Assembly: GCA_964463605.1 (NCBI GenBank) | Contig: CAYXBZ010000001.1 | Span: forward strand, 26,357 to 71,841 | DNA length: 45,485 nt | Source of the DNA: an uncultured Pseudomonadales bacterium | GTDB taxonomy: Bacteria; Patescibacteriota; Microgenomatia; UBA1400; PJMF01 | Direction of reading: 5' to 3' | Part shown: piece by piece, positions 1 through 45,485 of the stretch | Layout: each line of letters opens with the position of its first letter | How positions within the stretch are numbered: the stretch's first letter is position 1 | The notes under the pieces: generated by a model | Told to the model about the DNA's origin: nothing | Database searches by the model: none | What the model saw: the letters and a program-made list of their open reading frames with translations, nothing else | Program-made: the position numbers and the translations under genes

Positions 1-85
1 TGCAGCGATAATAGACAATGTCCGTAAGCCTCAAAACAATTTGATTGCTCAAATAGCGTCATAGAAATTCGGCGGTGCTTTTTTG

Positions 86-1072
86 CTATTTCTTCAATCC
101 GCTCGGCCTCATTGGTGAGGGCGAGTGATCCGTTTTTTCTCTCTTTTGCTTTGATCTGTCAGGTTGATCGCTCTTTGTTTCTTTGGGCTTTGTCACACTT
201 GGTTGAGAAAAGATCGCGGTTGATTTGCTTGTCTGAATAGAATCGTCACTTTTCTCATTTTGTTGCGCTTGCCCCAACTCTCGAGCTCTCTCAACTTGAC
301 TACTCTTTCCAGAGCTAGCAGACTGCGAAAGTGATCCGCCAAATGCCCCCGCCTTTCTTCTGGCACCAGATCTCAACAAACTTGCAACCGCCTCGAAAGT
401 GTTGGCATCAGCTTTAAGATCAACAAAATTGTTGGTTTGATACTGAATTCCAGCCAAGAGATTAGTGGCCACCTCAGAAGACAAGGTGAGTTTGGCCTGC
501 TCCAGCAGCTTGAAAGTCGTCTCGCAATACGAGCTAAATCCCAAAACGTCCAAGTGGCTACTTTGAAAAGTTGGATGAGTCTCGTTCAAAGAGATGGTGT
601 TTGCACCCTGATACAACTCCTCGTAACCAAGATAAAGTTGATCAAGCTCGTCAAGATTCGTTACTCCAAATAACACGATCAAGTCGGCATCGGCTCCTGC
701 GTAATCTACTTGGAGTGAGTCTTTGTTAAGAGGATTCTGGCCTCTTTTTGGCTTAATGGTGAGATAAAATTTATTTGTTTCTTCATCGAGATGATAGCTC
801 ACGTTGTCAACAGCTTGCTCATTATAATCAAAGCCAATTACCAAGTTATTGGCGCCGATTTCCGTTTTGAGATAGTCCAACCCCGCGATGGTTGGATTAA
901 CCAACTTTTTCACACCCAGCAGTTGAGACTTCTTTCCCCCATCCAACAACGAGAGGTTGAGGCTGGCTGCTGCCAACTGTTGGTCAAAAGTGGGTTGATC
1001 AGGTAAGATGATCAAAACCACCTCAGATTGTTGCAAATAATTGGCTGATGGGGAAATATCTGATGGGTTCAT
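86..1072 (-). CDS. Degenerate DHH-fold (NrnA/RecJ-like phosphoesterase-like) protein with Lys/Ser-rich C-terminal tail
   Basis: 328-aa ORF with ATG at 1072. Segments VVLIILPDQPTFDQQLAAASL, DLIVLFGV, ISLNETHP, ATNLLAGIQYQTNNF and ANTFEAVASLLRSGA line up with DHH motifs I-IV of NrnA-type proteins. The canonical DxD / D / DHH acidic-His residues are substituted, and no DHHA1 (GGGH) domain follows, only a low-complexity tail. Confidence 0.45.
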   Translation of the reverse strand: MNPSDISPSANYLQQSEVVLIILPDQPTFDQQLAAASLNLSLLDGGKKSQLLGVKKLVNPTIAGLDYLKTEIGANNLVIGFDYNEQAVDNVSYHLDEETNKFYLTIKPKRGQNPLNKDSLQVDYAGADADLIVLFGVTNLDELDQLYLGYEELYQGANTISLNETHPTFQSSHLDVLGFSSYCETTFKLLEQAKLTLSSEVATNLLAGIQYQTNNFVDLKADANTFEAVASLLRSGARRKAGAFGGSLSQSASSGKSSQVERARELGQAQQNEKSDDSIQTSKSTAIFSQPSVTKPKETKSDQPDRSKQKREKTDHSPSPMRPSGLKK

Positions 1073-1194
1073 GGTGATTGTTTGGAGTCAAAAAAATTAA
1101 TAATGCTTTTTAGCTAGGCAGGGGCTCAAAGTAAGTCTATTCACATCAGTATAAACAAAACTATGTCAATTGAAAAGACAGAGTAAATGTAGAA

Positions 1195-1223
1195 TTGCAA
1201 AAGAACTAGAGAAATATTATAAA
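1195..1223 (+). promoter_or_regulatory. Candidate sigma70-like promoter for the VirB6-like gene
   Basis: TTGCAA (1195-1200), 17-nt spacer, TATAAA (1218-1223), about 45 nt upstream of the GTG at 1270. Identified by eye only. Confidence 0.3.
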
Positions 1224-1269
1224 AACCTCTCTTGATCTTGGCGAAAAAATAAATAGAATAAGAGTATCT

Positions 1270-3057
1270 GTGAAAAAAAAGAAGTCCTCTCAATTTTTTA
1301 GAATTGTTGCAGCAATAGTTGTGTTGTCGTTATTTTTTTTCTCTTTAACAAGCGGCTCGTCTGTATTGGCAGATGAAAAAGATCCCAACTACAGCTCTGG
1401 CGAAAAATCAAGAGCGGTTAAAGAATCACTCAACCTTACTCCCAAATCATACAGCGACTCCAGAGAGGAATTTGAGGAAGCGGTTATGTCAGGCGTAACC
1501 GAGGGAAAAACCAACCTGAAAAGCCAAACCAGCGTTATTGCTCAAACTTTACAAGAGCAAGTGGTAACTCAAATACTTGGACCTGTTAGTGACGATTCAG
1601 ACACAGGAGCTTACTTTGGTCCCGGGGCAGCAGTTTTGGTTGCTAACTTGATTGATGGTATGTACGACGCTCCTGCTGCATCCACTGACAGATATGTCGC
1701 CCACCTGCTTGAGTCAGCCAAAATCATACCCACCGCCCAAGCTCAAGGAATTGGCTTCTCCTCCCTGGATCCGGTGATGACGCTGTGGTCGGCAATGCGC
1801 AATGTGGCCTACTTCTTTTTTGTGATAATCGTATTGGTCATAGGTTTTATGATCATGTTTAGGCACAAAATTGACGGTCAGACCGTGATTTCTGTACAAC
1901 AAGCCATCCCCAATATTATTGTGGCCATGATTTTTGTCACTTTTTCTTATGCAATTGGCGGCTTGCTGATCGACGCCATGTATCTGATGCTCTTTTTTAT
2001 AGTTGGAATTTTTGGAGCAAGTGAGGGATTAATCACAAATAATATTTTTGGTATCGGAGCTGATTTTATTAGCCGAGGCTTTAGAACCACTAACGAAGCC
2101 GTCTTGGCAATACTAAATGTTCAGCAAAGAAGCAGTCTAGGATCATTTTTAGTTGAGGGGCTGAGCGGATTAACGGTTGGTCTTGCGGTGGCAATTGCGC
2201 TCCTGTTTGGAATTGTGAAGCTATTTATTGAACTTCTCAAAAGCTACATCAGTATTATTTTGCTGATCGCCTTTTCCCCCATTATTTTAATGACGGGAGC
2301 AATTCCCGGCCAAAACTCATTTGGGTCATGGATAAAAAATCTTGTTGGTAATCTCGTTGCCTTTCCAGTTGTGTTGCTAATACTAGTAACCGCCGACACC
2401 ATTGCAAATTCTGCAGGCGAAGCCGGTGGATTTGTGCCACCATTTTTATTGGGTCACGGATTAGGTCGAGGATCGGCCATGACAGCCCTGGTGGGTTTGG
2501 GAATGCTTCTGGCAACACCAGAGATAATTAAGAAGGCAAAAGAGGCCATGGGAGCCAAAGAAGGAGTAATGGGTGAGCTGGCTGGGGCCGCGTGGGGAAG
2601 GTTTAAGGAGGGAGCCAGCGCGGGAAAGAAGGGTGCAATGATGCCAGTAGATGGTGCTTTAAGAGGAGCAAATGCTCTCATAGGTGGAGGCATCGCTGCC
2701 AAGGGAATGAGTGAGAGGTTGAGAGATCAGCCAAGTGGTATTAGAAAGCTGGGCACTGTAGCTGGAGGTCTAGTGGGTGGTGTATCGGGAGGAATTACCA
2801 AAGCACCAACTAAAACCGCAATGAGGCTTCTAAGCGGAGAGTCAGAGTTAGCTCAGAGGTTGATAGCAACAGAGGGTTTGGATTTTATTAGAAGAATCTT
2901 TTCAGGCATCGGTTCTAAGGCGGCTGCTGGAGGAGATTCCAAACTACAAGCAGCTGCTAACGAACCGGTAAGGGTAAAAGCATCGGACAAAGATAGACTA
3001 ACACGCAAAAACCTGAAAGAAGACAAATCAACGCCACGAGATCAAGGAGTGTTCTAG
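1270..3057 (+). CDS. Polytopic membrane protein, VirB6/TrbL-like T4SS channel subunit candidate
   Basis: 595-aa ORF with a GTG start. It has a Lys-rich N-terminus plus hydrophobic signal/anchor (FFRIVAAIVVLSLFFFSLTSGSSVLA), about 7 further hydrophobic helices, and a Gly/Ala/Lys-rich C-terminal tail. Size, topology and its position in a PrgI/VirB4 locus fit VirB6/TrbL. There is no motif-level proof. Confidence 0.5.
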   Translation: MKKKKSSQFFRIVAAIVVLSLFFFSLTSGSSVLADEKDPNYSSGEKSRAVKESLNLTPKSYSDSREEFEEAVMSGVTEGKTNLKSQTSVIAQTLQEQVVTQILGPVSDDSDTGAYFGPGAAVLVANLIDGMYDAPAASTDRYVAHLLESAKIIPTAQAQGIGFSSLDPVMTLWSAMRNVAYFFFVIIVLVIGFMIMFRHKIDGQTVISVQQAIPNIIVAMIFVTFSYAIGGLLIDAMYLMLFFIVGIFGASEGLITNNIFGIGADFISRGFRTTNEAVLAILNVQQRSSLGSFLVEGLSGLTVGLAVAIALLFGIVKLFIELLKSYISIILLIAFSPIILMTGAIPGQNSFGSWIKNLVGNLVAFPVVLLILVTADTIANSAGEAGGFVPPFLLGHGLGRGSAMTALVGLGMLLATPEIIKKAKEAMGAKEGVMGELAGAAWGRFKEGASAGKKGAMMPVDGALRGANALIGGGIAAKGMSERLRDQPSGIRKLGTVAGGLVGGVSGGITKAPTKTAMRLLSGESELAQRLIATEGLDFIRRIFSGIGSKAAAGGDSKLQAAANEPVRVKASDKDRLTRKNLKEDKSTPRDQGVF

Positions 3058-3120
3058 AAACAAGCCAACCAAGATGGGTGTGATAAGATTTAGTATATAG
3101 CGCTTAAAAAGCAGTTTGTA

Positions 3121-6042
3121 CTACCTCGCACCTTTCCCGGCAGCGATTATTGTCTCCTCCGCCACTTCCGCCATCTTCTTAAGCACCATCCAAAGCTGCT
3201 CTCTTACTATTGTTTGTCTTAAAAAGTTCTCATCCTCCGGAGATAGAAATTGCTCATTTGTACCAACCTCTGTTCCGGAAATTTCTGGACTGATTGATAT
3301 TTCTGCTAATTCGTGCAAAATATCAGTAGCTGTGCGAGAGTCGACCATATCCTTGGCCATTGCATAGCCTAAGGCGTGCCCAATAAACATGACTCGAAAC
3401 TTTCTCATTGCAACAACCCTCTGTTCTTTAGTAGCACTCCTATTGGAGAGGAAAAAAGGCCAACAATACCCAATGTCTTTTATAAAGTTCCTTACAAATT
3501 CATTACGAGTCTTATCCTGAGAAAGCTGGCCAACCAAAGAATCAACACTCATATAAAGAGTGTTTAAAACAAAATTGCCAATGTCAGACCCAAGTGCTTT
3601 GCAGTAACTCTCCCATGCATTTGTCTGTTTAAGCTCCAGCATGCGATTGAACAAACCCTCATAATAAACCTGTTGACCAAAATCTTCGTGCCTATAGTCA
3701 ATAAAAACGTAGTCCATCCCTGTCATAGTTCTACCATTACTAAACTTGCCTACCTCCAAGTAGTCAAGAAATGTTGGAAAAAGCGGAGAATAAGTTGAAT
3801 AGCACTCGCCCTGATGCTCTACTGGTTCTTTTATTGGTGTTTGGTAAGACAATCCATAGGGAAACCACACGTCGTAGTTATTTCTCCCCACAAGCTTTCT
3901 ACCCGCAGCATCCACGGCAACGTTTCCACGTGAGTCCAAACTCCCCCCAGAACCTTCTGTTGTGTATTTGGAAGGAATAATCTCCCTTATTTCTGATCTC
4001 CAATTAATCGTACGCGGATCCTCTAAGCTATTTCCCTCAACATCTCTAAATTCACTTAAAATCATTGGAAGAGCTGGGACTCCAGTAAACTGAGCTTTTC
4101 TAACATAGTTTCTTTGGTAATTGTGAAGTTTGAATACTTTTTGCCAGTCGCTCGAAATGCCCTGACCCTCAATTGGGTCTAACCAGCTTTGACCTTGAAT
4201 AATCGCAAACCACATATTCACCCCCACCCGAATGGCTTGGGGAGTTACGTCTTGAAACTCTGGTTCCTCTGATATAGCCTCAATTGCCTGTCCCATGCTA
4301 TTATGAATATTCCTAGCACTAAGAATAGCCATGTCTCCGCTAGCTTCCGTTCTTATTTCAAGTGGTTGCTGTTTTCCGATCGCTCGGTCCATCCTTCTCA
4401 TCACATCACCCACAGCTGAAACTACAAGATCTACATCCATATCAACCTCACCAGTTCGAGCGCTTATTAATCTAGCGCGTCGTCTTTTAAGTGGTCCATT
4501 TAGTTCGGGAGAGCTGAATAAAATTTTGTGAATATTCCCAACATCGCATAGTGCTGGTAAGTCATCCCATGGAAAATCTTTAAACTTTGCTGCCGATCTC
4601 CTCATAACCTCCTTTGCCTTTAAATAGAAGCGGGCGGCACTGAGCCTAGCGCTTACCTCAGTCTTGATTCTACTGTGGTATGCTGCGTCATCCGTCCACT
4701 CCCCCAACTCCTCCCAATAGCCATCGTTTCCGATTTCAGCTATAAATTCTTCCGCTGGATGTCCGCTCAACCCCTCATCCTCGTACTGAATAAGCGTCTG
4801 CATAATTCTTTTGATCTTTGTTTCATATTCTGAGGCAAGATCCTCCCTACTTCTCCCATCTCGTTCTTCTTTTAGCTTCTTAACTGATTTACCCGCTATC
4901 AAATCCCTTCTTTCTTGAATTAGTTTGTCTCTAAAGTTCTTAAGTTCTCGCAACGCCTCCTCAAATTCCTTTATCTGAAAGTTGTTCCACACCATTGAGT
5001 TAGTTGCTGTGTGCAAGTTAAGCTCTGCTTCTTTAAATAGGCTGTTAGCTTGAAAAATTAATTGTAGAAGGTAAGTAATTAACTCTTGCTCCCCCTCAAC
5101 GAAGATTTCATCTTTTAAGTCAAAATCGTCTCCAAGCTGCTTGAGTTTAAATTTAAGCAACCTCAGAGATTCGTGGAAGTCTCGATTATCTGGTGACGCT
5201 CTTTCTGCCTCCTTACCATCGCGCCCATCATCTCCATTATCATCTCCGCCATCAGTAACTGCTTCGCCAGTCGCCCCCCCTGAGTCAGCCTCTGCGCCCT
5301 CGCCCCCCCTCACTTTATCTGAGGGCTCCAATTGTTCCGAATCATTCTCACCCACCTTTTCTTTAGACCTGCTCAAGACACCCTCAGCCTTTTTAAGAAA
5401 GTTTTTTGTAGCTTCTAGCCGCCTGCTCAAATCGTGAGCTTTGTGCAAACTCTCCGCATCTCGCCTGAGCGCCTCTCTGTTTCTTATTACAAAACCCCTC
5501 AACATTTCCGTGATCTTGTCCACACGCTCCATGTCTAAAGCAAGGGCTTTTCTAGACATAGGCAAATCAGAGTCGGGTGAATAGAGTTCTTCCAAAGAGG
5601 AAAACAGGACTTCAATGCTGTCTAAGGTTAATTCTTGGTGCTGAGCATCTTCATTGGGATTGTCCTTCTCAACTCTTTTTGATTGAGAGGTGGACTCAAG
5701 ATGAGCGTTTAACTTGTTGACAAGCTCTCTCAATTTTGTCGCTGAAGATAAGATGCGTTTTTGAGCCCGTGTTGTTTCGGGAGAATCTTCGCCTGAGGTA
5801 TTCAGCTCCCTCGCAAATTGCAATAAATCATCCCTGAGAGAATTGAGATCCTCTAGGTCTGACTCCAGTTGAGTTCGGGGCATGTCCATCCCAGACAAAG
5901 AGCTAAGATCTTTATACTTGTCCTGCAGCGACCTGAGCCTGTCAATAGTGTCTTGAAGATTGTTCTGACCAACACCCTCAGTTTCATCCCTATTAGCTAT
6001 TGGCTCGGCAGGACCCTCTCCTGGATTTATAAACTCTGCCAT
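3121..6042 (-). CDS. Large soluble hypothetical protein (~973 aa) with coiled-coil/acidic N-terminal half and no recognisable domain
   Basis: Uninterrupted ORF. The track start at 6174 is a TTG. I prefer the first ATG at 6042 (MAEFINPGEG...) because the 44 upstream codons are hydrophobic/aromatic junk-like. No hydrophobic helices and no signal peptide. An acidic Gly/Asp stretch (GGDDNGDDGRDG) is present. It lies antisense to the flanking T4SS-like genes. Confidence 0.6.
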   Translation of the reverse strand: MAEFINPGEGPAEPIANRDETEGVGQNNLQDTIDRLRSLQDKYKDLSSLSGMDMPRTQLESDLEDLNSLRDDLLQFARELNTSGEDSPETTRAQKRILSSATKLRELVNKLNAHLESTSQSKRVEKDNPNEDAQHQELTLDSIEVLFSSLEELYSPDSDLPMSRKALALDMERVDKITEMLRGFVIRNREALRRDAESLHKAHDLSRRLEATKNFLKKAEGVLSRSKEKVGENDSEQLEPSDKVRGGEGAEADSGGATGEAVTDGGDDNGDDGRDGKEAERASPDNRDFHESLRLLKFKLKQLGDDFDLKDEIFVEGEQELITYLLQLIFQANSLFKEAELNLHTATNSMVWNNFQIKEFEEALRELKNFRDKLIQERRDLIAGKSVKKLKEERDGRSREDLASEYETKIKRIMQTLIQYEDEGLSGHPAEEFIAEIGNDGYWEELGEWTDDAAYHSRIKTEVSARLSAARFYLKAKEVMRRSAAKFKDFPWDDLPALCDVGNIHKILFSSPELNGPLKRRRARLISARTGEVDMDVDLVVSAVGDVMRRMDRAIGKQQPLEIRTEASGDMAILSARNIHNSMGQAIEAISEEPEFQDVTPQAIRVGVNMWFAIIQGQSWLDPIEGQGISSDWQKVFKLHNYQRNYVRKAQFTGVPALPMILSEFRDVEGNSLEDPRTINWRSEIREIIPSKYTTEGSGGSLDSRGNVAVDAAGRKLVGRNNYDVWFPYGLSYQTPIKEPVEHQGECYSTYSPLFPTFLDYLEVGKFSNGRTMTGMDYVFIDYRHEDFGQQVYYEGLFNRMLELKQTNAWESYCKALGSDIGNFVLNTLYMSVDSLVGQLSQDKTRNEFVRNFIKDIGYCWPFFLSNRSATKEQRVVAMRKFRVMFIGHALGYAMAKDMVDSRTATDILHELAEISISPEISGTEVGTNEQFLSPEDENFLRQTIVREQLWMVLKKMAEVAEETIIAAGKGAR

Positions 6043-6264
6043 AATATGCTTTATTATAATCCAAAAAGCGACAAATGTCTTGAGCTTGAATTGACTCCTG
6101 TGACCCAATGAAAGCCAATCATCTGCCGATATCTCTTTCGCGCCCCAAAACCAAGTGCTAGAGTTCGCTTGCAAACTTGGGTCAAGAACACGCGGAGTTT
6201 AAAACCCTCCAACCACTACTCACTGTAGTAAAAAAAGACCAAGTAGTCCCCTCCTTTTTTCCGC

Positions 6265-6270
6265 TATAAT
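6265..6270 (+). promoter_or_regulatory. -10 element (TATAAT) 6 nt upstream of the ATG at 6277, suggesting a leaderless transcript
   Basis: Perfect TATAAT at 6265-6270, then AGCCTT, then ATG. No Shine-Dalgarno and no convincing -35. Confidence 0.35.
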
Positions 6271-6276
6271 AGCCTT

Positions 6277-9200
6277 ATGGCAAATCTTGGCTCTTCGCCC
6301 CGTACCCTCAAGGTCCTGGATCGCTCTACCCTAATTAGAGATAATCCTCTTAGCAGCATCCAGGCTCTCCTTGAGCAAATTGCCAGCCACAACTTTGATA
6401 ACAAACAGCAACGCTTTCCAGGACAACACATCTGGAGTCCGTCTAACCAAAATCAGTTTGTGGTTGCGCTTTCTGAAGACATTATTTTAGACCACTATGA
6501 AGCTGGCGCCCCTGTGTTTAACGAGGTTTTATTCGTCAGCGATTTCTTCTCAATCCTCAATGACATTGACGACTATCTGCAAGATGAATTGAAGCGTGCA
6601 GTCAGAGCCATTGACGCCAATGTTGAGGATGCAAATCTCAAGAATGCTGCTAAGGATGAGCTTGGGGTAGTTTTAACAAATCTGGAAAAGCTTACCTCCG
6701 GCAACAGAGCTAGGGTTAATCGCTGGCAAAACGGCATCATTGATTCAGCAAGAGAAATTAGGCTTTTTAAGTCTATTGAGAAGCAGCAGTTCCAACCCAT
6801 TGTTTCTCTGGCGCAGTCGCTGGCCGGAGTTGTTCAAGAGTTTGGTGGCTGGCTAAGCAAATATTCCAATGTTATTGATTATGAATCCCAGCTAGAGGGG
6901 AGTCAGGAAGATGATCAAACAAAACCACCTCTAACTCAAACCTCAACCTCACCAGCGACAGCTCCCGAGCTAGAGAGAGTCGATCCAGACCAAGGCGAGT
7001 TAGAGCAAGAACAAACCCAGCCCAAACCCGATCCAACCCCACCGCCCAATCCCTCTGAATTCAATTCTGCTCTAGCTAATTTTTCACAATCTTTCTCACA
7101 AGTAGTCCTAAACAATCTTCTGGCAGCCTACACTCTTGATGAAGATAGTAACGCCCTGGCAGGGTTTGCTGATTTATCGCCCGAACTGCAGAACGAATTA
7201 AGAAGACAGCTAGCCCCGCAAATCGAGAATATCATTCTTTCACTTAGTCAAAGCGAGCTTGAGGCACTGCTTCACGGGGGCCCAGACTCGTCTGCAGTTA
7301 GACTTAAAGTCTTTAGAAAAGCTCACAGTTTTGCTATTGGCTATCCACCGCTAAGATTGTTGCTTCAGCAGGCGATTAATGAGTCTCATGCCTCGCTTAG
7401 TCAAAACCAGCCAGACAAAAAAGACAAGTTGGCAGAAAAAGTTAAAGAAACAAGTCATGAAGAGGCTCAAAAGAATCTGGGGGTGATCGCCTCAGACGAC
7501 GCTCCAGGCTTCGACCAAGGTCAGACAAATAATCTCAAGGCTCTTCTTTCTTTTTCATCGCTGTCACCAGAACAAGTTCGCCAGGAGTTTAGATTACAAC
7601 TTGAGCAGTTAGTTGGCAGTCAGGCTGACTCCACTGCTTTGGGTTTGGCTCAAACTAACTTTGAGTCAACCATCACCAGCCTGATCATTTCGGATCCCAT
7701 TCTTACCCCCAAATTCATTGATTACCTTGACTATCCAAAGATTAGAGCCTTTCTTGGAGATATCATTTCAAGCCAAACTTACCAAGAACACAAAAACGAA
7801 ATTCACGCCCTTTTAAAACAGTATTGGATGGTACTAAGAGCCGAGCTCAATCAGACTCACCCTGCTTTAGGAAATCTGACGGAACTGTCTCCACACCAGG
7901 TTAGGTTAAATGATGAGGAAGTTAACGATCGAATGCATCGAGCTTCCCTAATAAGAACCGAAGTTGTTGGTAGATTTGATCAAAACAAGGCAGATGTTAT
8001 TAAGGCAGCTGTTGGCGAAGGGGTAGGCAGTCCCGAAAATGCAGAGGGGGCCGATCATACCAAACGCCTAAAAGAACACTTTCTCAAAACCACCGACGTA
8101 GCGCAACGCCGCAGATATTTAGAAACGGTGGGACTTGGTGAAATGGTTGGTGGCCTTGACAAAAAAACCGACGGTTCAGACACAGTTAGACAGGAATACG
8201 AGCTTTCGATTAACGAGTTTAATCGTATCTTGCAGGAAACTCAGCAAGAGTTTGATTATTTTTTGTTTGTTGAACAAGAGCTTAGGTTTCAACAGCAACA
8301 AGCGGTTCAAACTTACATCATTGCCCAAGCAGCCCAGCAAGCAGCCAGACAGCAGTTTGCCGCTATCGCCCTCCAGGCTCAATACCTAGAAATATTGGGA
8401 GGTTCGCATTTTCTTGTTCCTAGAGAAGAGTATGCCTACCAACTTCCTGGACGAGACAGCCTAACTCAAATTCCCTACTACCCACAGTCAACCAGTGACA
8501 TGATTGCGATGTCTCAAGGCCTGGGAGACGGGGGTGGTGGAGATAATCCAAGAGGTGCAATCGATCAGCAAAAAATGGCCATGTTGGAAGGTTTGGCAGA
8601 AATGGGAGTCGATGCCGCTCTTAATTATGCCACTGGAGGTGGATACCAGGCCATTCCCAAACCGCTGCGGGACATGCTCAATAAAATTGTTGTTAAAGAG
8701 TCCCTTAAAAAAATTAGAACAATACTTAAGGCTCTAAAGATAGCGGCGGCGGCGGCCATGGCAGTGTTGGCAGCGCTAGTTAAGCTCGCCCATACCGCAA
8801 TAACTGCAGGAGGAGCTCTGGGCGGAGCCTTAGTAGGAGGTGGAGTTGGGTTTGTAATAGGTGGTCCAATCGGCGGCCTAATCGGAACAGCTCTGGGTGG
8901 CCTTGCCGGCTTGTTTGGTGGAAAAGGAGCCGCAAACAGAGTTCTCTCCACTACCGCAGCTGACTCGGCCCGAGCGGGAGCCAGAAATGTGAGTGCTGCC
9001 GCTGAAGGATTGGGTGATGCAGCCAAACAACAAGCCTCCTTAACCGGCACCGGCGCTGAGGCAGCCGCACTTGAATCAACCGTTGGAGCTAATGTTGCTG
9101 CCCAGGTAGCCGGATATGCTGTGGCTGGCATGGGTGCTATGGCTGCCACCACATTATTGGTAATGACCGCATTTCAGTCAGCTTTTTTGATAGATCCTCC

Positions 9201-10167
9201 CCTGTCGCCACAAGAGCTTGATCGGATGGGAATCTCTCAGTACGTAAATATAAAGAAGGAAGCTAGAATCATCAATGAAGACTCCGGGTGCGCTGGAACG
9301 AGGAGATGCGAAAATCCAAACTTTCCCGTATTGGTTCAATACACCATCACCATTGAGCCAAAAAACAACTATATCCTTGAAATTATTTTTATAGAGGATG
9401 ATGCCAAAACTCTTTACAACAAAGATGCCTACTCTTCTCTAGCCGATGTTCCTTCAACCCCCCCACATAATGAGATTTATTTAAGTAGCGATGATGACCC
9501 AATCATTCTTAACCCCGTTGATGACGATCCCAGCAACGATCGACACACAATCGTATACGAGAAAGAGTATGGATCAGACTACAACCACGCCCTTATTAGA
9601 AATGCTGCAACTACAAAATTTATCTATTCAAAAGATGGCTCGCAAGGAACAGATGAGGCCAGAAGCTCTACCTCTGTAGCTTTGGGAGAAGCTCCCCAAG
9701 AGCTACTTTGTTGGCCCAACGATGGATACATCACCTCAGTTCCATTCAGAGGAATTAAATCTCACATCACAACAGATGCTTACGACATTGCTACAGGCAG
9801 AAAAGTAGTTCCAGCCTATGCTCCAGCCGATGGGAGACTGTGTGGCGGCGGATTTGGCAACAATCCGAGCGTTGGTTATGGATATCACGTAACTCTTAGC
9901 ACCTCAATTTTAGGCGAGGATTATCTTTTTGTTTTAGGACACTTAGACGAGCCATCTTTTTTAGTCCCAATAAACGGAGATTGTGTTGAAGTTAATCGGG
10001 GAGATCGTATCGGCAACGTTGGAAACACAGGTAACTCCGACGGCCATCATATGCATCTGGAAAAAAGAAGGGAGTCTGGAAGCCTTTCATTAACCGAACT
10101 ACTAACAGGTGACACCGCGATACTAAATTACGGTCAAACAATCTATTCGTGCGCTTCTGAACAATAA
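6277..10167 (+). CDS. Giant membrane protein with C-terminal M23 (LytM-type) peptidoglycan endopeptidase domain; T4SS-associated cell-wall hydrolase candidate
   Basis: 1296-aa ORF. The first ~800 aa have no hydrophobic segment and include a Pro/Gln-rich stretch. A Gly/Ala-rich hydrophobic block follows (AAAAMAVLAALVKLAHTAITAGGALGGALVGGGVGFVIGGPIGGLIGTALGGLAGLFGG; later AGYAVAGMGAMAATTLLVMTAF). The C-terminus carries M23 motifs: HxxxD (H1163 ITTD, nt 9763) and HxH (GNTGNSDGHHMHLE, nt 10045-10056). Confidence 0.75.
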   Translation: MANLGSSPRTLKVLDRSTLIRDNPLSSIQALLEQIASHNFDNKQQRFPGQHIWSPSNQNQFVVALSEDIILDHYEAGAPVFNEVLFVSDFFSILNDIDDYLQDELKRAVRAIDANVEDANLKNAAKDELGVVLTNLEKLTSGNRARVNRWQNGIIDSAREIRLFKSIEKQQFQPIVSLAQSLAGVVQEFGGWLSKYSNVIDYESQLEGSQEDDQTKPPLTQTSTSPATAPELERVDPDQGELEQEQTQPKPDPTPPPNPSEFNSALANFSQSFSQVVLNNLLAAYTLDEDSNALAGFADLSPELQNELRRQLAPQIENIILSLSQSELEALLHGGPDSSAVRLKVFRKAHSFAIGYPPLRLLLQQAINESHASLSQNQPDKKDKLAEKVKETSHEEAQKNLGVIASDDAPGFDQGQTNNLKALLSFSSLSPEQVRQEFRLQLEQLVGSQADSTALGLAQTNFESTITSLIISDPILTPKFIDYLDYPKIRAFLGDIISSQTYQEHKNEIHALLKQYWMVLRAELNQTHPALGNLTELSPHQVRLNDEEVNDRMHRASLIRTEVVGRFDQNKADVIKAAVGEGVGSPENAEGADHTKRLKEHFLKTTDVAQRRRYLETVGLGEMVGGLDKKTDGSDTVRQEYELSINEFNRILQETQQEFDYFLFVEQELRFQQQQAVQTYIIAQAAQQAARQQFAAIALQAQYLEILGGSHFLVPREEYAYQLPGRDSLTQIPYYPQSTSDMIAMSQGLGDGGGGDNPRGAIDQQKMAMLEGLAEMGVDAALNYATGGGYQAIPKPLRDMLNKIVVKESLKKIRTILKALKIAAAAAMAVLAALVKLAHTAITAGGALGGALVGGGVGFVIGGPIGGLIGTALGGLAGLFGGKGAANRVLSTTAADSARAGARNVSAAAEGLGDAAKQQASLTGTGAEAAALESTVGANVAAQVAGYAVAGMGAMAATTLLVMTAFQSAFLIDPPLSPQELDRMGISQYVNIKKEARIINEDSGCAGTRRCENPNFPVLVQYTITIEPKNNYILEIIFIEDDAKTLYNKDAYSSLADVPSTPPHNEIYLSSDDDPIILNPVDDDPSNDRHTIVYEKEYGSDYNHALIRNAATTKFIYSKDGSQGTDEARSSTSVALGEAPQELLCWPNDGYITSVPFRGIKSHITTDAYDIATGRKVVPAYAPADGRLCGGGFGNNPSVGYGYHVTLSTSILGEDYLFVLGHLDEPSFLVPINGDCVEVNRGDRIGNVGNTGNSDGHHMHLEKRRESGSLSLTELLTGDTAILNYGQTIYSCASEQ

Positions 10168-10204
10168 ATAGCTGAAGTGTAACAATTATTGAAACATTCA
10201 ACCA

Positions 10205-11221
10205 ATGATAAAAAAATACCCCTGGATTAAATATTTTCTCATCTTCGTGTTTGCAGCGATTTTGATAGCGGCAGTGATTCGAGTAATAACTCCTCAAACC
10301 GAGGAGCCGCTTATTCCTCCAAGCGAGGTTCAAAAAAAGAATTTCGATCAAAGTGTCAGCACTTACAACAACGTTGAGTTTGTTGGCTCAACCTCAAACA
10401 TTGATTTGACCAACAGTGTTGGAATTTATTCAGCGCAATTAGTGGATGGAGAAGAAGAGCTTGACAACCTCATCTCCACTCTTGTTTCGTTATTCAATCT
10501 CGTCCAAGATCCAGAACTCACAGATAAGGAATTTTACATTAGTGATGAATATAGCTTGTCAAGAAGTTATTTAAGAGATGAATTGATGCTATCTAGATAC
10601 ACTCCGCCAGAAGTTATGTTGGAGCAGATCGCCAACCCACCACCAACAGGCATAAATACTCAGCAAGCAATTAGTCGAGCCACTCTTTTTGTAAACAGTA
10701 TTTTTGAAGAACAACAGTACGTCCCCCAACTCAGCAGCATTGCCTATCTGGAAGGAATGATGGAGCCCCATCCTTCATCAGAACAAAATGCTCACTACGC
10801 TGAGATTTCTTTTGCTCAACAAATCGATTCACTGCCAATTATTTTGGAGCAGGAATTGGTAGCCCCAATTAGAGTGATGGTTTCAAACAACTACCTCATT
10901 CAAAAGGCGGTGTTTCGCACCAAAGAATTAAATTTACAGCAGATCTCTGACGCCCAATTACTCACTGTTGAAGAAGCAATCGATCGCCTTAACCAAGAGT
11001 CGGTGGGATCAATCGTTGGTTTTGCTAAAGATGATCCAACCCCATATTCACTGGCTCAGATCAGCTCGGGAACCCTGGAGGAGGTGGTGCTTGAGTATCG
11101 ATATGACCCAGAGTTAGATTTAGTTTATCCTTTTTATAGATTCTCAGGCACGCTTACCAACTCTCAAAATCAATCTCTTCAAGCTGATGTTATTGCTCCC
11201 GCAATAAAGGTTCAGTTGTAA
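10205..11221 (+). CDS. Bitopic membrane protein (N-terminal anchor plus ~300-aa external domain), unknown family; positional VirB8/TcpC-like candidate
   Basis: 338-aa ORF with one N-terminal hydrophobic helix (WIKYFLIFVFAAILIAAVIRVI). The rest is hydrophilic. It lies between the M23 protein and the PrgI-like gene. Confidence 0.55.
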   Translation: MIKKYPWIKYFLIFVFAAILIAAVIRVITPQTEEPLIPPSEVQKKNFDQSVSTYNNVEFVGSTSNIDLTNSVGIYSAQLVDGEEELDNLISTLVSLFNLVQDPELTDKEFYISDEYSLSRSYLRDELMLSRYTPPEVMLEQIANPPPTGINTQQAISRATLFVNSIFEEQQYVPQLSSIAYLEGMMEPHPSSEQNAHYAEISFAQQIDSLPIILEQELVAPIRVMVSNNYLIQKAVFRTKELNLQQISDAQLLTVEEAIDRLNQESVGSIVGFAKDDPTPYSLAQISSGTLEEVVLEYRYDPELDLVYPFYRFSGTLTNSQNQSLQADVIAPAIKVQL

Positions 11222-11259
11222 CCCCATAAATGGTAAGATGGACTTAGAGGCACCAACTC

Positions 11260-12318
11260 ATGCAAGAACACCCAATCCCGCAAGATATTACCGGCTACAA
11301 GTTCCATTTGGTGGGCAGCATGACCCTCAAGCAGTTCGCTGAGGTGTTGGTGGGAGTGTTGGTGGCACTGGCTCTTTATAAATCGGGTTTGCCTGGAATT
11401 ATTCGTTGGCCAGCAATGATTTTTTCAGCCGGCTTGGGAGCCATGGCAGCTTTCGTCCCAATTGAGGAAAGACCCCTAGATCACTGGATTGTAACTTTTG
11501 TCAAAGTTTTGTTTAAACCCACTAAGTTTTTTTGGAAAAGAGAACCCGTAATCCCCGACACCTTTACCTATGAGCCCGAAGAACAAAGCAGCCAACCAAG
11601 TTATGAGGTTGACTTGTCTCCAGCTAGAAAAAACAAGATTTATCAATATCTGCAGTCGATCAACCATCCAACCAACAAAATCGATAACTACGACATGGCA
11701 GAGCAACAGCGAGTAAATCAGCTATTGTCTGGATTTGATCAAATAAATGTTGAGAGTTCTCCCACTAAAGATAGGTCAAAACCCAACCTTACCGTTAGAG
11801 TTAGAGAGATGAGAGACTATCAAATCTACCCAGCATCCCAACCAAACAACCAATCTCAAACTGAGCAATTTAAAGATAAGGCCCCTGTAACTTCGGGGGT
11901 GCCTTCTGACTCAACGAGCACATCCTTAAACCAGACTGCTAAAAAACAAGATGTTGAAGATCCTCAGGGTCAAATTAGCCAAAATGACTTGCACAAATAT
12001 AAGGAATCCAATCAACCCACCACCATTGTTAACACCCTGCCACCACCCACCAACTCACTCCCCAACCAGATCTCAGGTATTTTGATGTCAAGTCAGGGAA
12101 ATCTAATCGGAGATGCTGTGGTTGAGGTTCAAGATAAAAACAACAAAACAGTTACCGCAGTCAAAAGCAACTCTTTGGGACAGTTTGTGGTTTCCAGACA
12201 GTTGCCAAACGGAGAATACTCACTGGCTATTTCCGCCAGTGGATTTAAGTTTGAACCAATTAATACAACCCTCACGGGAGAGTTAGTTAATTCTCTGGAA
12301 ATTAAGGCTTCAGCCTAA
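11260..12318 (+). CDS. PrgI/VirB3-like T4SS membrane protein fused to a C-terminal carboxypeptidase-regulatory-like beta-sandwich domain
   Basis: The N-terminus IPQDITGYKFHLVGSMTLKQFAEVLVGVLVALALY plus a second helix (WPAMIFSAGLGAMAAFVPIEERPLDHWI) matches the PrgI-family pattern. A Ser/Thr/Gln/Pro linker follows. The C-terminus ISGILMSSQGNLIGDAVVEVQDKNNKTVTAVKSNSLGQFVVSRQLPNGEYSLAISASGFKF matches the CarboxypepD_reg pattern. A possible extended -10 (TGGTAAGAT) sits at 11231-11239. Confidence 0.65.
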   Translation: MQEHPIPQDITGYKFHLVGSMTLKQFAEVLVGVLVALALYKSGLPGIIRWPAMIFSAGLGAMAAFVPIEERPLDHWIVTFVKVLFKPTKFFWKREPVIPDTFTYEPEEQSSQPSYEVDLSPARKNKIYQYLQSINHPTNKIDNYDMAEQQRVNQLLSGFDQINVESSPTKDRSKPNLTVRVREMRDYQIYPASQPNNQSQTEQFKDKAPVTSGVPSDSTSTSLNQTAKKQDVEDPQGQISQNDLHKYKESNQPTTIVNTLPPPTNSLPNQISGILMSSQGNLIGDAVVEVQDKNNKTVTAVKSNSLGQFVVSRQLPNGEYSLAISASGFKFEPINTTLTGELVNSLEIKASA

Positions 12319-12406
12319 TGAAAAAGGCTTTGTTTAAATAATTTATGAAAAAAACCCACTAACTTGTGGTTTATTATTTACCCTCAACTGATTTATACTA
12401 TTAAAC

Positions 12407-14110
12407 ATGCCGCCCACATCACAATATCAGTCAACCACTCAAAAATATCTAGATATTTACGATATAACCAACAATTTTGTTATATTAAAAACTGGATTTG
12501 TGAGTTTTGTGCTGAGTGTAAGTGCCATGAACTTTGGACTGCTGGCCGAAGCTGAACAAGACGCTGTAATCTATACCTATGCTTCGCTGTTGAACTCACT
12601 AAATTATCCTGTTCAGATCGTAATTCAATCACAAACCAAAGATGTTACTGACTACTTAAACTTACTCAAGCAGCAAGAAACTGAAGCTAGCTCCGATCAA
12701 AAAAGAGAAAGAATTGCTCGTTACAGACAGTTTGTTTCACAGCTTATTAAAGAGAGAAATGTTTTGGATAAAAAGTTCTACGTTGTTGGTTCCGCCACTC
12801 CCAGTGAGTTGGGTCTAATAACAGCAGATAGTGTATTACCCGGAAAAACAGAATTTGATATTACCAAGTTTGAAAAATCGGTAATACTTGAGAAAACCGA
12901 GTCTGTCCTCGATCCAAGAAGAGATCATCTTATTAGTCAATTTGCGCGCATTGGTCTTTTTGCCAGGCAGCTTAATACACAAGAAATTATTCGTATTTTT
13001 TACACCAGCTATAACCCAGAAGCCAGCGAGGGACAAGAGGTCACCGACACCCAGCAGTACACAACCCCTCTTGTGAGAGCCAGTTTGGTCAAACAAACTC
13101 AACCACTTACCACTCAACCACTTACTACCCAACCACAAAACCCCACTCCACCACCAGCTCAGGATTTGACAGAACAACAGGTTCATGAACCTGAGTTAGT
13201 TGAGCAACAACAAACTAGCCCCCAACCCTCCGAAGTAGCTTTTGAAACAAATGAAGAAAGCTTGACGAGCAACAACAATTCTCAAGCACCAAGTCAGCAA
13301 GAGTCACACGAACAACTTCAAGCAACAATTCAACAATCAAGCACCGATTCTATGACAAACCAAGCCAACCACAACTATCCAACTCCAAGCCACGCTCTGA
13401 CCAACAACCAAAGCAATCAAGCGGTAGAGCTGCAAAATAACGTCAGCTCGCCAACCAAAGCTTCTCCTGCATCACAAACATCTCAGTTAAGCAGCACACT
13501 TCCTCAAGACTCAACATCTTTGCAGCCTCAATCGCCATCGGTTCCAGAGCCCCAAGAACAGCCAAGCCCACAAGACTTAGTGAGCACTCCAGTTGAAAAT
13601 AATTTAAACAGTCAGGGTTCTGCGGGGTCTCAAATGCCACAGTCTCCAGCGCCCTCAACCACTCCCAGCGTCAATCCCTCTGCCACCCAGGAAGCCGATA
13701 CCAAACCAATGACAAGCACAGCTACATTTCAAGAAAACTTAGATGATTTTAGTCCTCCACCTGTAAGTAAGGGTCAAGGAGCCTCTTTGGGTAATAAGGT
13801 GAGTTTTAAAAAAAGCGCCTCCAGAAACTCTGATGCCAGTGGGTCAGTTGAGGAGAAACCTTCTGAGGAACTCTCCTCTACAGATAGCTCCGCCAATGAT
13901 CAAATTAACCAAGACTTGATTAAAGAAGTTCCTTCAGAACCCAAGTCCTCAGAACAAAAAACCCCAGAGTCTAAAGCATCAGAACAAAAAAAGCCAGAAA
14001 ATCAATCGTACACAGAGCCAGCCGGTCAAGACAACAAACCATTAGAAAATCAGAGTACAGATTCGAGAAGCGCACCAACCAACCTTCCACCTATCGCTGA
14101 AATCAAATAA
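12407..14110 (+). CDS. T4SS-associated protein: VirB4/TrsE N-terminal-domain-like region (no ATPase) plus ~330-aa Pro/Gln/Ser/Thr-rich disordered tail
   Basis: The first ~230 aa (YLDIYDITNNFVILKTGFVSFVLSVSAMNFGLLAEAEQDAVIYTYASLLNSLNYPVQIVIQSQTKDVTDYL) resemble the N-terminal non-ATPase domain of Gram-positive VirB4-type proteins. No Walker A or B motif is present. The remainder is low complexity with short tandem repeats. Confidence 0.5.
   Translation: MPPTSQYQSTTQKYLDIYDITNNFVILKTGFVSFVLSVSAMNFGLLAEAEQDAVIYTYASLLNSLNYPVQIVIQSQTKDVTDYLNLLKQQETEASSDQKRERIARYRQFVSQLIKERNVLDKKFYVVGSATPSELGLITADSVLPGKTEFDITKFEKSVILEKTESVLDPRRDHLISQFARIGLFARQLNTQEIIRIFYTSYNPEASEGQEVTDTQQYTTPLVRASLVKQTQPLTTQPLTTQPQNPTPPPAQDLTEQQVHEPELVEQQQTSPQPSEVAFETNEESLTSNNNSQAPSQQESHEQLQATIQQSSTDSMTNQANHNYPTPSHALTNNQSNQAVELQNNVSSPTKASPASQTSQLSSTLPQDSTSLQPQSPSVPEPQEQPSPQDLVSTPVENNLNSQGSAGSQMPQSPAPSTTPSVNPSATQEADTKPMTSTATFQENLDDFSPPPVSKGQGASLGNKVSFKKSASRNSDASGSVEEKPSEELSSTDSSANDQINQDLIKEVPSEPKSSEQKTPESKASEQKKPENQSYTEPAGQDNKPLENQSTDSRSAPTNLPPIAEIK
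13097..13141 (+). repeat. Three imperfect 15-bp in-frame tandem repeats (encode TQPLT-TQPLT-TQPQN)
   Basis: actcaaccacttacc / actcaaccacttact / acccaaccacaaaac read directly. A second short repeat (tcagaacaaaaaa, SEQK) occurs near 13951 and 13978. Confidence 0.8.
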
Positions 14111-14180
14111 AATTGATCACAAAAATAACTCAACAAAAAAAATATAAGTTTATATCAGAAATAATATTACAATCAGACCA

Positions 14181-16250
14181 ATGCTTTCATCGCTTAACTT
14201 ACCACTACCCTTCCTTAATAAGAAAAAAGAAGAGGTCGATCCAGACGAACAAAAACAACTTGAACTTCAGCAAATTGAGGAGTTCTCAAGAGGTTTGGTT
14301 ACCATTCAAGACATCATAGCCCCAGAAGCGATTGAGGTTGATTTCACCTACCAAAAAATTAACTCTTCGTACTCAAGAACCCTTTTTGTGGCCGGATATC
14401 CGAGATCTGTTCCAGCCAACTGGCTTTCTCCGCTAGTCAACTTTCCAACCCAAACTAACATTTCCATGTTTATTTTCCCCATGGATAGCTCGGAGATTTT
14501 AGATAACCTCAAAAGAAAAATCACTGAAATGGAGGCCGAGATTCAGTCAGACATTCGTTCTGGGAAAATCAGCAACATCAATACCGAAATAAAACTCAAT
14601 GATGCGAGAGTTATCCGAGAACAGTTGGCTGCGGGAGCTGAGCGGTTTTATCAGTTTGGACTTTACATAACCATCAAAGCAGACTCAGTTAAAGAGCTTG
14701 ATCGCATCACCAAAAGCATTCAATCAACTCTTGGAGCGCTGCTCATCGTCTCAAAAAAAGCCACCCTCCAAATGGATGAGGGCTTTAAAACCACCCTCCC
14801 TATGGGCACTGACCTTCTTCAAGTAACTAGAAACATGGACACCACCTCTTTGGCCACCACCTTTCCGTTTACCTCTTCTGAATTGACCATGGACACCGGC
14901 ATTCTTTACGGCATTAACGAACACAATGAGTCTTTGGTCATCTTTGATAGATTTAGAATGGAAAGTTACAACATGTTAATTTTGGCTAAGTCTGGTGCGG
15001 GTAAGTCATATACCGTTAAGCTTGAAATTTTAAGACAACTCATGTTTGACACGGAGATAATTGTTCTTGATCCAGAACAAGAATATGAAGACTTGTGTCA
15101 AATGGTGGGTGGCGAATACATTAATTTTACTTTTGGATCTAAAGCTAAAATCAATCCTTTTGACTTATCTCAAGTTTATGAAGAAGGGCAAAACGAGTTG
15201 GGTCAAAAGATTCTTTCGCTACATGGCTTACTAAAGGTGATGTTAGGAGAAATGTCTGCAGAGCAAGACGCTTTGCTTGACAGGGCTCTCATCGCAACTT
15301 ACAAAGCAAAGGGGATCACGCCCGATCCAGCCACTCAAAAAAACACCCCTCCAATGATGGAGGATTTGTACAAAACCATCATTGGTATGGAAAGTGCTGA
15401 GGCTGATGATATAGCCGCTCGCCTAGAAAAATACATCACTGGCTCTTTTAGAGGGATTTTTGATCAAGCATCAAACATAAATATCAACAACGAGTTTACG
15501 GTTTTTAGTGTTAAAGAAATGGAAGATGAATTAAGACCCGTCGCCATGTACGTTATTCTTGATTTTATTTGGACTAGAGTAAAAAAAGATTTTAAAAAGA
15601 GGTTGCTAATAATCGATGAGGCTTGGTACTTTATGCAGCACCCAGACAGCGCCAAGTTTATCTATTCTATGACCAAGCGTGCTCGAAAATATTATTTAGG
15701 TATCACCACCATCACTCAAGATGTGGAGGATTTCCTTCATAATGATTTTGGTAAGGCAATTGTTTCAAACGCCTCAATAAAGTTTTTAATGAAACAATCA
15801 ACCGCCTCAATTCCCGCTTTGTCAGAAGCTTTTTATCTTTCCGAAGGAGAACGGCAGCTTTTGGTGTCAGCAGACATTGGAGAGGGGGTGTTTTTTGCCG
15901 GACAAAATCACGTAGCACTAAGAGTTGTGGCAAGCGACGAAGAACATCAGGTTATCACCACCGACCCAAGAGAAATAGATGCTCGAAGAAAACAGCAACA
16001 GGCTTCTGCACGACAAACATCTCAGTCACAAACTCAAAACTCCCATCAAGAAAGTCAGCAGCGCGCGCCTACCTCAAATCAAAACAATCAAGAGACAAAA
16101 GCGTCCTTACCCAATAAGGAGTTTTTGGGACAGTTGATGAGCTCTCTAGCTTCTAAGAAGAGTAATCAAAAAGATTCTTCAGAGCCTCAACAAAATCAGT
16201 CAAAAAGGGCTGGGCACTACACTATCGACGACTACTCAGAGCCCACCTAA
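14181..16250 (+). CDS. virB4: VirB4-family T4SS ATPase
   Basis: 689-aa ORF. Walker A is LILAKSGAGKSYTVK and Walker B is RLLIIDEAWYFM. Typical VirB4 context includes ITTITQDVEDF. The C-terminal tail is Gln/Ser-rich. Confidence 0.85.
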   Translation: MLSSLNLPLPFLNKKKEEVDPDEQKQLELQQIEEFSRGLVTIQDIIAPEAIEVDFTYQKINSSYSRTLFVAGYPRSVPANWLSPLVNFPTQTNISMFIFPMDSSEILDNLKRKITEMEAEIQSDIRSGKISNINTEIKLNDARVIREQLAAGAERFYQFGLYITIKADSVKELDRITKSIQSTLGALLIVSKKATLQMDEGFKTTLPMGTDLLQVTRNMDTTSLATTFPFTSSELTMDTGILYGINEHNESLVIFDRFRMESYNMLILAKSGAGKSYTVKLEILRQLMFDTEIIVLDPEQEYEDLCQMVGGEYINFTFGSKAKINPFDLSQVYEEGQNELGQKILSLHGLLKVMLGEMSAEQDALLDRALIATYKAKGITPDPATQKNTPPMMEDLYKTIIGMESAEADDIAARLEKYITGSFRGIFDQASNININNEFTVFSVKEMEDELRPVAMYVILDFIWTRVKKDFKKRLLIIDEAWYFMQHPDSAKFIYSMTKRARKYYLGITTITQDVEDFLHNDFGKAIVSNASIKFLMKQSTASIPALSEAFYLSEGERQLLVSADIGEGVFFAGQNHVALRVVASDEEHQVITTDPREIDARRKQQQASARQTSQSQTQNSHQESQQRAPTSNQNNQETKASLPNKEFLGQLMSSLASKKSNQKDSSEPQQNQSKRAGHYTIDDYSEPT

Positions 16251-16294
16251 CTTCTTTCTTTAAGACTTTGCTTGAAAAAACTCCCCCTTCCCAA

Positions 16295-16303
16295 TGTGGA
16301 AAA
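16295..16303. promoter_or_regulatory. DnaA-box-like 9-mer TGTGGAAAA upstream of dnaA
   Basis: Exact copy of the 9-mer that forms the palindromic pair at 17987-18006. It lies ~90 nt upstream of the dnaA ATG. Confidence 0.5.
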
Positions 16304-16394
16304 GTATGTATATAAATATAGCTACCGACGTCTCAATTAAGTGGATCGAGACAATCTCCTGCCAGACTTTACTTACATTGCGCTTAATACAATT

Positions 16395-17951
16395 ATGTCT
16401 ACTCAAACACTCAGTCAAGAGGAAGTTAAATTAATTTGGAGCCAAGTAAAAGAAGAGCTTAAGCTAAAAATCTCTCCTGCAGCCTTCAATACTTGGGTTC
16501 TCCTTAATCCCTTAACAACCATCGAGGTTATTGATCAAACAAGAGCAAAAGGAACAATTTCTAGTCCAAGTGCTTTTCATGCAACCAACCTAAAAAAGAA
16601 TCTTTACTCGCACCTCAAAACCTCAATTGAGAACATTTTAAAAAAAAAGATAGAGTTAGATATTAGAGTTAGCGACCCCGCTTCAGTGTTGGCAACTCAA
16701 AAACAGATGTTTGGTTCAAGCAATAAGAGTGGGTGGGGATGGAGCGACTCTCAAAACAATCAAAAACCCAATGGAGCTCAAAACTCTCAATCTTCCTACT
16801 CTCAAAGCACCTATGGCGATAAGTCAGCCAAGATGGGCTCTCCCACTGTTGAGGAGCTTTTTTCTCAGAATAATATTCAGTCCTCCAGCTTTGATCGAAC
16901 ACTTTCGGCGGTTCGTCAGGCGGGATTAAAGATGGATTATCAGTTTGAGTCATTTGCTGTTTCCGGCAGTAATGAGATGGCTCATGCAGCTGCTACTGCG
17001 GTAGCTAAGCGTCCCGGAGAGGCCTACAACCCCCTGTTTTTTTATGGAGGGGTTGGTGTTGGAAAAACACATTTAATGCAAGCCATTGGTCATTACATCC
17101 TCAAGCAAGATCCTGGACTAAAAGTCATCTATTGCACAGGAGAGGAGTTTACCAACGACATCATTGATGCTATTCGAAATAAGAAAGCCACAACTTTTAA
17201 AAAGAAGTTTAGAAGCGCTCACACCCTTCTTATTGATGATATTCAGTTTATTGGTGGGAAAAACGCCGTTCAAGAAGAGTTTTTTCATACTTTCAATGCT
17301 CTAACCAAGTTATCCTCGCAAATTGTTTTAACCTCCGACCGACCCCCAAGTAAAATAAATCTTTTGGAGGATAGACTTAAATCAAGATTTGAGGCAGGAT
17401 TGATGGTTGATATCCAACAACCCTCTGCAGAGCTAAAAACCGCCATCGTTTTAATTAAAGCCAAATCAGCTGGATTATCAATCCCAATAAAACTAGCAGA
17501 GCAGATAGCAAGTAGAGTTGATGGAGCAAGAAGAATCGAGGGCGTTATCACCACTATAAGATCAGAGATTGAGCTTAAGAAAAAGGAGTTGGATGAGGAA
17601 TTAATTTCTTCAATATTAGAAAAGGAAAAAGCTGACTCAGCTGATAAAAGAATTAGACTCAGACCTCAAAAAGTAATTAAAAAGGTAAGTTCCTACTACC
17701 AAATCAACCAAACTGCTCTTAAGGGAAAAAGAAGAAATAAAGAGATTGTTGAAGCTAGGCACATGGCAATGTTTATCTTGAAAACTGACCTCGAAATGTC
17801 TTATGTAGATATTGGCAAATGGTTTTCCAACAGAGATCATACCTCTGTTATGCATGCCAAAGACAAAATAGAGCAACTTATTGAAGAGAGTGAGTCGGTA
17901 CAAGAAGACTATCAAAGAATTAAGGAAGAGCTAATTAAAGTATCTCGCTAA
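16395..17951 (+). CDS. dnaA: Chromosomal replication initiator DnaA
   Basis: AAA+ Walker A is GGVGVGKTHL and Walker B-like is LLIDDIQF. The C-terminal DnaA-box-binding helix is IGKWFSNRDHTSVMHA. The track ORF starts at GTG 16341, but I prefer ATG 16395 (MSTQTLSQEE). An Asn/Gln/Ser-rich domain II linker is present. Confidence 0.9.
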   Translation: MSTQTLSQEEVKLIWSQVKEELKLKISPAAFNTWVLLNPLTTIEVIDQTRAKGTISSPSAFHATNLKKNLYSHLKTSIENILKKKIELDIRVSDPASVLATQKQMFGSSNKSGWGWSDSQNNQKPNGAQNSQSSYSQSTYGDKSAKMGSPTVEELFSQNNIQSSSFDRTLSAVRQAGLKMDYQFESFAVSGSNEMAHAAATAVAKRPGEAYNPLFFYGGVGVGKTHLMQAIGHYILKQDPGLKVIYCTGEEFTNDIIDAIRNKKATTFKKKFRSAHTLLIDDIQFIGGKNAVQEEFFHTFNALTKLSSQIVLTSDRPPSKINLLEDRLKSRFEAGLMVDIQQPSAELKTAIVLIKAKSAGLSIPIKLAEQIASRVDGARRIEGVITTIRSEIELKKKELDEELISSILEKEKADSADKRIRLRPQKVIKKVSSYYQINQTALKGKRRNKEIVEARHMAMFILKTDLEMSYVDIGKWFSNRDHTSVMHAKDKIEQLIEESESVQEDYQRIKEELIKVSR

Positions 17952-18333
17952 ACCAAATTAACAGAACTTTTTACGAAAATTATTACTTTTCCACAAATGT
18001 GGAAAAGGCTGTAAAAAACCTTGTTGAAATCCTATTGAAAGAGTGTTTAAAGAAATTTTCAATTGTGTGTAAAATAACTTTCCCACATAATTAATAACCT
18101 TCATTACACATTTCAATCCACTTATTTTTCAAAGTTTTATACATAAAATTTGAAGTCTTTTACTAGACAAAGTTCGTTAAAAAATTCACATATCCACCTA
18201 CTCTACTACTACTATTACTAGTATATTTATTAATAAATAAGAGTTAGGTCATCGATAGAAAAAGATTTAGATAATTTAAAAAAACTCATTCGTTTAAATT
18301 TATTAAAACCCTTGTGTTAAAATCTTTACAGCT
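17952..18333. other. Probable oriC (dnaA-dnaN intergenic region)
   Basis: 382-bp AT-rich non-coding spacer containing:
- TTTTCCACA-AA-TGTGGAAAA (17987-18006)
- TTTCCCACA (18079-18087)
- ATATCCACC (18190-18198)
- a trinucleotide-periodic run TAC TAC TAC TAT TAC TAG TAT (18204-18224)
- a pure A/T stretch (18225-18240). Confidence 0.7.
17987..18006. promoter_or_regulatory. Inverted pair of DnaA-box-like 9-mers
   Basis: TTTTCCACA AA TGTGGAAAA, a perfect 9-bp inverted repeat with a 2-bp spacer, read directly. Confidence 0.6.
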
Positions 18334-19515
18334 ATGGTCAAAACAAAAAATCCCACGATTAAGCTTCAAAGAGAATCTCTTAAGAACGTATTGAGGTTTG
18401 TATATAAAGTTGTGCCTAGTAATCCCCCGCTACCTATTTTGTCATCGCTTCTTTTTTCAATAAGTAACAAAACCCTCACTCTTTCATCAACAGATTTGTA
18501 TTTTGGCATTAGATCACAGGTTGCAACTACTTCTGATGCAGAAGTCACCTTCGCTGTACCAGGATCCATCTTTAAAGACCTAATTAGCTCTTTTGAAAGT
18601 GAAGTGGTTGAGATAGAGGTTTTAGAAAGTAAGATAAGGGTGAGCTCTGGCAAAAGCAGCGCCGAAATTCCAACTCAACCTCATCATGATTATCCAGAAT
18701 TTCCAGACATATCAGGTAAAGTCGCAGTATTGCCTACAGAAGTATTGAGGGAAATCGATGACTACATATGCTTTGCCGCTGGAACTGATCAAACTAGGCC
18801 AATTTTAACCACTTTATTATTAAAAATGAAAGAAAACGGCGTCGAAGCAGTTGCGACCGACGGATTTCGTCTTGCAACTCTGATGATTGATGAGATTGGC
18901 TGTAAAAGCGAAACGGACATTTTGATTCCTGCTAAATACTTTACTGAAGTTAGGTCTATCGCTGAGCAATCAGAAGTAGACCAAATAACCATATATGCCG
19001 AAAACGAATTAAAACAACTTAAATTTGAGGTGGGGCACAGTAGTATTTACGTTAGACTAATCGAGGGAGAATACCCTCCTTATGAAAAAATTATTCCCAC
19101 TCACCTACCTCTTGAAGCTGCTGTGGATGGAGAGGAGTTAAAAAGAGAGTTGAAAAGAGCCCACATTCTGGCTCGAGAGGTGTCAAACATTGTTGAGTTG
19201 GAATTGGGGGGAAAGCTAGATAATGATGACAAAGATAAAAAAAACAAAGACAATCCTTCTTTGGGAAGTATGGTTATTAGAGCTAACTCAGCAAATCAAG
19301 GAAAATACGAGGGAGTGTGTTCATTGAATAGCGAGCTAACTCAAGTTTTACCAATTGCTTTTAACGTTAATTATTTACTTGACTTTTTAACTAACTGCAG
19401 TCCTGAAGAACTAACTATTTACGCGAGCGAAAGTCTTAAGCCAGTTTTGATAACAGTATCAGGAAAAGACAACTATCGATATGTGGTGATGCCTTTTAGA
19501 GTAAGCTCTACATAG
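18334..19515 (+). CDS. dnaN: DNA polymerase III beta sliding clamp
   Basis: 393-aa ORF directly after the oriC-like spacer. Three-domain clamp-like pattern (LSSTDLYFGIRS..., ATDGFRLA..., YVVMPFR C-terminus). It has an inserted Asp/Lys-rich loop (GKLDNDDKDKKNKDN). A possible extended -10 (TGTTAAAAT) sits at 18315-18323. Confidence 0.85.
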   Translation: MVKTKNPTIKLQRESLKNVLRFVYKVVPSNPPLPILSSLLFSISNKTLTLSSTDLYFGIRSQVATTSDAEVTFAVPGSIFKDLISSFESEVVEIEVLESKIRVSSGKSSAEIPTQPHHDYPEFPDISGKVAVLPTEVLREIDDYICFAAGTDQTRPILTTLLLKMKENGVEAVATDGFRLATLMIDEIGCKSETDILIPAKYFTEVRSIAEQSEVDQITIYAENELKQLKFEVGHSSIYVRLIEGEYPPYEKIIPTHLPLEAAVDGEELKRELKRAHILAREVSNIVELELGGKLDNDDKDKKNKDNPSLGSMVIRANSANQGKYEGVCSLNSELTQVLPIAFNVNYLLDFLTNCSPEELTIYASESLKPVLITVSGKDNYRYVVMPFRVSST

Positions 19516-19647
19516 TGAGACAACTTCTCTCAATAGAACTAACCCTGCCTGCAAAGACAGGGCTGGAAGAAAAAACAATATTAAGGTATAATCCCCTCTC
19601 GGTAAGAGAAGTAATACATTAGACCACAACCCAAACTAAGGACAATT

Positions 19648-19809
19648 ATGCCAAAAAGAACTTATCAACCCAAAACAAAAAAAAGACTCAGAACTCACGG
19701 TTTTTTAGCTCGAGTTTGTGGTAAATATACTGGCCTAAAGGTTATAAAAAGAAGAAGAGCTAAACAAAGACAAAACTTAAGCAAATCGGTAAACAAAAGA
19801 TATAAGTAA
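19648..19809 (+). CDS. rpmH: 50S ribosomal protein L34
   Basis: 53-aa ORF, too short for the ORF track: [45 protein letters not shown]... This matches the L34 signature (KRTYQP...RTHGF.AR). Preceded by AAGGA, 5 nt before the ATG. Confidence 0.9.
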
Positions 19810-19864
19810 TTTAAGTTGTCTGATTAGAGTCGTCTGAAGAGTAATTTTATTGTTGAGGAAAATA

Positions 19865-20203
19865 ATGCTTAGAAAATCACAAAGACTCAATCTTTCTCTT
19901 CCTCAAAACAGAAAAATTTTTCGAGAAAAACATCTTAGTTCAAAAAACCTCACTCTTTATTTTAGAAATGCCAACCAATTCAAAGCAGCGGTGGTGATTC
20001 CTAAAAAAAACGTACCCCTAGCTGTTGATAGAAATCAAGTAAGAAGAATACTCTATATTCAAATTCGACAGTGCGAGAAACTTTGTGCAAACAAAGAGAT
20101 TTTAATTTTGTATCGATCACCAAACAGCCTTAGGGAAAAAGATAAACGAAAAATGATAGAAAAAGAACTTGGGGAATTACTCAAGAAAGCAAATCTATTT
20201 TAA
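19865..20203 (+). CDS. rnpA: RNase P protein component
   Basis: Follows rpmH. Contains KKNVPLAVDRNQVRRILY, the RNR-type motif of RnpA. The track start at 19850 is a TTG; ATG 19865 is preferred. Confidence 0.8.
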   Translation: MLRKSQRLNLSLPQNRKIFREKHLSSKNLTLYFRNANQFKAAVVIPKKNVPLAVDRNQVRRILYIQIRQCEKLCANKEILILYRSPNSLREKDKRKMIEKELGELLKKANLF

Positions 20204-20247
20204 TTTTTTTTGAACAAAAAAAGAAAGTCTCTGTCAACTTCTGTTTT

Positions 20248-20475
20248 ATGGTAGGCTCAAGTAATTGCGGAATAAATGTGAAAAATAAGATAGTAAAGAC
20301 CTATTTGGCTGCGAGAGAAATCAAGCATAGTTTGCTTCTAACTTTTTTTGGTGTAAGGGCAAGCTGTAAGCACAGCCCATCTTGTAGTCAGCAATTGATT
20401 GCTGACGTTAAAAAAGAGGGGATGTTTAAAGGTTTTCTTAAAGGGTTTTGGAGAATCATTACTTGTATCGGTTGA
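20248..20475 (+). CDS. yidD: Membrane protein insertion efficiency factor YidD-like
   Basis: 75-aa ORF between rnpA and yidC. Contains CKHSPSCSQQLIADVKKEGMFKGFLKGFWRIITC (the YidD pattern is C..-P-[ST]-CS ... G ... RI..C). The start is uncertain (ATG 20248 or GTG 20278). Confidence 0.6.
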   Translation: MVGSSNCGINVKNKIVKTYLAAREIKHSLLLTFFGVRASCKHSPSCSQQLIADVKKEGMFKGFLKGFWRIITCIG

Positions 20476-20631
20476 AAACAACCATCTTTCCTACACCTTT
20501 TATGTCAAGTTGAGTTAAGTTATAATTTGATGTTCTGAAAAAAAGAAAGGGAGAGTTTTAAATAATTCTGACTTCAGTTTGACCTTTAACTTTATCGAAT
20601 TAAAAAATAATATCAAACAAACAAAGAAAAT

Positions 20632-21399
20632 ATGATAGAGCGGTTTTTTACATCATTTCTGATTATTCTTTACTCAAATTTGGGAAATCTTGGGTTGTCA
20701 ATTGTGACAATGACGCTGTTAATTAAAGCCTTGTTATTACCAGCCTCACTTCCTAGTTTAAAAGCTCAAAATAAAATGAAAAAAGTGGCTCCAAAAATTG
20801 AGAAACTGAAGAAAAAATTTAAAAATGATCCCAAAGGACTACAGCAAGCTCAGGTTGAGCTATATAAAAAATATAACGTTAATCCTCTAGCAGGGTGTCT
20901 TCCTCAGATAGTAATGATTGTTATCTTAATTGGCCTTTATCGATCTCTTAATACTTTTCTAGAAAATGGGGTGATTGATGGGGTGGCGGTTAACACATCA
21001 TTTCTTTGGCTTAATCTAACTCAACCAGATCAAACATATTCTCTCCCTATTTTAGCGGGCTTGTCTCAGCTAATTTTATCTCTCATGATTTCTCCTGGGG
21101 GAGAGGTTAGAGACATTGTTCCCAATGAGTCAAAAAACAAGAAAACAGTCCAAAAAAATAAAGAAGAAGAAGATGTGGCGAGCATGGCAAAAAACATGCA
21201 GCAACAGATGATTTTTATCATGCCTTTTATGACTGCCTTCATCGCCTCGCGCTTCCCTTCTGGCCTTGCGGTGTATTGGGTGGTTGCCAACCTCTTTACA
21301 ATTGTTCAACAGTACTTTATCTCTGGATGGGGAGGATTGTCTGTATATTGGAAAAGAGCGGTGTTACTATTAAGTCATATTAAGCCCAGCTCAAACTAA
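20632..21399 (+). CDS. yidC: Membrane insertase YidC (short Gram-positive-type)
   Basis: 255 aa. Conserved YidC core includes YKKYNVNPLAGCLPQIVMIVILIGLY and PSGLAVYWVVANLFTIVQQY. Confidence 0.9.
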   Translation: MIERFFTSFLIILYSNLGNLGLSIVTMTLLIKALLLPASLPSLKAQNKMKKVAPKIEKLKKKFKNDPKGLQQAQVELYKKYNVNPLAGCLPQIVMIVILIGLYRSLNTFLENGVIDGVAVNTSFLWLNLTQPDQTYSLPILAGLSQLILSLMISPGGEVRDIVPNESKNKKTVQKNKEEEDVASMAKNMQQQMIFIMPFMTAFIASRFPSGLAVYWVVANLFTIVQQYFISGWGGLSVYWKRAVLLLSHIKPSSN

Positions 21400-21461
21400 A
21401 GCCGCCCTGACAAATTAGATGATGAAGACTGTTGGTATCAAAACATAAAAAAGACCTCATT

Positions 21462-21950
21462 ATGAACTACAAAGAATATTTAACAAAACTTTTTTACTTT
21501 TTAGGAGTTGACGAAGAGGAAATTGAAATTGAAGTAGATGAGAACGATGACACCGTGAGAGTGTCGGTTTCAACCGAATCAACTCAACTGGATAAGTTTA
21601 TTAGAGGGAGTGGAGAAAACCTAACAGCGCTACAATCTCTTATGAGATTAACTTTTATGGATGATTTGAACAAAAGAAGATTGATACTAGATATTAACGG
21701 TTTTATTAAGCAAAAGGAAGACGATCTGGTTTCAAGAGCCGTAGATTTGGCTCAACAAGTGTTGGAGACAGGTCAGCCAAAAACCTTTTACGACCTCAAC
21801 TCTTTTGAAAGATATCTAGTTCATTCTTCTGTAGCTGAGACTGAAAATCTTCAGGGAGTAGCAACTTACTCCACGACCGTTGAAGGAAAAAGATATTTAA
21901 CAATTTGTCTTGAAGAAGATTTGCCAGAAGATAGTGGTGACGAAAGATAG
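21462..21950 (+). CDS. Jag/KhpB-like RNA-binding protein (KH plus R3H domains)
   Basis: Follows yidC. Contains a KH-like segment (IRGSGENLTALQSLMRL) and an R3H-like segment (LNSFERYLVHSSV...GVATYSTTVEGKRYLTI). ATG 21462 is preferred over the upstream alternative start at 21432. Confidence 0.75.
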   Translation: MNYKEYLTKLFYFLGVDEEEIEIEVDENDDTVRVSVSTESTQLDKFIRGSGENLTALQSLMRLTFMDDLNKRRLILDINGFIKQKEDDLVSRAVDLAQQVLETGQPKTFYDLNSFERYLVHSSVAETENLQGVATYSTTVEGKRYLTICLEEDLPEDSGDER

Positions 21951-22062
21951 TTTTCAACAATCTGACAAATAGAAATTTATCAAAGAAATACAAATTTCAA
22001 TTCGCCGATCGCTGACCACTGATAACAGCGCTTAGGCTTAATACTCGCTTTCTGAAAAAAAA

Positions 22063-22500
22063 ATGCCAACTAATCAAATCATTATTCACACCGACGGAGC
22101 CTCTAGAGGAAATCCAGGGCTTGCGGGTGCTGGAGTTGTAATTGAGGGTTTGAGTCAAGTTTATCACCTCTCCTTTTTTTTGGGAAAGAAAACAAACAAC
22201 GAGGCTGAATATTTGGCTGTTTTATTTGCTCTTCGTCTACTTAATAAGATAACCAACGAAGCCACTGAAAAAAAGCTTTTAACAAGCTCACAGGTTTGTT
22301 TTAAAATGGATTCTAAGTTAGTAGCAGAACAATTAACTGGTAGTTGGAAAACAAAAAACCTTAGAATGAAAAAACTAGCAGATAAGTGTACCGCTCAAAT
22401 AAAAGACCTCGGCGTTCCTATCGTTTTTGAACACGTAGGTCGTGAGCTAAACAAGCAAGCTGATTGGCTTGCCAATGAGGCAATAGACTTAGTCTGTTGA
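22063..22500 (+). CDS. rnhA: Ribonuclease HI
   Basis: 145 aa. Contains IHTDGASRGNPGLAGAGVVI, NNEAEYLAVLFAL, DSKLVAEQL and NKQADWLANEA, giving the DEDD catalytic pattern of RNase H type 1. Confidence 0.85.
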   Translation: MPTNQIIIHTDGASRGNPGLAGAGVVIEGLSQVYHLSFFLGKKTNNEAEYLAVLFALRLLNKITNEATEKKLLTSSQVCFKMDSKLVAEQLTGSWKTKNLRMKKLADKCTAQIKDLGVPIVFEHVGRELNKQADWLANEAIDLVC

Positions 22501-22515
22501 CAATAATTAAATATC

Positions 22516-25500
22516 ATGCCTGCCATAAAAACAGAGTCGTACGACCAAGATCTAAAAATTCTGTTAGTTGCTCAAGACTCAACCCTTTCTCAGTTAGTTT
22601 CTGATTTTTTTTATCAACAGCAGATAGCTGTTAAAAAATCTCCATTAAACAAAGATGATAGTCACAATTTTGTTTATTCTCAACTCAATCAAAATCAGTT
22701 TTATAAAATTGTTGTAGTTCTTAATTTTTCTCAACCCTTTAATCTTGACGATCCTCAAAACGTCAAGTTACTAAATTTAATTCTCAACAACCCAACTCCC
22801 AAGATATTTCTCATTAGATTATCAAGCAAAATCGACTCCACAATTGATCTGTGCACCGATTGGAAAAATCAAACTTCTTCGGAGGATCGCCTAATAAACT
22901 ACATTTATCAAAATGGAGAAAACAGCAAGATGCTTATGGGGTTGGATGTACTAGATTCCGATTCTCCTCTCCCCCACCCATATAAAACAATTTTGCAGGC
23001 TGTTGCCAACGGTTTTTTGCTCGACCCACAATGTGAAATATACCCCAACAAGGTTGAAGATTATTTCGAGTCAATAAAAAAAGAACTCATGAGGTCCTTT
23101 GTTTCTCATTATTTGATCAAGGGTCAAGGACTAACCACTGAAGAGTTGTGTTTGAAAACTAAATTGTTTTTTCAGTCGCTACTTAATAAATCTCTGCAAT
23201 GTCTCGACTTAGACACCACCTCAATGGTTAGATTGGAAAAAAAGGAAGACATCGTGGAAGCGGTAATTGGTTGCGATCATGAGGCGATTGTTCAAGAAAT
23301 TGTGCAAACTGCTGATCTTCAACAAATGGATGTTGATCCCACAAAACTATCCTCTCTTTTAGGAAATCACCCCCATTTGTCTACTCAACTTTCAAAACCA
23401 TTTAAACACAAAGGAACTGATTTTGAGTTTGAACCAACTCAGAAAAAAAATATCTTAAAGACAAAACAGACTGGGATTAAAAATAGTGTGGACGATGAAG
23501 AAACCAAAACCCCTCAAGACACCAATGAAGCCTTTAATCAGGAGGTTGAGGTTAAAAATATAGCCCAAGCAACAAAATCTACATCAAGTGCCAGCGGTAC
23601 TCAAAACAAAAGTCAATTAAAAGAAAACATTGAAGAATCAAGTAAAAACAAAGAGATTAACCAACGAGATGTAGGTGATGCCAGTCAAAGCAACAAAGAA
23701 AAATTAGGTACAAAAACAGAAATCAATCTCGACGATCGAGTGGGTAGACTTTTTTCTTCAGAAAGAACAAACTTAAAAACTCAACGTCGCTCAAAAAAAG
23801 CGAGCATAATTGTTCGAATTAAAAGAAAGAGCAAAAATAAACAAGCTGTTTTTTTTGCCGGACTTATCGTCTTTTTTGGTGGATTGGTGTTTGGATTAAG
23901 CATTGTTTCTCTATCAATAAACTATCGCAGAGCTGAAAAAAACCTAATCAACAACATTGTTGCTTTTAGAGATGGGGGGGTGGCGCAGAATCAAAAAACA
24001 ACTGCCTTGGGTTGGCAAGCAACGTTGCTAGATAAAATTCTTGATGTGAAGCTGGTGGACAACAGTTTGGTTATAGATGAAGTTGGGGGGCAGCTAAGAG
24101 ACATAGTTCAACTAACTAGAACACTTGAAGAAGATTCTAGATTGATATACGGCCATTTTATGGAAGTGCAATCTTTAGATAACCAAGACAACCAAGATGT
24201 CCCCCAGCCTGACAGCAATTATCAAATCACTCAATTAATTGAAAACTACCAAAGTCACTTAGAAGAAACTCTTACAAAACTTACAGAATTACAAATGGAG
24301 CTCGAAGGTCAAAACAGCGCCCATTTTTCATCAGACTTGGGAAACCACCTCTCTATTCTCAGCGATGAGGTTAGATCTTCAGTAAATAAGCTAAGAGTTA
24401 TAAATCAACTAAGTCCCCTACTAGCAGATCTGTTGGCGGTAGATGAAAAAAAGAATTATTTTATGTTGCTCCAGGACGATCAAGAGCTAAGGCCCACGGG
24501 TGGATTTTTACAAGCCGTTGCTCACTTAGTAATTGAAAACGGAAAAATCATCGACTATCAAGTTTATACAGTGAGTTCAATAGATCAAAGAGTTTTGGGC
24601 AAACTCAATGCTCCTCCAGAAATTGAAACATTCTTGGGAGAATCTCGTTTACATTTGAGAGACGCAAACTGGGATCCAGATTTTTCATCTTCTGCCAAAA
24701 ACATCAGTTGGTTTTTGAGGGAGGGACTGAGTCAACAAGTTGATGGCTTAATAGCAATCAATTACAGTCAAGTTAGACAGCTGTTGGTCGAGTTAGGAAA
24801 CCTGTCTGTTGAGGGTTATGAGGATACTGTAAACGCTCAAAACCTATACTCGAGGCTGGAGAAGTATGCTATTGAAGATAAAGAGCAGCTGTTAGACCAA
24901 AATTTTCACTCAGCCCTACTAAATTCGTTAATTGGGGGGTTGAGTCAGGCCAATGACCAAGAGGTGGGTGGAGTGTTATCTACTTTTTATCAATCACTTA
25001 AAGACAGACAAACACTGCTTTATTTCGAAGACCCCAAGTTGAGTGGCGTGGTTGCCCAACTAGGTTGGGCAGGATCGATGATTCAACCAGAGTGCCCCTC
25101 TAACTTTGCCAATAGTTGTAAAACTGACTACATTTATCAGGTAGAATCGAACATCGGAATTAATAAAATCAACAAGTATATCAACAGCGGAGTTAATCAT
25201 ATTGTTACTATCAATGAGAACTCAGTGACACATCGTCGTCAAATAAGATATGACAACAAATCTCACTCGAAAATTTGGCCGTTTGGTTCATATAAAACCT
25301 ACATCAGATTTTATTTAAATCCTGAGGTTCAACTGTTGAGCATTTCAATTAACGATAATCAGGTGTCTGACGATCATATTATGGAGTACATTGATCACAA
25401 TAAAAAAATTATTGGAGTTACAGCCGAAATTCCAGATGGCGAGCAGCGTAACATAGTTATTGAGTACTCCTCTCCTCTATCAATAAATCCGGGGGACTCA

Positions 25501-25686
25501 TACTTCTTTTTTGAACAACCCCAACCTGGATTAGAAAAACGGCTATCAACAGTCAGTGTGACCCATCACACAGCTCTTGAGGCGGAACTGATATCTCCTA
25601 GAGTTGAGGTTAATCAAAATCAAATTGTAGTAACCAGCGATGTTGGTATGGGATTTGTTGCAATAAAATTTGTTGAAAATAAATAG
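22516..25686 (+). CDS. Large single-pass membrane protein with DUF4012 domain
   Basis: 1056 aa. The N-terminal ~440 aa are hydrophilic. There is one TM helix (AVFFAGLIVFFGGLVFGLSIVSLSI). The external region contains LLQDDQELRPTGGFLQAVAHL, the hallmark DUF4012 motif. Confidence 0.7.
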   Translation: MPAIKTESYDQDLKILLVAQDSTLSQLVSDFFYQQQIAVKKSPLNKDDSHNFVYSQLNQNQFYKIVVVLNFSQPFNLDDPQNVKLLNLILNNPTPKIFLIRLSSKIDSTIDLCTDWKNQTSSEDRLINYIYQNGENSKMLMGLDVLDSDSPLPHPYKTILQAVANGFLLDPQCEIYPNKVEDYFESIKKELMRSFVSHYLIKGQGLTTEELCLKTKLFFQSLLNKSLQCLDLDTTSMVRLEKKEDIVEAVIGCDHEAIVQEIVQTADLQQMDVDPTKLSSLLGNHPHLSTQLSKPFKHKGTDFEFEPTQKKNILKTKQTGIKNSVDDEETKTPQDTNEAFNQEVEVKNIAQATKSTSSASGTQNKSQLKENIEESSKNKEINQRDVGDASQSNKEKLGTKTEINLDDRVGRLFSSERTNLKTQRRSKKASIIVRIKRKSKNKQAVFFAGLIVFFGGLVFGLSIVSLSINYRRAEKNLINNIVAFRDGGVAQNQKTTALGWQATLLDKILDVKLVDNSLVIDEVGGQLRDIVQLTRTLEEDSRLIYGHFMEVQSLDNQDNQDVPQPDSNYQITQLIENYQSHLEETLTKLTELQMELEGQNSAHFSSDLGNHLSILSDEVRSSVNKLRVINQLSPLLADLLAVDEKKNYFMLLQDDQELRPTGGFLQAVAHLVIENGKIIDYQVYTVSSIDQRVLGKLNAPPEIETFLGESRLHLRDANWDPDFSSSAKNISWFLREGLSQQVDGLIAINYSQVRQLLVELGNLSVEGYEDTVNAQNLYSRLEKYAIEDKEQLLDQNFHSALLNSLIGGLSQANDQEVGGVLSTFYQSLKDRQTLLYFEDPKLSGVVAQLGWAGSMIQPECPSNFANSCKTDYIYQVESNIGINKINKYINSGVNHIVTINENSVTHRRQIRYDNKSHSKIWPFGSYKTYIRFYLNPEVQLLSISINDNQVSDDHIMEYIDHNKKIIGVTAEIPDGEQRNIVIEYSSPLSINPGDSYFFFEQPQPGLEKRLSTVSVTHHTALEAELISPRVEVNQNQIVVTSDVGMGFVAIKFVENK

Positions 25687-25704
25687 ATCCCCTTCTCCTA
25701 GTTG

Positions 25705-25731
25705 AGTCACTATTAAAAAGTGACTTTTTTT
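25705..25731 (+). terminator. Weak intrinsic terminator after the DUF4012 gene
   Basis: AGTCAC (25705-25710), 9-nt loop, GTGACT (25720-25725), then a T6 run. The stem is only 6 bp. Confidence 0.45.
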
Positions 25732-26114
25732 ATAAGATAATCTTAATAATGCATTTAGTTCTAATAAGTTAATTTATATTGCTTAATACAACTAAATAGA
25801 ACAAAAGCACGTGAAATAAATACATAGCAAATATGTAAGTACTAAATTGAGCGGCATAATTGAGAAGAATTGCTTAGCGAGTTGTATCCCAAATGCCTTT
25901 TTTGAATTAACTTTCGCTACAACTCAACTTCTCGAGGTTTATTTATTCTCAAATAGACGCTACCACTTCTAGAATCTTTCTGATAAAATGCTACTCTCGA
26001 ATTAGATTTTGATAAATTAATTCAAAACAACTTAATCCGGAGTAAGGCAGCTCAAAGCTAATAACAGATTGGTTGCCTATCTTAATCAATAAACAATCAC
26101 AAGTTAGTATCATT

Positions 26115-26792
26115 ATGTCAAAACACATTGCAACAGTAGTCACTAGAGATCTTGATAAAAAATTGTCAGACATTAGAAAGGTCTCCGTCCCGGGAAATAT
26201 TTTTCAAAAAAATACTGACTCGACTCCTGTAGAGTTATCAAAAAAAGAGTTTATCCGTCTTTATGGCGAAGTGGGGGAGTCTGGTGTGGCTTATTTAAAG
26301 TTGGAGAAAAAAGAAATACCTGTGATGATCGAAGAAGTTCAGTGGCATCCGGTCATAGATGAGCCCATTCACGCATCATTTCGAGCCATTGATCTAACAG
26401 AAAAAACTGAGGCATCAATTCCCGTTGAGTTGGTTGGAGAGTTTGATTTGCCAGAGGCAGTGTTGGTCACGGTACGAGACGAAATTGAGGTTGAGGCCCT
26501 TCCCACCGACTTACCAGAGAAGTTTGAGATTAATGTTGAGCAGCTAACCGAAATTGGACAGTCAGTTACTTTGGCAGACTTGGAGTATGACCGAGAAAAA
26601 GTGAGCCTAATTCTTGGAGAAGAAGGAGAAGAAGCTCCAGTTATTTTGGTTCAGGAAGTTGAGGAAGAGCCAGAGGAACCTGAGGAAATTGAAACTGAAA
26701 TAATTGGTGAAGAGGATGATGGGGAGACAGAGTCTGAGGAAGAGGGGGATGAAAAGGAAGAGGCTCCTCAATCAGACGAGAAAGAGGAGTAA
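26115..26792 (+). CDS. rplY: 50S ribosomal protein L25 / general stress protein Ctc form, with acidic C-terminal tail
   Basis: Contains IPVMIEEVQWHPVIDEPIHASFRAIDLTEK...IPVELVGE...VEALPTDLPEKFEINV, the L25/Ctc pattern. The tail is Glu/Asp-rich. ATG 26115 is preferred over the upstream alternative start at 26073. Confidence 0.8.
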   Translation: MSKHIATVVTRDLDKKLSDIRKVSVPGNIFQKNTDSTPVELSKKEFIRLYGEVGESGVAYLKLEKKEIPVMIEEVQWHPVIDEPIHASFRAIDLTEKTEASIPVELVGEFDLPEAVLVTVRDEIEVEALPTDLPEKFEINVEQLTEIGQSVTLADLEYDREKVSLILGEEGEEAPVILVQEVEEEPEEPEEIETEIIGEEDDGETESEEEGDEKEEAPQSDEKEE

Positions 26793-26817
26793 ATCTTTGG
26801 TTTTTAAACAACGCTTT

Positions 26818-26838
26818 CTCTCACTTTTTTTGTGAGGG
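26818..26838. terminator. Hairpin between convergent genes (possible bidirectional terminator)
   Basis: CTCTCAC, T7 loop, GTGAGGG (7 bp including one G-U pair), flanked by T-rich sequence. Confidence 0.35.
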
Positions 26839-26854
26839 TGATCTCTTTTATATC

Positions 26855-27325
26855 CTAAAGCCAACCCTCCCAATTGGGATCTAACTGCTTTGCCCGATGA
26901 ATGTACTCTAAAAACATTTCTTGATTGTCTTGATAAAGATAGATAAGCCCTTGATTAATAAGAGAATCTCTTGTTGAGGGTTTTGACGACAAGGGTGTTG
27001 ATGCGCTGTCTTTTGCATCAAGTTCTCCCCAAATCAAGTTGTTCTTGGTTGGTGTTTCTTCTAAATAAGTCTTCGAGATTGCTTGATAAGCCAACTCACG
27101 TTTTTCATCTATTGTGTTCTGAGCATTTAATTGAGGTTGAGCGGGAGAGGAGAGAACCAATATGGTCTGAATGAGAAGTAGTAAATAAATGGAAATCAAA
27201 ACACGACTAGTTCTTGATGTTTCCCAAAAAAGAGCTACCATCAACTCAACGCAAAACGAGCCTAAAGAAAGCACAAGTTTGCCTAGAAAAAAACTGGACA
27301 GAAGGGTTTTTTTACTATTGCTCAT
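26855..27325 (-). CDS. Hypothetical membrane protein with TPR-like C-terminal segment
   Basis: 156-aa ORF starting 7 nt after the valS stop. It has two hydrophobic segments. The C-terminus LIYLYQDNQEMFLEYIHRAKQLDPN resembles a single TPR repeat. Confidence 0.5.
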   Translation of the reverse strand: MSNSKKTLLSSFFLGKLVLSLGSFCVELMVALFWETSRTSRVLISIYLLLLIQTILVLSSPAQPQLNAQNTIDEKRELAYQAISKTYLEETPTKNNLIWGELDAKDSASTPLSSKPSTRDSLINQGLIYLYQDNQEMFLEYIHRAKQLDPNWEGWL

Positions 27326-27332
27326 TAACTTA

Positions 27333-29609
27333 TTAGATTGATGTTTGTGTGGAGTTAATTGGAAAATTGGGCCATTGACCAGAAATTAGCAGCTTCTCTT
27401 CAACCAAATTATCTTCAACTAGCTTTTGCCACAACTGTTCGGTGATAAATGGCATAAAAGGGTGGAATAGTTTAAGGAATGTGGTCAATCCCACCGTTAA
27501 GTTTTCTAGGGAGATCTGATCATTCTTGCATTGCTCAATACACTCATCGCAAAACCAATGCCAAAAACGATTATAAAGAGTTTCTGCTGCCAAACCAACT
27601 TGATATCGTTGCAATTGGTCTGACACCTCCTTAACAACAGATGACAGATCTTGGGTAAACTTGGTGTCTAAGGGGAGAAGTTGTTGTGACTTAAATGGTT
27701 TATCTTCTATCATCAGCAAGATGAACCTGGCGGCATTCCAAAGTTTGTTGGTCAAGTTTCTCGCTGCTTTAAAATCTGGCTCTCCAATTGATTTGTCCAA
27801 TCCCGCAGACGAACGAATGACGAGAGCCATTCTGAGCGCATCAGCGCCATGTTTTTCGGCAACTTCCATTGGATTGACGGCATTGCCTTTGCTTTTACTC
27901 ATTTTCTGACCTTTGGCGTCTCTAATCAGCCCATGGAGATAGATTGTGTTGAATGGTAGTTTGTTGGTTAGAAATTTACCCATCATCAACATTCTCATCA
28001 CCCAGAACATTAGGATGTCATATCCAGTTTCCATAACTTGGGTGGGGTAGAAGCGTTCAAAGTCTCCAGGTTTGCTGTTTTTGAGCGTGGCTACCGGCCA
28101 TTGGCTAGAGGAGAACCAGGTGTCAAAAGTATCGGTTTCTTGAAGGTGGTATTCTGAAGGTTCTTCAAGACTAATTTCGTACTCCGCCTCTTCTGGAGCT
28201 AGAAGCGATTGGAGACCTGCTTTTATCTCAGATAAATCGTGATTTTTTAGTAATTCACTTAAGCTTCCGGTCTGCTTTTGTTTACTTTGGTCAATAAAGG
28301 TGATGTTGATTTGAGGATTTTTTCGACTGTCGTACCAAACTGGCATACGAATTCCCCATACAATTTGTCGGCTGATGTTCCAATCTTCCAAAATTTCTAG
28401 CCAGTGGCGCAAGATTTTGTCGTGTCCAGCTCCATACACCTTGAGCTTACCTCTGTCCAAGTCTTCAATAATTGGTTTAATTAACGGCTTAATTTTGATG
28501 TAAAACTGGGGGAGGGGGAGAGGCTCAATGGCTCTCTTGCATCTGTAGCAAATAGCAACTGAGCTGTTATATTTTTGATCAATCTTGACTAGCAATTTGT
28601 TCTTTTCTAAATCTTCAACGACTTTCTTTCTGCCGGTGAAGATGGTTAAGCCTTGATACGGCCCAGCTAACTCGGTCAATCGGCCGCTAAAATCAATTGC
28701 TTTTTGGGGAGCTGTGTTTTTTAAGAGCTCTTCATTCTTGTGTTTTTCAAAGAACTCAAAGTCATTGTGATCGTGGTATGGGGTGATCTTAACCACACCG
28801 GTGCCAAATTTTGGATCTACAAACTCATCGGCGATAACAGGAAGTTGGTAGGTGGTGAATAGCCCTGGAACTTCTAAAACTTTACTTACATACTCTTGAT
28901 ATCGTTTATCTTCGGGATGAACGGCTAGAGCAACATCGGCAAACTTGGTTTCTGGTCTGGTGGTAGCGACCACTAGAGGTCCATATTTTATGTAATACAA
29001 GGGGTTAGTTTGTTCCAGATGGTTTATTTCTAGTTCACTGAAGCCTGTGCCGCACTTAGTGCAGTAGTTGACCAAGCGGTTGGCTCTATATATCAATCCT
29101 TTTTCTGAAAGTTTAACAAAAGTGTTGAGAACGGTGTCAACGATGTCTTGATCGAGGGTAAATTTGTAGCGAGACCAGTCGGCGCTGGCGCCTAGCTTCT
29201 TCATTTGATTGATGGATGTATCGGAGTTTTCCTGTACATAATCCCAAATCATTTTATAAAGAGTTTCTCTATCAAAGTTAAACCGAGACTGATCTTTTTT
29301 TTGTAGCTTTTTTTCAAAAACAAACTGAGTTTCAATGCCAGCGTGATCTGTGCCGGGCAGCCAGAGGGTGTCGTCTCCCAGCATCCGGTGATAGCGAATT
29401 AAGATATCCTCGATAGTGACAAACATGGCGTGTCCAACGTGCAGCGGATCATTGGCATTGGGAGGAGGCATAATGATAGTAAAAGGCTCATTTTGAGTCT
29501 CTTTTTTGTTGGCCGAGTTGAGTTTACTGTCAGGATTAAATGACTCTAAACTTTCCCAAAGTTGGTAGATTTTGTGCTCGCACTGAGTGTGATCGTAGTG
29601 TTTGTCCAT
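27333..29609 (-). CDS. valS: Valyl-tRNA synthetase (short form, ~758 aa)
   Basis: HIGH region is PPPNANDPLHVGHAM and KMSKS is present (QKMSKSKGN). Also has the class Ia editing and anticodon-binding context. ATG 29609 (MDKHYDHTQCE) is preferred over the upstream alternative start at 29648. Confidence 0.9.
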   Translation of the reverse strand: MDKHYDHTQCEHKIYQLWESLESFNPDSKLNSANKKETQNEPFTIIMPPPNANDPLHVGHAMFVTIEDILIRYHRMLGDDTLWLPGTDHAGIETQFVFEKKLQKKDQSRFNFDRETLYKMIWDYVQENSDTSINQMKKLGASADWSRYKFTLDQDIVDTVLNTFVKLSEKGLIYRANRLVNYCTKCGTGFSELEINHLEQTNPLYYIKYGPLVVATTRPETKFADVALAVHPEDKRYQEYVSKVLEVPGLFTTYQLPVIADEFVDPKFGTGVVKITPYHDHNDFEFFEKHKNEELLKNTAPQKAIDFSGRLTELAGPYQGLTIFTGRKKVVEDLEKNKLLVKIDQKYNSSVAICYRCKRAIEPLPLPQFYIKIKPLIKPIIEDLDRGKLKVYGAGHDKILRHWLEILEDWNISRQIVWGIRMPVWYDSRKNPQINITFIDQSKQKQTGSLSELLKNHDLSEIKAGLQSLLAPEEAEYEISLEEPSEYHLQETDTFDTWFSSSQWPVATLKNSKPGDFERFYPTQVMETGYDILMFWVMRMLMMGKFLTNKLPFNTIYLHGLIRDAKGQKMSKSKGNAVNPMEVAEKHGADALRMALVIRSSAGLDKSIGEPDFKAARNLTNKLWNAARFILLMIEDKPFKSQQLLPLDTKFTQDLSSVVKEVSDQLQRYQVGLAAETLYNRFWHWFCDECIEQCKNDQISLENLTVGLTTFLKLFHPFMPFITEQLWQKLVEDNLVEEKLLISGQWPNFPINSTQTSI

Positions 29610-29901
29610 TTTTAAGTTTTTTTTGGTTTTGCCAGACAATTGTAACACAGCGAGGCAGCGATATTTAGCGGCTGCGCTACCGATAGTTGATGAGTTTGCA
29701 TGATTTTTGATATTTTTTGCGACTATATATATGAATCAATCAAGACAGACTGTTTTTGTGGGTGGAATTGAGATTAGCACTAAACAATAACAGAGGATAC
29801 CAAAAGTAAATTTGGGTATATTCTTTTTTTGTTTTTTTTTAAAGCTATCACGTCTGTCAACTGATGGAAAAACTAACAAAAAGTATTCAAGAAGTATAAA
29901 A

Positions 29902-31134
29902 ATGCTGAGTCTTAAGCTTAAAGATACCGCGACTCCAGCTTCAAAGAGGATGAGGCAGTTGCAGCAGAAAATTTTGGGCTCTATTGGGGTCCAGGAAAGC
30001 GAGTTGAGAGAGCTATTTGCTGTTAACTCTTTTGATGCTGACCTGGTCGGAAGCAAAAACTGTGAAAACTTAATTGGCAGCGTTGAGGTGCCAGTGGGGT
30101 TGGCTGGCCCACTGAAGGCTGAGGTTGGGTTTATTGGTTTTAATTCTGAGAAAAAGGAAAAGCTAATCTTATTTTTGCCTCTGGCGACTACAGAGGGAGC
30201 CCTGGTGGCTAGTGTTAATCGGGGTTGCAAGGTCTTATCCGAGGCTGGCAGTCTTAAAATACAGGTCAAAAAGGTGGGCATGAGTCGGGCACCAGTTTTT
30301 GGGTTTGACGATATGAGTGAGGCGGTGGGGTTTGTTGAGTGGTTGGAGGAGGATGGGAGGTTTGATCAAATTAAAAAAGTTTGCGAAAAGACCAGCTCTC
30401 ATCTAAAGCTACAAAACTTTCAAACTTGGCAAGTTGGCAGATCGGTTTTTGTTCGTTTTGTTTTTGATACTGATCAAGCGATGGGTATGAACATGGTGAC
30501 GATTGCTCTGGATAACTTATGGAAAAAAATGTTGAAAAGTTACCCAGATATAAAATTAATTTCTTTGTCTGGCAATATGTGTGTTGATAAAAAGAGCTCA
30601 GCTCTTAATAGATTGTTGGGCCGGGGATATGAAGTGCAGGCAGAGGCCGTGCTGTCAGCTGAGGTTTTGGAAACCATTTTAAAAACAAACTCAGATATCT
30701 TCTTTCAAACTTATTACTGGAAAAATGTGGTGGGCTCCAATACCGCTGGATCACTAAACCTAAATATGCACGCTGCCAATATGGTAGCCGCTGTCTTTTT
30801 GGCTACCGGTCAAGACATGGCTCATGTGGTTGAGTCCTCACAAGGATCACTTTATGTTGAAAAGCAAGGAGGCGGTGATTTGTATTTGACATTAAGAATG
30901 CCTAATTTAAATCTGGGGACGGTGGGAGGAGGCACCTCTTTACCGGCTTTTTCGCAAGCTAGAAATCTAATTTTACAAGCGGCGGGTCAGTTTCAAAAGG
31001 TTGAATCAAGACATTTGGCAGCAGCTGTGGCAGGCACCGTTCTAGCTGGGGAGATCTCGGGGCTAGCTGCCCTGTCCAGCAACTCGCTGGCTGGCGCCCA
31101 TCAAACATTAGCCAGAGGAGAGGTGAAAAAATAA
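29902..31134 (+). CDS. hmgA: HMG-CoA reductase, class I (soluble archaeal-type length)
   Basis: Contains CENLIGSVEVPVGLAGPL, LPLATTEGALVASVNRGCK and DQAMGMNMVT. ATG 29902 is preferred; the 30 upstream codons of the track ORF are poly-Phe junk from T-tracts. Confidence 0.85.
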   Translation: MLSLKLKDTATPASKRMRQLQQKILGSIGVQESELRELFAVNSFDADLVGSKNCENLIGSVEVPVGLAGPLKAEVGFIGFNSEKKEKLILFLPLATTEGALVASVNRGCKVLSEAGSLKIQVKKVGMSRAPVFGFDDMSEAVGFVEWLEEDGRFDQIKKVCEKTSSHLKLQNFQTWQVGRSVFVRFVFDTDQAMGMNMVTIALDNLWKKMLKSYPDIKLISLSGNMCVDKKSSALNRLLGRGYEVQAEAVLSAEVLETILKTNSDIFFQTYYWKNVVGSNTAGSLNLNMHAANMVAAVFLATGQDMAHVVESSQGSLYVEKQGGGDLYLTLRMPNLNLGTVGGGTSLPAFSQARNLILQAAGQFQKVESRHLAAAVAGTVLAGEISGLAALSSNSLAGAHQTLARGEVKK

Positions 31135-31144
31135 ACTTCAGCTT

Positions 31145-32200
31145 ATGAAAATTACAAAACCAGTGGGAATTGTTAGTTATGGAGTCAGCCTGCCTTCTTG
31201 GGCTGTGTCGACCGAAGTAATCGAACTAGCTCAGGGGAGAGGGGAGGGGTCGGTTGCCAACTCACTGAAAATTTTTCAAAAAAGTATGCCCGATCTTGAT
31301 GAGGACACGACTACCCTAGCAACTGCGGCCGGCTTGCAGGCTTTGGAGAGGTTGGATTTATCCGTGCAAGACATTGGCGCACTTTTTATTGGCAGCGAAA
31401 GCCATCCGTATGCAGTTAAGCCCACTGGCACAATGGTGGCTGGAGCTTTAGGACTACCCTCAGACTTGGCAATGGCCGACCTGCAGTTTGCCTGTAAGGC
31501 TGGCACTCAAGGAATGCAGATCTGTGCCAGTTATGTTTTATCAAAATTTGTGAAGCTGGGAATGGCAATTGGCGCTGATACGGCTCAGGCTGCTCCAGGC
31601 GACGCTCTTGAATTTAGCGCTGCGGCTGGGGGTGCCGCTTATGTTTTTGGCTCAATCAACCTTTTGGCGAAATTGCTCGCCACCGCCTCTATCGCCACCG
31701 ACACCCCCGACTTTTGGCGCCGACCAGGGGAAAGTTATCCTAAGCACGGAGGTAGATTTACTGGTGAGCCAGCTTATTTCAAGCATATTGTTCAGGCCAG
31801 CGAAAAACTGTTGGGCGAGGTAGAGCTTCAACCCAAAGATTTTGATTACTGTGTATTTCACACCCCAAACGGCAAGTTTCCGCGACAGGTAGCCAAGAAA
31901 CTAGGCTTTACTCAAGAGCAGCTTCAACCAAGTCTGATTGTGGAGAAGATTGGTAATACCTATGCTGGAGCAATTCCATTAGCCTTGGCGGCAGTTTTGG
32001 ATCAAGCCAAGGCAAACCAAAAAATCTTTGTGACCGCTTTTGGTTCTGGTGCCGGAGCCGACAGCTTTATTTTTGAAACAACAAATCGCCTAGTTAAGCA
32101 AAAAAAACATTGGTCAAATTTTGTTTTAGACCAGATTCAATCAATGAAATTAATGAGTAGCGAACAGTTTTTAAACGCGAGAGCAGTTGCCTCTCACTAA
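31145..32200 (+). CDS. HMG-CoA synthase, archaeal type
   Basis: 351 aa. Contains VGIVSYGVSLP, DEDTTTLA, GSESHPYAVKPT and ADLQFACKAGTQG (catalytic Cys context). Confidence 0.8.
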   Translation: MKITKPVGIVSYGVSLPSWAVSTEVIELAQGRGEGSVANSLKIFQKSMPDLDEDTTTLATAAGLQALERLDLSVQDIGALFIGSESHPYAVKPTGTMVAGALGLPSDLAMADLQFACKAGTQGMQICASYVLSKFVKLGMAIGADTAQAAPGDALEFSAAAGGAAYVFGSINLLAKLLATASIATDTPDFWRRPGESYPKHGGRFTGEPAYFKHIVQASEKLLGEVELQPKDFDYCVFHTPNGKFPRQVAKKLGFTQEQLQPSLIVEKIGNTYAGAIPLALAAVLDQAKANQKIFVTAFGSGAGADSFIFETTNRLVKQKKHWSNFVLDQIQSMKLMSSEQFLNARAVASH

Positions 32201-32215
32201 AAATTAAGCTTAAAA

Positions 32216-33325
32216 ATGAAAATTACTATTGCCGGACATTACACCACCAAAATAGGGGAGCTGTGGCACTTGGGCCTGGAAGATTTAGCCAGGGAAGCTG
32301 TTGAGGGAGCTGTAGCCAATGCCAAGGTTGATCTTAAAAAGATTGACGCGGTTTTTGTGGCTAGCAAAGCCTCTGGCTCTTTCAACAATCAAAGGCACAT
32401 TAATGCTTTGGTGAGTAGTTTTTTCTCACACAACCCACCTGCAACCAGGATTGAGGGCGCTTGTGCCTCTGGCGGTTTAGCCTTAATTGCCGCTGAGCAA
32501 TCATTATTATCCAAAGAAAATCAAACGGTTTTGGTGTTGGGGGTGGAAAAGATGACCGATGTTGATGGGGTAGGGGCTACCTCTATTTTGTCTACCGCTG
32601 CCAGCACGCAGCTAGAAGGAGGCTCAACTTTTCCTGGATTGTATGCTCTGTTAGCACAAGCACATCAACTAGAGTTTAAGACTAGTAGGGAAATACTTTC
32701 GGCTGTATCGGTCAAAAATCACCGCCATGCTTTAACTAATCCATTAGCTCAGTATCACAAGGAGTTTACTCTAAAGCAGGTGAGCAACAGCGCTTTGGTG
32801 GCTGACCCACTGAGATTACTTGACTGTTCTCCAGTCTCCGATGGAGCTTCGGCAGTGATCTTAACTACGAAAAACATTAAAAACAAAGCCCAAATTATTG
32901 GAGCAGGCCACGGTCAAGACTCACTTGATTTAGCTCACAGAAAAAGCCTAACTGAGCTGGCGGCCACTAAACGGGCAGCAAAAAAAGCTTTTGCCAGCAG
33001 TGACTTAACTCCTAACAAAATCGAGGCGGCGGAAGTTCATGACTGCTTTACCATTGCTGAGATTTTGGCAATAGAGGACTTGGGCTTCTTCCCCAAAGGG
33101 GGTGGCGGCAAAGCTACTCTTGAGGGTAAAACTGAGCGAAGGAGCAAGTTGGTGGTAAATGGATCGGGGGGACTGAAGGCCTTTGGTCATCCAGTGGGAG
33201 CTACTGGAGTTAAGCAAGTCTCTTACCTGGCTGAGCAAATTGAAAAAGGCGAGTGCGGCCTAGCTTTGGCTCACAACGTGGGTGGTTCTGGAGCAACGGC
33301 GGTGGTTCATATTCTTAGCAAATAA
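32216..33325 (+). CDS. Acetyl-CoA acetyltransferase (thiolase), archaeal type
   Basis: 369 aa. Contains RIEGACASGGLAL (active-site Cys), EVHDCFTIAE and the GHPVGATG / NVGGSGAT C-terminal motifs. Confidence 0.8.
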   Translation: MKITIAGHYTTKIGELWHLGLEDLAREAVEGAVANAKVDLKKIDAVFVASKASGSFNNQRHINALVSSFFSHNPPATRIEGACASGGLALIAAEQSLLSKENQTVLVLGVEKMTDVDGVGATSILSTAASTQLEGGSTFPGLYALLAQAHQLEFKTSREILSAVSVKNHRHALTNPLAQYHKEFTLKQVSNSALVADPLRLLDCSPVSDGASAVILTTKNIKNKAQIIGAGHGQDSLDLAHRKSLTELAATKRAAKKAFASSDLTPNKIEAAEVHDCFTIAEILAIEDLGFFPKGGGGKATLEGKTERRSKLVVNGSGGLKAFGHPVGATGVKQVSYLAEQIEKGECGLALAHNVGGSGATAVVHILSK

Positions 33326-33337
33326 TTATAAATAAAC

Positions 33338-33631
33338 ATGATAAATCCAGCTAAATATTGGAGGAACGCAAAACAAACCAAGCTCTATCTGGGTCGCAAG
33401 GGGACTGTGGTGGTAGTCACATACATCAGGTCGGCTGGGATGGATCATCAGTCATCAACACCTTATTCATTTGCAGTTGTTGAGTTGGCTGATGGTGAAA
33501 AAGTAGAGTTGACGGGAGTGGGGCATGAAAAGCTGGAGGTTGGTGATAAAATTGAGTGCGTTTTGAGAAAAATTCCTCCCAATGACGGCGCAGGATTGAT
33601 CGAGTACATCATTAAAGCTAAGAAAATATGA
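33338..33631 (+). CDS. DUF35-type OB-fold protein (thiolase/HMGS partner), short form without zinc ribbon
   Basis: 97-aa ORF immediately after the thiolase. OB-fold-like pattern GTVVVVTYI...PYSFAVVELADGEKVELTGV...VGDKIECVLRK. It has only one Cys, so no CxxC...CxxC ribbon. Its stop overlaps the idi start (ATGA). Confidence 0.55.
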   Translation: MINPAKYWRNAKQTKLYLGRKGTVVVVTYIRSAGMDHQSSTPYSFAVVELADGEKVELTGVGHEKLEVGDKIECVLRKIPPNDGAGLIEYIIKAKKI

Positions 33632-34173
33632 CAGACAAAAACCTAGACCAAGTGACGCTGGTTGATGCCAATGACAACCAGATTGGCTCTCAAGATAAGA
33701 TTGAGGCTCATCGAGGCGATGGTCAGCTTCATCGGGCTATTAGCGTTTTTTTGTTTGATAATAAGGGAAAATTATTAATTCAGCAGCGCAGCAACAAAAA
33801 GATTGTGGGAGCGCTCATGTGGGCTAACACCGCTTGCGGCAATGTTAGGCCTGGAGAAAGCTATCTTGATTGTGCCAAGCGGCGCTTGAAAGAGGAGCTG
33901 GGTATCGAGGAAGTAGGGCTGAGTGAGGTGGGCAAGTTTCAGTATCAAGTGAGTTTTGACAATGGCTTTAGCGAGAATGAAATCGACACAATTTTTGTGG
34001 GGAGATTTTTGGGAGAGGCGAGGCCTAACCCAGAGGAAGTTTCAGCCATCGACTGGATTAATTTTGAAGATTTGCTGCGAGATAAAAAAAACTATGCACC
34101 GTGGGTGGAGAAAATTATGGAAAATTCTCAGATAAAAAACACTATTTATAAGCTTGCTAAGGAGAAGCGATGA
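33628..34173 (+). CDS. idi: Isopentenyl-diphosphate delta-isomerase, type 1 (Nudix fold)
   Basis: Contains HRAISVFLFDNKGKLLIQQRS, WANTACGNVRPGESYLDCAKRRLKEELGI (compare E. coli Idi WTNSVCGHPQLGES...RRCRYELGV) and ENEIDTIFVG. Confidence 0.85.
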   Translation: MTDKNLDQVTLVDANDNQIGSQDKIEAHRGDGQLHRAISVFLFDNKGKLLIQQRSNKKIVGALMWANTACGNVRPGESYLDCAKRRLKEELGIEEVGLSEVGKFQYQVSFDNGFSENEIDTIFVGRFLGEARPNPEEVSAIDWINFEDLLRDKKNYAPWVEKIMENSQIKNTIYKLAKEKR

Positions 34174-34790
34174 TTGCCAAGGAGGGGTTAGCACTAAATT
34201 CATCAAGCGCATCGGAGTTTGGAGAGAAACCAACGGCAGTAGCAGCGGTTATGCTCTATCATGATTTAACCACAAACAAATATTGGGTCTTGTTTGCCGG
34301 TCTTCTCAAGGAAGACATTGGCAAGTACGAACGTTCTCTTGATTCGAGAAACGGTGATGATGCTGATGAAATACCTCTTCATCCAGTTTTTCTAACAGAT
34401 AACCAAGCGGGATTTAACTGGGGAGGTGTGAGTGGTGGGGTGAGGGAGGGGGAGACACCAACTCAAGCTTTAAGAAGGGAAACTCAAGAAGAGACCAATC
34501 TGAGCTCATATGCAAAGTTTTTTGCTTCCAGCGCAAATCGACACATGCGACTGAAGCCGTATCTAGTGAACCAATATCGTCCGGCAAGCGGAAACAACAA
34601 GGGAGCAGAATTAGTTTATAAGGTTGATCCTCGAGCGATTATAATTGACCAGAGAATTTTTGAAGAATCTTTAAATAGGGGTTTTGAGGCTTACTGTTTG
34701 GATATGATTGACGATGATTTTTTAAAGTCGATTCGTCCAGCAGTTAGACCAATTGTTGAGCAGTTGCAACGGTTGCTACTAGTTGACTAA
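34170..34790 (+). CDS. Nudix hydrolase of unknown specificity embedded in the mevalonate operon
   Basis: 206 aa. Near-canonical Nudix box GGVREGETPTQALRRETQEETNL (GX5EX7REUXEEXGU with the last G replaced by N). Its start overlaps the idi stop (ATGA). Confidence 0.7.
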   Translation: MIAKEGLALNSSSASEFGEKPTAVAAVMLYHDLTTNKYWVLFAGLLKEDIGKYERSLDSRNGDDADEIPLHPVFLTDNQAGFNWGGVSGGVREGETPTQALRRETQEETNLSSYAKFFASSANRHMRLKPYLVNQYRPASGNNKGAELVYKVDPRAIIIDQRIFEESLNRGFEAYCLDMIDDDFLKSIRPAVRPIVEQLQRLLLVD

Positions 34791-34817
34791 GCTGTCACAA
34801 AATTAATAAGAATTTAT

Positions 34818-35615
34818 ATGAAAAAACCAATTACGCTAATAAAAATCGGCGGCTCACTCATCACCGATAAAAACAAACCATTTCAGGTTAACAATCAGGC
34901 TCTCAAGATTATTGCTCAGGAGGTCAAAAAAGCCTCCTTGACAGACAAACAGCTAATAGTTGGCCATGGTGCAGGATCTTTTGCTCACGTACCAGCAAAA
35001 AAATATCAAACACACCTTGGAATTAAAAATGAGTCTAGTTATCGAGGTATTGCTGAAGTCGCCGATGTTGCTGCTCAGCTAAATCGAATCGTAATGAGAG
35101 AATTGCTAAATCAAGGTGTAAATGCGGTGTCGGTTAGTCCTCTCAGTAGCATGGTGGCAAAAAATCATGGGTTATCCACAATTTTTACACAACCACTTGA
35201 GTTGCTTTTGGAGCACGGCCTCTTGCCGGTTGTTTATGGAGATCAGATTTTAGATGAAGAAGTAGGGTGCACCATTTTTTCTACAGAAAAAGTATTAGCT
35301 TATCTCGCTCTAGATCTCAAAGCAAAGGGCTATGTGGTTGAGCAGATTATTCAGTGCGGACAAACCAGCGGTGTCTACGATGCCGACGGCAAAACTATTT
35401 CTGAGATAAACTCTAGAAATTTTGATCAATACAAACAAACTCTTGGTGGATCAGGAGGAGTTGATGTAACTGGAGGAATGCTTCACAAGGTAGAGGAAAC
35501 TTTGGAATTGGCAAAAAAAGGAATTCCGGGATTAATCATTGATGGCATTGTTCACGGGACTCTTTCGGATGCTATTAGTGGCAAAAAAGTAGTTGGTACT
35601 AAAATAGTAGCTTAA
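34818..35615 (+). CDS. Isopentenyl phosphate kinase (amino-acid-kinase fold)
   Basis: 265 aa. Contains ITLIKIGGSLITDK, VGHGAGSFAH and DVTGGM, the typical IPK pattern, in a mevalonate operon context. Confidence 0.75.
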   Translation: MKKPITLIKIGGSLITDKNKPFQVNNQALKIIAQEVKKASLTDKQLIVGHGAGSFAHVPAKKYQTHLGIKNESSYRGIAEVADVAAQLNRIVMRELLNQGVNAVSVSPLSSMVAKNHGLSTIFTQPLELLLEHGLLPVVYGDQILDEEVGCTIFSTEKVLAYLALDLKAKGYVVEQIIQCGQTSGVYDADGKTISEINSRNFDQYKQTLGGSGGVDVTGGMLHKVEETLELAKKGIPGLIIDGIVHGTLSDAISGKKVVGTKIVA

Positions 35616-35628
35616 TTTCTATATATAT

Positions 35629-36327
35629 ATGTCAAACTCAAGCATCCCTCAACACATCGCCATTATTATGGACGGTAATCGCCGCTGGGCTCGTCAAAAC
35701 AAGCTGCAAGTTTTTAAGGGTCACGAAAAGGTGGCTCAAGAAAATATTGAGAGACTCACCGACCATTGTATTAAACTAGGCATCCCCCATCTTACACTCT
35801 GGGCGTTTAGTACTGAAAACTGGAAAAGAGACAAACTAGAGGTTGAGGCGATACTGTCATTGATGCGCAGTATGTTTGCCAAAGGCTTTGAACCAATGAT
35901 CAAAAAAAAAGTAAAGATTGAAACAATTGGAGATTTATCAAAATTTCCCGCCGACATTCAAGAAAGCATTCGAAAACTCAAGGATGGCTCGGTTAACGAC
36001 TACAAAATTGTTGTGACTTTTGCTCTTAATTATGGAGGAAGAAATGAAATCAGTCGAGCTGTAGAGAAACTGTTTCAAAGCGGATTAAACATTGGTGAGA
36101 CCCAACTTGAGTTTCAGTTAAGTGATTATCTTGACACCTCTTTTTTGCCGGATCCCGATTTAATCATTCGCACCGGAGGAGAACAGAGACTGTCGGGTTT
36201 TATGCCTTGGCAGAGCGTTTATTCTGAACTGTATTTTACTGATGTTTTGATGCCAGATTTTAACGAAAGCGAGCTTAATAAAGCTCTTGCTGAGTATCAA
36301 AGAAGAGAAAGAAGGTTTGGAGGCTAA
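35629..36327 (+). CDS. uppS: Undecaprenyl (cis-prenyl) diphosphate synthase
   Basis: Contains HIAIIMDGNRRWA, LTLWAFSTENWKR, IRTGGEQRLSGFMPWQ and YSELYF. Confidence 0.9.
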   Translation: MSNSSIPQHIAIIMDGNRRWARQNKLQVFKGHEKVAQENIERLTDHCIKLGIPHLTLWAFSTENWKRDKLEVEAILSLMRSMFAKGFEPMIKKKVKIETIGDLSKFPADIQESIRKLKDGSVNDYKIVVTFALNYGGRNEISRAVEKLFQSGLNIGETQLEFQLSDYLDTSFLPDPDLIIRTGGEQRLSGFMPWQSVYSELYFTDVLMPDFNESELNKALAEYQRRERRFGG

Positions 36328-36331
36328 CTAG

Positions 36332-36787
36332 CTAGGGCGATGGTGTTATCCCAAGATTGCCCCAATCATCAGGATTTGAAATTCCTGTATCACTTGAAGG
36401 AATAAAAAACTGAGTAATCACATTTATTCCGGTAAACTCAGCAATAGTGTTAATGATGAGAAATGATAGTAGTGCTAACACTAACCCTGAAAAAGCAAAG
36501 GTAATAGTTTTTTTTGAACTCTCCAAAGCTTGTGAATTTCCTCCAGATAAAAGCCATTTTATTGATCCAACAACCAGCATCACAAAACCAGCCAATCCAA
36601 TAAAGGTAAAGCTAACCGATAGAACATTTGCCACCAGACACATTGTCCCTTGAATAGTGGCCACACCATTAACCACACAGGAGCTATTGATGTCAGCCCA
36701 AGGCTGGGTTTGAGCATGGGCGGTGGGTGAAAAAAACAGAAAAATTGATATTAGTGAAGTAAAAAGCAGGGTTTTTTTAGCAAGCAT
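36332..36787 (-). CDS. VirB2/TrbC-like T4SS pilin paralog P1
   Basis: 151 aa. Signal peptide ends AHA|QT. Two hydrophobic helices flank the loop IKWLLSGGNSQALESSKKTI. Two Cys lie in the N-terminal external part. Confidence 0.65.
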   Translation of the reverse strand: MLAKKTLLFTSLISIFLFFSPTAHAQTQPWADINSSCVVNGVATIQGTMCLVANVLSVSFTFIGLAGFVMLVVGSIKWLLSGGNSQALESSKKTITFAFSGLVLALLSFLIINTIAEFTGINVITQFFIPSSDTGISNPDDWGNLGITPSP

Positions 36788-36823
36788 AGTAGCTGTGTTT
36801 TTTTAATGATTGTCGCTTGCACT

Positions 36824-36832
36824 ATTGTATCA
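36824..36832 (-). promoter_or_regulatory. Extended -10 promoter (TGATACAAT on minus strand) for P1
   Basis: The plus strand reads attgtatca. It lies ~37 nt upstream of the P1 ATG and downstream of the P2 terminator. Confidence 0.4.
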
Positions 36833-36871
36833 AAACTCTTGAAAATGGTCTGTAGGCAATAAATAAGAACT

Positions 36872-36898
36872 AAAAACCCCCGCGATAAGCGGGGGTTT
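36872..36898 (-). terminator. Strong intrinsic terminator after pilin P2
   Basis: The minus strand reads CCCCCGC-TTATC-GCGGGGG followed by TTTTT. The stem is 7 bp, all G/C. It lies 27 nt after the P2 stop. Confidence 0.85.
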
Positions 36899-36924
36899 GA
36901 GTGCAATTTCTTATTTAGAATTAG

Positions 36925-37326
36925 TTAGCGATTAATTGGTCTAATGCCAGTATTAAACACTTCCTGAATTCCTCCAGAAAATCCCAATAGGCTTAAGGCA
37001 AGTTGGAGAAGGGCGTATGATGCAGCCAAAACAATTAGACCCACAATAGCAGCGGTGATCTTATTTCTTGCTTTTTCAGTTTGGCCCTTGTCACCACCAG
37101 AGGTAATCCACTCAATTCCGCCCAAAATAAGGTACATAAACACCAAAATGGCAGCGACTAACATCACTAAGTTTAAAATACTGCTTAGAAGTGTGCCAAT
37201 GCTTGTAGCATAACCTCTATCTGGAATATCAACATTTCCAAGTTGGGCTAGTGCTGGGGTTGCGGCCAAAACGAAGCTTCCCACAGAAGAGCTAATACCC
37301 AATGTAATTTTCTGAATTTTATTCAT
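36925..37326 (-). CDS. VirB2/TrbC-like T4SS pilin paralog P2 (candidate major pilin)
   Basis: 133 aa. Signal peptide ends ALA|QL. The loop is IEWITSGGDKGQTEKARNKI between two hydrophobic helices. It has its own consensus promoter, an AAGGAG Shine-Dalgarno and a terminator. Confidence 0.7.
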   Translation of the reverse strand: MNKIQKITLGISSSVGSFVLAATPALAQLGNVDIPDRGYATSIGTLLSSILNLVMLVAAILVFMYLILGGIEWITSGGDKGQTEKARNKITAAIVGLIVLAASYALLQLALSLLGFSGGIQEVFNTGIRPINR

Positions 37327-37380
37327 AATTCTCCTTTAGTTGTTAGGTTGTATTGTTTCTAGTTTATATCAAGTGAACGT

Positions 37381-37410
37381 ATTATAGCAAGTATCTGCAA
37401 AAAAAGTCAA
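37381..37410 (-). promoter_or_regulatory. Near-consensus sigma70 promoter for pilin P2
   Basis: The minus strand reads TTGACT (37410-37405), an 18-nt spacer, then TATAAT (37386-37381). AAGGAG (37336-37331) sits 4 nt before the ATG. Confidence 0.65.
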
Positions 37411-37435
37411 AATTGAACTCTCTTGAAATGATTTT

Positions 37436-37987
37436 TTAGTAGCAAGTAATAACTCCACAGGTTCCACCTATTGGGCCTGTCCAGGACCCACTTACGCATC
37501 GGTAGCAGGGAGAGTCATTGGTGTTATACAGTCTTCCAACAGACCCTTCGGGTGCGTATTTTCCATTCCAGCACTCACATGAACCCACCGCAGGAGGAGT
37601 TCCCCCTCCGCCATCACCACTGGTTCTTCCCGAGATAAACTCAACCGGATGACCTAAGAAAGTGTTGATTGCCATAAAGATCGCTACCGACGCTGATAAA
37701 ATTAAAATTCCTACTACTGACTGTGTTAGGCGATTCTTTGCTTTGTCAATTTTTCCACTATCGCCACCAGCAGAAATCCACTGAATTCCCGCATATAGCA
37801 GATTAAACAAGAGGATGACGGCGGCAACGACAAATGCCATGCGCAATAAACCGCTAATAAAATTAGCTACGACAATGCCTCCATCATCGGTGGTGTTAAT
37901 TTGATCGGCGTAGGGAATATCTTGCTCTTTGGCCTCATTGATTATGTTGAAGTTGATGTCGGCGATAAGGGAAGAAATATTTTTCAT
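37436..37987 (-). CDS. VirB2/TrbC-like pilin paralog P3 with Cys-rich C-terminal extension
   Basis: 183 aa. No classical signal peptide. The loop is IQWISAGGDSGKIDKAKNRL. After helix 2 come a Gly-rich linker (GDGGGGTPP) and a 6-Cys tail: GSCECWNGKYAPEGSVGRLYNTNDSPCYRCVSGSWTGPIGGTCGVITCY. Confidence 0.65.
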   Translation of the reverse strand: MKNISSLIADINFNIINEAKEQDIPYADQINTTDDGGIVVANFISGLLRMAFVVAAVILLFNLLYAGIQWISAGGDSGKIDKAKNRLTQSVVGILILSASVAIFMAINTFLGHPVEFISGRTSGDGGGGTPPAVGSCECWNGKYAPEGSVGRLYNTNDSPCYRCVSGSWTGPIGGTCGVITCY

Positions 37988-38052
37988 AGCTGATTGATGT
38001 TGGATTTTTTTTGTGGTGAGTTAAACAGTTGAAAATGTGCTTGTATTTGTGT

Positions 38053-38478
38053 TTATGTCGGTATGTGGGGCGGTCTTCCCTCTGGAATACCTGGATTATT
38101 TGTTTGTTGTTCTGTGGCCGAGGGGATAGTGATCTGTAACAAGTTAAAGTCATCTCCAAACAAAAGCGTGCTAACAAAGGCGATTATTGCAAACGATCCC
38201 ACTAGTAGGATTAGTCCTATTGTTGCCTGAGTAAAGCGAGTTTTAGCTTTTTCCACCCCCTTGCTGTCTCCGCCACTAGATAGCCACTCGAACGCAGCCA
38301 TGACATAGTAAGCCAGCACAACAACAGCACCCAAAGTAATAGCCACTCTCCACATGCGAATTGCATAGTGAAAAAATAACGAACCATCTCTGGCTGCATC
38401 AGGATCACTGCCCAAATTATCAATTACGGGATTGGTGAGCGAGCCTTGGGCTAGAAGTGATAAATTCATAAATGACAT
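38053..38478 (-). CDS. VirB2/TrbC-like pilin paralog P4
   Basis: 141 aa. The loop is FEWLSSGGDSKGVEKAKTRF between two hydrophobic helices. The C-terminal tail is Pro-rich. Confidence 0.65.
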   Translation of the reverse strand: MSFMNLSLLAQGSLTNPVIDNLGSDPDAARDGSLFFHYAIRMWRVAITLGAVVVLAYYVMAAFEWLSSGGDSKGVEKAKTRFTQATIGLILLVGSFAIIAFVSTLLFGDDFNLLQITIPSATEQQTNNPGIPEGRPPHIPT

Positions 38479-38509
38479 ATAAAAGAATGAGTGAGTGCTA
38501 TTAAATTTT

Positions 38510-38911
38510 TTACTGTTTAGGCACCACTTTCATTAAGGTTTCTTCTAAGTTTATAAGGTCGATACCAATGATGGTGCCCACAATTCCGATGAGGGCATAG
38601 CTCATTACCATCACAATTAATCCAAGTACTCCGTGAAACATCTTTTCTCTTGCTTTTTCAACTTTTCCAGAATCACCTCCGGCAGTAATCCAACTAAATG
38701 CTGCCAAAAATGTAAAAACAATAAAAAACAGTCCACCCATAACGGTGATAATTCCAATTAAGTTGGAGAGGAAAGTTACTAATGTAATTAGAACATTGCC
38801 GCCGCCACTTCCTAACTCTTTGGGCGTGTAAATAGTGTCGGCAGGAGGCTCAAACCCATCTCCAAACTGAGCTTGCACTTGATCAATGTTTAAATGTTTT
38901 AGAATGTTCAT
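38510..38911 (-). CDS. VirB2/TrbC-like pilin paralog P5
   Basis: 133 aa. The loop is FSWITAGGDSGKVEKAREKM between two hydrophobic helices. The N-terminal leader is ~35 aa and hydrophilic. Confidence 0.65.
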   Translation of the reverse strand: MNILKHLNIDQVQAQFGDGFEPPADTIYTPKELGSGGGNVLITLVTFLSNLIGIITVMGGLFFIVFTFLAAFSWITAGGDSGKVEKAREKMFHGVLGLIVMVMSYALIGIVGTIIGIDLINLEETLMKVVPKQ

Positions 38912-38930
38912 TGTTTAACTCAAAAATTGA

Positions 38931-39389
38931 CTAACCTCCAATAGAAGTAAGCTTTGGGTTGATGATAAAGGTGGCGTCTCCAAAGATCAACAAACCTACA
39001 ATGGCAGCAATGGTATAAGAAAAGGCAACGATTGCAAGACCTATTACGCTGTTGAGCATCTTGGTAGACACCTTCTCTCCAGCGGAAGAATCTCCTGAAG
39101 AAGTGAGATAAATCCATCCTGCAAAAATAAAATTTAGCATAGTCCAGATTCCAGCAACAATTGTGATTAGGCGAATCATGTTAGAGAGAAATAAAATTAT
39201 CCCAATGTCGTTATCTCCAACTTGGGCTTGCCACTTATCTACTCCTGGTGGTGGTTCAATCGTTCCCACTACCGACGGTGTGTCCGCCCAAACTGACTGA
39301 GGAAGAGCGAACCAAATAACTGTAGAAAATAAAGAAAAAACAATCTTTGTGAGCTGAGTTGTAAGTTGTTTGATGTTCGTGATTGTCAT
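38931..39389 (-). CDS. VirB2/TrbC-like pilin paralog P6
   Basis: 152 aa. Signal peptide ends VWA|DT. The loop WIYLTSSGDSSAGEKVSTKM is a degenerate form of the motif. A TATAAT at 39425-39420 lies upstream. Confidence 0.6.
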   Translation of the reverse strand: MTITNIKQLTTQLTKIVFSLFSTVIWFALPQSVWADTPSVVGTIEPPPGVDKWQAQVGDNDIGIILFLSNMIRLITIVAGIWTMLNFIFAGWIYLTSSGDSSAGEKVSTKMLNSVIGLAIVAFSYTIAAIVGLLIFGDATFIINPKLTSIGG

Positions 39390-39497
39390 GAAGTCTTTTT
39401 CTAAGAACGAATTTATTCTATTATATTTTGTCGAGTTTAGCCAATGTTGATGTCGGCAAGCTAATTAATGAATAGTTCGGCTAAATGTGCGACAGTT

Positions 39498-39866
39498 TTA
39501 TCCCCCAAGTGGTCCGCCGATAGGAATGCTCTCCATTTGGGTAACTAGCTTAATAATCTGCACAATCCAGTAAGCCGAAAACATCACTAGAAAGCCAATT
39601 ACAGCTCCAGTTGCTAAATTTTTAGCATCCTCTTTGCCTTTGTCGGAGTCTTTGAGATAGCTGAAGCCAGCGCCAATTACTAAAAAAAATATTACGATTC
39701 CAGCTAGTACAAACAGATTGCTGACAACTAAGTTAACAACAACCCCAAAGCTACCATAAGTATCAGCTACAGTTGGTTCATTTTCTAATTTAGTTAGTTT
39801 TAAATACTCGCTAAGATTTATCTGGGCTGAGGGGACTGATAGATGACCCAATAGATTGGTAAACAT
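39498..39866 (-). CDS. VirB2/TrbC-like pilin paralog P7 (most divergent)
   Basis: 122 aa with the same two-helix hairpin. The loop is FSYLKDSDKGKEDAKNLA. A TATAAT at 39895-39890 lies upstream. Confidence 0.5.
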   Translation of the reverse strand: MFTNLLGHLSVPSAQINLSEYLKLTKLENEPTVADTYGSFGVVVNLVVSNLFVLAGIVIFFLVIGAGFSYLKDSDKGKEDAKNLATGAVIGFLVMFSAYWIVQIIKLVTQMESIPIGGPLGG

Positions 39867-40068
39867 AAGGTTTAATAGTTAGTGAAGTCATTATAACATC
39901 AAAATAACTTCAAGCCGAGAAAGGGCTTTTGAAGATTTTATCTAAGAAAATTTTGCGAAGTCGTATAAAAACCATGTTTTTTGAAACTTCAAGGAAATAA
40001 TTAAAAAGCTTTTTATATCTCAACTGTTGGCGATTTTTATCTGGCTAATTCTACACTCCAATACTCCC

Positions 40069-40725
40069 TTATTCCAAAACATCGCTCTTCATTTTTTCAG
40101 CTTCTGTTTGAAAGTAATTAGACATATTTTTCTTGTCAAAACTTCCGTTAATAATTGGATCATCTACATGCGTATCAACTTCAAATAACCTACTAGCAAG
40201 TTGAAGTGGATCTATGTGCCAATCAAATTTGATTTTTGCTTTCATTCGCAGATCTTTAATAGCAAAGTTATATTTTTGAATAATCGAGTAAAGATCAAAA
40301 TAATCTCGACCTCTTGGCTTTTGAACAATGGTGAGCAGTTTGTTGGTGGCGATGTCAACGACACTATCAACCAACAGACCATCTTTTTGTTTTGGTTGCT
40401 CCACATGCGCAAATGGATAGTAGGTGAACTCAAGTTTGAGGATGTAGTTATTTTCAAATCTCAAAAAATATAGGTTTCGATTAAAACTAGTTTGATAATC
40501 AAATGATTCAAAATCTAGTTTTTTTTGAAGTTTTTTGAGCAAAACCAAGATGCTTTGCGGATCAAATTCTTTTTGATTGAAGAAATCTAGATCTTCTGAA
40601 TATCGATGCTGCAAGTAGTAGTGTGACAAAGCAGTTCCGCCAGAAAAGTAAAACTCTTTAGCAAGATCTGTAGTTGCAATTAGTGAAAGGGCTTTTTTTT
40701 GTTGTTTTGTTAAGATTGGCCCCAT
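40069..40725 (-). CDS. Nucleotidyltransferase AbiEii/AbiGii-family toxin-like protein
   Basis: 218 aa. Contains FYFSGGTALSHYYLQHRYSEDLDFF, the hallmark N-terminal motif of the AbiEii (DUF1814) family. Confidence 0.7.
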   Translation of the reverse strand: MGPILTKQQKKALSLIATTDLAKEFYFSGGTALSHYYLQHRYSEDLDFFNQKEFDPQSILVLLKKLQKKLDFESFDYQTSFNRNLYFLRFENNYILKLEFTYYPFAHVEQPKQKDGLLVDSVVDIATNKLLTIVQKPRGRDYFDLYSIIQKYNFAIKDLRMKAKIKFDWHIDPLQLASRLFEVDTHVDDPIINGSFDKKNMSNYFQTEAEKMKSDVLE

Positions 40726-40940
40726 ACAATTTTTTTTAGATAATTTCGTTTTGCTAAATCAATCTCAAGTTGATCCCAGTATTTTTTTAGTTTTTCTAGA
40801 GAAATTTTGCTGTTATTAAGACCAAAGTTAATTTGTTGCTCTAATACAAACTTGTCATACTGAGAAGTGTCTTTTTTAAGTCGAGTGGTGTCGGTATTCC
40901 AGTTATACATGTCTGAGTATAGTATATCCGAAACAACCAT
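40710..40940 (-). CDS. Small protein overlapping the AbiEii-like gene (candidate cognate antitoxin/partner)
   Basis: 76-aa ORF with ATG at 40940. Its stop overlaps the toxin start by 16 nt. It has no HTH I can recognise and is much shorter than canonical AbiEi. Confidence 0.45.
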   Translation of the reverse strand: MVVSDILYSDMYNWNTDTTRLKKDTSQYDKFVLEQQINFGLNNSKISLEKLKKYWDQLEIDLAKRNYLKKIVWGQS

Positions 40941-40999
40941 ATTTTAATAGGATTGGGGTGGCAATAATTCTTAAATTAGTTTGAAGAGTCAATCTTGTG

Positions 41000-41075
41000 G
41001 GTGGTATACCGGACTCGAACCGGCGACCTTCCCCTCCACAGGGGGACGCTCTAAACCAACTGAGCTAATACCACC
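41000..41075 (-). tRNA. tRNA-His (anticodon GTG) with genome-encoded G-1
   Basis: The minus strand reads G-GTGGTAT-TA-GCTC-AGTTGGTTTA-GAGC-G-TCCCC-CTGTGGA-GGGGA-AGGTC-GCCGG-TTCGAGT-CCGGT-ATACCAC-C. This is a full cloverleaf. The extra 5' G pairs with C73. A complete CCA is not encoded. Confidence 0.9.
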
Positions 41076-41226
41076 ATTTCAAATAAGTATCCAATTCTCT
41101 CAAAAAAAACAAGATTTTTCCAGCGCAAAACACCCAATAAGCGTGGCAAGCATTCAAATTATATTAAGGCTCATCAGCGCTTATTTTATTTTTGTATTAA
41201 AGATCGTGAGTGGCGGTTCTTCTTCA

Positions 41227-41235
41227 TGGTAGAAT
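41227..41235 (+). promoter_or_regulatory. Extended -10 (TGGTAGAAT) 7 nt upstream of the sigma-factor ATG, suggesting a leaderless transcript
   Basis: Read directly: tggtagaat, then caagctg, then ATG (41243). No Shine-Dalgarno. Confidence 0.4.
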
Positions 41236-41242
41236 CAAGCTG

Positions 41243-41827
41243 ATGTCTCAAAAAAAACCAGTAATCAACTCAGCAGTGTTGGCTAATGAAAACAAGTTGG
41301 TGAAGCAATTAAAGCAAGCTGATCCTCAGGCGGTAAAAAAGTGGTTTTTACACTATCATCAATCACTACTTCAGCTAGCAAAACAAAAAATAGCTAACAC
41401 CAAAGATGCTGAAGATGTGGTTCAAGAAACAATGATAAACTGCTTGCGACAGATTCAGCTTTTTCGTCAAGATTCTAGCTTAAGAACTTGGATGATGACC
41501 ATTCTTCGTCATGAGATTGCAGATTACTATCGAAAAAAGTATGCAAAGAAAGCATTAAACACGGTACCGCTGGGTCATCACCTTCTAACTCAGCCCATTC
41601 AAGGTAGCGACCTAGTTGAAGAGCGCGTAATTCAAACTGTACAAAATACGTTAAAAAAAATGTCTAGCTATCGTAAAAAAATCTTGATGATGAAGTATGT
41701 TGACGGATTAAAGGTACGAGAAATTGCTAAAAAGTTGGGAAAAACATTCAAGTCAGTTGAAGCAGAGCTGTGGCGATCAAGAGAATCCTTTAAGAAATTT
41801 TATTTGGAGGACGAACTAAATCAATAA
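41243..41827 (+). CDS. RNA polymerase sigma-70 family factor, ECF-like
   Basis: Region 2 is DAEDVVQETMINCLRQIQLFRQDSSLRTWMMTILRHEIADYYRKK. Region 4 is LMMKYVDGLKVREIAKKLGKTFKSVEAELWRSRESF. ATG 41243 is preferred over the upstream alternative start at 41210. Confidence 0.8.
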   Translation: MSQKKPVINSAVLANENKLVKQLKQADPQAVKKWFLHYHQSLLQLAKQKIANTKDAEDVVQETMINCLRQIQLFRQDSSLRTWMMTILRHEIADYYRKKYAKKALNTVPLGHHLLTQPIQGSDLVEERVIQTVQNTLKKMSSYRKKILMMKYVDGLKVREIAKKLGKTFKSVEAELWRSRESFKKFYLEDELNQ

Positions 41828-41834
41828 TAAATTA

Positions 41835-42038
41835 ATGATAAATAAATCACTCTCAACTCAGGCGCAAGTTATTGCCAAGCTGCAAAAAGAAGCTAGTCGG
41901 CAGGCGAAGATTGAGCAGCGACATCTTCTACCAAAAGAAGTAAGTTCGGTGGCTGGGTTGATTAATCGCTATCCATGGCAAACATTAGCCATCAGCTCAT
42001 TGTTGACCACCATTATTCTTAAGACAATCATTAACTAG
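41835..42038 (+). CDS. Small single-pass membrane protein (possible anti-sigma factor)
   Basis: 67-aa ORF starting 7 nt after the sigma gene. The N-terminus is hydrophilic and the C-terminal helix is WQTLAISSLLTTIILKTII. The function is assigned from position only. Confidence 0.4.
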   Translation: MINKSLSTQAQVIAKLQKEASRQAKIEQRHLLPKEVSSVAGLINRYPWQTLAISSLLTTIILKTIIN

Positions 42039-42133
42039 ATGGCGACCCAACAAACAGGTTGCAGACAATTAATAACAAAAAAAACAAACCCAACCAAAGA
42101 TCAGCAAAATAATAATCAAGCAACAACACAACA

Positions 42134-42454
42134 ATGATTAACTGGATCATCTCGTTTTTTTACGCTGTGGGCAGATTTGCCTTGGGGCTGTTGCTTCATC
42201 CTTATCAAACCATGCAGTTACTGGTGAGGCAAAGAATCTTTGTGTGGGTGGTGCTAACTCCAGCCATATTTTGGATAATATTACTGATAAGCAATCAGTA
42301 TCTGATAGCTCCAACCCTGTCTTATTTGAAAATCTCTTGTCCCGAAATGCGTCAAGTGACATCCTTTTTTAGAATGTGGATCAGCATTTTTACGCTTTAT
42401 TGGCAGTTAATGCTATTTTATTTGTTGTTGAGGTTTTGGTCAGCACAAAATTAA
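42134..42454 (+). CDS. Hypothetical polytopic small membrane protein
   Basis: 106-aa ORF with three hydrophobic segments and no recognisable family. Confidence 0.45.
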   Translation: MINWIISFFYAVGRFALGLLLHPYQTMQLLVRQRIFVWVVLTPAIFWIILLISNQYLIAPTLSYLKISCPEMRQVTSFFRMWISIFTLYWQLMLFYLLLRFWSAQN

Positions 42455-42474
42455 GCTATTCAAAAAGCCAAGAT

Positions 42475-43605
42475 ATGTTTTTACATAAGTTGTTACTTCA
42501 GGACTTTCGGCTGTTTTCTCAGCAAATTCTTGAGTTTCAAGATCAAACAAGTTTAATAATTGCTCCCAACGCAGGCGGAAAAAGCTCAATTTTAGAAGCA
42601 ATTTATTTACTTGCTTCAGGGCAAAGTTTTCGCGCCGACAAAGTGGAGGAAATGATCTCCTTTCAAGCCGATGTTGCACAGGTTAAAGCAAAGATTTATT
42701 CTCAGCAACCAAAAAACACAGCAGAAAATGATTTGTTGAGTGGTTTGGACGAACTACAGCTGGCAGTGCTTCTGACAAGAGGACAAGTTAATGGCAAGCG
42801 CACCAAAAAACAGCATTACTCGGTAAATGATAATAAAAGACTAAAAAAAGATTTTGTTGGAAATTTGTTGGCGGTTGTTTTTAGACCAGAAGACATGCGT
42901 TTGATTGAAGGTTCTCCGTCGCGCCGCCGCGACTATTTAAACTCGTCATTACTGCTAGTAGACCGTGAGTATCAATCAGCACTTAGGCAGTATGAGCAGA
43001 TCCTGCGGCGGCGCAACAAAATCTTGTCTTCAATTCAAGAAGGCACTCAGTCTCCTCAAGCTTTAACTTATTGGGACATGGGATTGATTAAGCATGGTGA
43101 AAAGCTGCAGGAGAAACGCAGAGAGTTGAGTGAGTTTATTAATAGCATTGTTGAAGCCCCACTTAAATTTAGATTTGAGTATCAGCCGTCAACCATTACT
43201 CGAGATAAACTTGAGGCTCGACGCCGCTCGGAGATTGGAGCAGGTTTTACCTTAATCGGTCCTCACAAAGATGACTTTGAGGTTCAGATTAAATTGGGGG
43301 CAAGAGGAACTGGAAAAAACTTTGTCTCATTAGATGCCTATGGTTCGCGAGGCCAAAAAAGAATGGGCGTGCTATGGCTTAAGAAAGCTGAACTAGCTTT
43401 TCTTAAGCACAAGACAAACAAGTCTCCTTTGTTGTTGCTTGACGACATTCTTTCTGAGCTGGATGACGAAAATAGACTTAGGGTGCTGCAGTTGGTTGAT
43501 GGAGAGCAGACCATTATTACTACAGCCGATGAGGACTTGGTGCAAGAGATTCAGGATCAGTTTTCAAGTTTGCAGATTATCAAGCTTAAGAGTGCGTCGG
43601 ATTAG
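42475..43605 (+). CDS. recF: DNA replication and repair protein RecF
   Basis: The N-terminus is MFLHKLLLQDFRLF. Walker A is APNAGGKSSILEAIYLL. SMC-type signature and Walker B are LLLLDDILSELD. ATG 42475 is preferred over the upstream alternative start at 42376. Confidence 0.85.
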   Translation: MFLHKLLLQDFRLFSQQILEFQDQTSLIIAPNAGGKSSILEAIYLLASGQSFRADKVEEMISFQADVAQVKAKIYSQQPKNTAENDLLSGLDELQLAVLLTRGQVNGKRTKKQHYSVNDNKRLKKDFVGNLLAVVFRPEDMRLIEGSPSRRRDYLNSSLLLVDREYQSALRQYEQILRRRNKILSSIQEGTQSPQALTYWDMGLIKHGEKLQEKRRELSEFINSIVEAPLKFRFEYQPSTITRDKLEARRRSEIGAGFTLIGPHKDDFEVQIKLGARGTGKNFVSLDAYGSRGQKRMGVLWLKKAELAFLKHKTNKSPLLLLDDILSELDDENRLRVLQLVDGEQTIITTADEDLVQEIQDQFSSLQIIKLKSASD

Positions 43606-43610
43606 CTTTT

Positions 43611-44567
43611 CTAGTTTCCTGGATTGTTTTTTCTGCCTTGATTACTTAACAGACTCCAGAGTACTTGGGGAATTGTCTCCACCAAATTGGTGGCGTTGTA
43701 AAAAGGCCCAACTTGCGAAAAAAGTTTATCTCCCGCTGCTTTATTCACAAAGCTGGCTGCTATCATGCTTGGTAAAGCCTCATTAACTGTGTAGAGGCCA
43801 GCGAGCAATCCTGCCAAAACGTCACCAGTACCACCTTTGGTTAGACCAGCATTACCTCCTTGGATGAAATAAGTTTGTTGTTGATAAATAATTTGGTCAA
43901 CTTGGCCTTTCAATAAAATCGAGCAGCAACCAAGTTTTTGAGAAATATCCTCAAGAGATGTTGGTTTTTCTTGATTACTTATTTTTCCATCAGTGGTGTT
44001 ATTAATGAGAATTTCTAGCTCTTTGTGGTGGGGGGTAATGATGCAGTTTGAGTTGAGAAGTAGGGGGTCAATCATTTGTAGGGCGCCGGCGTCGATTACC
44101 CATTTTTTTGCTTGATACTTTGCCAACAGATAGTTTGAAATTTTTTGAGTACTGTTCTCCCAGTCTTCCTTGCCTGGTGGATGTTGCAAATAAAACTCTC
44201 TTGATTGATGGTGATAATCTGAAGCTAATGGCTGTCGCTCCATCCCTGGACCAATTAAGATGCAGTCAGCTTCCCTCAAATAATTTTCCAGATCATTTCG
44301 TGAAACCACGATTCCATTCCAAAATTCTTGCTTTGCCTGACTAATCAATCGATTGTTGCTGGGAACAGATGAGTAAAAAACCATATCAACTAATTTTGAA
44401 GCAATTTCCAAACTCCAGCGGCTGGCAGCGTGAAAAAGGTTTGATCCTCCAATAATCAAAAGCTTGCCATTTTCACCTTTGCGAGAGTTCGGCTGAGGAA
44501 GATTGAGTTGGGCAAGATAACTCAAGACTTGTTCTAGTTTGAGCGGAGCAGAGCTTCTTGGGAACAT
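43611..44567 (-). CDS. nnrD: ADP/ATP-dependent NAD(P)H-hydrate dehydratase (YjeF C-terminal / carbohydrate kinase family)
   Basis: Contains GENGKLLIIGGS, VIDAGAL, ITPHHKELEIL, ILLKG and GLTKGGTGDVLAGLLAGL. ATG 44567 is preferred; it sits 1 nt after the stop of the upstream gene. Confidence 0.8.
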   Translation of the reverse strand: MFPRSSAPLKLEQVLSYLAQLNLPQPNSRKGENGKLLIIGGSNLFHAASRWSLEIASKLVDMVFYSSVPSNNRLISQAKQEFWNGIVVSRNDLENYLREADCILIGPGMERQPLASDYHHQSREFYLQHPPGKEDWENSTQKISNYLLAKYQAKKWVIDAGALQMIDPLLLNSNCIITPHHKELEILINNTTDGKISNQEKPTSLEDISQKLGCCSILLKGQVDQIIYQQQTYFIQGGNAGLTKGGTGDVLAGLLAGLYTVNEALPSMIAASFVNKAAGDKLFSQVGPFYNATNLVETIPQVLWSLLSNQGRKNNPGN

Positions 44568-44568
44568 G

Positions 44569-44892
44569 TTAGTTCTTAATTTTATCTTTTTTTCCAGATT
44601 TTTGCTCTTGCTCAGATTGACTACTTTTTTCAAGTCTTCGTTGTACTTTTGCGAGCTCCATAGTGACTATCACCGCTAGGGTGGTAACTACCAATGAGTA
44701 CACGAGAAGAGAAATAATTCCTCCTCCCTCTCCCAAAATTGGAGTTAGGTACTGTGATACAGCAGTGCGAATCAACTCATTCCAGGCTAAAGCAACTACC
44801 AAGCCAAAACCACTGGTTGATAGAGTAATAATGTTTTTGATGATCGCCAAGGGCAATTCATCTAGGTGTTGGGGTGTTTGTATTTTTGACAT
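44569..44892 (-). CDS. DUF5654-like small membrane protein
   Basis: 107 aa. Contains GFGLVVALAWNELIRTAVSQYL plus a second helix (ISLLVYSLVVTTLAVIVTM), a pattern I associate with DUF5654. Confidence 0.55.
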   Translation of the reverse strand: MSKIQTPQHLDELPLAIIKNIITLSTSGFGLVVALAWNELIRTAVSQYLTPILGEGGGIISLLVYSLVVTTLAVIVTMELAKVQRRLEKSSQSEQEQKSGKKDKIKN

Positions 44893-44894
44893 AT

Positions 44895-44909
44895 GTCGTA
44901 TTATACGAC
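44895..44909. promoter_or_regulatory. Palindrome GTCGTA-TTA-TACGAC embedding a minus-strand TATAAT 7 nt upstream of the ATG at 44892
   Basis: Read directly. The -10 (plus strand attata, 44900-44905) lies inside a perfect 6-bp inverted repeat. No Shine-Dalgarno. Confidence 0.4.
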
Positions 44910-45122
44910 TTCTATTTTTTTATGCATTAATTTGTTGAGAGAAGATAGTACGTTGTTAATGTCAACCGAGTTTTGAACTTAAATTTGTTGTTGATGAATA
45001 TTTAATCCTGCATTTTTTGCAAAAATCGATTAGAATGTCGATCACTAGCTAGTATTTTTAAAGGTGTTTTCCGTTTTGTTTAACGTTAAGCAAAAACAAA
45101 AAATTGATTTAACAATAAGAAA

Positions 45123-45485
45123 ATGTATCAGCCTAATTTTTCATTAACCAACAATCTTCTTACTTATGTAAGCTCAATCGAGTCAGCCAAGGCTTTAATT
45201 GATCATTCACCACTCGTTCCGGCCTGGGATGCTAAATTCAAAAAAGATGCTATGGCAAGAACGATTCACTTTGGAACTAAGATTGAAGGGAATGACTTAA
45301 CTCAAGATCAAGCTCAAAAGGTAGCTCGTTTGGAACTGGTAGACGATCCTGAAGAAGCAGCGAAGCGAGCGGGCATTATTGCCCGCGAGCGCGATATCCA
45401 AGAAGTGCTTAATTATAGAAATGTTATTAAATGGATTGATGAGCAGGATGCCACTCTGGCATCTGGATTGCTGTCCGAGAAAACT
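45123..45485 (+). CDS. Fic/DOC family protein, N-terminal part (truncated by window end)
   Basis: Open frame from ATG 45123 to the window edge (121 codons): MYQPNFSLTNNLLTYVSSIESAKALID...ARTIHFGTKIEGNDLTQDQAQKV... This matches the Fic N-terminal region pattern (S..IEGN.LT). The catalytic HxFx(D/E)GNGR motif would lie beyond the window. Confidence 0.55.
   Translation, partial: MYQPNFSLTNNLLTYVSSIESAKALIDHSPLVPAWDAKFKKDAMARTIHFGTKIEGNDLTQDQAQKVARLELVDDPEEAAKRAGIIARERDIQEVLNYRNVIKWIDEQDATLASGLLSEKT

What the first reader, a model, noticed from the sequence alone, without database searches (positions are those of the whole stretch)
1270..16250. T4SS-like core locus directly abutting dnaA/oriC, with no relaxase or coupling protein in view
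Six same-strand genes form the locus, interrupted by one antisense giant ORF:
- a VirB6-like polytopic protein
- a giant M23 hydrolase
- a bitopic protein
- a PrgI/VirB3-like protein
- a protein resembling only the VirB4 N-domain
- a VirB4 ATPase

This is the minimal Gram-positive-type T4SS parts list, but several things do not fit a conjugative element. I see no VirD4-type coupling ATPase, relaxase, integrase or repeat boundary. The locus ends ~145 nt before dnaA, in the most conserved chromosomal neighbourhood. That points to a domesticated apparatus, for example for DNA uptake, host-cell contact or protein delivery. Most of its components carry unusual fusions, described in separate findings.
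Basis: partly seen in the sequence, partly recalled or inferred. Interest (0 to 1): 0.75.

Follow-up and report, generated by a model that had tools for sequence, protein, structure and literature searches.

The report
Patescibacterial type IV secretion locus
This is the chromosomal type IV secretion machine, without relaxase or coupling protein, that ultrasmall Patescibacteria carry right beside their replication gene dnaA; it is real and well conserved, but papers from 2023-2025 already describe it.

Summary
Same-strand genes at 1270-16250 encode:
- a VirB6-like polytopic protein
- a 1296-aa membrane-anchored M23 peptidase
- a bitopic protein
- PrgI/VirB3 fused to a CarboxypepD_reg domain
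- a TrsD-like protein resembling the VirB4 N-domain
- a VirB4 ATPase of the CD1110/MPF-FATA type

One convergent 1017-aa ORF interrupts them. The locus ends 144 nt before the dnaA ATG. The 45-kb window holds no coupling ATPase, relaxase, integrase or flanking repeats.

The order M23-bitopic-PrgI-TrsD-VirB4-dnaA-dnaN-yidC recurs in 71-75 of 80 species-level genomes (Pacebacteria, Woesebacteria, Microgenomates). VirB4 is more conserved across them than DnaA. This is a vertically inherited chromosomal apparatus, not an ICE.

The kind, the missing relaxase and the dnaA proximity were published by Wang 2023 (PMC10633639) and Quinonero-Coronel 2025 (PMC12102498), so the novelty is low.

- a 7-gene VirB2-like pilin array at 36332-39866
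- an SLT_3 lysozyme-like giant gene ending at base 30
- a conserved, probably inactive DHH-like gene at 86-1072

Small additions from this work:
- The VirB6-like protein matches R388 TrwI/VirB6 by fold only.
- The bitopic protein looks YycH-like, not VirB8-like.
- The convergent giant gene fills a conserved slot whose sequence is hypervariable; here it is an ORFan.

The parts
1..30 (+). 3' end of a giant lysozyme-like gene (SLT_3 domain, VirB1-like role); the rest lies left of the window
   Evidence: Contig L002 extends the window leftwards. It carries a partial product of at least 609 aa with PF18896 SLT_3 at 1.7e-7, 32 bits against 27. Homologues of 1078-1256 aa sit at the same place in relatives.
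86..1072 (-). Syntenic protein with a DHH domain only (328 aa), catalytic motifs degenerate
   Evidence: The family profile hits the TM1595 DHH/DHHA1 phosphodiesterase at 2.9e-10, but the DHH, DGD and DTG motifs are replaced. It is conserved on the opposite strand between the SLT_3 gene and the VirB6-like gene in 26 of 41 loci.
1270..3057 (+). VirB6-like polytopic membrane protein with a Gly-rich disordered C-terminal tail
   Evidence: It has 7 hydrophobic segments. The AF2 model has pLDDT 72, and its top PDB hits are TrwI/VirB6 of R388. Sequence hits to Mbov_0396, TrbL and TrbL_5 are weak. More than 250 homologues were found, all unannotated.
3121..6174 (-). Convergent giant ORF (1017 aa; probably 973 aa from the ATG at 6042), acidic, no TM segment; fills a conserved slot with hypervariable sequence
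   Evidence: Among 1.84 billion representative proteins it finds only itself. In about 58 related loci the gene after the VirB6-like gene is a convergent ORF of 560-1530 aa. These fall into many clusters that are unlinked or barely linked.
6277..10167 (+). Giant M23 peptidoglycan hydrolase: about 800-aa N-terminal region, Gly/Ala-rich TM segments, C-terminal M23 domain
   Evidence: Pfam M23 matches residues 1170-1266. TM segments lie at 813-962. Its C-terminal part is detected upstream of VirB4, same order and strand, in 45 of 80 genomes.
10205..11221 (+). Bitopic protein (N-terminal TM plus 3 alpha/beta domains), YycH-like fold
   Evidence: One TM segment at 11-29. The AF2 model has pLDDT 77. 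Best PDB hits are YycH (9a5d_B at 3.3e-5, 2fgt at 1.1e-3), with no VirB8, TcpC or TraM hit. It is syntenic in 47 of 80 genomes.
11260..12318 (+). PrgI/VirB3-like protein fused to a C-terminal CarboxypepD_reg beta-sandwich
   Evidence: PF12666 matches residues 5-90 and PF13620 matches 270-330. Full-length matches in relatives show the fusion is conserved.
12407..14110 (+). TrsD-like protein (VirB4 N-domain-like, residues 1-230) with a 340-aa Q/P/S-rich tail
   Evidence: NCBIfam TrsD scores 2.7e-8, and the protein aligns to positions 104-289 of the VirB4_plasma model. It lies next to VirB4 in 71 of 80 genomes.
14181..16250 (+). VirB4 ATPase (MPF-FATA, CD1110 type)
   Evidence: It shows 66-85% identity across 80 species genomes.
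16295..16303 (-). DnaA-box-like TTTTCCACA in the VirB4-dnaA spacer
   Evidence: One of only three exact copies in the window; all three flank dnaA.
16395..17951 (+). dnaA (context, not part of the machine)
   Evidence: Pfam Bac_DnaA scores 8e-65. The ATG is at 16395.
17952..18333 (.). AT-rich dnaA-dnaN spacer with a palindromic pair of DnaA boxes: candidate oriC
   Evidence: Boxes at 17987(+) and 17998(-), with variants at 18066 and 18079. The cumulative GC skew minimum falls at 18-19 kb.
36332..39866 (-). Array of seven divergent VirB2-like T4SS pilin genes
   Evidence: PF18895 T4SS_pilin hits all seven (8.7e-10 to 2e-3; two exceed the gathering score). Each has two TM segments and a shared W-x-x-S-G-G-D-S-x-K-x-E-K-A loop; the other six are 19-31% identical to the first. 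In relatives the array lies directly upstream of the SLT_3 and VirB6-like genes.

Best explanation
[quoted passage not shown] It belongs to the MPF-FATA-derived 'Patescibacteria clade', here in a Microgenomatia-type genome.

Proposed working, with each step marked.

1. The VirB4 ATPase, with the separately encoded TrsD-like N-domain protein, docks on PrgI/VirB3 and the VirB6-like polytopic protein to form the membrane translocon. The parts are shown; the assembly is inferred from canonical T4SSs.
2. The membrane-anchored M23 peptidase and the SLT_3 lysozyme-like giant open peptidoglycan. The domains are shown; the target wall, own or host, is inferred.
3. VirB4 drives extraction and polymerisation of the VirB2-like pilins encoded by the 7-gene array. 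The result is a tube or pilus that reaches the host cell on which these epibionts live (inferred).
4. With no relaxase or coupling ATPase at hand, the machine does not conjugate DNA. It moves proteins or host-derived macromolecules across the contact site; the direction is unresolved.

Its place beside dnaA is an ancient, conserved arrangement. Whether it raises expression through gene dosage is untested.
For: - Profile and fold assignments of all parts.
- Intact Walker A and B motifs in VirB4.
- Identical gene order and strand next to dnaA in 71 of 71 scorable species genomes, with a median gap of 178 nt.
- VirB4 has median 74% identity across these genomes, against DnaA 51%, YidC 54% and DnaN 38%. 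This points to strong purifying selection.
- Pilin array, SLT_3 gene, DHH-like gene, VirB6-like gene, convergent giant gene and M23 are contiguous in related metagenome loci.
- No Walker A ORF other than VirB4, DnaA and RecF in the window. No relaxase, integrase or att repeats were found, and the only tRNA gene lies about 25 kb from VirB4.
- Literature. The Saccharibacterial homologue SEML1_0006-0019 is essential for epibiotic growth and lacks a relaxase and T4CP (PMC10633639). A phylum-wide survey reports the TrsD, PrgI and VirB6 parts, VirB2 arrays, rare relaxases and dnaA proximity (PMC12102498). Tubular structures that may be T4SS pili were seen at a parasite-host interface (bioRxiv 10.64898/2026.06.21.733656).
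Against: - No experiment exists for this lineage; essentiality is shown only in Saccharimonadia.
- The VirB6 assignment rests on a modest fold match (TM about 0.4) and weak profile hits.
- No VirB8-like protein was recognised.
- The window's pilin array is 20 kb away on the opposite strand, so co-regulation with the core is not evident.
- A T4CP or relaxase elsewhere in the genome cannot be excluded, because only 45 kb plus about 1.8 kb of flank were seen.
Confidence: 0.85

Rival explanations
1. It is an ordinary integrative conjugative element, or a remnant of one, whose relaxase, T4CP and integrase lie just outside the window.
For: VirB4 is closest to conjugative CD1110/CTn2-type and mycoplasma ICE VirB4 models. 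The VirB6-like protein weakly hits an ICE TM family. The first 17 kb has somewhat higher GC (0.41-0.50) than the next 10 kb (0.33-0.37).
Against: The same order next to dnaA is present in 71-75 of 80 different species. The left flank in the window's own organism is an SLT_3 gene. In relatives the flank is pilins, then SpoIID and VanW. No integrase or direct repeats were found, and the only tRNA gene is about 25 kb away. GC of 0.40-0.50 recurs in housekeeping genes at 28-35 kb. PMC12102498 found relaxases near virB4 in only 15 genomes.
Confidence: 0.03
2. It is a dedicated nucleic-acid import machine, analogous to ComB or Ced. It feeds a nucleotide-auxotrophic cell with host DNA or RNA rather than exporting anything.
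For: It lacks a T4CP and relaxase, like ComB of H. pylori (discussed in PMC11665869). CedB is among the weak VirB4 model hits at 4e-11. A DHH-family (nanoRNase-like) gene is conserved inside the locus. A 2026 preprint links Patescibacterial parasitism to host RNA uptake and notes possible T4SS pili.
Against: The DHH-like protein has lost the DHH, DGD and DTG catalytic motifs. No nuclease or ComEC-like channel is in the locus. There is no direct evidence for transport direction in any Patescibacterium.
Confidence: 0.25
3. It is a decaying, non-functional relic kept only by its position next to dnaA.
For: There are long low-complexity tails on the TrsD-like protein, VirB4 and the VirB6-like protein, and an ORFan gene inside the locus.
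Against: All ORFs are intact. The VirB4 catalytic motifs are intact, and VirB4 is more conserved than DnaA across 71 species. The Saccharibacterial counterpart is essential (PMC10633639).
Confidence: 0.02

Closest known systems
Patescibacteria-clade T4SS as surveyed by Quinonero-Coronel et al. 2025 (PMC12102498)
   Same: FATA-type VirB4, an adjacent TrsD homologue, PrgI/VirB3, M23 and lysozyme hydrolases, VirB2-like pilin arrays, no nearby relaxase or T4CP, and virB4 next to dnaA, dnaN, rnpA and rpmH in Microgenomatia and Paceibacteria.
   Different: That survey found VirB6 scarce in Microgenomatia and most Microgenomatia VirB3 homologues not near virB4. Here both are in the locus; VirB6 is seen only by fold and weak profiles. 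In this window the pilin array sits about 20 kb beyond dnaA on the other strand instead of upstream of the VirB6-like gene.
Southlakia epibionticum T4SS, SEML1_0006-0019 (Wang et al. 2023, PMC10633639)
   Same: Gram-positive-like subunit set plus an essential pilin array, no recognisable coupling protein or relaxase, and low locus-tag numbers, which may place it near the start of the genome record.
   Different: It belongs to a different class (Saccharimonadia) and its essentiality was shown experimentally. The giant convergent gene, the DHH-like gene and the PrgI-CarboxypepD_reg fusion were not compared.
MPF-FATA conjugative systems (CTn2 CD1110, pCF10 Prg, pGO1 Trs, pCW3 Tcp)
   Same: VirB4 above the curated CD1110 cutoff, PrgI, TrsD, a VirB6-like protein and large multidomain wall hydrolases.
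   Different: Those systems carry a relaxase, a T4CP and an oriT on mobile elements, have no VirB2 pilins, and include VirB8-like PrgL, TcpC or TraM. Here no relaxase or T4CP is present, pilins are present, and the bitopic protein looks YycH-like.
Mycoplasma ICE transfer genes (Mbov_0396/Mbov_0397)
   Same: The VirB6-like protein hits the Mbov_0396 TM family. The TrsD-like protein plus VirB4 together tile the Mbov_0397 VirB4 model, at positions 104-289 and 279-893.
   Different: In mycoplasma this is one fused VirB4 on a mobile ICE. Here the gene is split and fixed in the chromosome.
T4CP-less T4SSs (H. pylori ComB, Bordetella Ptl, Brucella VirB)
   Same: They work without VirD4 and without a relaxase.
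   Different: They are diderm MPF-T systems with an outer-membrane core complex (VirB7, VirB9, VirB10). No such genes are present here.

Membership tests
Patescibacteria-clade chromosomal T4SS | VirB4 ATPase of MPF-FATA affinity | tested here: met
   NCBIfam conju_CD1110 scores 386 bits against a cutoff of 325. Pfam TraG P-loop, AAA_10 and CagE_TrbE_VirB also hit. No phylogeny was built.
Patescibacteria-clade chromosomal T4SS | TrsD-like protein encoded next to virB4 | tested here: met
   NCBIfam TrsD scores 2.7e-8, below the curated cutoff. The gene is immediately upstream of VirB4 here, and a homologue lies upstream of VirB4 in 71 of 80 genomes.
Patescibacteria-clade chromosomal T4SS | PrgI/VirB3 homologue | tested here: met
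   PF12666 scores 28.6 bits against a gathering score of 27.
Patescibacteria-clade chromosomal T4SS | VirB6-like polytopic protein | tested here: inconclusive
   No Pfam hit for the protein itself. 3 of 83 homologues weakly hit TrbL or TrbL_5. Mbov_0396 scores 2.5e-5, below cutoff. The top fold hits are TrwI/VirB6 but with TM only 0.40-0.45.
Patescibacteria-clade chromosomal T4SS | VirB2-like pilin gene array | tested here: met
   Seven PF18895-matching genes at 36332-39866. They are adjacent to the locus in relatives.
Patescibacteria-clade chromosomal T4SS | No relaxase or T4CP near virB4 | tested here: met
   Pfam scans of nearly all larger ORFs, including every ORF of 300 aa or more, and a Walker A scan. 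This covers the window only.
Patescibacteria-clade chromosomal T4SS | Chromosomal location by dnaA, dnaN, rpmH and rnpA | tested here: met
   Conserved in 71-75 of 80 genomes.
Patescibacteria-clade chromosomal T4SS | Required for epibiotic growth | not testable with these tools
   Shown only for S. epibionticum (PMC10633639).
Conjugative T4SS / ICE (MPF-FATA) | Relaxase and oriT | tested here: not met
   No relaxase family hit in the window or in the left flank of relatives. oriT was not searched.
Conjugative T4SS / ICE (MPF-FATA) | VirD4/TcpA coupling ATPase | tested here: not met
   Only VirB4, DnaA and RecF have Walker A motifs.
Conjugative T4SS / ICE (MPF-FATA) | Integrase with att repeats, variable insertion site | tested here: not met
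   No integrase hits and no flanking repeats. The site is fixed across species.
Conjugative T4SS / ICE (MPF-FATA) | VirB8-like (NTF2-fold) bitopic protein | tested here: not met
   The model of the 338-aa bitopic protein matches YycH, not VirB8, TcpC or TraM. The profile found no PDB hit. Domain-level NTF2 similarity was not tested.

The most novel reading that the evidence does not exclude
The convergent giant gene directly after the VirB6-like gene (3121-6174 here) occupies a strictly conserved slot in this lineage. Its sequence turns over so fast that the window's copy has no detectable homologue among 1.84 billion proteins. It could be a rapidly diversifying cytoplasmic substrate, effector or host-specificity factor of the T4SS, comparable to polymorphic toxin or effector cargo. 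That would give the first candidate for what this essential machine transports.
Probability: 0.15. Interest if true: 0.65.

Novelty: already known. Interest (0 to 1): 0.28.

Why it matters
The T4SS of Patescibacteria is thought to be central to how these ultrasmall, auxotrophic epibionts exploit host bacteria, and its substrate is unknown. This window adds no new kind of system. It gives a clean Microgenomatia example with a fuller parts list: a VirB6-like protein, an in-locus PrgI fusion, two giant wall hydrolases, a YycH-like bitopic protein, a pilin array, a dead DHH-like protein and a hypervariable giant gene. These parts could guide structural and genetic work.

Tried and rejected
- Pfam on the VirB6-like protein, the bitopic protein and both antisense ORFs found nothing.
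- A profile of 83 VirB6-like homologues against PDB sequences gave nothing meaningful.
- BLASTP of the TrsD-like N-domain against VirB4 showed no similarity at E = 1. Only profiles show the relation.
- The VirB8 hypothesis for the bitopic protein failed. Sequence profiles found no hit, and the fold search returned YycH instead.
- Word-indexed homologue searches for the bitopic protein returned only 5-6 proteins, even with a 48-sequence profile. Its model therefore rests on a shallow alignment.
- orf1017 has no homologues. An HMM of the largest cluster of positional analogues does not hit it, and hhalign between clusters links it to none.
- Extending the contig failed. Exact-protein look-ups gave only contigs of 9 kb or less on the left and nothing on the right.
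- Promoter and terminator scans were at chance level.
- The repeat search gave no att-like boundaries.
- Rfam found only tRNA-His.
- The VirB4-DnaA identity correlation was weak (rho 0.23, p 0.058), so it was not used as evidence of co-divergence.
- GC composition does not mark the locus clearly as foreign.

Full report
**1. What is in the sequence**

On the + strand lie 1270-3057 (595 aa), 6277-10167 (1296 aa), 10205-11221 (338 aa), 11260-12318 (352 aa), 12407-14110 (567 aa) and 14181-16250 (689 aa). One long convergent ORF lies at 3121-6174 (1017 aa).

Downstream follow:
- dnaA, dnaN and rpmH (19648-19809)
- rnpA, yidC and jag
- RNase H, a DUF4012 protein and L25
- a class I tRNA synthetase
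- mevalonate-pathway genes, isoprenoid genes and others

The VirB4 stop at 16250 lies 144 nt before the dnaA ATG at 16395.

**2. Assignments**

- VirB4 is unambiguous. NCBIfam conju_CD1110 scores 3.1e-115, above its curated cutoff. Pfam TraG P-loop, AAA_10 and CagE_TrbE_VirB also hit, and the Walker A and B motifs are intact.
- The 352-aa protein passes Pfam's PrgI threshold at residues 5-90. It carries a CarboxypepD_reg beta-sandwich at 270-330. Full-length tblastn matches in relatives show the fusion is conserved.
- The 567-aa protein is TrsD-like. Its first 230 residues hit NCBIfam TrsD (2.7e-8) and positions 104-289 of the mycoplasma VirB4 model, where the real VirB4 aligns to 279-893. Together the two genes tile a full-length VirB4. 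BLASTP between them shows nothing. The remaining 340 residues are a Q/P/S-rich tail.
- The 1296-aa protein has an M23 domain at 1170-1266. Gly/Ala-rich TM segments sit at about 813-962. An N-terminal region of about 800 aa has no signal peptide and no hits.
- The 595-aa protein has a signal-like helix plus six TM segments. It has more than 250 homologues, all unannotated. Sequence evidence for VirB6 is weak: Mbov_0396 ICE TM family at 2.5e-5, and 3 of 83 homologues touching TrbL or TrbL_5. An AF2 model from an 83-sequence alignment has pLDDT 72. Its best matches among 350,542 PDB chains are TrwI/VirB6 chains of the R388 T4SS (E 2.9e-3, prob 1.0, TM 0.40-0.45). I accept 'VirB6-like' as the best reading at moderate strength.
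- The 338-aa protein has one N-terminal TM segment. Its model has pLDDT 77 but rests on only 6 sequences. It matches YycH (9a5d_B at 3.3e-5, 2fgt at 1.1e-3) and not VirB8, TcpC or TraM. It sits where a VirB8-like protein would be expected, but that membership was not met.

**3.

- Seven consecutive minus-strand genes at 36332-39866 all match PF18895 T4SS_pilin. They share the VirB2 layout: a leader, TM1, a W-x-x-S-G-G-D-S-x-K-x-E-K-A loop and TM2. The other six are only 19-31% identical to the first.
- The first 30 bases of the window are the end of a large gene. On overlapping contigs its product carries an SLT_3 lysozyme-like domain.
- The minus-strand gene at 86-1072 belongs to a family whose profile hits DHH/DHHA1 phosphodiesterases (TM1595, 2.9e-10). 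In this family the DHH, DGD and DTG catalytic motifs are replaced and the DHHA1 domain is missing.

In related metagenome loci the canonical order is: pilin genes(+), SLT_3 giant(+), DHH-like(-), VirB6-like(+), convergent giant(-), M23(+), bitopic, PrgI, TrsD, VirB4. All of these belong to one conserved neighbourhood. In this window the pilin array is displaced to the far side of dnaA. Whether more pilin genes lie left of the window is unknown.

**4. Not a mobile element**

In the window only VirB4, DnaA and RecF have Walker A motifs. No ORF hits relaxase or integrase families. The only tRNA, tRNA-His at about 41 kb, is far from the locus. There are no flanking direct repeats. In relatives the genes left of the pilins are SpoIID- and VanW-type wall proteins.

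A scan of one genome per GTDB species found 80 loci with VirB4 at 66-85% identity. The informatively named ones are Pacebacteria, Woesebacteria, Microgenomates or Patescibacteria MAGs; a few other names and the many 'uncultured Pseudomonadales' titles look like mislabels. dnaA follows VirB4 on the same strand in 71 of 71 scorable loci, with a median gap of 178 nt. The order M23-bitopic-PrgI-TrsD-VirB4-dnaA-dnaN-yidC is general.

VirB4 has median 74% identity across these genomes. It is more conserved than DnaA (51%), YidC (54%) or DnaN (38%). This is a vertically kept gene set under strong selection.

**5. oriC**

Exact TTTTCCACA occurs only three times in 45 kb. One copy is in the VirB4-dnaA spacer (16295, -). 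A palindromic pair (17987 +, 17998 -) lies in the AT-rich 382-bp dnaA-dnaN spacer, with variants nearby. Cumulative GC skew reaches its minimum at 18-19 kb.

The likely origin is therefore the dnaA-dnaN spacer, 1.7 kb from the VirB4 stop. The box upstream of dnaA may serve autoregulation. If so, the T4SS operon is transcribed towards the origin, head-on to replication. That is an inference from a short window.

**6. The convergent giant gene**

It is called as a gene in independent assemblies. It has no TM segment and is acidic, with pI 5.1. A full HMMER scan of 1.84 billion representatives found only itself, as a 973-aa product starting at M45.

In about 58 related loci the gene right after the VirB6-like gene is a convergent ORF of 560-1530 aa. 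By BLASTP these fall into clusters of 27, 7, 4, 3, 2, 2 and 2, plus 11 singletons. Profile-profile tests link only some clusters: c1-c6 at 62% and c2-c3 at 85%. None link to the window's copy. The slot is conserved but the sequence is hypervariable. I found no mention of this in PMC12102498.

**7. Comparison with what is known**

- Wang et al. 2023 (PMC10633639) described an essential T4SS in S. epibionticum. It has a Gram-positive-like composition and an essential pilin array, with no recognisable coupling protein or relaxase.
- Quinonero-Coronel et al. 2025 (PMC12102498) surveyed the phylum. They report a distinct VirB4 clade related to MPF-FATA, TrsD as the most abundant partner, PrgI and VirB6, M23 and lysozyme hydrolases, VirB2 arrays that are abundant in Microgenomatia, relaxases near virB4 in only 15 genomes, and proximity to dnaA, dnaN, rnpA and rpmH in Microgenomatia and Paceibacteria. 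They propose a gene-dosage explanation for that proximity.
- A 2025 review (PMC12857230) and a 2024 perspective (PMC11665869) repeat this and call the function unknown.

The increments here are modest:
- a fold-level VirB6 candidate in a class where the survey found VirB6 scarce
- PrgI inside the locus
- the split-VirB4 reading of TrsD
- the YycH-like bitopic protein
- the dead DHH-like gene
- the hypervariable slot
- the displaced pilin array

**8. Verdict**

The feature is real and correctly interpreted, but already known. The mechanism I commit to is a VirB4-powered machine that builds a pilus on a VirB3/VirB6 platform. It crosses wall opened by two giant hydrolases and exchanges proteins or host macromolecules, not relaxase-led DNA, with the host cell. 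Identity confidence is about 0.85. The transport direction and the substrate remain open.

Noticed in passing
window 3121-6174 (-); analogues e.g. L089:11852-15016(-), L099:11653-15111(-): The gene after the VirB6-like gene is a convergent giant ORF of about 1000 aa in about 58 related loci. The sequences fall into many unlinked clusters. The window's copy has no homologue among 1.84 billion proteins.
   Followed up: partly
window 86-1072 (-): A DHH-domain-only protein related to the TM1595 and NrnA phosphodiesterases. Its catalytic DHH, DGD and DTG motifs are replaced and it has no DHHA1 domain. It is conserved between the SLT_3 giant and the VirB6-like gene.
   Followed up: partly
window 36332-39866 (-): Seven divergent VirB2-like pilin genes lie 20 kb from VirB4, on the other strand and the other side of dnaA. 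In relatives the array is directly upstream of the SLT_3 and VirB6-like genes, which suggests a rearrangement around the origin.
   Followed up: partly
window 16295-16303, 17987-18006: The only three exact TTTTCCACA motifs in the window flank dnaA. Two of them form a palindrome in the AT-rich dnaA-dnaN spacer, the likely oriC. The T4SS operon would then be transcribed head-on to replication.
   Followed up: partly
window 29812-33325 (+): HMG-CoA reductase, an HMG-CoA synthase-like gene and a thiolase-like gene form a mevalonate-pathway cluster. NUDIX genes, an amino-acid-kinase-family gene (a possible isopentenyl phosphate kinase) and a UPP synthase follow.
   Followed up: no
window 40069-40725 (-), 40999-41074 (-): An AbiEii-type toxin gene lies next to tRNA-His, just beyond the pilin array.
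   Followed up: no
window 22516-25686 (+): A 1056-aa DUF4012 protein with a single TM segment sits in the origin-proximal housekeeping block.
   Followed up: no
loci L007-L086 (record titles): Many of the closest genomes are titled 'uncultured Pseudomonadales bacterium', and single ones 'TM6' or 'Limisphaerales'. They carry the same Patescibacteria-type locus, so the titles look like mislabelled MAG taxonomy.
   Followed up: no

Follow-up and report, generated by a model that had tools for sequence, protein, structure and literature searches.

A mevalonate operon without the known enzyme families between mevalonate and isopentenyl phosphate in a Microgenomates genome

The window analyzed here, a stretch of 45,485 nucleotides from a tiny bacterium of symbiotic type in the Microgenomates group of CPR/Patescibacteria, contains eight intact open reading frames on the + strand, tightly packed between positions 29812 and 36327, with intergenic gaps of 10, 15, 12, 27 and 13 nt and two 4-nt overlaps. 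Family profile scores bear out all eight gene identities proposed in the sequence-only reading of this DNA, and the ORF coordinates agree with the packing it described (gaps of 10-27 nt or short overlaps). The first gene codes for class I HMG-CoA reductase (HMGR, 29812..31134; PF00368, 354.8 bits, inside the range of 292-372 bits seen in relatives with complete pathways); the ORF starts with TTG at 29812, an in-frame ATG is found at 29902, and residue 52 is the first one covered by the Pfam match. It is followed by archaeal-type HMG-CoA synthase (HMGS, 31145..32200; NF003274, 436 bits vs cut-off 244, and TIGR00748, 401 vs 353) and archaeal-type acetoacetyl-CoA thiolase (AACT, 32216..33325), which passes Pfam Thiolase_N and Thiolase_C_1, scores slightly below the cut-off of NF004720 (393 bits vs 420), and reaches 367 bits with NF053570, where the cut-off is 600.

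The fourth gene (33338..33631) encodes a DUF35-like OB-fold protein of 97 aa, matched by Pfam OB_ChsH2_C with 23.8 bits (E 4.4e-5), which falls short of the 27.1-bit cut-off. Its alignment with DUF35 chain 6esq_E (E 9.3e-5) is limited to residues 44-124 of 130, i.e., the OB-fold part; ~40 residues at the N-terminus of the archaeal counterpart are missing from it. The gene has an identical position in all related operons, and the adjacency of thiolase, HMGS and DUF35 genes resembles the archaeal channelling complex of these three proteins (PDB structures 6esq and 6et9). The protein is presumed to be the scaffold of a putative thiolase/HMGS complex.

One of the 4-nt overlaps joins the DUF35 gene to that of type 1 isopentenyl-diphosphate isomerase (IDI, 33628..34173; NF002995, 156 vs 127, and TIGR02150, 114 vs 106), whose 'ENE' motif and 'CG'-motif Cys line up with the IDI structure 3hyq. 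Next come a Nudix protein of 206 aa (34170..34790), with a PF00293 match of 32 bits confined to the Nudix box (residues 81-112), and isopentenyl phosphate kinase (IPK, 34818..35615; NF040647, 195.8 vs 120), whose top PDB matches are IPKs, with the GSFAH His and the DVTGGM motif aligned. The last gene is undecaprenyl-diphosphate synthase UppS, a cis-prenyltransferase (35629..36327; TIGR00055, 228 vs 110; PF01255, 249.7 bits).

Much of this make-up has been described before. Archaeal thiolase, HMGS, DUF35, class I HMGR, IDI-1, IPK and cis-prenyltransferase were reported in CPR/Microgenomates (Hoshino and Gaucher, 2018, PMC6107057), and our locus is like the published clusters in gene set, in synteny of IPK with IDI and with cis-prenyltransferase, and in taxonomic group. 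The hybrid archaeal/bacterial composition claimed in the sequence-only reading is thus correct and not new. In the portions of PMC6107057 considered here, the later-step enzymes of CPR, MVK, PMVK and DPMD, have a distribution exactly equal to that of the early-step enzymes, and the IPK, syntenic with IDI, is termed 'enigmatic', its presence being seemingly irrespective of other genes.

Relatives' operons give a large part of the answer to the question of origin raised in the earlier reading. In L046, L064 and L082 (= G125), the gene order is HMGR-HMGS-AACT-DUF35-MVK-MVD-IPK, and L055 matches it from AACT onward; in these sister operons, MVK and an MVD-like decarboxylase occupy the slot held here by IDI and Nudix. 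The IPK is 66-70% identical to relatives' IPKs, some of which are encoded directly 3' of MVK/MVD genes, and in a tree of IPKs the sequences of G000 (the host genome), G002, G044 and G051 form a clade that is sister to one containing L046 and L043. Since the relatives have the same operon with MVK and MVD-like decarboxylase before IPK, the locus is best read as a derivative of its own lineage's MVK-PMD-IPK operon rather than as a new arrival from archaea; the direction of change, loss of the MVK/MVD genes, would follow from the same comparison. Haloarchaea and Chloroflexi have the alternative mevalonate pathway with phosphomevalonate decarboxylase and IPK (Dellas et al., 2013, PMC3857490, and PMC6107057, in the parts considered here). 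There, too, IPK is the last kinase, and since the sister operons have the full MVK, MVD-like and IPK set, the lineage evidently used this route; in contrast to it, the host genome lacks MVK and the decarboxylase, and the thiolase, HMGS and DUF35 genes share the operon.

Absence of mevalonate kinase and of any decarboxylase or dehydratase step from the window, noted in the sequence-only reading, is confirmed, and it extends to the whole host assembly (G000; 929 kb, or 0.93 Mb, in 94 contigs, completeness 95.16%), where neither an MVK nor a decarboxylase gene was found. Pfam models of GHMP kinases (PF00288, PF08544), AcnX (PF04412), UbiD (PF01977), DXR (PF02670) and IspH (PF02401) had zero matches in this genome, with control genomes positive in each search, and the DXS search produced a sole match, a 282-aa split-transketolase-like ORF. 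Tblastn searches with relatives' GHMP genes and IspG against all contigs, small ones included, gave nothing. With HMMs derived from the MVK/PMVK-like and MVD proteins of CPR, searched against six-frame ORFs under --max, the lowest E-value was 0.12, whilst in the control all relatives' GHMPs, including IspE, were retrieved by the MVK/PMVK-like HMM. DPANN-derived HMMs for both AcnX subunits (large and small), UbiD, UbiX and IDI-2 had no match either (controls: trans-IPPS, 5e-77; UppS, 1e-102). The Pfam, tblastn and lineage-specific HMM searches, in which the controls worked, concur: the assembly lacks the known bridging families. The genome-wide check that had been proposed, covering MVK, PMVK, MDD/PMD, AcnX, UbiD, UbiX and the MEP markers (DXR, IspH, IspG, IspE, DXS), therefore found none of them. 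Canonical MVK/PMK/MDD genes elsewhere in the assembly, which would have turned this into a classical pathway with an accessory IPK, were not found, and the interpretation given in the earlier reading is supported.

Demand for the product is evident from the same genome, which encodes a trans-prenyltransferase (trans-IPPS, contig C13), BacA/UppP, an MraY-type protein, MurG, Mur ligases and MiaA/MiaB.

Among 140 family genomes, seven have HMGR and IPK with no detectable GHMP gene (G000, G002, G009, G044, G051, G053, G147). HMGR with at least three GHMP genes and no IPK occurs in 35 of 140, IPK with neither HMGR nor a detectable GHMP in 60 of 140, and IPK together with at least three GHMP genes (the three-gene set) in 0/74. 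Early genes without any GHMP gene, and the failure of IPK to coincide with the GHMP trio, are what sets the family apart from the published CPR pattern, as far as the portions of PMC6107057 considered here describe it. A wider profile that includes divergent MVK-like forms found nothing in G002, G009, G044, G051 and G147, i.e., all other gap genomes except G053.

The missing genes might simply lie in the ~5% of the genome that escaped assembly or binning, and the organism would then run an ordinary MVK-PMD-IPK route. The fragmentation into 94 contigs and the estimated completeness leave some room for this, as do 46 ORFs, located at the ends of contigs or on the smallest ones, that fell outside our Pfam scan, and MVK and MVD are present in close relatives. 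However, the relatives' MVK/MVD slot, from DUF35 to IPK, is contiguous sequence here and is filled by IDI and Nudix; the tblastn and HMM searches took in every contig; and the pattern is common to six further independent assemblies (completeness: G009, 98%; G044, 95%; G051, 92%; G053, 90%; G002, 72%; G147, 65%). We consider an assembly gap very improbable.

Eroded pathways are common in the clade, which makes erosion under host dependence plausible: G156-G159 have a degenerate MVK-like gene, with MVD and HMGR missing; MVK-like proteins of HMGR-less genomes reach just 36-70 bits where the MVK models require 163 and 403; and in L039, L086 and L091 DUF35 remnants are found beside IDI, with thiolase and HMGS missing. 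Dependence on a host for precursors or carrier lipid could have made the mevalonate genes neutral, with the middle genes gone and the early genes to follow. Against this, all eight ORFs are intact and score at full strength against their families, and the gapped layout is kept across three genera in the clade of the host genome and recurs in G009 and G147, which belong to two other IPK lineages. Among G000, G002, G044 and G051, dN is 0.24-0.47 for HMGR, HMGS and AACT with dS saturated, and dN/dS is 0.09-0.22 in the only pairs with computable dS. The early-pathway genes are under purifying selection and are not decaying, and the complete MEP pathway alongside decaying genes, raised in the earlier reading, is not what the genome contains; decay is a very unlikely account. 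The best reading is that the gap is real and under selection, and not an artefact of assembly or decay.

The archaeal trans-anhydromevalonate phosphate pathway employs an AcnX-type dehydratase, a UbiD/UbiX decarboxylase and IPK. The locus resembles this archaeal mevalonate pathway (PMC10040528, in the part considered here) in IPK dependence and in the archaeal-type thiolase, HMGS and DUF35, and differs from it in that AcnX, UbiD, UbiX and MVK were not found in the host genome and the isomerase is of type 1 instead of type 2. DPANN loci retrieved with the IPK profile have the archaeal-type gene set (AcnX/UbiD pathway, with thiolase, HMGS and DUF35) adjoining IPK; CPR and DPANN IPKs are 42-48% identical, and three CPR IPKs are nested in the DPANN clade.

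In plants, a cytosolic IPK/Nudix cycle between isopentenyl phosphate (IP) and IPP was reportedly described by Henry et al. in 2015 and 2018; plants have complete de novo pathways, and their IPK and Nudix genes are unlinked. Here the Nudix gene adjoins IPK, a hint that the two enzymes act in opposite directions (IPP to IP, and IP to IPP), but orthology of this Nudix to the plant enzymes is undetectable, and the gene is missing from some sister operons. The Nudix protein is fast-evolving with a near-canonical Nudix box, found no homologue besides itself when searched against a database of 5.8 billion protein sequences, and its neighbours in Atlas are generic Nudix/MutT only. Weak-Nudix proteins fill the slot between IDI and IPK in many relatives; the gap operons of G002, G044 and G051 have no Nudix gene, so the protein does not track the gap. 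We infer that it may be a prenyl/isopentenyl diphosphate phosphohydrolase, which would probably return IPP/DMAPP to the monophosphate form.

Of the 566 mid-size ORFs in the host genome, 520 were scanned with Pfam, and none stood out as a convincing bridging candidate. The small-molecule kinases in this set were all of the housekeeping kind: NDK, CMK, TMK, ADK, PyrH, pyruvate kinase, PRPP synthetase, an APH/ThrB2-like kinase, an NnrD-like protein and two members of the PfkB family. The NnrD-like protein was rejected by its distribution (135/140 genomes), and so was the APH-like kinase, which is found in 7/140 genomes, including an MEP-type congener, and is missing from gap genomes G044, G051 and G009. 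No report of a non-GHMP mevalonate kinase was found in the literature searched.

The late half alone, IDI-(Nudix)-IPK-UppS, is what the 60 HMGR-less relatives retain, which shows that IP can be supplied independently of the operon's early half; salvage and hidden enzymes would account for this equally well. The two halves might then be uncoupled, with no conversion of mevalonate to IP inside the cell. A partner or the environment would feed the late half with IP/DMAP itself, or with isoprenol/prenol phosphorylated by a promiscuous kinase, in the host as in the 60 relatives, and mevalonate would have some other use, such as cross-feeding a partner or serving as a redox/acetyl-CoA sink. The synthetic isopentenol utilisation pathway, consisting of a promiscuous alcohol kinase, IPK and IDI, has the same late module leading from external C5 to IPP/DMAPP, and the same logic as the 60 relatives; it differs in being engineered, no natural first kinase was found in our analysis, and the host's APH-type kinase does not co-vary with IPK. 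Some HMGR-independent source of IP must exist in the family, every kind of partial pathway is present in the clade, the proteome scan was empty of candidates, and in HMGR-less G016 IPK and UppS are fused into one 504-aa protein; the DPANN-like IPKs of CPR would be compatible with life beside archaea, where IP is an intermediate. Uncoupling, however, leaves unexplained the purifying selection on HMGR, HMGS and thiolase in four gap genomes and the persistence of both halves, across at least three IPK lineages, within a single packed operon whose genes partly overlap, and it requires a hypothetical uptake of phosphorylated C5 or a hypothetical natural isoprenol kinase. We regard it as possible and rather unlikely.

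Our own proposal, made tentatively and at somewhat less than even confidence, is a mevalonate operon in two working halves that has lost its middle genes, in which mevalonate would reach IP through enzyme families not yet linked to this conversion. Thiolase, DUF35, HMGS and class I HMGR would convert acetyl-CoA to mevalonate; IPK would turn IP into IPP, and IDI-1 would supply DMAPP. The 4-nt overlap of the DUF35 and IDI genes speaks for coupling between the two halves. UppS and the trans-prenyltransferase would then make undecaprenyl diphosphate, carrier lipid for cell wall and glycan, with MiaA as a second consumer of DMAPP. The MVK and phosphomevalonate decarboxylase GHMP genes of the lineage's 'haloarchaeal/Chloroflexi-type' operon would have been lost genome-wide, and mevalonate, still the precursor, would become IP through one or two enzymes that we infer to exist and whose families are new to such chemistry. 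Relatives keeping just IDI-Nudix-IPK-UppS would have the same enzymes, acting on imported mevalonate. Relative to PMC6107057, in the parts considered here, the gap itself is what is new, and in the best reading either unrecognised enzymes or a partner organism would bridge it.

Positions 29812-36327 of the window hold eight ORFs that run in the same direction, with gaps of 10-27 nt or overlaps of 4 nt between them, and that encode, in this order, HMG-CoA reductase (HMGR), HMG-CoA synthase (HMGS), thiolase (AACT), a DUF35-like protein, IPP isomerase (IDI), a Nudix protein, isopentenyl phosphate kinase (IPK) and a cis-prenyltransferase (UppS). The tightly packed operon proposed by the sequence-only reading is borne out by the ORF positions and by Pfam and NCBIfam assignments. 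The archaeal-type thiolase and HMGS and the class I HMGR form one cluster, whose order is repeated in relatives, and HMGS scores above cut-off with two equivalog models; IDI is syntenic with IPK, and UppS belongs to the same cluster. Two equivalogs above cut-off assign IDI to type 1, and its Cys and ENE motif, in which we take the Cys and the Glu to be the catalytic residues, align with a solved IDI; the position after the Cys is Asn here and His in the solved enzyme. IPK reaches 195.8 with equivalog NF040647 (cut-off 120), and the His of GSFAH and the DVTGGM motif, presumably catalytic, align with solved IPKs. We refer below to the first four genes, which make mevalonate, as the early half, and to the remainder as the late half.

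The 97-aa OB-fold protein matches the DUF35 chain 6esq_E of the solved archaeal thiolase/HMGS/DUF35 complex (E 9.3e-5), but aligns only to residues 44-124 of this 130-aa chain, i.e., to its OB-fold part, and its OB-fold domain has a Pfam score below the cut-off. The N-terminal part of the archaeal protein, which we take to be a zinc ribbon, is missing in this alignment. The 206-aa Nudix protein has a Pfam match at residues 81-112. The Nudix box consensus is GX5EX7REUXEEXGU, and the box read from the translation departs from it only by an Asn in place of the last Gly. A search of a 5.8-billion-sequence protein database gave no relative of this protein, its neighbours in the ESM Atlas are generic Nudix proteins only, and an iterative HMM search had by round 3 strayed into IDI and further Nudix proteins, leaving no clean family that could be defined.

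The operon is flanked by a class I aminoacyl-tRNA synthetase gene and by arrays of small T4SS-pilin-like genes. The arrays (window 36332-39866, minus strand; weak to moderate matches to PF18895) lie at the IPK-UppS end, and similar ones are seen at loci L037-L050, L062, L074, L083, L090, L105, L107 and L111 from relatives; one sequence cluster of such genes has 175 members in 26 of 80 related loci, always beside isoprenoid genes.

The studied genome, G000, whose contig C1 includes the window, is a CPR/Patescibacteria genome of the Microgenomates group, and the closest public IPK loci come from the Microgenomates group, Candidatus Pacebacteria, Beckwithbacteria and Gottesmanbacteria. Its assembly (929 kb in 94 contigs, estimated completeness 95.16%) was searched for enzymes leading from mevalonate to isopentenyl phosphate (IP). 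Profiles of GHMP_kinases_N (E <= 0.01), AcnX, UbiD, DXR and IspH had no match anywhere in it and were positive throughout in control genomes; GHMP_kinases_C, also positive in the controls, had a sole match of 11.5 bits, at chance level, within a 761-aa ORF. Since PF00288 (GHMP_kinases_N) misses very divergent MVK-like proteins of this clade, lineage-specific HMMs were built from the MVK/PMVK-like and MVD proteins of relatives and run with filters off against all six-frame ORFs of at least 50 aa. The best E-values in G000 were 0.12 to 0.95, the latter for the MVD model, and the MVK/PMVK-like model recovered all GHMP proteins of the relatives, IspE included. There was likewise no match in tblastn searches with the relatives' MVK/PMVK-like and MVD proteins and with the IspG of a congener, nor with HMMs made from DPANN archaeal AcnX (large and small subunits), UbiD, UbiX and IDI-2, for which trans-prenyltransferase (5e-77) and UppS (1e-102) served as controls.

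None of the routes considered here is recognizable in full. The MVK-PMD-IPK route (alternative mevalonate pathway I) is represented by IPK, whereas its GHMP-type MVK and MVD-like decarboxylase were not found; the archaeal trans-anhydromevalonate phosphate route lacks both AcnX subunits and UbiD with UbiX; and the MEP pathway lacks all four markers covered here, namely DXR and IspH (by profiles), IspE (by the GHMP searches) and IspG (by tblastn), with IspD and IspF outside this set. The only DXS-family match, weak and partial, is a 282-aa ORF that adjoins the C-terminal half of transketolase and is a split transketolase. The sequence-only reading had reported the bridging steps as missing from the window, and their absence extends to the 95%-complete assembly; the same searches turned up neither a complete MEP pathway, which that reading had named jointly with gene decay as evidence against its proposal, nor canonical MVK/PMK/MDD genes elsewhere in G000, which it had named as the alternative. 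Consumers of IPP and DMAPP are present: a trans-prenyltransferase (contig C13), BacA/UppP, MraY-type and MurG transferases, Mur ligases, and MiaA with MiaB.

The same gap is found in other members of the family. We scored 140 family genomes, G000 included, for GHMP_kinases_N at E <= 1e-3 and for the IPK equivalog and HMG-CoA_red at E <= 1e-10. HMGR with at least three GHMP genes and no IPK, the classical route, is seen in 35 genomes; HMGR and IPK occur with two GHMP genes in one genome, G125, and with none in seven (G000, G002, G009, G044, G051, G053 and G147). The late half alone, IPK with neither HMGR nor GHMP, characterizes 60 genomes (including G090, which is flagged unpublished and on which no claim rests), and six more with IPK and no HMGR have one or two GHMP genes. 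The genomes that remain, all devoid of IPK, comprise 21 with at least one GHMP gene and no HMGR, two with HMGR and one or no GHMP gene, and eight with none of the three. The lack of GHMP genes was judged by PF00288 in all genomes other than G000, G002, G009, G044, G051 and G147; in the last five, a profile that includes divergent MVK-like forms also had no match, in a search that did not extend to G053 and had no positive control of its own. None of the 74 IPK-bearing genomes has three or more GHMP genes, and IPK and the MVK/PMVK/DPMD trio are mutually exclusive in the 140 genomes. That the bridging genes simply fell into assembly gaps is very improbable in our estimation; completeness of the seven gap genomes is 95% for G000, 72% for G002, 98% for G009, 95% for G044, 92% for G051, 90% for G053 and 65% for G147.

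Among the 21 genomes with GHMP genes only, at least the congeners G001 and G003 are MEP users, their single IspE-like GHMP gene adjoining IspG. In G003, which belongs to the same genus as G000, this pair is at L002:1255-3235, and HMGR, HMGS and IPK are absent, so that the isoprenoid precursor pathway differs within one genus, MEP in one species and the gapped mevalonate type in another.

Compared with G002, G044 and G051, the early-pathway proteins of G000 show 56-68% identity, and compared with complete-pathway genomes 51-62%. In Nei-Gojobori comparisons among these four gap genomes, dN is 0.24-0.47 for HMGR, HMGS and AACT and 0.15-0.18 for IPK; dS is saturated (at least 1.8, or not computable), and the dN/dS of early genes is 0.09-0.22 where it could be computed. 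HMGR profile scores of gap genomes (308-357 bits) fall inside the range of complete-pathway genomes (292-372 bits). The early genes are not decaying and are under purifying selection. Decay of the pathway, which the sequence-only reading had itself considered, would make the operon a stage of ongoing loss, and with these dN/dS values and normal HMGR scores we regard it as very improbable.

Gene order in relatives points to the genes that were lost. Classical relatives, such as G013, have HMGR-HMGS-AACT-DUF35 followed by three GHMP genes. In G125 (locus L082) and at loci L046 and L064 the order is HMGR-HMGS-AACT-DUF35-MVK-MVD-like-IPK, and locus L055, on a short contig, has AACT-DUF35-MVK-MVD-like-IPK; this layout is the MVK-PMD-IPK route. 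The decarboxylases of L034 (also from G125) and L043 reach 262 and 229 bits with the diphosphomevalonate decarboxylase equivalog, above its cut-off, and match the phosphomevalonate decarboxylase model below its cut-off. The operon of G009 is laid out like that of G000, HMGR-HMGS-AACT-DUF35-IDI-Nudix-IPK-UppS, and those of G002, G044 and G051 differ by the lack of the Nudix gene. Many relatives have IDI-(weak Nudix)-IPK-UppS alone, three such late-half-only loci (L039, L086 and L091) with a leftover DUF35 gene, and in G016, which has no HMGR, IPK and UppS are fused into a protein of 504 aa (L026:6882-8396, minus strand; AA_kinase at 4-241, Prenyltransf at 285-502). A second, IDI-like Nudix gene, coding for 217 aa, is found directly upstream of HMGR in G009 (L022:5492-6145) and G147 (L033:9739-10392).

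In a quick maximum-likelihood tree of 86 IPK sequences with SH-aLRT supports, G000, G002, G044 and G051 form one clade, the sister of which (support 97) includes L046, with its complete MVK-MVD-IPK operon, and L043, with IDI-MVD-IPK-MVK-like. From this placement, IPK of G000 is an orthologue of IPKs acting downstream of MVK and MVD. The IPKs of G009 and G147 belong to other lineages, together with G125, and the gapped layout is found in at least three IPK lineages. Elsewhere in the tree, the IPKs of L068, L073 and L098, all classed as CPR, two of them titled Saccharibacteria and the third just 'bacterium', nest within the DPANN archaeal clade, and CPR and DPANN IPKs in general are 42-48% identical; this hints at transfer between these two groups of small-celled symbionts.

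The 60 IPK-only genomes and the IPK-UppS fusion show that the late half does not need the early half to function, and hence that an HMGR-independent supply of IP must exist in this family. Two models fit these observations. We tentatively prefer, at somewhat short of an even chance, the explanation that mevalonate is turned into IP also by enzymes yet unrecognised. Mevalonate would then be a common currency, produced where HMGR is encoded and imported elsewhere, and would be converted into IP either via MVK and MVD or via those enzymes. All four observed combinations are explained in this way, and so is the purifying selection on the early genes of gap genomes, at the cost of postulating new enzymes, for which no candidate has been found. 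Salvage, with IP or a C5 alcohol taken from a partner and the upstream genes dispensable, postulates no new enzymes and would account for many eroded states, but it gives no reason why the early half is under selection and operon-linked in the seven gap genomes, and we consider it rather unlikely. The remaining odds go to explanations other than unrecognised enzymes, salvage, assembly gaps and decay.

The unrecognised-enzyme explanation can be extended to about half of the family (the 67 among 140 genomes in which IPK is present and GHMP genes are undetected), which would make IP from mevalonate by enzyme families never linked to this task; in this broad form it is doubtful. It would amount to a further form of the mevalonate pathway, using a mevalonate kinase from outside the GHMP family, a decarboxylating step independent of ATP, or both. 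The G000 operon and its six look-alikes would then be self-sufficient, with the 60 IPK-only genomes as mevalonate auxotrophs.

Candidates for such enzymes were sought in a Pfam scan of 520 (10 + 510) of the 566 G000 ORFs of 150-520 aa, with thresholds of E <= 1e-10 or 1e-12; the remaining 46 ORFs lie at contig ends or on contigs C65-C94, and about one-third of the scanned ORFs had no match at these thresholds. Small-molecule kinases were NDK, the CMP, dTMP, AMP and UMP kinases, pyruvate kinase (two ORFs) and PRPP synthetase, joined by two PfkB proteins, an NnrD-like ATP-dependent dehydratase and an APH-fold protein distantly similar to the alternative homoserine kinase. Decarboxylase-like proteins were OMP decarboxylase, a LOG-like protein, a pyruvoyl histidine-decarboxylase-like protein and an MmdA-like carboxyltransferase.

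The NnrD-like dehydratase (window 43611-44633, minus strand) was attractive for its chemistry, phosphorylation of a hydroxyl followed by elimination; it is found, however, in 135 of 140 genomes of all pathway types, and was set aside as housekeeping. The APH/ThrB2-like kinase (C26:2309-3346), which in threonine synthesis is the counterpart of a GHMP kinase, was likewise rejected, as it does not track the gap: just 7 of 140 genomes have it, MEP-type G003 included, and gap genomes G044, G051 and G009 do not. One PfkB kinase, encoded beside RpiB and Rpe, resembles a ribokinase. The gene of the other overlaps a prokaryotic viperin-like radical-SAM gene (L123:1285-3017, on contig C3; NF038283, 166 bits against a cut-off of 180), and from this adjacency the two are probably a defence pair, possibly an antiviral, nucleotide-modifying one. 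The 206-aa Nudix protein finds no support as a general answer to the missing decarboxylase: its hydrolase box is intact, its neighbours are generic, and it is absent from three gap operons. It is kept as a sub-lead only, because fast-evolving Nudix/IDI-fold proteins occupy the MVD slot in some relatives: the position between IDI and IPK is taken by MVD in L043 and by a weak-Nudix gene in its close relatives L040 and L042. Neither HMGR nor a match to MVD-like_N is present in the genomes of L040, L042, L047 and L058, which keep an MVK-like gene scoring 36-70 bits (MVK-model cut-offs 163 and 403).

Small conserved neighbours of IPK in relatives form clusters c5, c53, c31, c44, c23 and c22, and c44, c23 and c22 have no homologue in G000 at a convincing score. 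Homologues of c53 and c5 are two small ORFs (about 41835-42454) that follow an ECF-type sigma factor within window 41210-42454. In many relatives the trio stands directly upstream of IDI-Nudix-IPK-UppS, and it may regulate this module.

The 0.93-Mb G000 genome also contains a CBASS-like pair (DncV-like nucleotidyltransferase and SAVED-domain protein), a ThsB-type TIR protein and several AbiEii-type toxin genes, located at L191:262-2875 (contig C59), L170:31-531 and window 40069-40725. In this genome of little central metabolism, a divergent citrate-synthase-like gene, the MmdA-like carboxyltransferase (611 bits) and biotin-protein ligase are close together at L157:343-5709 (contig C25). The pyruvoyl-type histidine-decarboxylase-like gene (L167:6306-7190, contig C35) matches PF02329 with E 7e-57, and the equivalog with 178 bits, below its cut-off of 346.

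The hybrid archaeal/bacterial composition claimed by the sequence-only reading is real, but it is not new, having been described for CPR already (Hoshino & Gaucher 2018, PMC6107057). The cluster described there shares with ours the thiolase/HMGS/HMGR grouping and the synteny of IDI-1, IPK and cis-prenyltransferase, and differs in that MVK, PMVK and DPMD are in the same genome, whereas none was found in the 95%-complete G000 assembly. The paper gives early- and later-step enzymes exactly the same distribution in CPR, the presence of IPK seeming irrespective of other genes and its function being stated as unknown; passages of PMC11052028 (2024) mention CPR for the eukaryote-type pathway only. 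Full-text literature searches gave nothing else on CPR IPK. As far as searched, the GHMP-less form, its recurrence, the selection and the exclusion between IPK and the GHMP trio are new, with the reservation that the supplements of PMC6107057 may list such genomes.

Archaea, too, were for over a decade known to have IPK without phosphomevalonate decarboxylase, until the AcnX and UbiD steps were found. The hole in G000 is similar but larger, as MVK is missing too; the search space is unusually small, thanks to one co-directional operon, about 950 genes, selected early genes and six further assemblies. The exclusion between IPK and MVK/PMVK/DPMD in 140 genomes corrects the published picture of CPR. 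If the enzymes are hidden, they would represent new biochemistry for a central pathway, of use in pathway engineering; if a partner bridges the two halves, this would be a concrete, testable case of an essential pathway split in CPR symbiosis, and IPK could mark the kind of host.

What the first reader, a model, noticed from the sequence alone, without database searches (positions are those of the whole stretch)
36332..39866. Seven tandem, highly diverged VirB2/TrbC-like pilin paralogs, 20 kb away from the T4SS core
Seven consecutive minus-strand ORFs (122-183 aa) share one architecture:
- a variable N-terminal part
- hydrophobic helix 1
- a conserved loop, W/Y-[IL]-x-[SA]-G-G-D-x3-4-[EK]-K-A-[KR]
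- hydrophobic helix 2
- a variable C-terminal tail

The loops read WLLSGGNSQALESSKK, WITSGGDKGQTEKARN, WISAGGDSGKIDKAKN, WLSSGGDSKGVEKAKT, WITAGGDSGKVEKARE, YLTSSGDSSAGEKVST and YLKDSDKGKEDAKN. This is the T4SS pilin hairpin.

Divergence is concentrated in the segments predicted to be exposed. Three paralogs have classical signal peptides (AHA|Q, ALA|Q, VWA|D) and four have long hydrophilic leaders. A single conjugative system needs one pilin, so seven suggests another arrangement. Options include a heteropolymeric filament with minor or tip subunits, alternative filaments for different partners, or a use of this fold that has not been characterised.
Basis: partly seen in the sequence, partly recalled or inferred. 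Interest (0 to 1): 0.8.

Follow-up and report, generated by a model that had tools for sequence, protein, structure and literature searches.

The report
Seven-gene T4SS pilin-like array, Patescibacteria
The seven small membrane-hairpin genes are real, but they are one more example of the "VirB2-like pilin arrays" already published for ultrasmall Patescibacteria; new here is that the seven are an old, order-conserved set in which one gene has its own strong promoter and terminator, as a main building block would.

Summary
Seven minus-strand ORFs lie at exactly the stated coordinates, and the best Pfam hit for all seven is PF18895 (T4SS_pilin). They are significant paralogs with a two-helix hairpin core. 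The T4SS genes (VirB6-like, PrgI, TrsD-like, VirB4) lie 20 kb away, next to dnaA.

The phenomenon is already published. Quiñonero-Coronel 2025 reports 441 arrays of 2-11 pilin genes, mostly in Microgenomatia and Saccharimonadia. Wang 2023 shows the array is essential in S. epibionticum.

My analysis adds four points:
- **Conserved order.** The array keeps the same order, W1 to W7, in 16 related species-level genomes. Orthologs are 32-76% identical and paralogs 19-31%, so the copies are old and not redundant.
- **One separately expressed gene.** Only W6 (36925-37326) has a near-consensus promoter and a strong terminator. The terminator is present in 16/16 W6 orthologs and 0/108 other array genes. 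W6 is therefore the likely major subunit.
- **Fusions.** Neighbouring members are naturally fused in other genomes, and polyproteins with up to 17 hairpins exist.
- **Closest sequence relative.** Classical VirB2 similarity is not demonstrable. The closest named family is a Mycoplasma ICE "pilin-like" protein.

Best reading: a heteromeric tube with one major and six accessory subunits on a monoderm T4SS. No filament has been shown. Verdict: new member of a known kind.

The parts
39498..39866 (-). W1, the first gene of the array (122 aa). It has no classical signal peptide. Its short N-terminal motif is MFTNLLGHLSVPSAQ.
   Evidence: ORF. PF18895 at E = 2e-3. 16 orthologs at the same array position.
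38931..39389 (-). W2 (152 aa), with a signal peptide ending VWA|D.
   Evidence: It is found fused to W1 or to W3 in other genomes.
38510..38911 (-). W3 (133 aa), with a short leader ending QAQ|FGDGF.
   Evidence: PF18895 at 27.6 bits, above the cut-off. In the natural W2-W3 fusion P0002 the leader is replaced by the W2 tail.
38053..38478 (-). W4 (141 aa). Most orthologs carry a full signal peptide; this lineage keeps only MSFMNLSLLAQ.
   Evidence: It is fused to the W5 position in L022, L024 and L026.
37436..37987 (-). W5 (183 aa). A hairpin followed by a lineage-specific 70-aa C-terminal tail with six Cys residues.
36925..37326 (-). W6 (133 aa), the candidate major subunit. It has a classical signal peptide (ALA|Q), the best family match and the most conserved sequence.
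   Evidence: PF18895 at E = 8.7e-10. NF045849 at E = 8e-7. Loop identity 0.86 among 26 orthologs. Nine nucleotide changes and no amino-acid change in strain contig L006.
36332..36787 (-). W7 (151 aa). Signal peptide AHA|Q, then a conserved Cys...VATIQG...Cys N-terminal loop.
37381..37410 (-). Near-consensus sigma-70-type promoter of W6: TTGACT-N18-TATAAT with a TG extension. The AAGGAG ribosome-binding site lies at 37331-37336.
   Evidence: At least 10 of 12 matches upstream of 13/16 W6 orthologs, against 12/108 other array genes.
36870..36898 (-). Intrinsic terminator directly after W6: a 10-bp GC-rich stem followed by a T-run.
   Evidence: The same feature is present after 16/16 W6 orthologs and 0/108 other array genes.
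39890..39898 (-). Extended -10 box (TGTTATAAT), 23 nt upstream of the W1 ATG. It is the likely promoter of the W1-W5 operon.
   Evidence: A TATAAT box 7-25 nt before the W1 ATG recurs in most related loci. The operon itself is inferred from the short intergenic gaps.
41210..41827 (+). ECF-type sigma factor gene. It is the conserved divergent neighbour of W1 in related genomes. A 67-aa ORF with a C-terminal TM segment (41835-42038) follows it and may be an anti-sigma factor; that role is inferred.
   Evidence: Pfam. Divergent adjacency in 17 of 24 related loci. Downstream ORF. No regulatory link has been shown.
1270..3057 (+). Polytopic membrane protein, VirB6-like, related to the Mycoplasma ICE Mbov_0396 family.
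   Evidence: NF045889 at E = 2.5e-5, below its cut-off. Multiple TM segments. Its homolog lies 4-5 kb downstream of the array in 7 related loci.
6277..10167 (+). 1296-aa protein with a C-terminal M23 peptidase domain, the candidate cell-wall hydrolase of the T4SS.
11260..12318 (+). PrgI (VirB3-like) protein with a CarboxypepD_reg domain.
   Evidence: PF12666 at 28.6 bits, above its cut-off of 27.
12407..14110 (+). TrsD-like protein, related to the N-terminal part of VirB4.
   Evidence: NF041427 at E = 2.7e-8. A homolog lies next to VirB4 in L027.
14181..16250 (+). VirB4-family ATPase, immediately upstream of dnaA (16341-17951).
   Evidence: PF19044 at E = 1.4e-26, plus PF03135.

Best explanation
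The seven genes encode membrane-hairpin proteins of the Patescibacterial T4SS_pilin family (PF18895). The genome is Microgenomatia-like.

They are old, non-interchangeable paralogs that work together as one heteromeric assembly attached to the genome's monoderm-type T4SS. That machine consists of VirB4, a TrsD-like protein, PrgI, a VirB6-like protein and an M23 hydrolase, encoded 20 kb away beside oriC.

Each protein inserts with its N- and C-terminal tails outside the cell and its basic loop in the cytoplasm.

W6 is transcribed on its own from a near-consensus promoter and closed by a strong terminator. It supplies the bulk subunit. W1-W5 (one operon) and W7 supply low-copy accessory subunits that could prime, cap, anchor or decorate the structure through their variable outer tails.

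The product is most likely a wall-spanning tube or short pilus. By analogy with the essential array of S. epibionticum, it serves the host-dependent lifestyle rather than plasmid conjugation.

**Shown here:** gene reality, family membership, paralogy, fold, conserved order, the distinct transcription signals of W6, and natural fusions.

**Inferred:** topology, relative abundance, co-assembly, the link to the T4SS, and any extracellular filament.
For: - **Family.** PF18895 is the best hit for all seven proteins and for 112 of 114 relatives.
- **Fold.** AlphaFold2 gives a hairpin with pLDDT above 90.
- **Conserved order.** W1-W2-W3-W4-(W5)-W6-W7 recurs in 16 species-level loci. Position-matched best hits are 32-76% identical and usually beat the second-best paralog by wide bit-score margins. 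Paralogs are 19-31% identical.
- **W6 stands apart.** A hairpin plus T-run with dG <= -12 follows 16/16 W6 orthologs and 0/108 other array genes. A promoter with at least 10 of 12 matches precedes 13/16 against 12/108. W6 is flanked by 70-170 nt spacers where other gaps are mostly under 50 nt.
- **W6 is the most constrained.** It has the highest ortholog identity and only synonymous changes between strains.
- **Topology.** Loops carry 2-4 Lys/Arg, tails are acidic, and Cys residues sit in or at the edge of the tails.
- **Co-assembly.** Natural fusions join neighbouring members: W1-W2, W2-W3 and W4-W5. Polyproteins with 6-17 hairpins exist, one of them inside an array.
- **T4SS link.** In 7 related loci the array lies 4-5 kb from homologs of window ORFs 86-1072 and 1270-3057 (VirB6-like). 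In L027 it lies 4 kb from VirB4. W6, orf1270 and orf12407 match the three consecutive Mycoplasma ICE families Mbov_0395, 0396 and 0397.
- **Literature.** The homologous array sits inside the T4SS cluster of S. epibionticum and is essential there (PMC10633639).
Against: - No expression, proteomic or imaging data exist for this organism.
- No VirB2-like filament has been seen in any Patescibacterium. The filaments isolated from M. amalyticus are unrelated Ig-fold Pam pilins.
- Homology to pilus-forming VirB2/TrbC is not statistically demonstrable.
- The nearest named relative is from wall-less Mycoplasma, where I know of no reported conjugative pilus.
- Polyproteins with 12-34 TM helices fit a membrane-embedded ring at least as well as an extruded filament.
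- Promoter and terminator motifs predict transcription units, not protein abundance.
- In this genome the array is physically separate from the T4SS genes.
- At array position 5, six loci score W5 and W6 almost equally.
Confidence: 0.5

Rival explanations
1. Membrane-resident channel parts, not a pilus. The hairpins stay in the cytoplasmic membrane and line or gate the VirB6/VirB4 translocon as a hetero-oligomeric ring. This would resemble what the small essential protein of Mycoplasma ICEs presumably does.
For: - The most specific named match is NF045849, the 'Mbov_0395 family pilin-like conjugal transfer protein' of wall-less Mycoplasma. W6 hits it at E = 8e-7 and 77 of 114 relatives hit it.
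- By locus-tag order, its neighbours Mbov_0396 and Mbov_0397 correspond to ICEA CDS16 and CDS17. CDS15 is needed for ICEA transfer (PMC6030558). The equation Mbov_0395 = CDS15 is my inference.
- Polyproteins with 6-17 hairpins look like covalent rings.
- No VirB2-type filament has been imaged in Patescibacteria.
Against: - Fast-evolving, Cys-bearing, acidic outer tails and a 70-aa Cys-rich appendage on W5 suggest exposure beyond the membrane.
- A dedicated strong promoter and terminator for one member suggests it is needed in bulk.
- Seven distinct conserved types are many for a channel lining.
Confidence: 0.27
2. A repertoire for variation. The paralogs would be alternative, interchangeable pilins used one at a time to match different hosts or evade defences. 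This is what is proposed for Bartonella and Anaplasma VirB2 arrays, and Quiñonero-Coronel et al. suggest it for Patescibacteria.
For: - Low identity between copies and variable exposed tails.
- The published suggestion itself.
- Copy number varies from 7 to 10, with extra W2 or W6 copies in some genomes.
Against: - Each position has its own ortholog, kept in the same order across 16 genomes.
- There are no long DNA repeats between copies that could drive cassette exchange; the best is 70 nt at 67-70% identity.
- The genes are co-oriented in tight operon spacing.
- Neighbouring copies are fused into single proteins.
- Strain-level changes are few and mostly synonymous.
Confidence: 0.1
3. Small membrane proteins unrelated to type IV secretion, for example envelope-stress or holin-like proteins controlled by the neighbouring ECF sigma factor. 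On this reading the Pfam name is misleading.
For: - The array is 20 kb from the T4SS genes here.
- An ECF sigma gene is its conserved divergent neighbour in 17 of 24 loci.
- Hairpin proteins attract weak hits to many hydrophobic families.
- No significant link to classical VirB2 was found.
Against: - The array is adjacent to VirB4 or VirB6-like genes in other genomes and lies inside the S. epibionticum T4SS cluster.
- NCBIfam gives one specific hit, to an ICE conjugal-transfer family, with no competing family.
- The W1 and W6 promoters look sigma-70-like, not ECF-like.
Confidence: 0.05

Closest known systems
VirB2-like pilin arrays of Patescibacteria (Quiñonero-Coronel et al. 2025, PMC12102498; the essential array in the Ca. 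Southlakia epibionticum ML1 T4SS cluster SEML1_0006-0019, Wang et al. 2023, PMC10633639; the TM7x 'Sec-secreted array')
   Same: - The same Pfam family (PF18895).
- Tandem co-oriented genes.
- About 25% identity within an array.
- Host class Microgenomatia/Saccharimonadia.
- T4SS genes beside dnaA.
- An array that is often not next to virB4.
   Different: Nothing essential: this is an instance of that class.

I did not find the following in those papers:
- the order-conserved seven-member orthology;
- the separate promoter and terminator of one member;
- the fusions and polyproteins;
- the link to the Mycoplasma ICE family.
Classical T4SS pilins: VirB2 (Agrobacterium T-pilin), TrbC (RP4), TraA (F); Pfam PF04956 and relatives
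   Same: - Small size.
- A cleavable leader ending AxA|Q. All 10 VirB2/TrbC proteins fetched have it, as do W6 and W7.
- Two hydrophobic helices around a charged loop.
- Termini predicted to lie outside.
   Different: - No significant sequence or profile similarity.
- The host is a monoderm.
- Seven conserved types instead of one pilin plus VirB5.
- Four members lack a classical signal peptide.
- No filament, lipid binding or cyclisation has been shown.
Mbov_0395 family 'pilin-like conjugal transfer protein' of Mycoplasma ICEs (NCBIfam NF045849)
   Same: - Full-length profile match: W6 residues 39-112 against profile positions 5-78 of 80, E = 8e-7. 77 of 114 relatives match.
- The neighbouring ICE families Mbov_0396 (polytopic membrane protein) and Mbov_0397 (VirB4) also have relatives in this window.
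- Both sit in monoderm-type T4SSs.
   Different: - Scores are below the equivalog cut-off (28.6 against 40 bits).
- The family sits in a mobile conjugative element, not a chromosomal, relaxase-less system.
Major plus minor pilin sets of type IV pili and type II secretion (PilA with FimU/PilVWXE; GspG with GspHIJK)
   Same: By analogy only: one abundantly expressed subunit, often monocistronic with its own terminator, plus a conserved operon of several divergent low-copy paralogs with the same core fold. This statement rests on my own knowledge of these systems.
   Different: An unrelated fold and machinery. No prepilin peptidase motif (G|F) is present.
VirB2 paralog arrays of Bartonella and Anaplasma phagocytophilum
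   Same: Tandem divergent VirB2-type genes in a host-associated bacterium (cited in PMC12102498).
   Different: Those arrays are thought to serve variation. Here the copies are position-conserved orthologs with no recombination substrate.
CedA1 pilin of the Aeropyrum pernix conjugation (Ced) pilus, PDB 8dfu
   Same: Top Foldseek hit for the W6 model, and also a helical hairpin (TM-score 0.69 normalised to the target).
   Different: E = 2.1, which is not significant. A helical hairpin is a low-information fold.

Membership tests
Pfam PF18895 T4SS_pilin | HMM score at or above the gathering cut-off (26.6 bits) | tested here: met
   W6 scores 39.0 bits and W3 27.6 bits. The other five score 18.5-22.1 bits (E = 1.6e-4 to 2.1e-3), below the cut-off, but PF18895 is still their best hit. 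All seven are mutually homologous, and 112 of 114 relatives hit the family.
Pfam PF18895 T4SS_pilin | A core of about 70 aa made of two hydrophobic helices joined by a short polar loop | tested here: met
   Hydropathy. AlphaFold2 helices at 40-75 and 80-113 with pLDDT above 90.
Patescibacterial VirB2-like pilin array (as defined in PMC12102498) | Two or more pilin-profile genes in tandem or separated by one gene | tested here: met
   Seven consecutive co-oriented genes with gaps of 19-137 nt. Under the paper's E < 0.001 rule, four qualify outright (W3, W5, W6, W7) and three are borderline (E = 0.0011-0.0021).
Patescibacterial VirB2-like pilin array (as defined in PMC12102498) | The genome also carries a VirB4 of the Patescibacteria clade and MPF_FATA-type partners | tested here: inconclusive
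   VirB4, PrgI, a TrsD-like protein and a VirB6-like protein are present. Clade membership of VirB4 was not tested by phylogeny.
Patescibacterial VirB2-like pilin array (as defined in PMC12102498) | High divergence within the array (mean about 25% identity) | tested here: met
   19-31% identity.
Classical TrbC/VirB2 pilins (PF04956) | Significant sequence or profile similarity to TrbC/VirB2 | tested here: not met
   - None of the seven hits PF04956 at E <= 1.
- 9 of 114 relatives hit it, best E = 7e-4, similar to the noise families.
- hhalign against 10 fetched VirB2/TrbC gives at most 9.7% probability (P = 0.003), against P >= 0.09 for reversed decoys.
- No PDB pilin is found by profile search.
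Classical TrbC/VirB2 pilins (PF04956) | Long leader cleaved by signal peptidase I at AxA|Q | tested here: inconclusive
   W6 and W7 have AxA|Q and W2 has VWA|D. W1, W3, W4 and W5 have only a short [LI]A[QD] motif. Cleavage itself was not testable.
Classical TrbC/VirB2 pilins (PF04956) | Structural match to solved conjugative pilins | tested here: inconclusive
   The top Foldseek hit is the Ced pilus pilin 8dfu, but at E = 2.1 and probability 0.69.
Classical TrbC/VirB2 pilins (PF04956) | Gene located within the T4SS operon next to virB3/virB4 | tested here: not met
   The array is 20 kb from VirB4 in this window. Related genomes place it 4-5 kb from VirB6-like or VirB4 genes.
Classical TrbC/VirB2 pilins (PF04956) | Polymerises with phospholipid into an extracellular tubular pilus | not testable with these tools
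   This needs purification with cryo-EM, or cryo-ET. No such filament has been reported for Patescibacteria.
NCBIfam NF045849 Mbov_0395 family pilin-like conjugal transfer protein | HMM score at or above the equivalog cut-off (40 bits) | tested here: not met
   W6 scores 28.6 bits (E = 8e-7) and W5 17.1 bits. 77 of 114 relatives match at E <= 0.01, best 7.5e-8. The proteins are related to this family but are not members of the equivalog.

The most novel reading that the evidence does not exclude
Patescibacteria of the Microgenomatia type build a fixed, seven-component hairpin assembly on a monoderm T4SS, with one bulk subunit (W6) and six conserved accessory subunits. This would be a VirB2-type counterpart of the major/minor pilin logic of type IV pili.

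Members without a signal peptide would use a previously undescribed mini-leader (M-x(n)-LIAQ|).

The family would have been inherited together with the monoderm (Mycoplasma-ICE-like) T4SS rather than borrowed from diderm systems.
Probability: 0.3. Interest if true: 0.7.

Novelty: new member of a known kind. Interest (0 to 1): 0.4.

Why it matters
Patescibacteria are a very large, mostly uncultured part of bacterial diversity, and they live on other microbes. Their T4SS, including its pilin array, is essential in the one species tested, yet its function and structure are unknown.

This locus does not reveal a new kind of system. The comparative results do narrow the question:
- The copies are a conserved set rather than a variable repertoire.
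- One specific member (the W6 type) is the candidate to look for in filament preparations, or to tag and deplete.
- The fusions and polyproteins imply side-by-side packing of different members.
- The sequence link to Mycoplasma ICE proteins bears on where a 'pilin' in a monoderm T4SS came from.

Tried and rejected
- **PDB sequence search.** A profile of the seven proteins against all PDB sequences found no pilin (best E = 0.24, FliL).
- **Foldseek.** The W6 model against the PDB gave nothing significant.
- **hhalign against classical VirB2.** I compared the family and each ortholog group with a profile of 10 VirB2/TrbC proteins fetched from plasmids, using reversed decoys as control. No significant match resulted. 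The faint full-hairpin alignment for the W1 group (P = 0.003) is not evidence.
- **tblastn of the W6 core against 72,556 plasmids.** Only two chance-level hits.
- **Locus search with the seven-protein alignment.** I used W6 alone instead.
- **ECF-sigma control of the array.** Considered because of the conserved divergent synteny. The W1 and W6 promoters look sigma-70-like, so I left it as an open note.
- **Cassette-type antigenic variation.** Rejected for lack of DNA repeats and because of the conserved orthology.
- **Pam pili.** The newly described Pam pili of CPR bacteria were checked as a possible identity. They are unrelated Ig-fold, donor-strand-exchange pilins.
- **Second AlphaFold2 job.** I did not run it on a natural two-hairpin fusion. 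The alignment placed the W2-type singles under the wrong half, and the tool returns no inter-domain confidence, so the result could not have been interpreted.
- **Large ORF after W7.** The large ORF that follows W7 in L014 and L019 is not homologous to window ORF 3121-6174.

Full report
**1. Observation.**

The seven minus-strand ORFs are present at exactly the reported coordinates and lengths. I name them in transcription order:

| Name | Coordinates | Length |
|---|---|---|
| W1 | 39498-39866 | 122 aa |
| W2 | 38931-39389 | 152 aa |
| W3 | 38510-38911 | 133 aa |
| W4 | 38053-38478 | 141 aa |
| W5 | 37436-37987 | 183 aa |
| W6 | 36925-37326 | 133 aa |
| W7 | 36332-36787 | 151 aa |

- They are true paralogs. 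Overall identity is 19-31%. Pairwise BLASTP E-values are 1e-5 to 1e-17 for most pairs; only W1-W7 and W2-W7 give no direct hit.
- Each has two long hydrophobic segments around a Lys/Arg-containing loop.
- AlphaFold2, run with a 114-sequence alignment, models W6 as a helical hairpin. Helices span 40-75 and 80-113 with pLDDT above 90, and the N-terminal 33 residues are disordered.
- A profile of the seven finds no further copy elsewhere in the window.

**2. Family.**

- PF18895 (T4SS_pilin) is the best Pfam hit for all seven. W6 (39.0 bits) and W3 (27.6 bits) pass the gathering score of 26.6; the other five score 18.5-22.1 bits.
- 112 of 114 database relatives hit the same family.
- The family is very large. 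A profile search of 1.84 billion representative proteins finds 83,248 clusters at E <= 1e-3 and 24,716 at E <= 1e-10.

**3. Context and organism.**

The window is chromosomal and spans the replication origin region. In order:
- a T4SS block: VirB6-like 1270-3057, M23 hydrolase 6277-10167, PrgI 11260-12318, TrsD-like 12407-14110 and VirB4 14181-16250;
- dnaA, dnaN, rnpA and yidC;
- a mevalonate-pathway operon ending in uppS (35629-36327);
- the array, convergent with uppS;
- an AbiEii toxin gene with a small upstream ORF;
- an ECF sigma gene;
- recF.

The closest database relatives are labelled Microgenomates, Woesebacteria, Pacebacteria or Patescibacteria. The identical array occurs on 16 metagenome contigs.

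**4. Already known.**

- Quiñonero-Coronel et al. 2025 (PMC12102498) searched 3,035 Patescibacterial genomes with PF18895 and PF04956. They report 441 arrays of 2-11 pilin genes in 383 assemblies, mainly in Microgenomatia and Saccharimonadia. Mean identity within arrays is 25%. The pilin lies near virB4 in only 1,135 of 1,948 assemblies, and the T4SS genes commonly sit next to dnaA.
- Wang et al. 2023 (PMC10633639) showed by Tn-seq that the predicted pilins in the S. epibionticum T4SS cluster are essential.
- A 2025 review calls them six structurally conserved, sequence-divergent VirB2-like pilins and notes that a pilus is only a possibility.

The finding is therefore an instance of a published class.

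**5. The set is ancient and ordered.**

Using W6 as a probe I fetched 24 loci from species-representative genomes.
- Most carry 7-10 tandem family members.
- In 16 of them the best window match of each gene follows the order W1, W2, W3, W4, (W5), W6, W7. Position-matched identity is 32-76%, and the margin over the second-best paralog is usually large.
- Position 5 is ambiguous between W5 and W6 in six loci.
- Extra copies, where present, are duplicates of W2 or W6.
- Between paralogs there is no DNA repeat longer than 70 nt, and that one is 67-70% identical.
- Strain-level contigs are 96-100% identical. In L006, W6 has nine nucleotide changes and no amino-acid change, while W4 has 17 nucleotide and four amino-acid changes.

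This pattern fits non-redundant subunits. It does not fit a variable repertoire.

**6. One member is expressed separately.**

- W6 is preceded by TTGACT-N18-TATAAT with a TG extension (37410-37381) and by an AAGGAG ribosome-binding site.
- It is followed by a 10-bp GC-rich hairpin with a T-run (36898-36870).
- The W6 ortholog is flanked by 70-170 nt spacers in nearly all loci, while other gaps are mostly under 50 nt.

| Signal | W6 orthologs | Other array genes |
|---|---|---|
| Hairpin plus T-run, dG <= -12 kcal/mol, within 90 nt of the stop | 16/16 | 0/108 |
| Promoter match of at least 10 of 12 | 13/16 | 12/108 |

The three W6 exceptions in the promoter row probably reflect over-called ORF starts.

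- W1 has a conserved extended -10 box close to its ATG (39898-39890), and W1-W5 are tightly packed.

I infer three transcription units: W1-W5, W6 alone, and W7. I infer that W6 is the abundant subunit. Neither inference has been measured.

**7. Topology and leaders.**

- Loops carry 2-4 Lys/Arg and the tails are net acidic. Cys residues lie only in the outer regions: six in the W5 C-tail, and two in W7, one in its N-tail and one at the N-terminal edge of helix 1. This indicates N-out/C-out insertion with a cytoplasmic loop.
- Across orthologs the hairpin core is 0.40-0.86 identical to the window protein and the tails 0.03-0.46. Only the W2 C-tail (0.46) reaches the core range.
- W6 and W7 orthologs have classical signal peptides ending AxA|Q. 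All ten classical VirB2/TrbC proteins I fetched end their leaders the same way.
- Members without a signal peptide begin with a short motif such as MTLIYSLIAQ|FGDGF or MTTHTLIAQ|ADIFG. It sits exactly where signal-peptide-bearing orthologs have their cleavage site.
- Whether this mini-leader is cleaved is unknown.

**8. Fusions.**

- Neighbouring members are fused into single proteins in other genomes:
  - W1-W2: P0006
  - W2-W3: P0001 and P0002
  - W4 plus the position-5 member: L022, L024 and L026
- In P0002 the W3 mini-leader is replaced by the W2 C-tail.
- The representative search also found single ORFs with 6, 8, 11 and 17 tandem hairpins.
- One of these, P0121, was confirmed on its contig inside an array of single pilin genes.

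These fusions argue that different hairpins pack side by side in one assembly, with both termini on the same side of the membrane.

**9. Relation to VirB2 and to monoderm systems.**

Direct tests for classical VirB2/TrbC similarity were negative or inconclusive.

NCBIfam, in contrast, gives one specific relative:
- NF045849, the 'Mbov_0395 family pilin-like conjugal transfer protein' of Mycoplasma ICEs, matches W6 at E = 8e-7 over the full profile. 77 of 114 relatives match, and no other family competes. Scores are below the equivalog cut-off.
- The window's orf1270 matches the Mbov_0396 ICE membrane protein family.
- The TrsD-like ORF matches the N-terminal part of the Mbov_0397 VirB4 family.

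I infer that the hairpin family came with the monoderm-type T4SS. The 2025 paper left open that it was co-opted from diderm systems.

In 7 related loci the array lies 4-5 kb from homologs of window ORFs 86-1072 and 1270-3057. In a Saccharimonadia locus it lies 4 kb from VirB4. The 20-kb separation seen here therefore looks like a local rearrangement around the origin.

**10. Mechanism and rivals.**

| Reading | Confidence |
|---|---|
| Heteromeric T4SS-associated tube or short pilus; W6 as bulk subunit, six accessory subunits | 0.5 |
| Membrane-resident channel or ring | 0.27 |
| Interchangeable repertoire for host range | 0.1 |
| Unrelated to the T4SS | 0.05 |

- The channel or ring reading is favoured by the Mycoplasma relative, by the polyproteins and by the absence of any imaged filament.
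- The repertoire reading is disfavoured by sections 5 and 8.
- Filaments actually isolated from a CPR bacterium proved to be unrelated Pam pilins. The existence of a VirB2-type pilus in this phylum therefore remains open.

**11. Verdict.**

- The kind of system is already described, so this is a new member of a known kind.
- The comparative findings in sections 5-9 were not found in the literature searched. They give concrete, testable predictions.

Noticed in passing
window 40069-40940 (minus strand): An AbiEii toxin gene (40069-40725) and a small upstream ORF (40710-40940) sit between the ECF sigma gene and W1. In 17 related loci the sigma gene is the direct divergent neighbour of W1, so this pair looks like a lineage-specific insertion. 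The small ORF has no family hit.
   Followed up: partly
window 41210-42038 (plus strand): An ECF sigma gene, followed by a 67-aa ORF with a C-terminal TM segment that may be an anti-sigma factor, is conserved divergent to the pilin array across Microgenomatia-like genomes. The array promoters look sigma-70-like, so any regulatory link is unproven.
   Followed up: partly
window 37439-37651 (W5 residues 113-183): W5 carries a 70-aa Gly/Cys-rich C-terminal tail with six Cys residues. The tail is absent from W5 orthologs in other species and diverges even between strains (L006). It may be a disulfide-bonded surface knob.
   Followed up: partly
N-termini of W1, W3, W4, W5 (window) and many relatives, e.g. 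P0010, P0014: A conserved mini-leader, M-x(1-10)-[LIV][LI]-A-[QS], occupies the position where orthologs have a signal-peptidase site (AxA|Q). It is too short and too weakly hydrophobic to be a Sec signal peptide. Whether and how it is processed is unexplained.
   Followed up: partly
L041 1777-3435 (P0121); also P0122, P0126, P0138, P0193, P0206: Single ORFs encode 6-17 tandem pilin-like hairpins, which means 12-34 TM helices. P0121 lies inside an array of single pilin genes. In the longest proteins read (P0138, P0193) the linkers carry paired Cys residues; those of P0121 have none. I did not find these polyproteins described in the papers read.
   Followed up: partly
L014 9316-12900 and L019 9357-12734: In genomes where the array sits next to the T4SS block, a 1125-1194 aa ORF directly follows W7. 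The L014 copy has a GH5 cellulase-like domain (E = 1.5e-6). It has no homolog in the window.
   Followed up: partly
window 29812-36327: A mevalonate-pathway and isoprenoid operon (HMG-CoA reductase, HMG-CoA synthase, thiolase, two NUDIX proteins, isopentenyl-phosphate-kinase-like protein, UppS) abuts the array. The same genes flank the array in many related loci, in varying order.
   Followed up: no
L007, L008, L010, L012, L014-L017, L023, L025, L029 (record titles): Several contigs with clearly Patescibacteria-like gene content are titled 'uncultured Pseudomonadales' or 'Gammaproteobacteria', and one is titled 'Vitreimonas sp.'. These look like mislabelled MAG records.
   Followed up: no
window 86-6174: Three large ORFs at the left edge of the T4SS block have no Pfam match: 86-1072 (-), 1270-3057 (+) and 3121-6174 (-). 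Homologs of the first two travel with the pilin array in other genomes, so they are probably T4SS components.
   Followed up: partly
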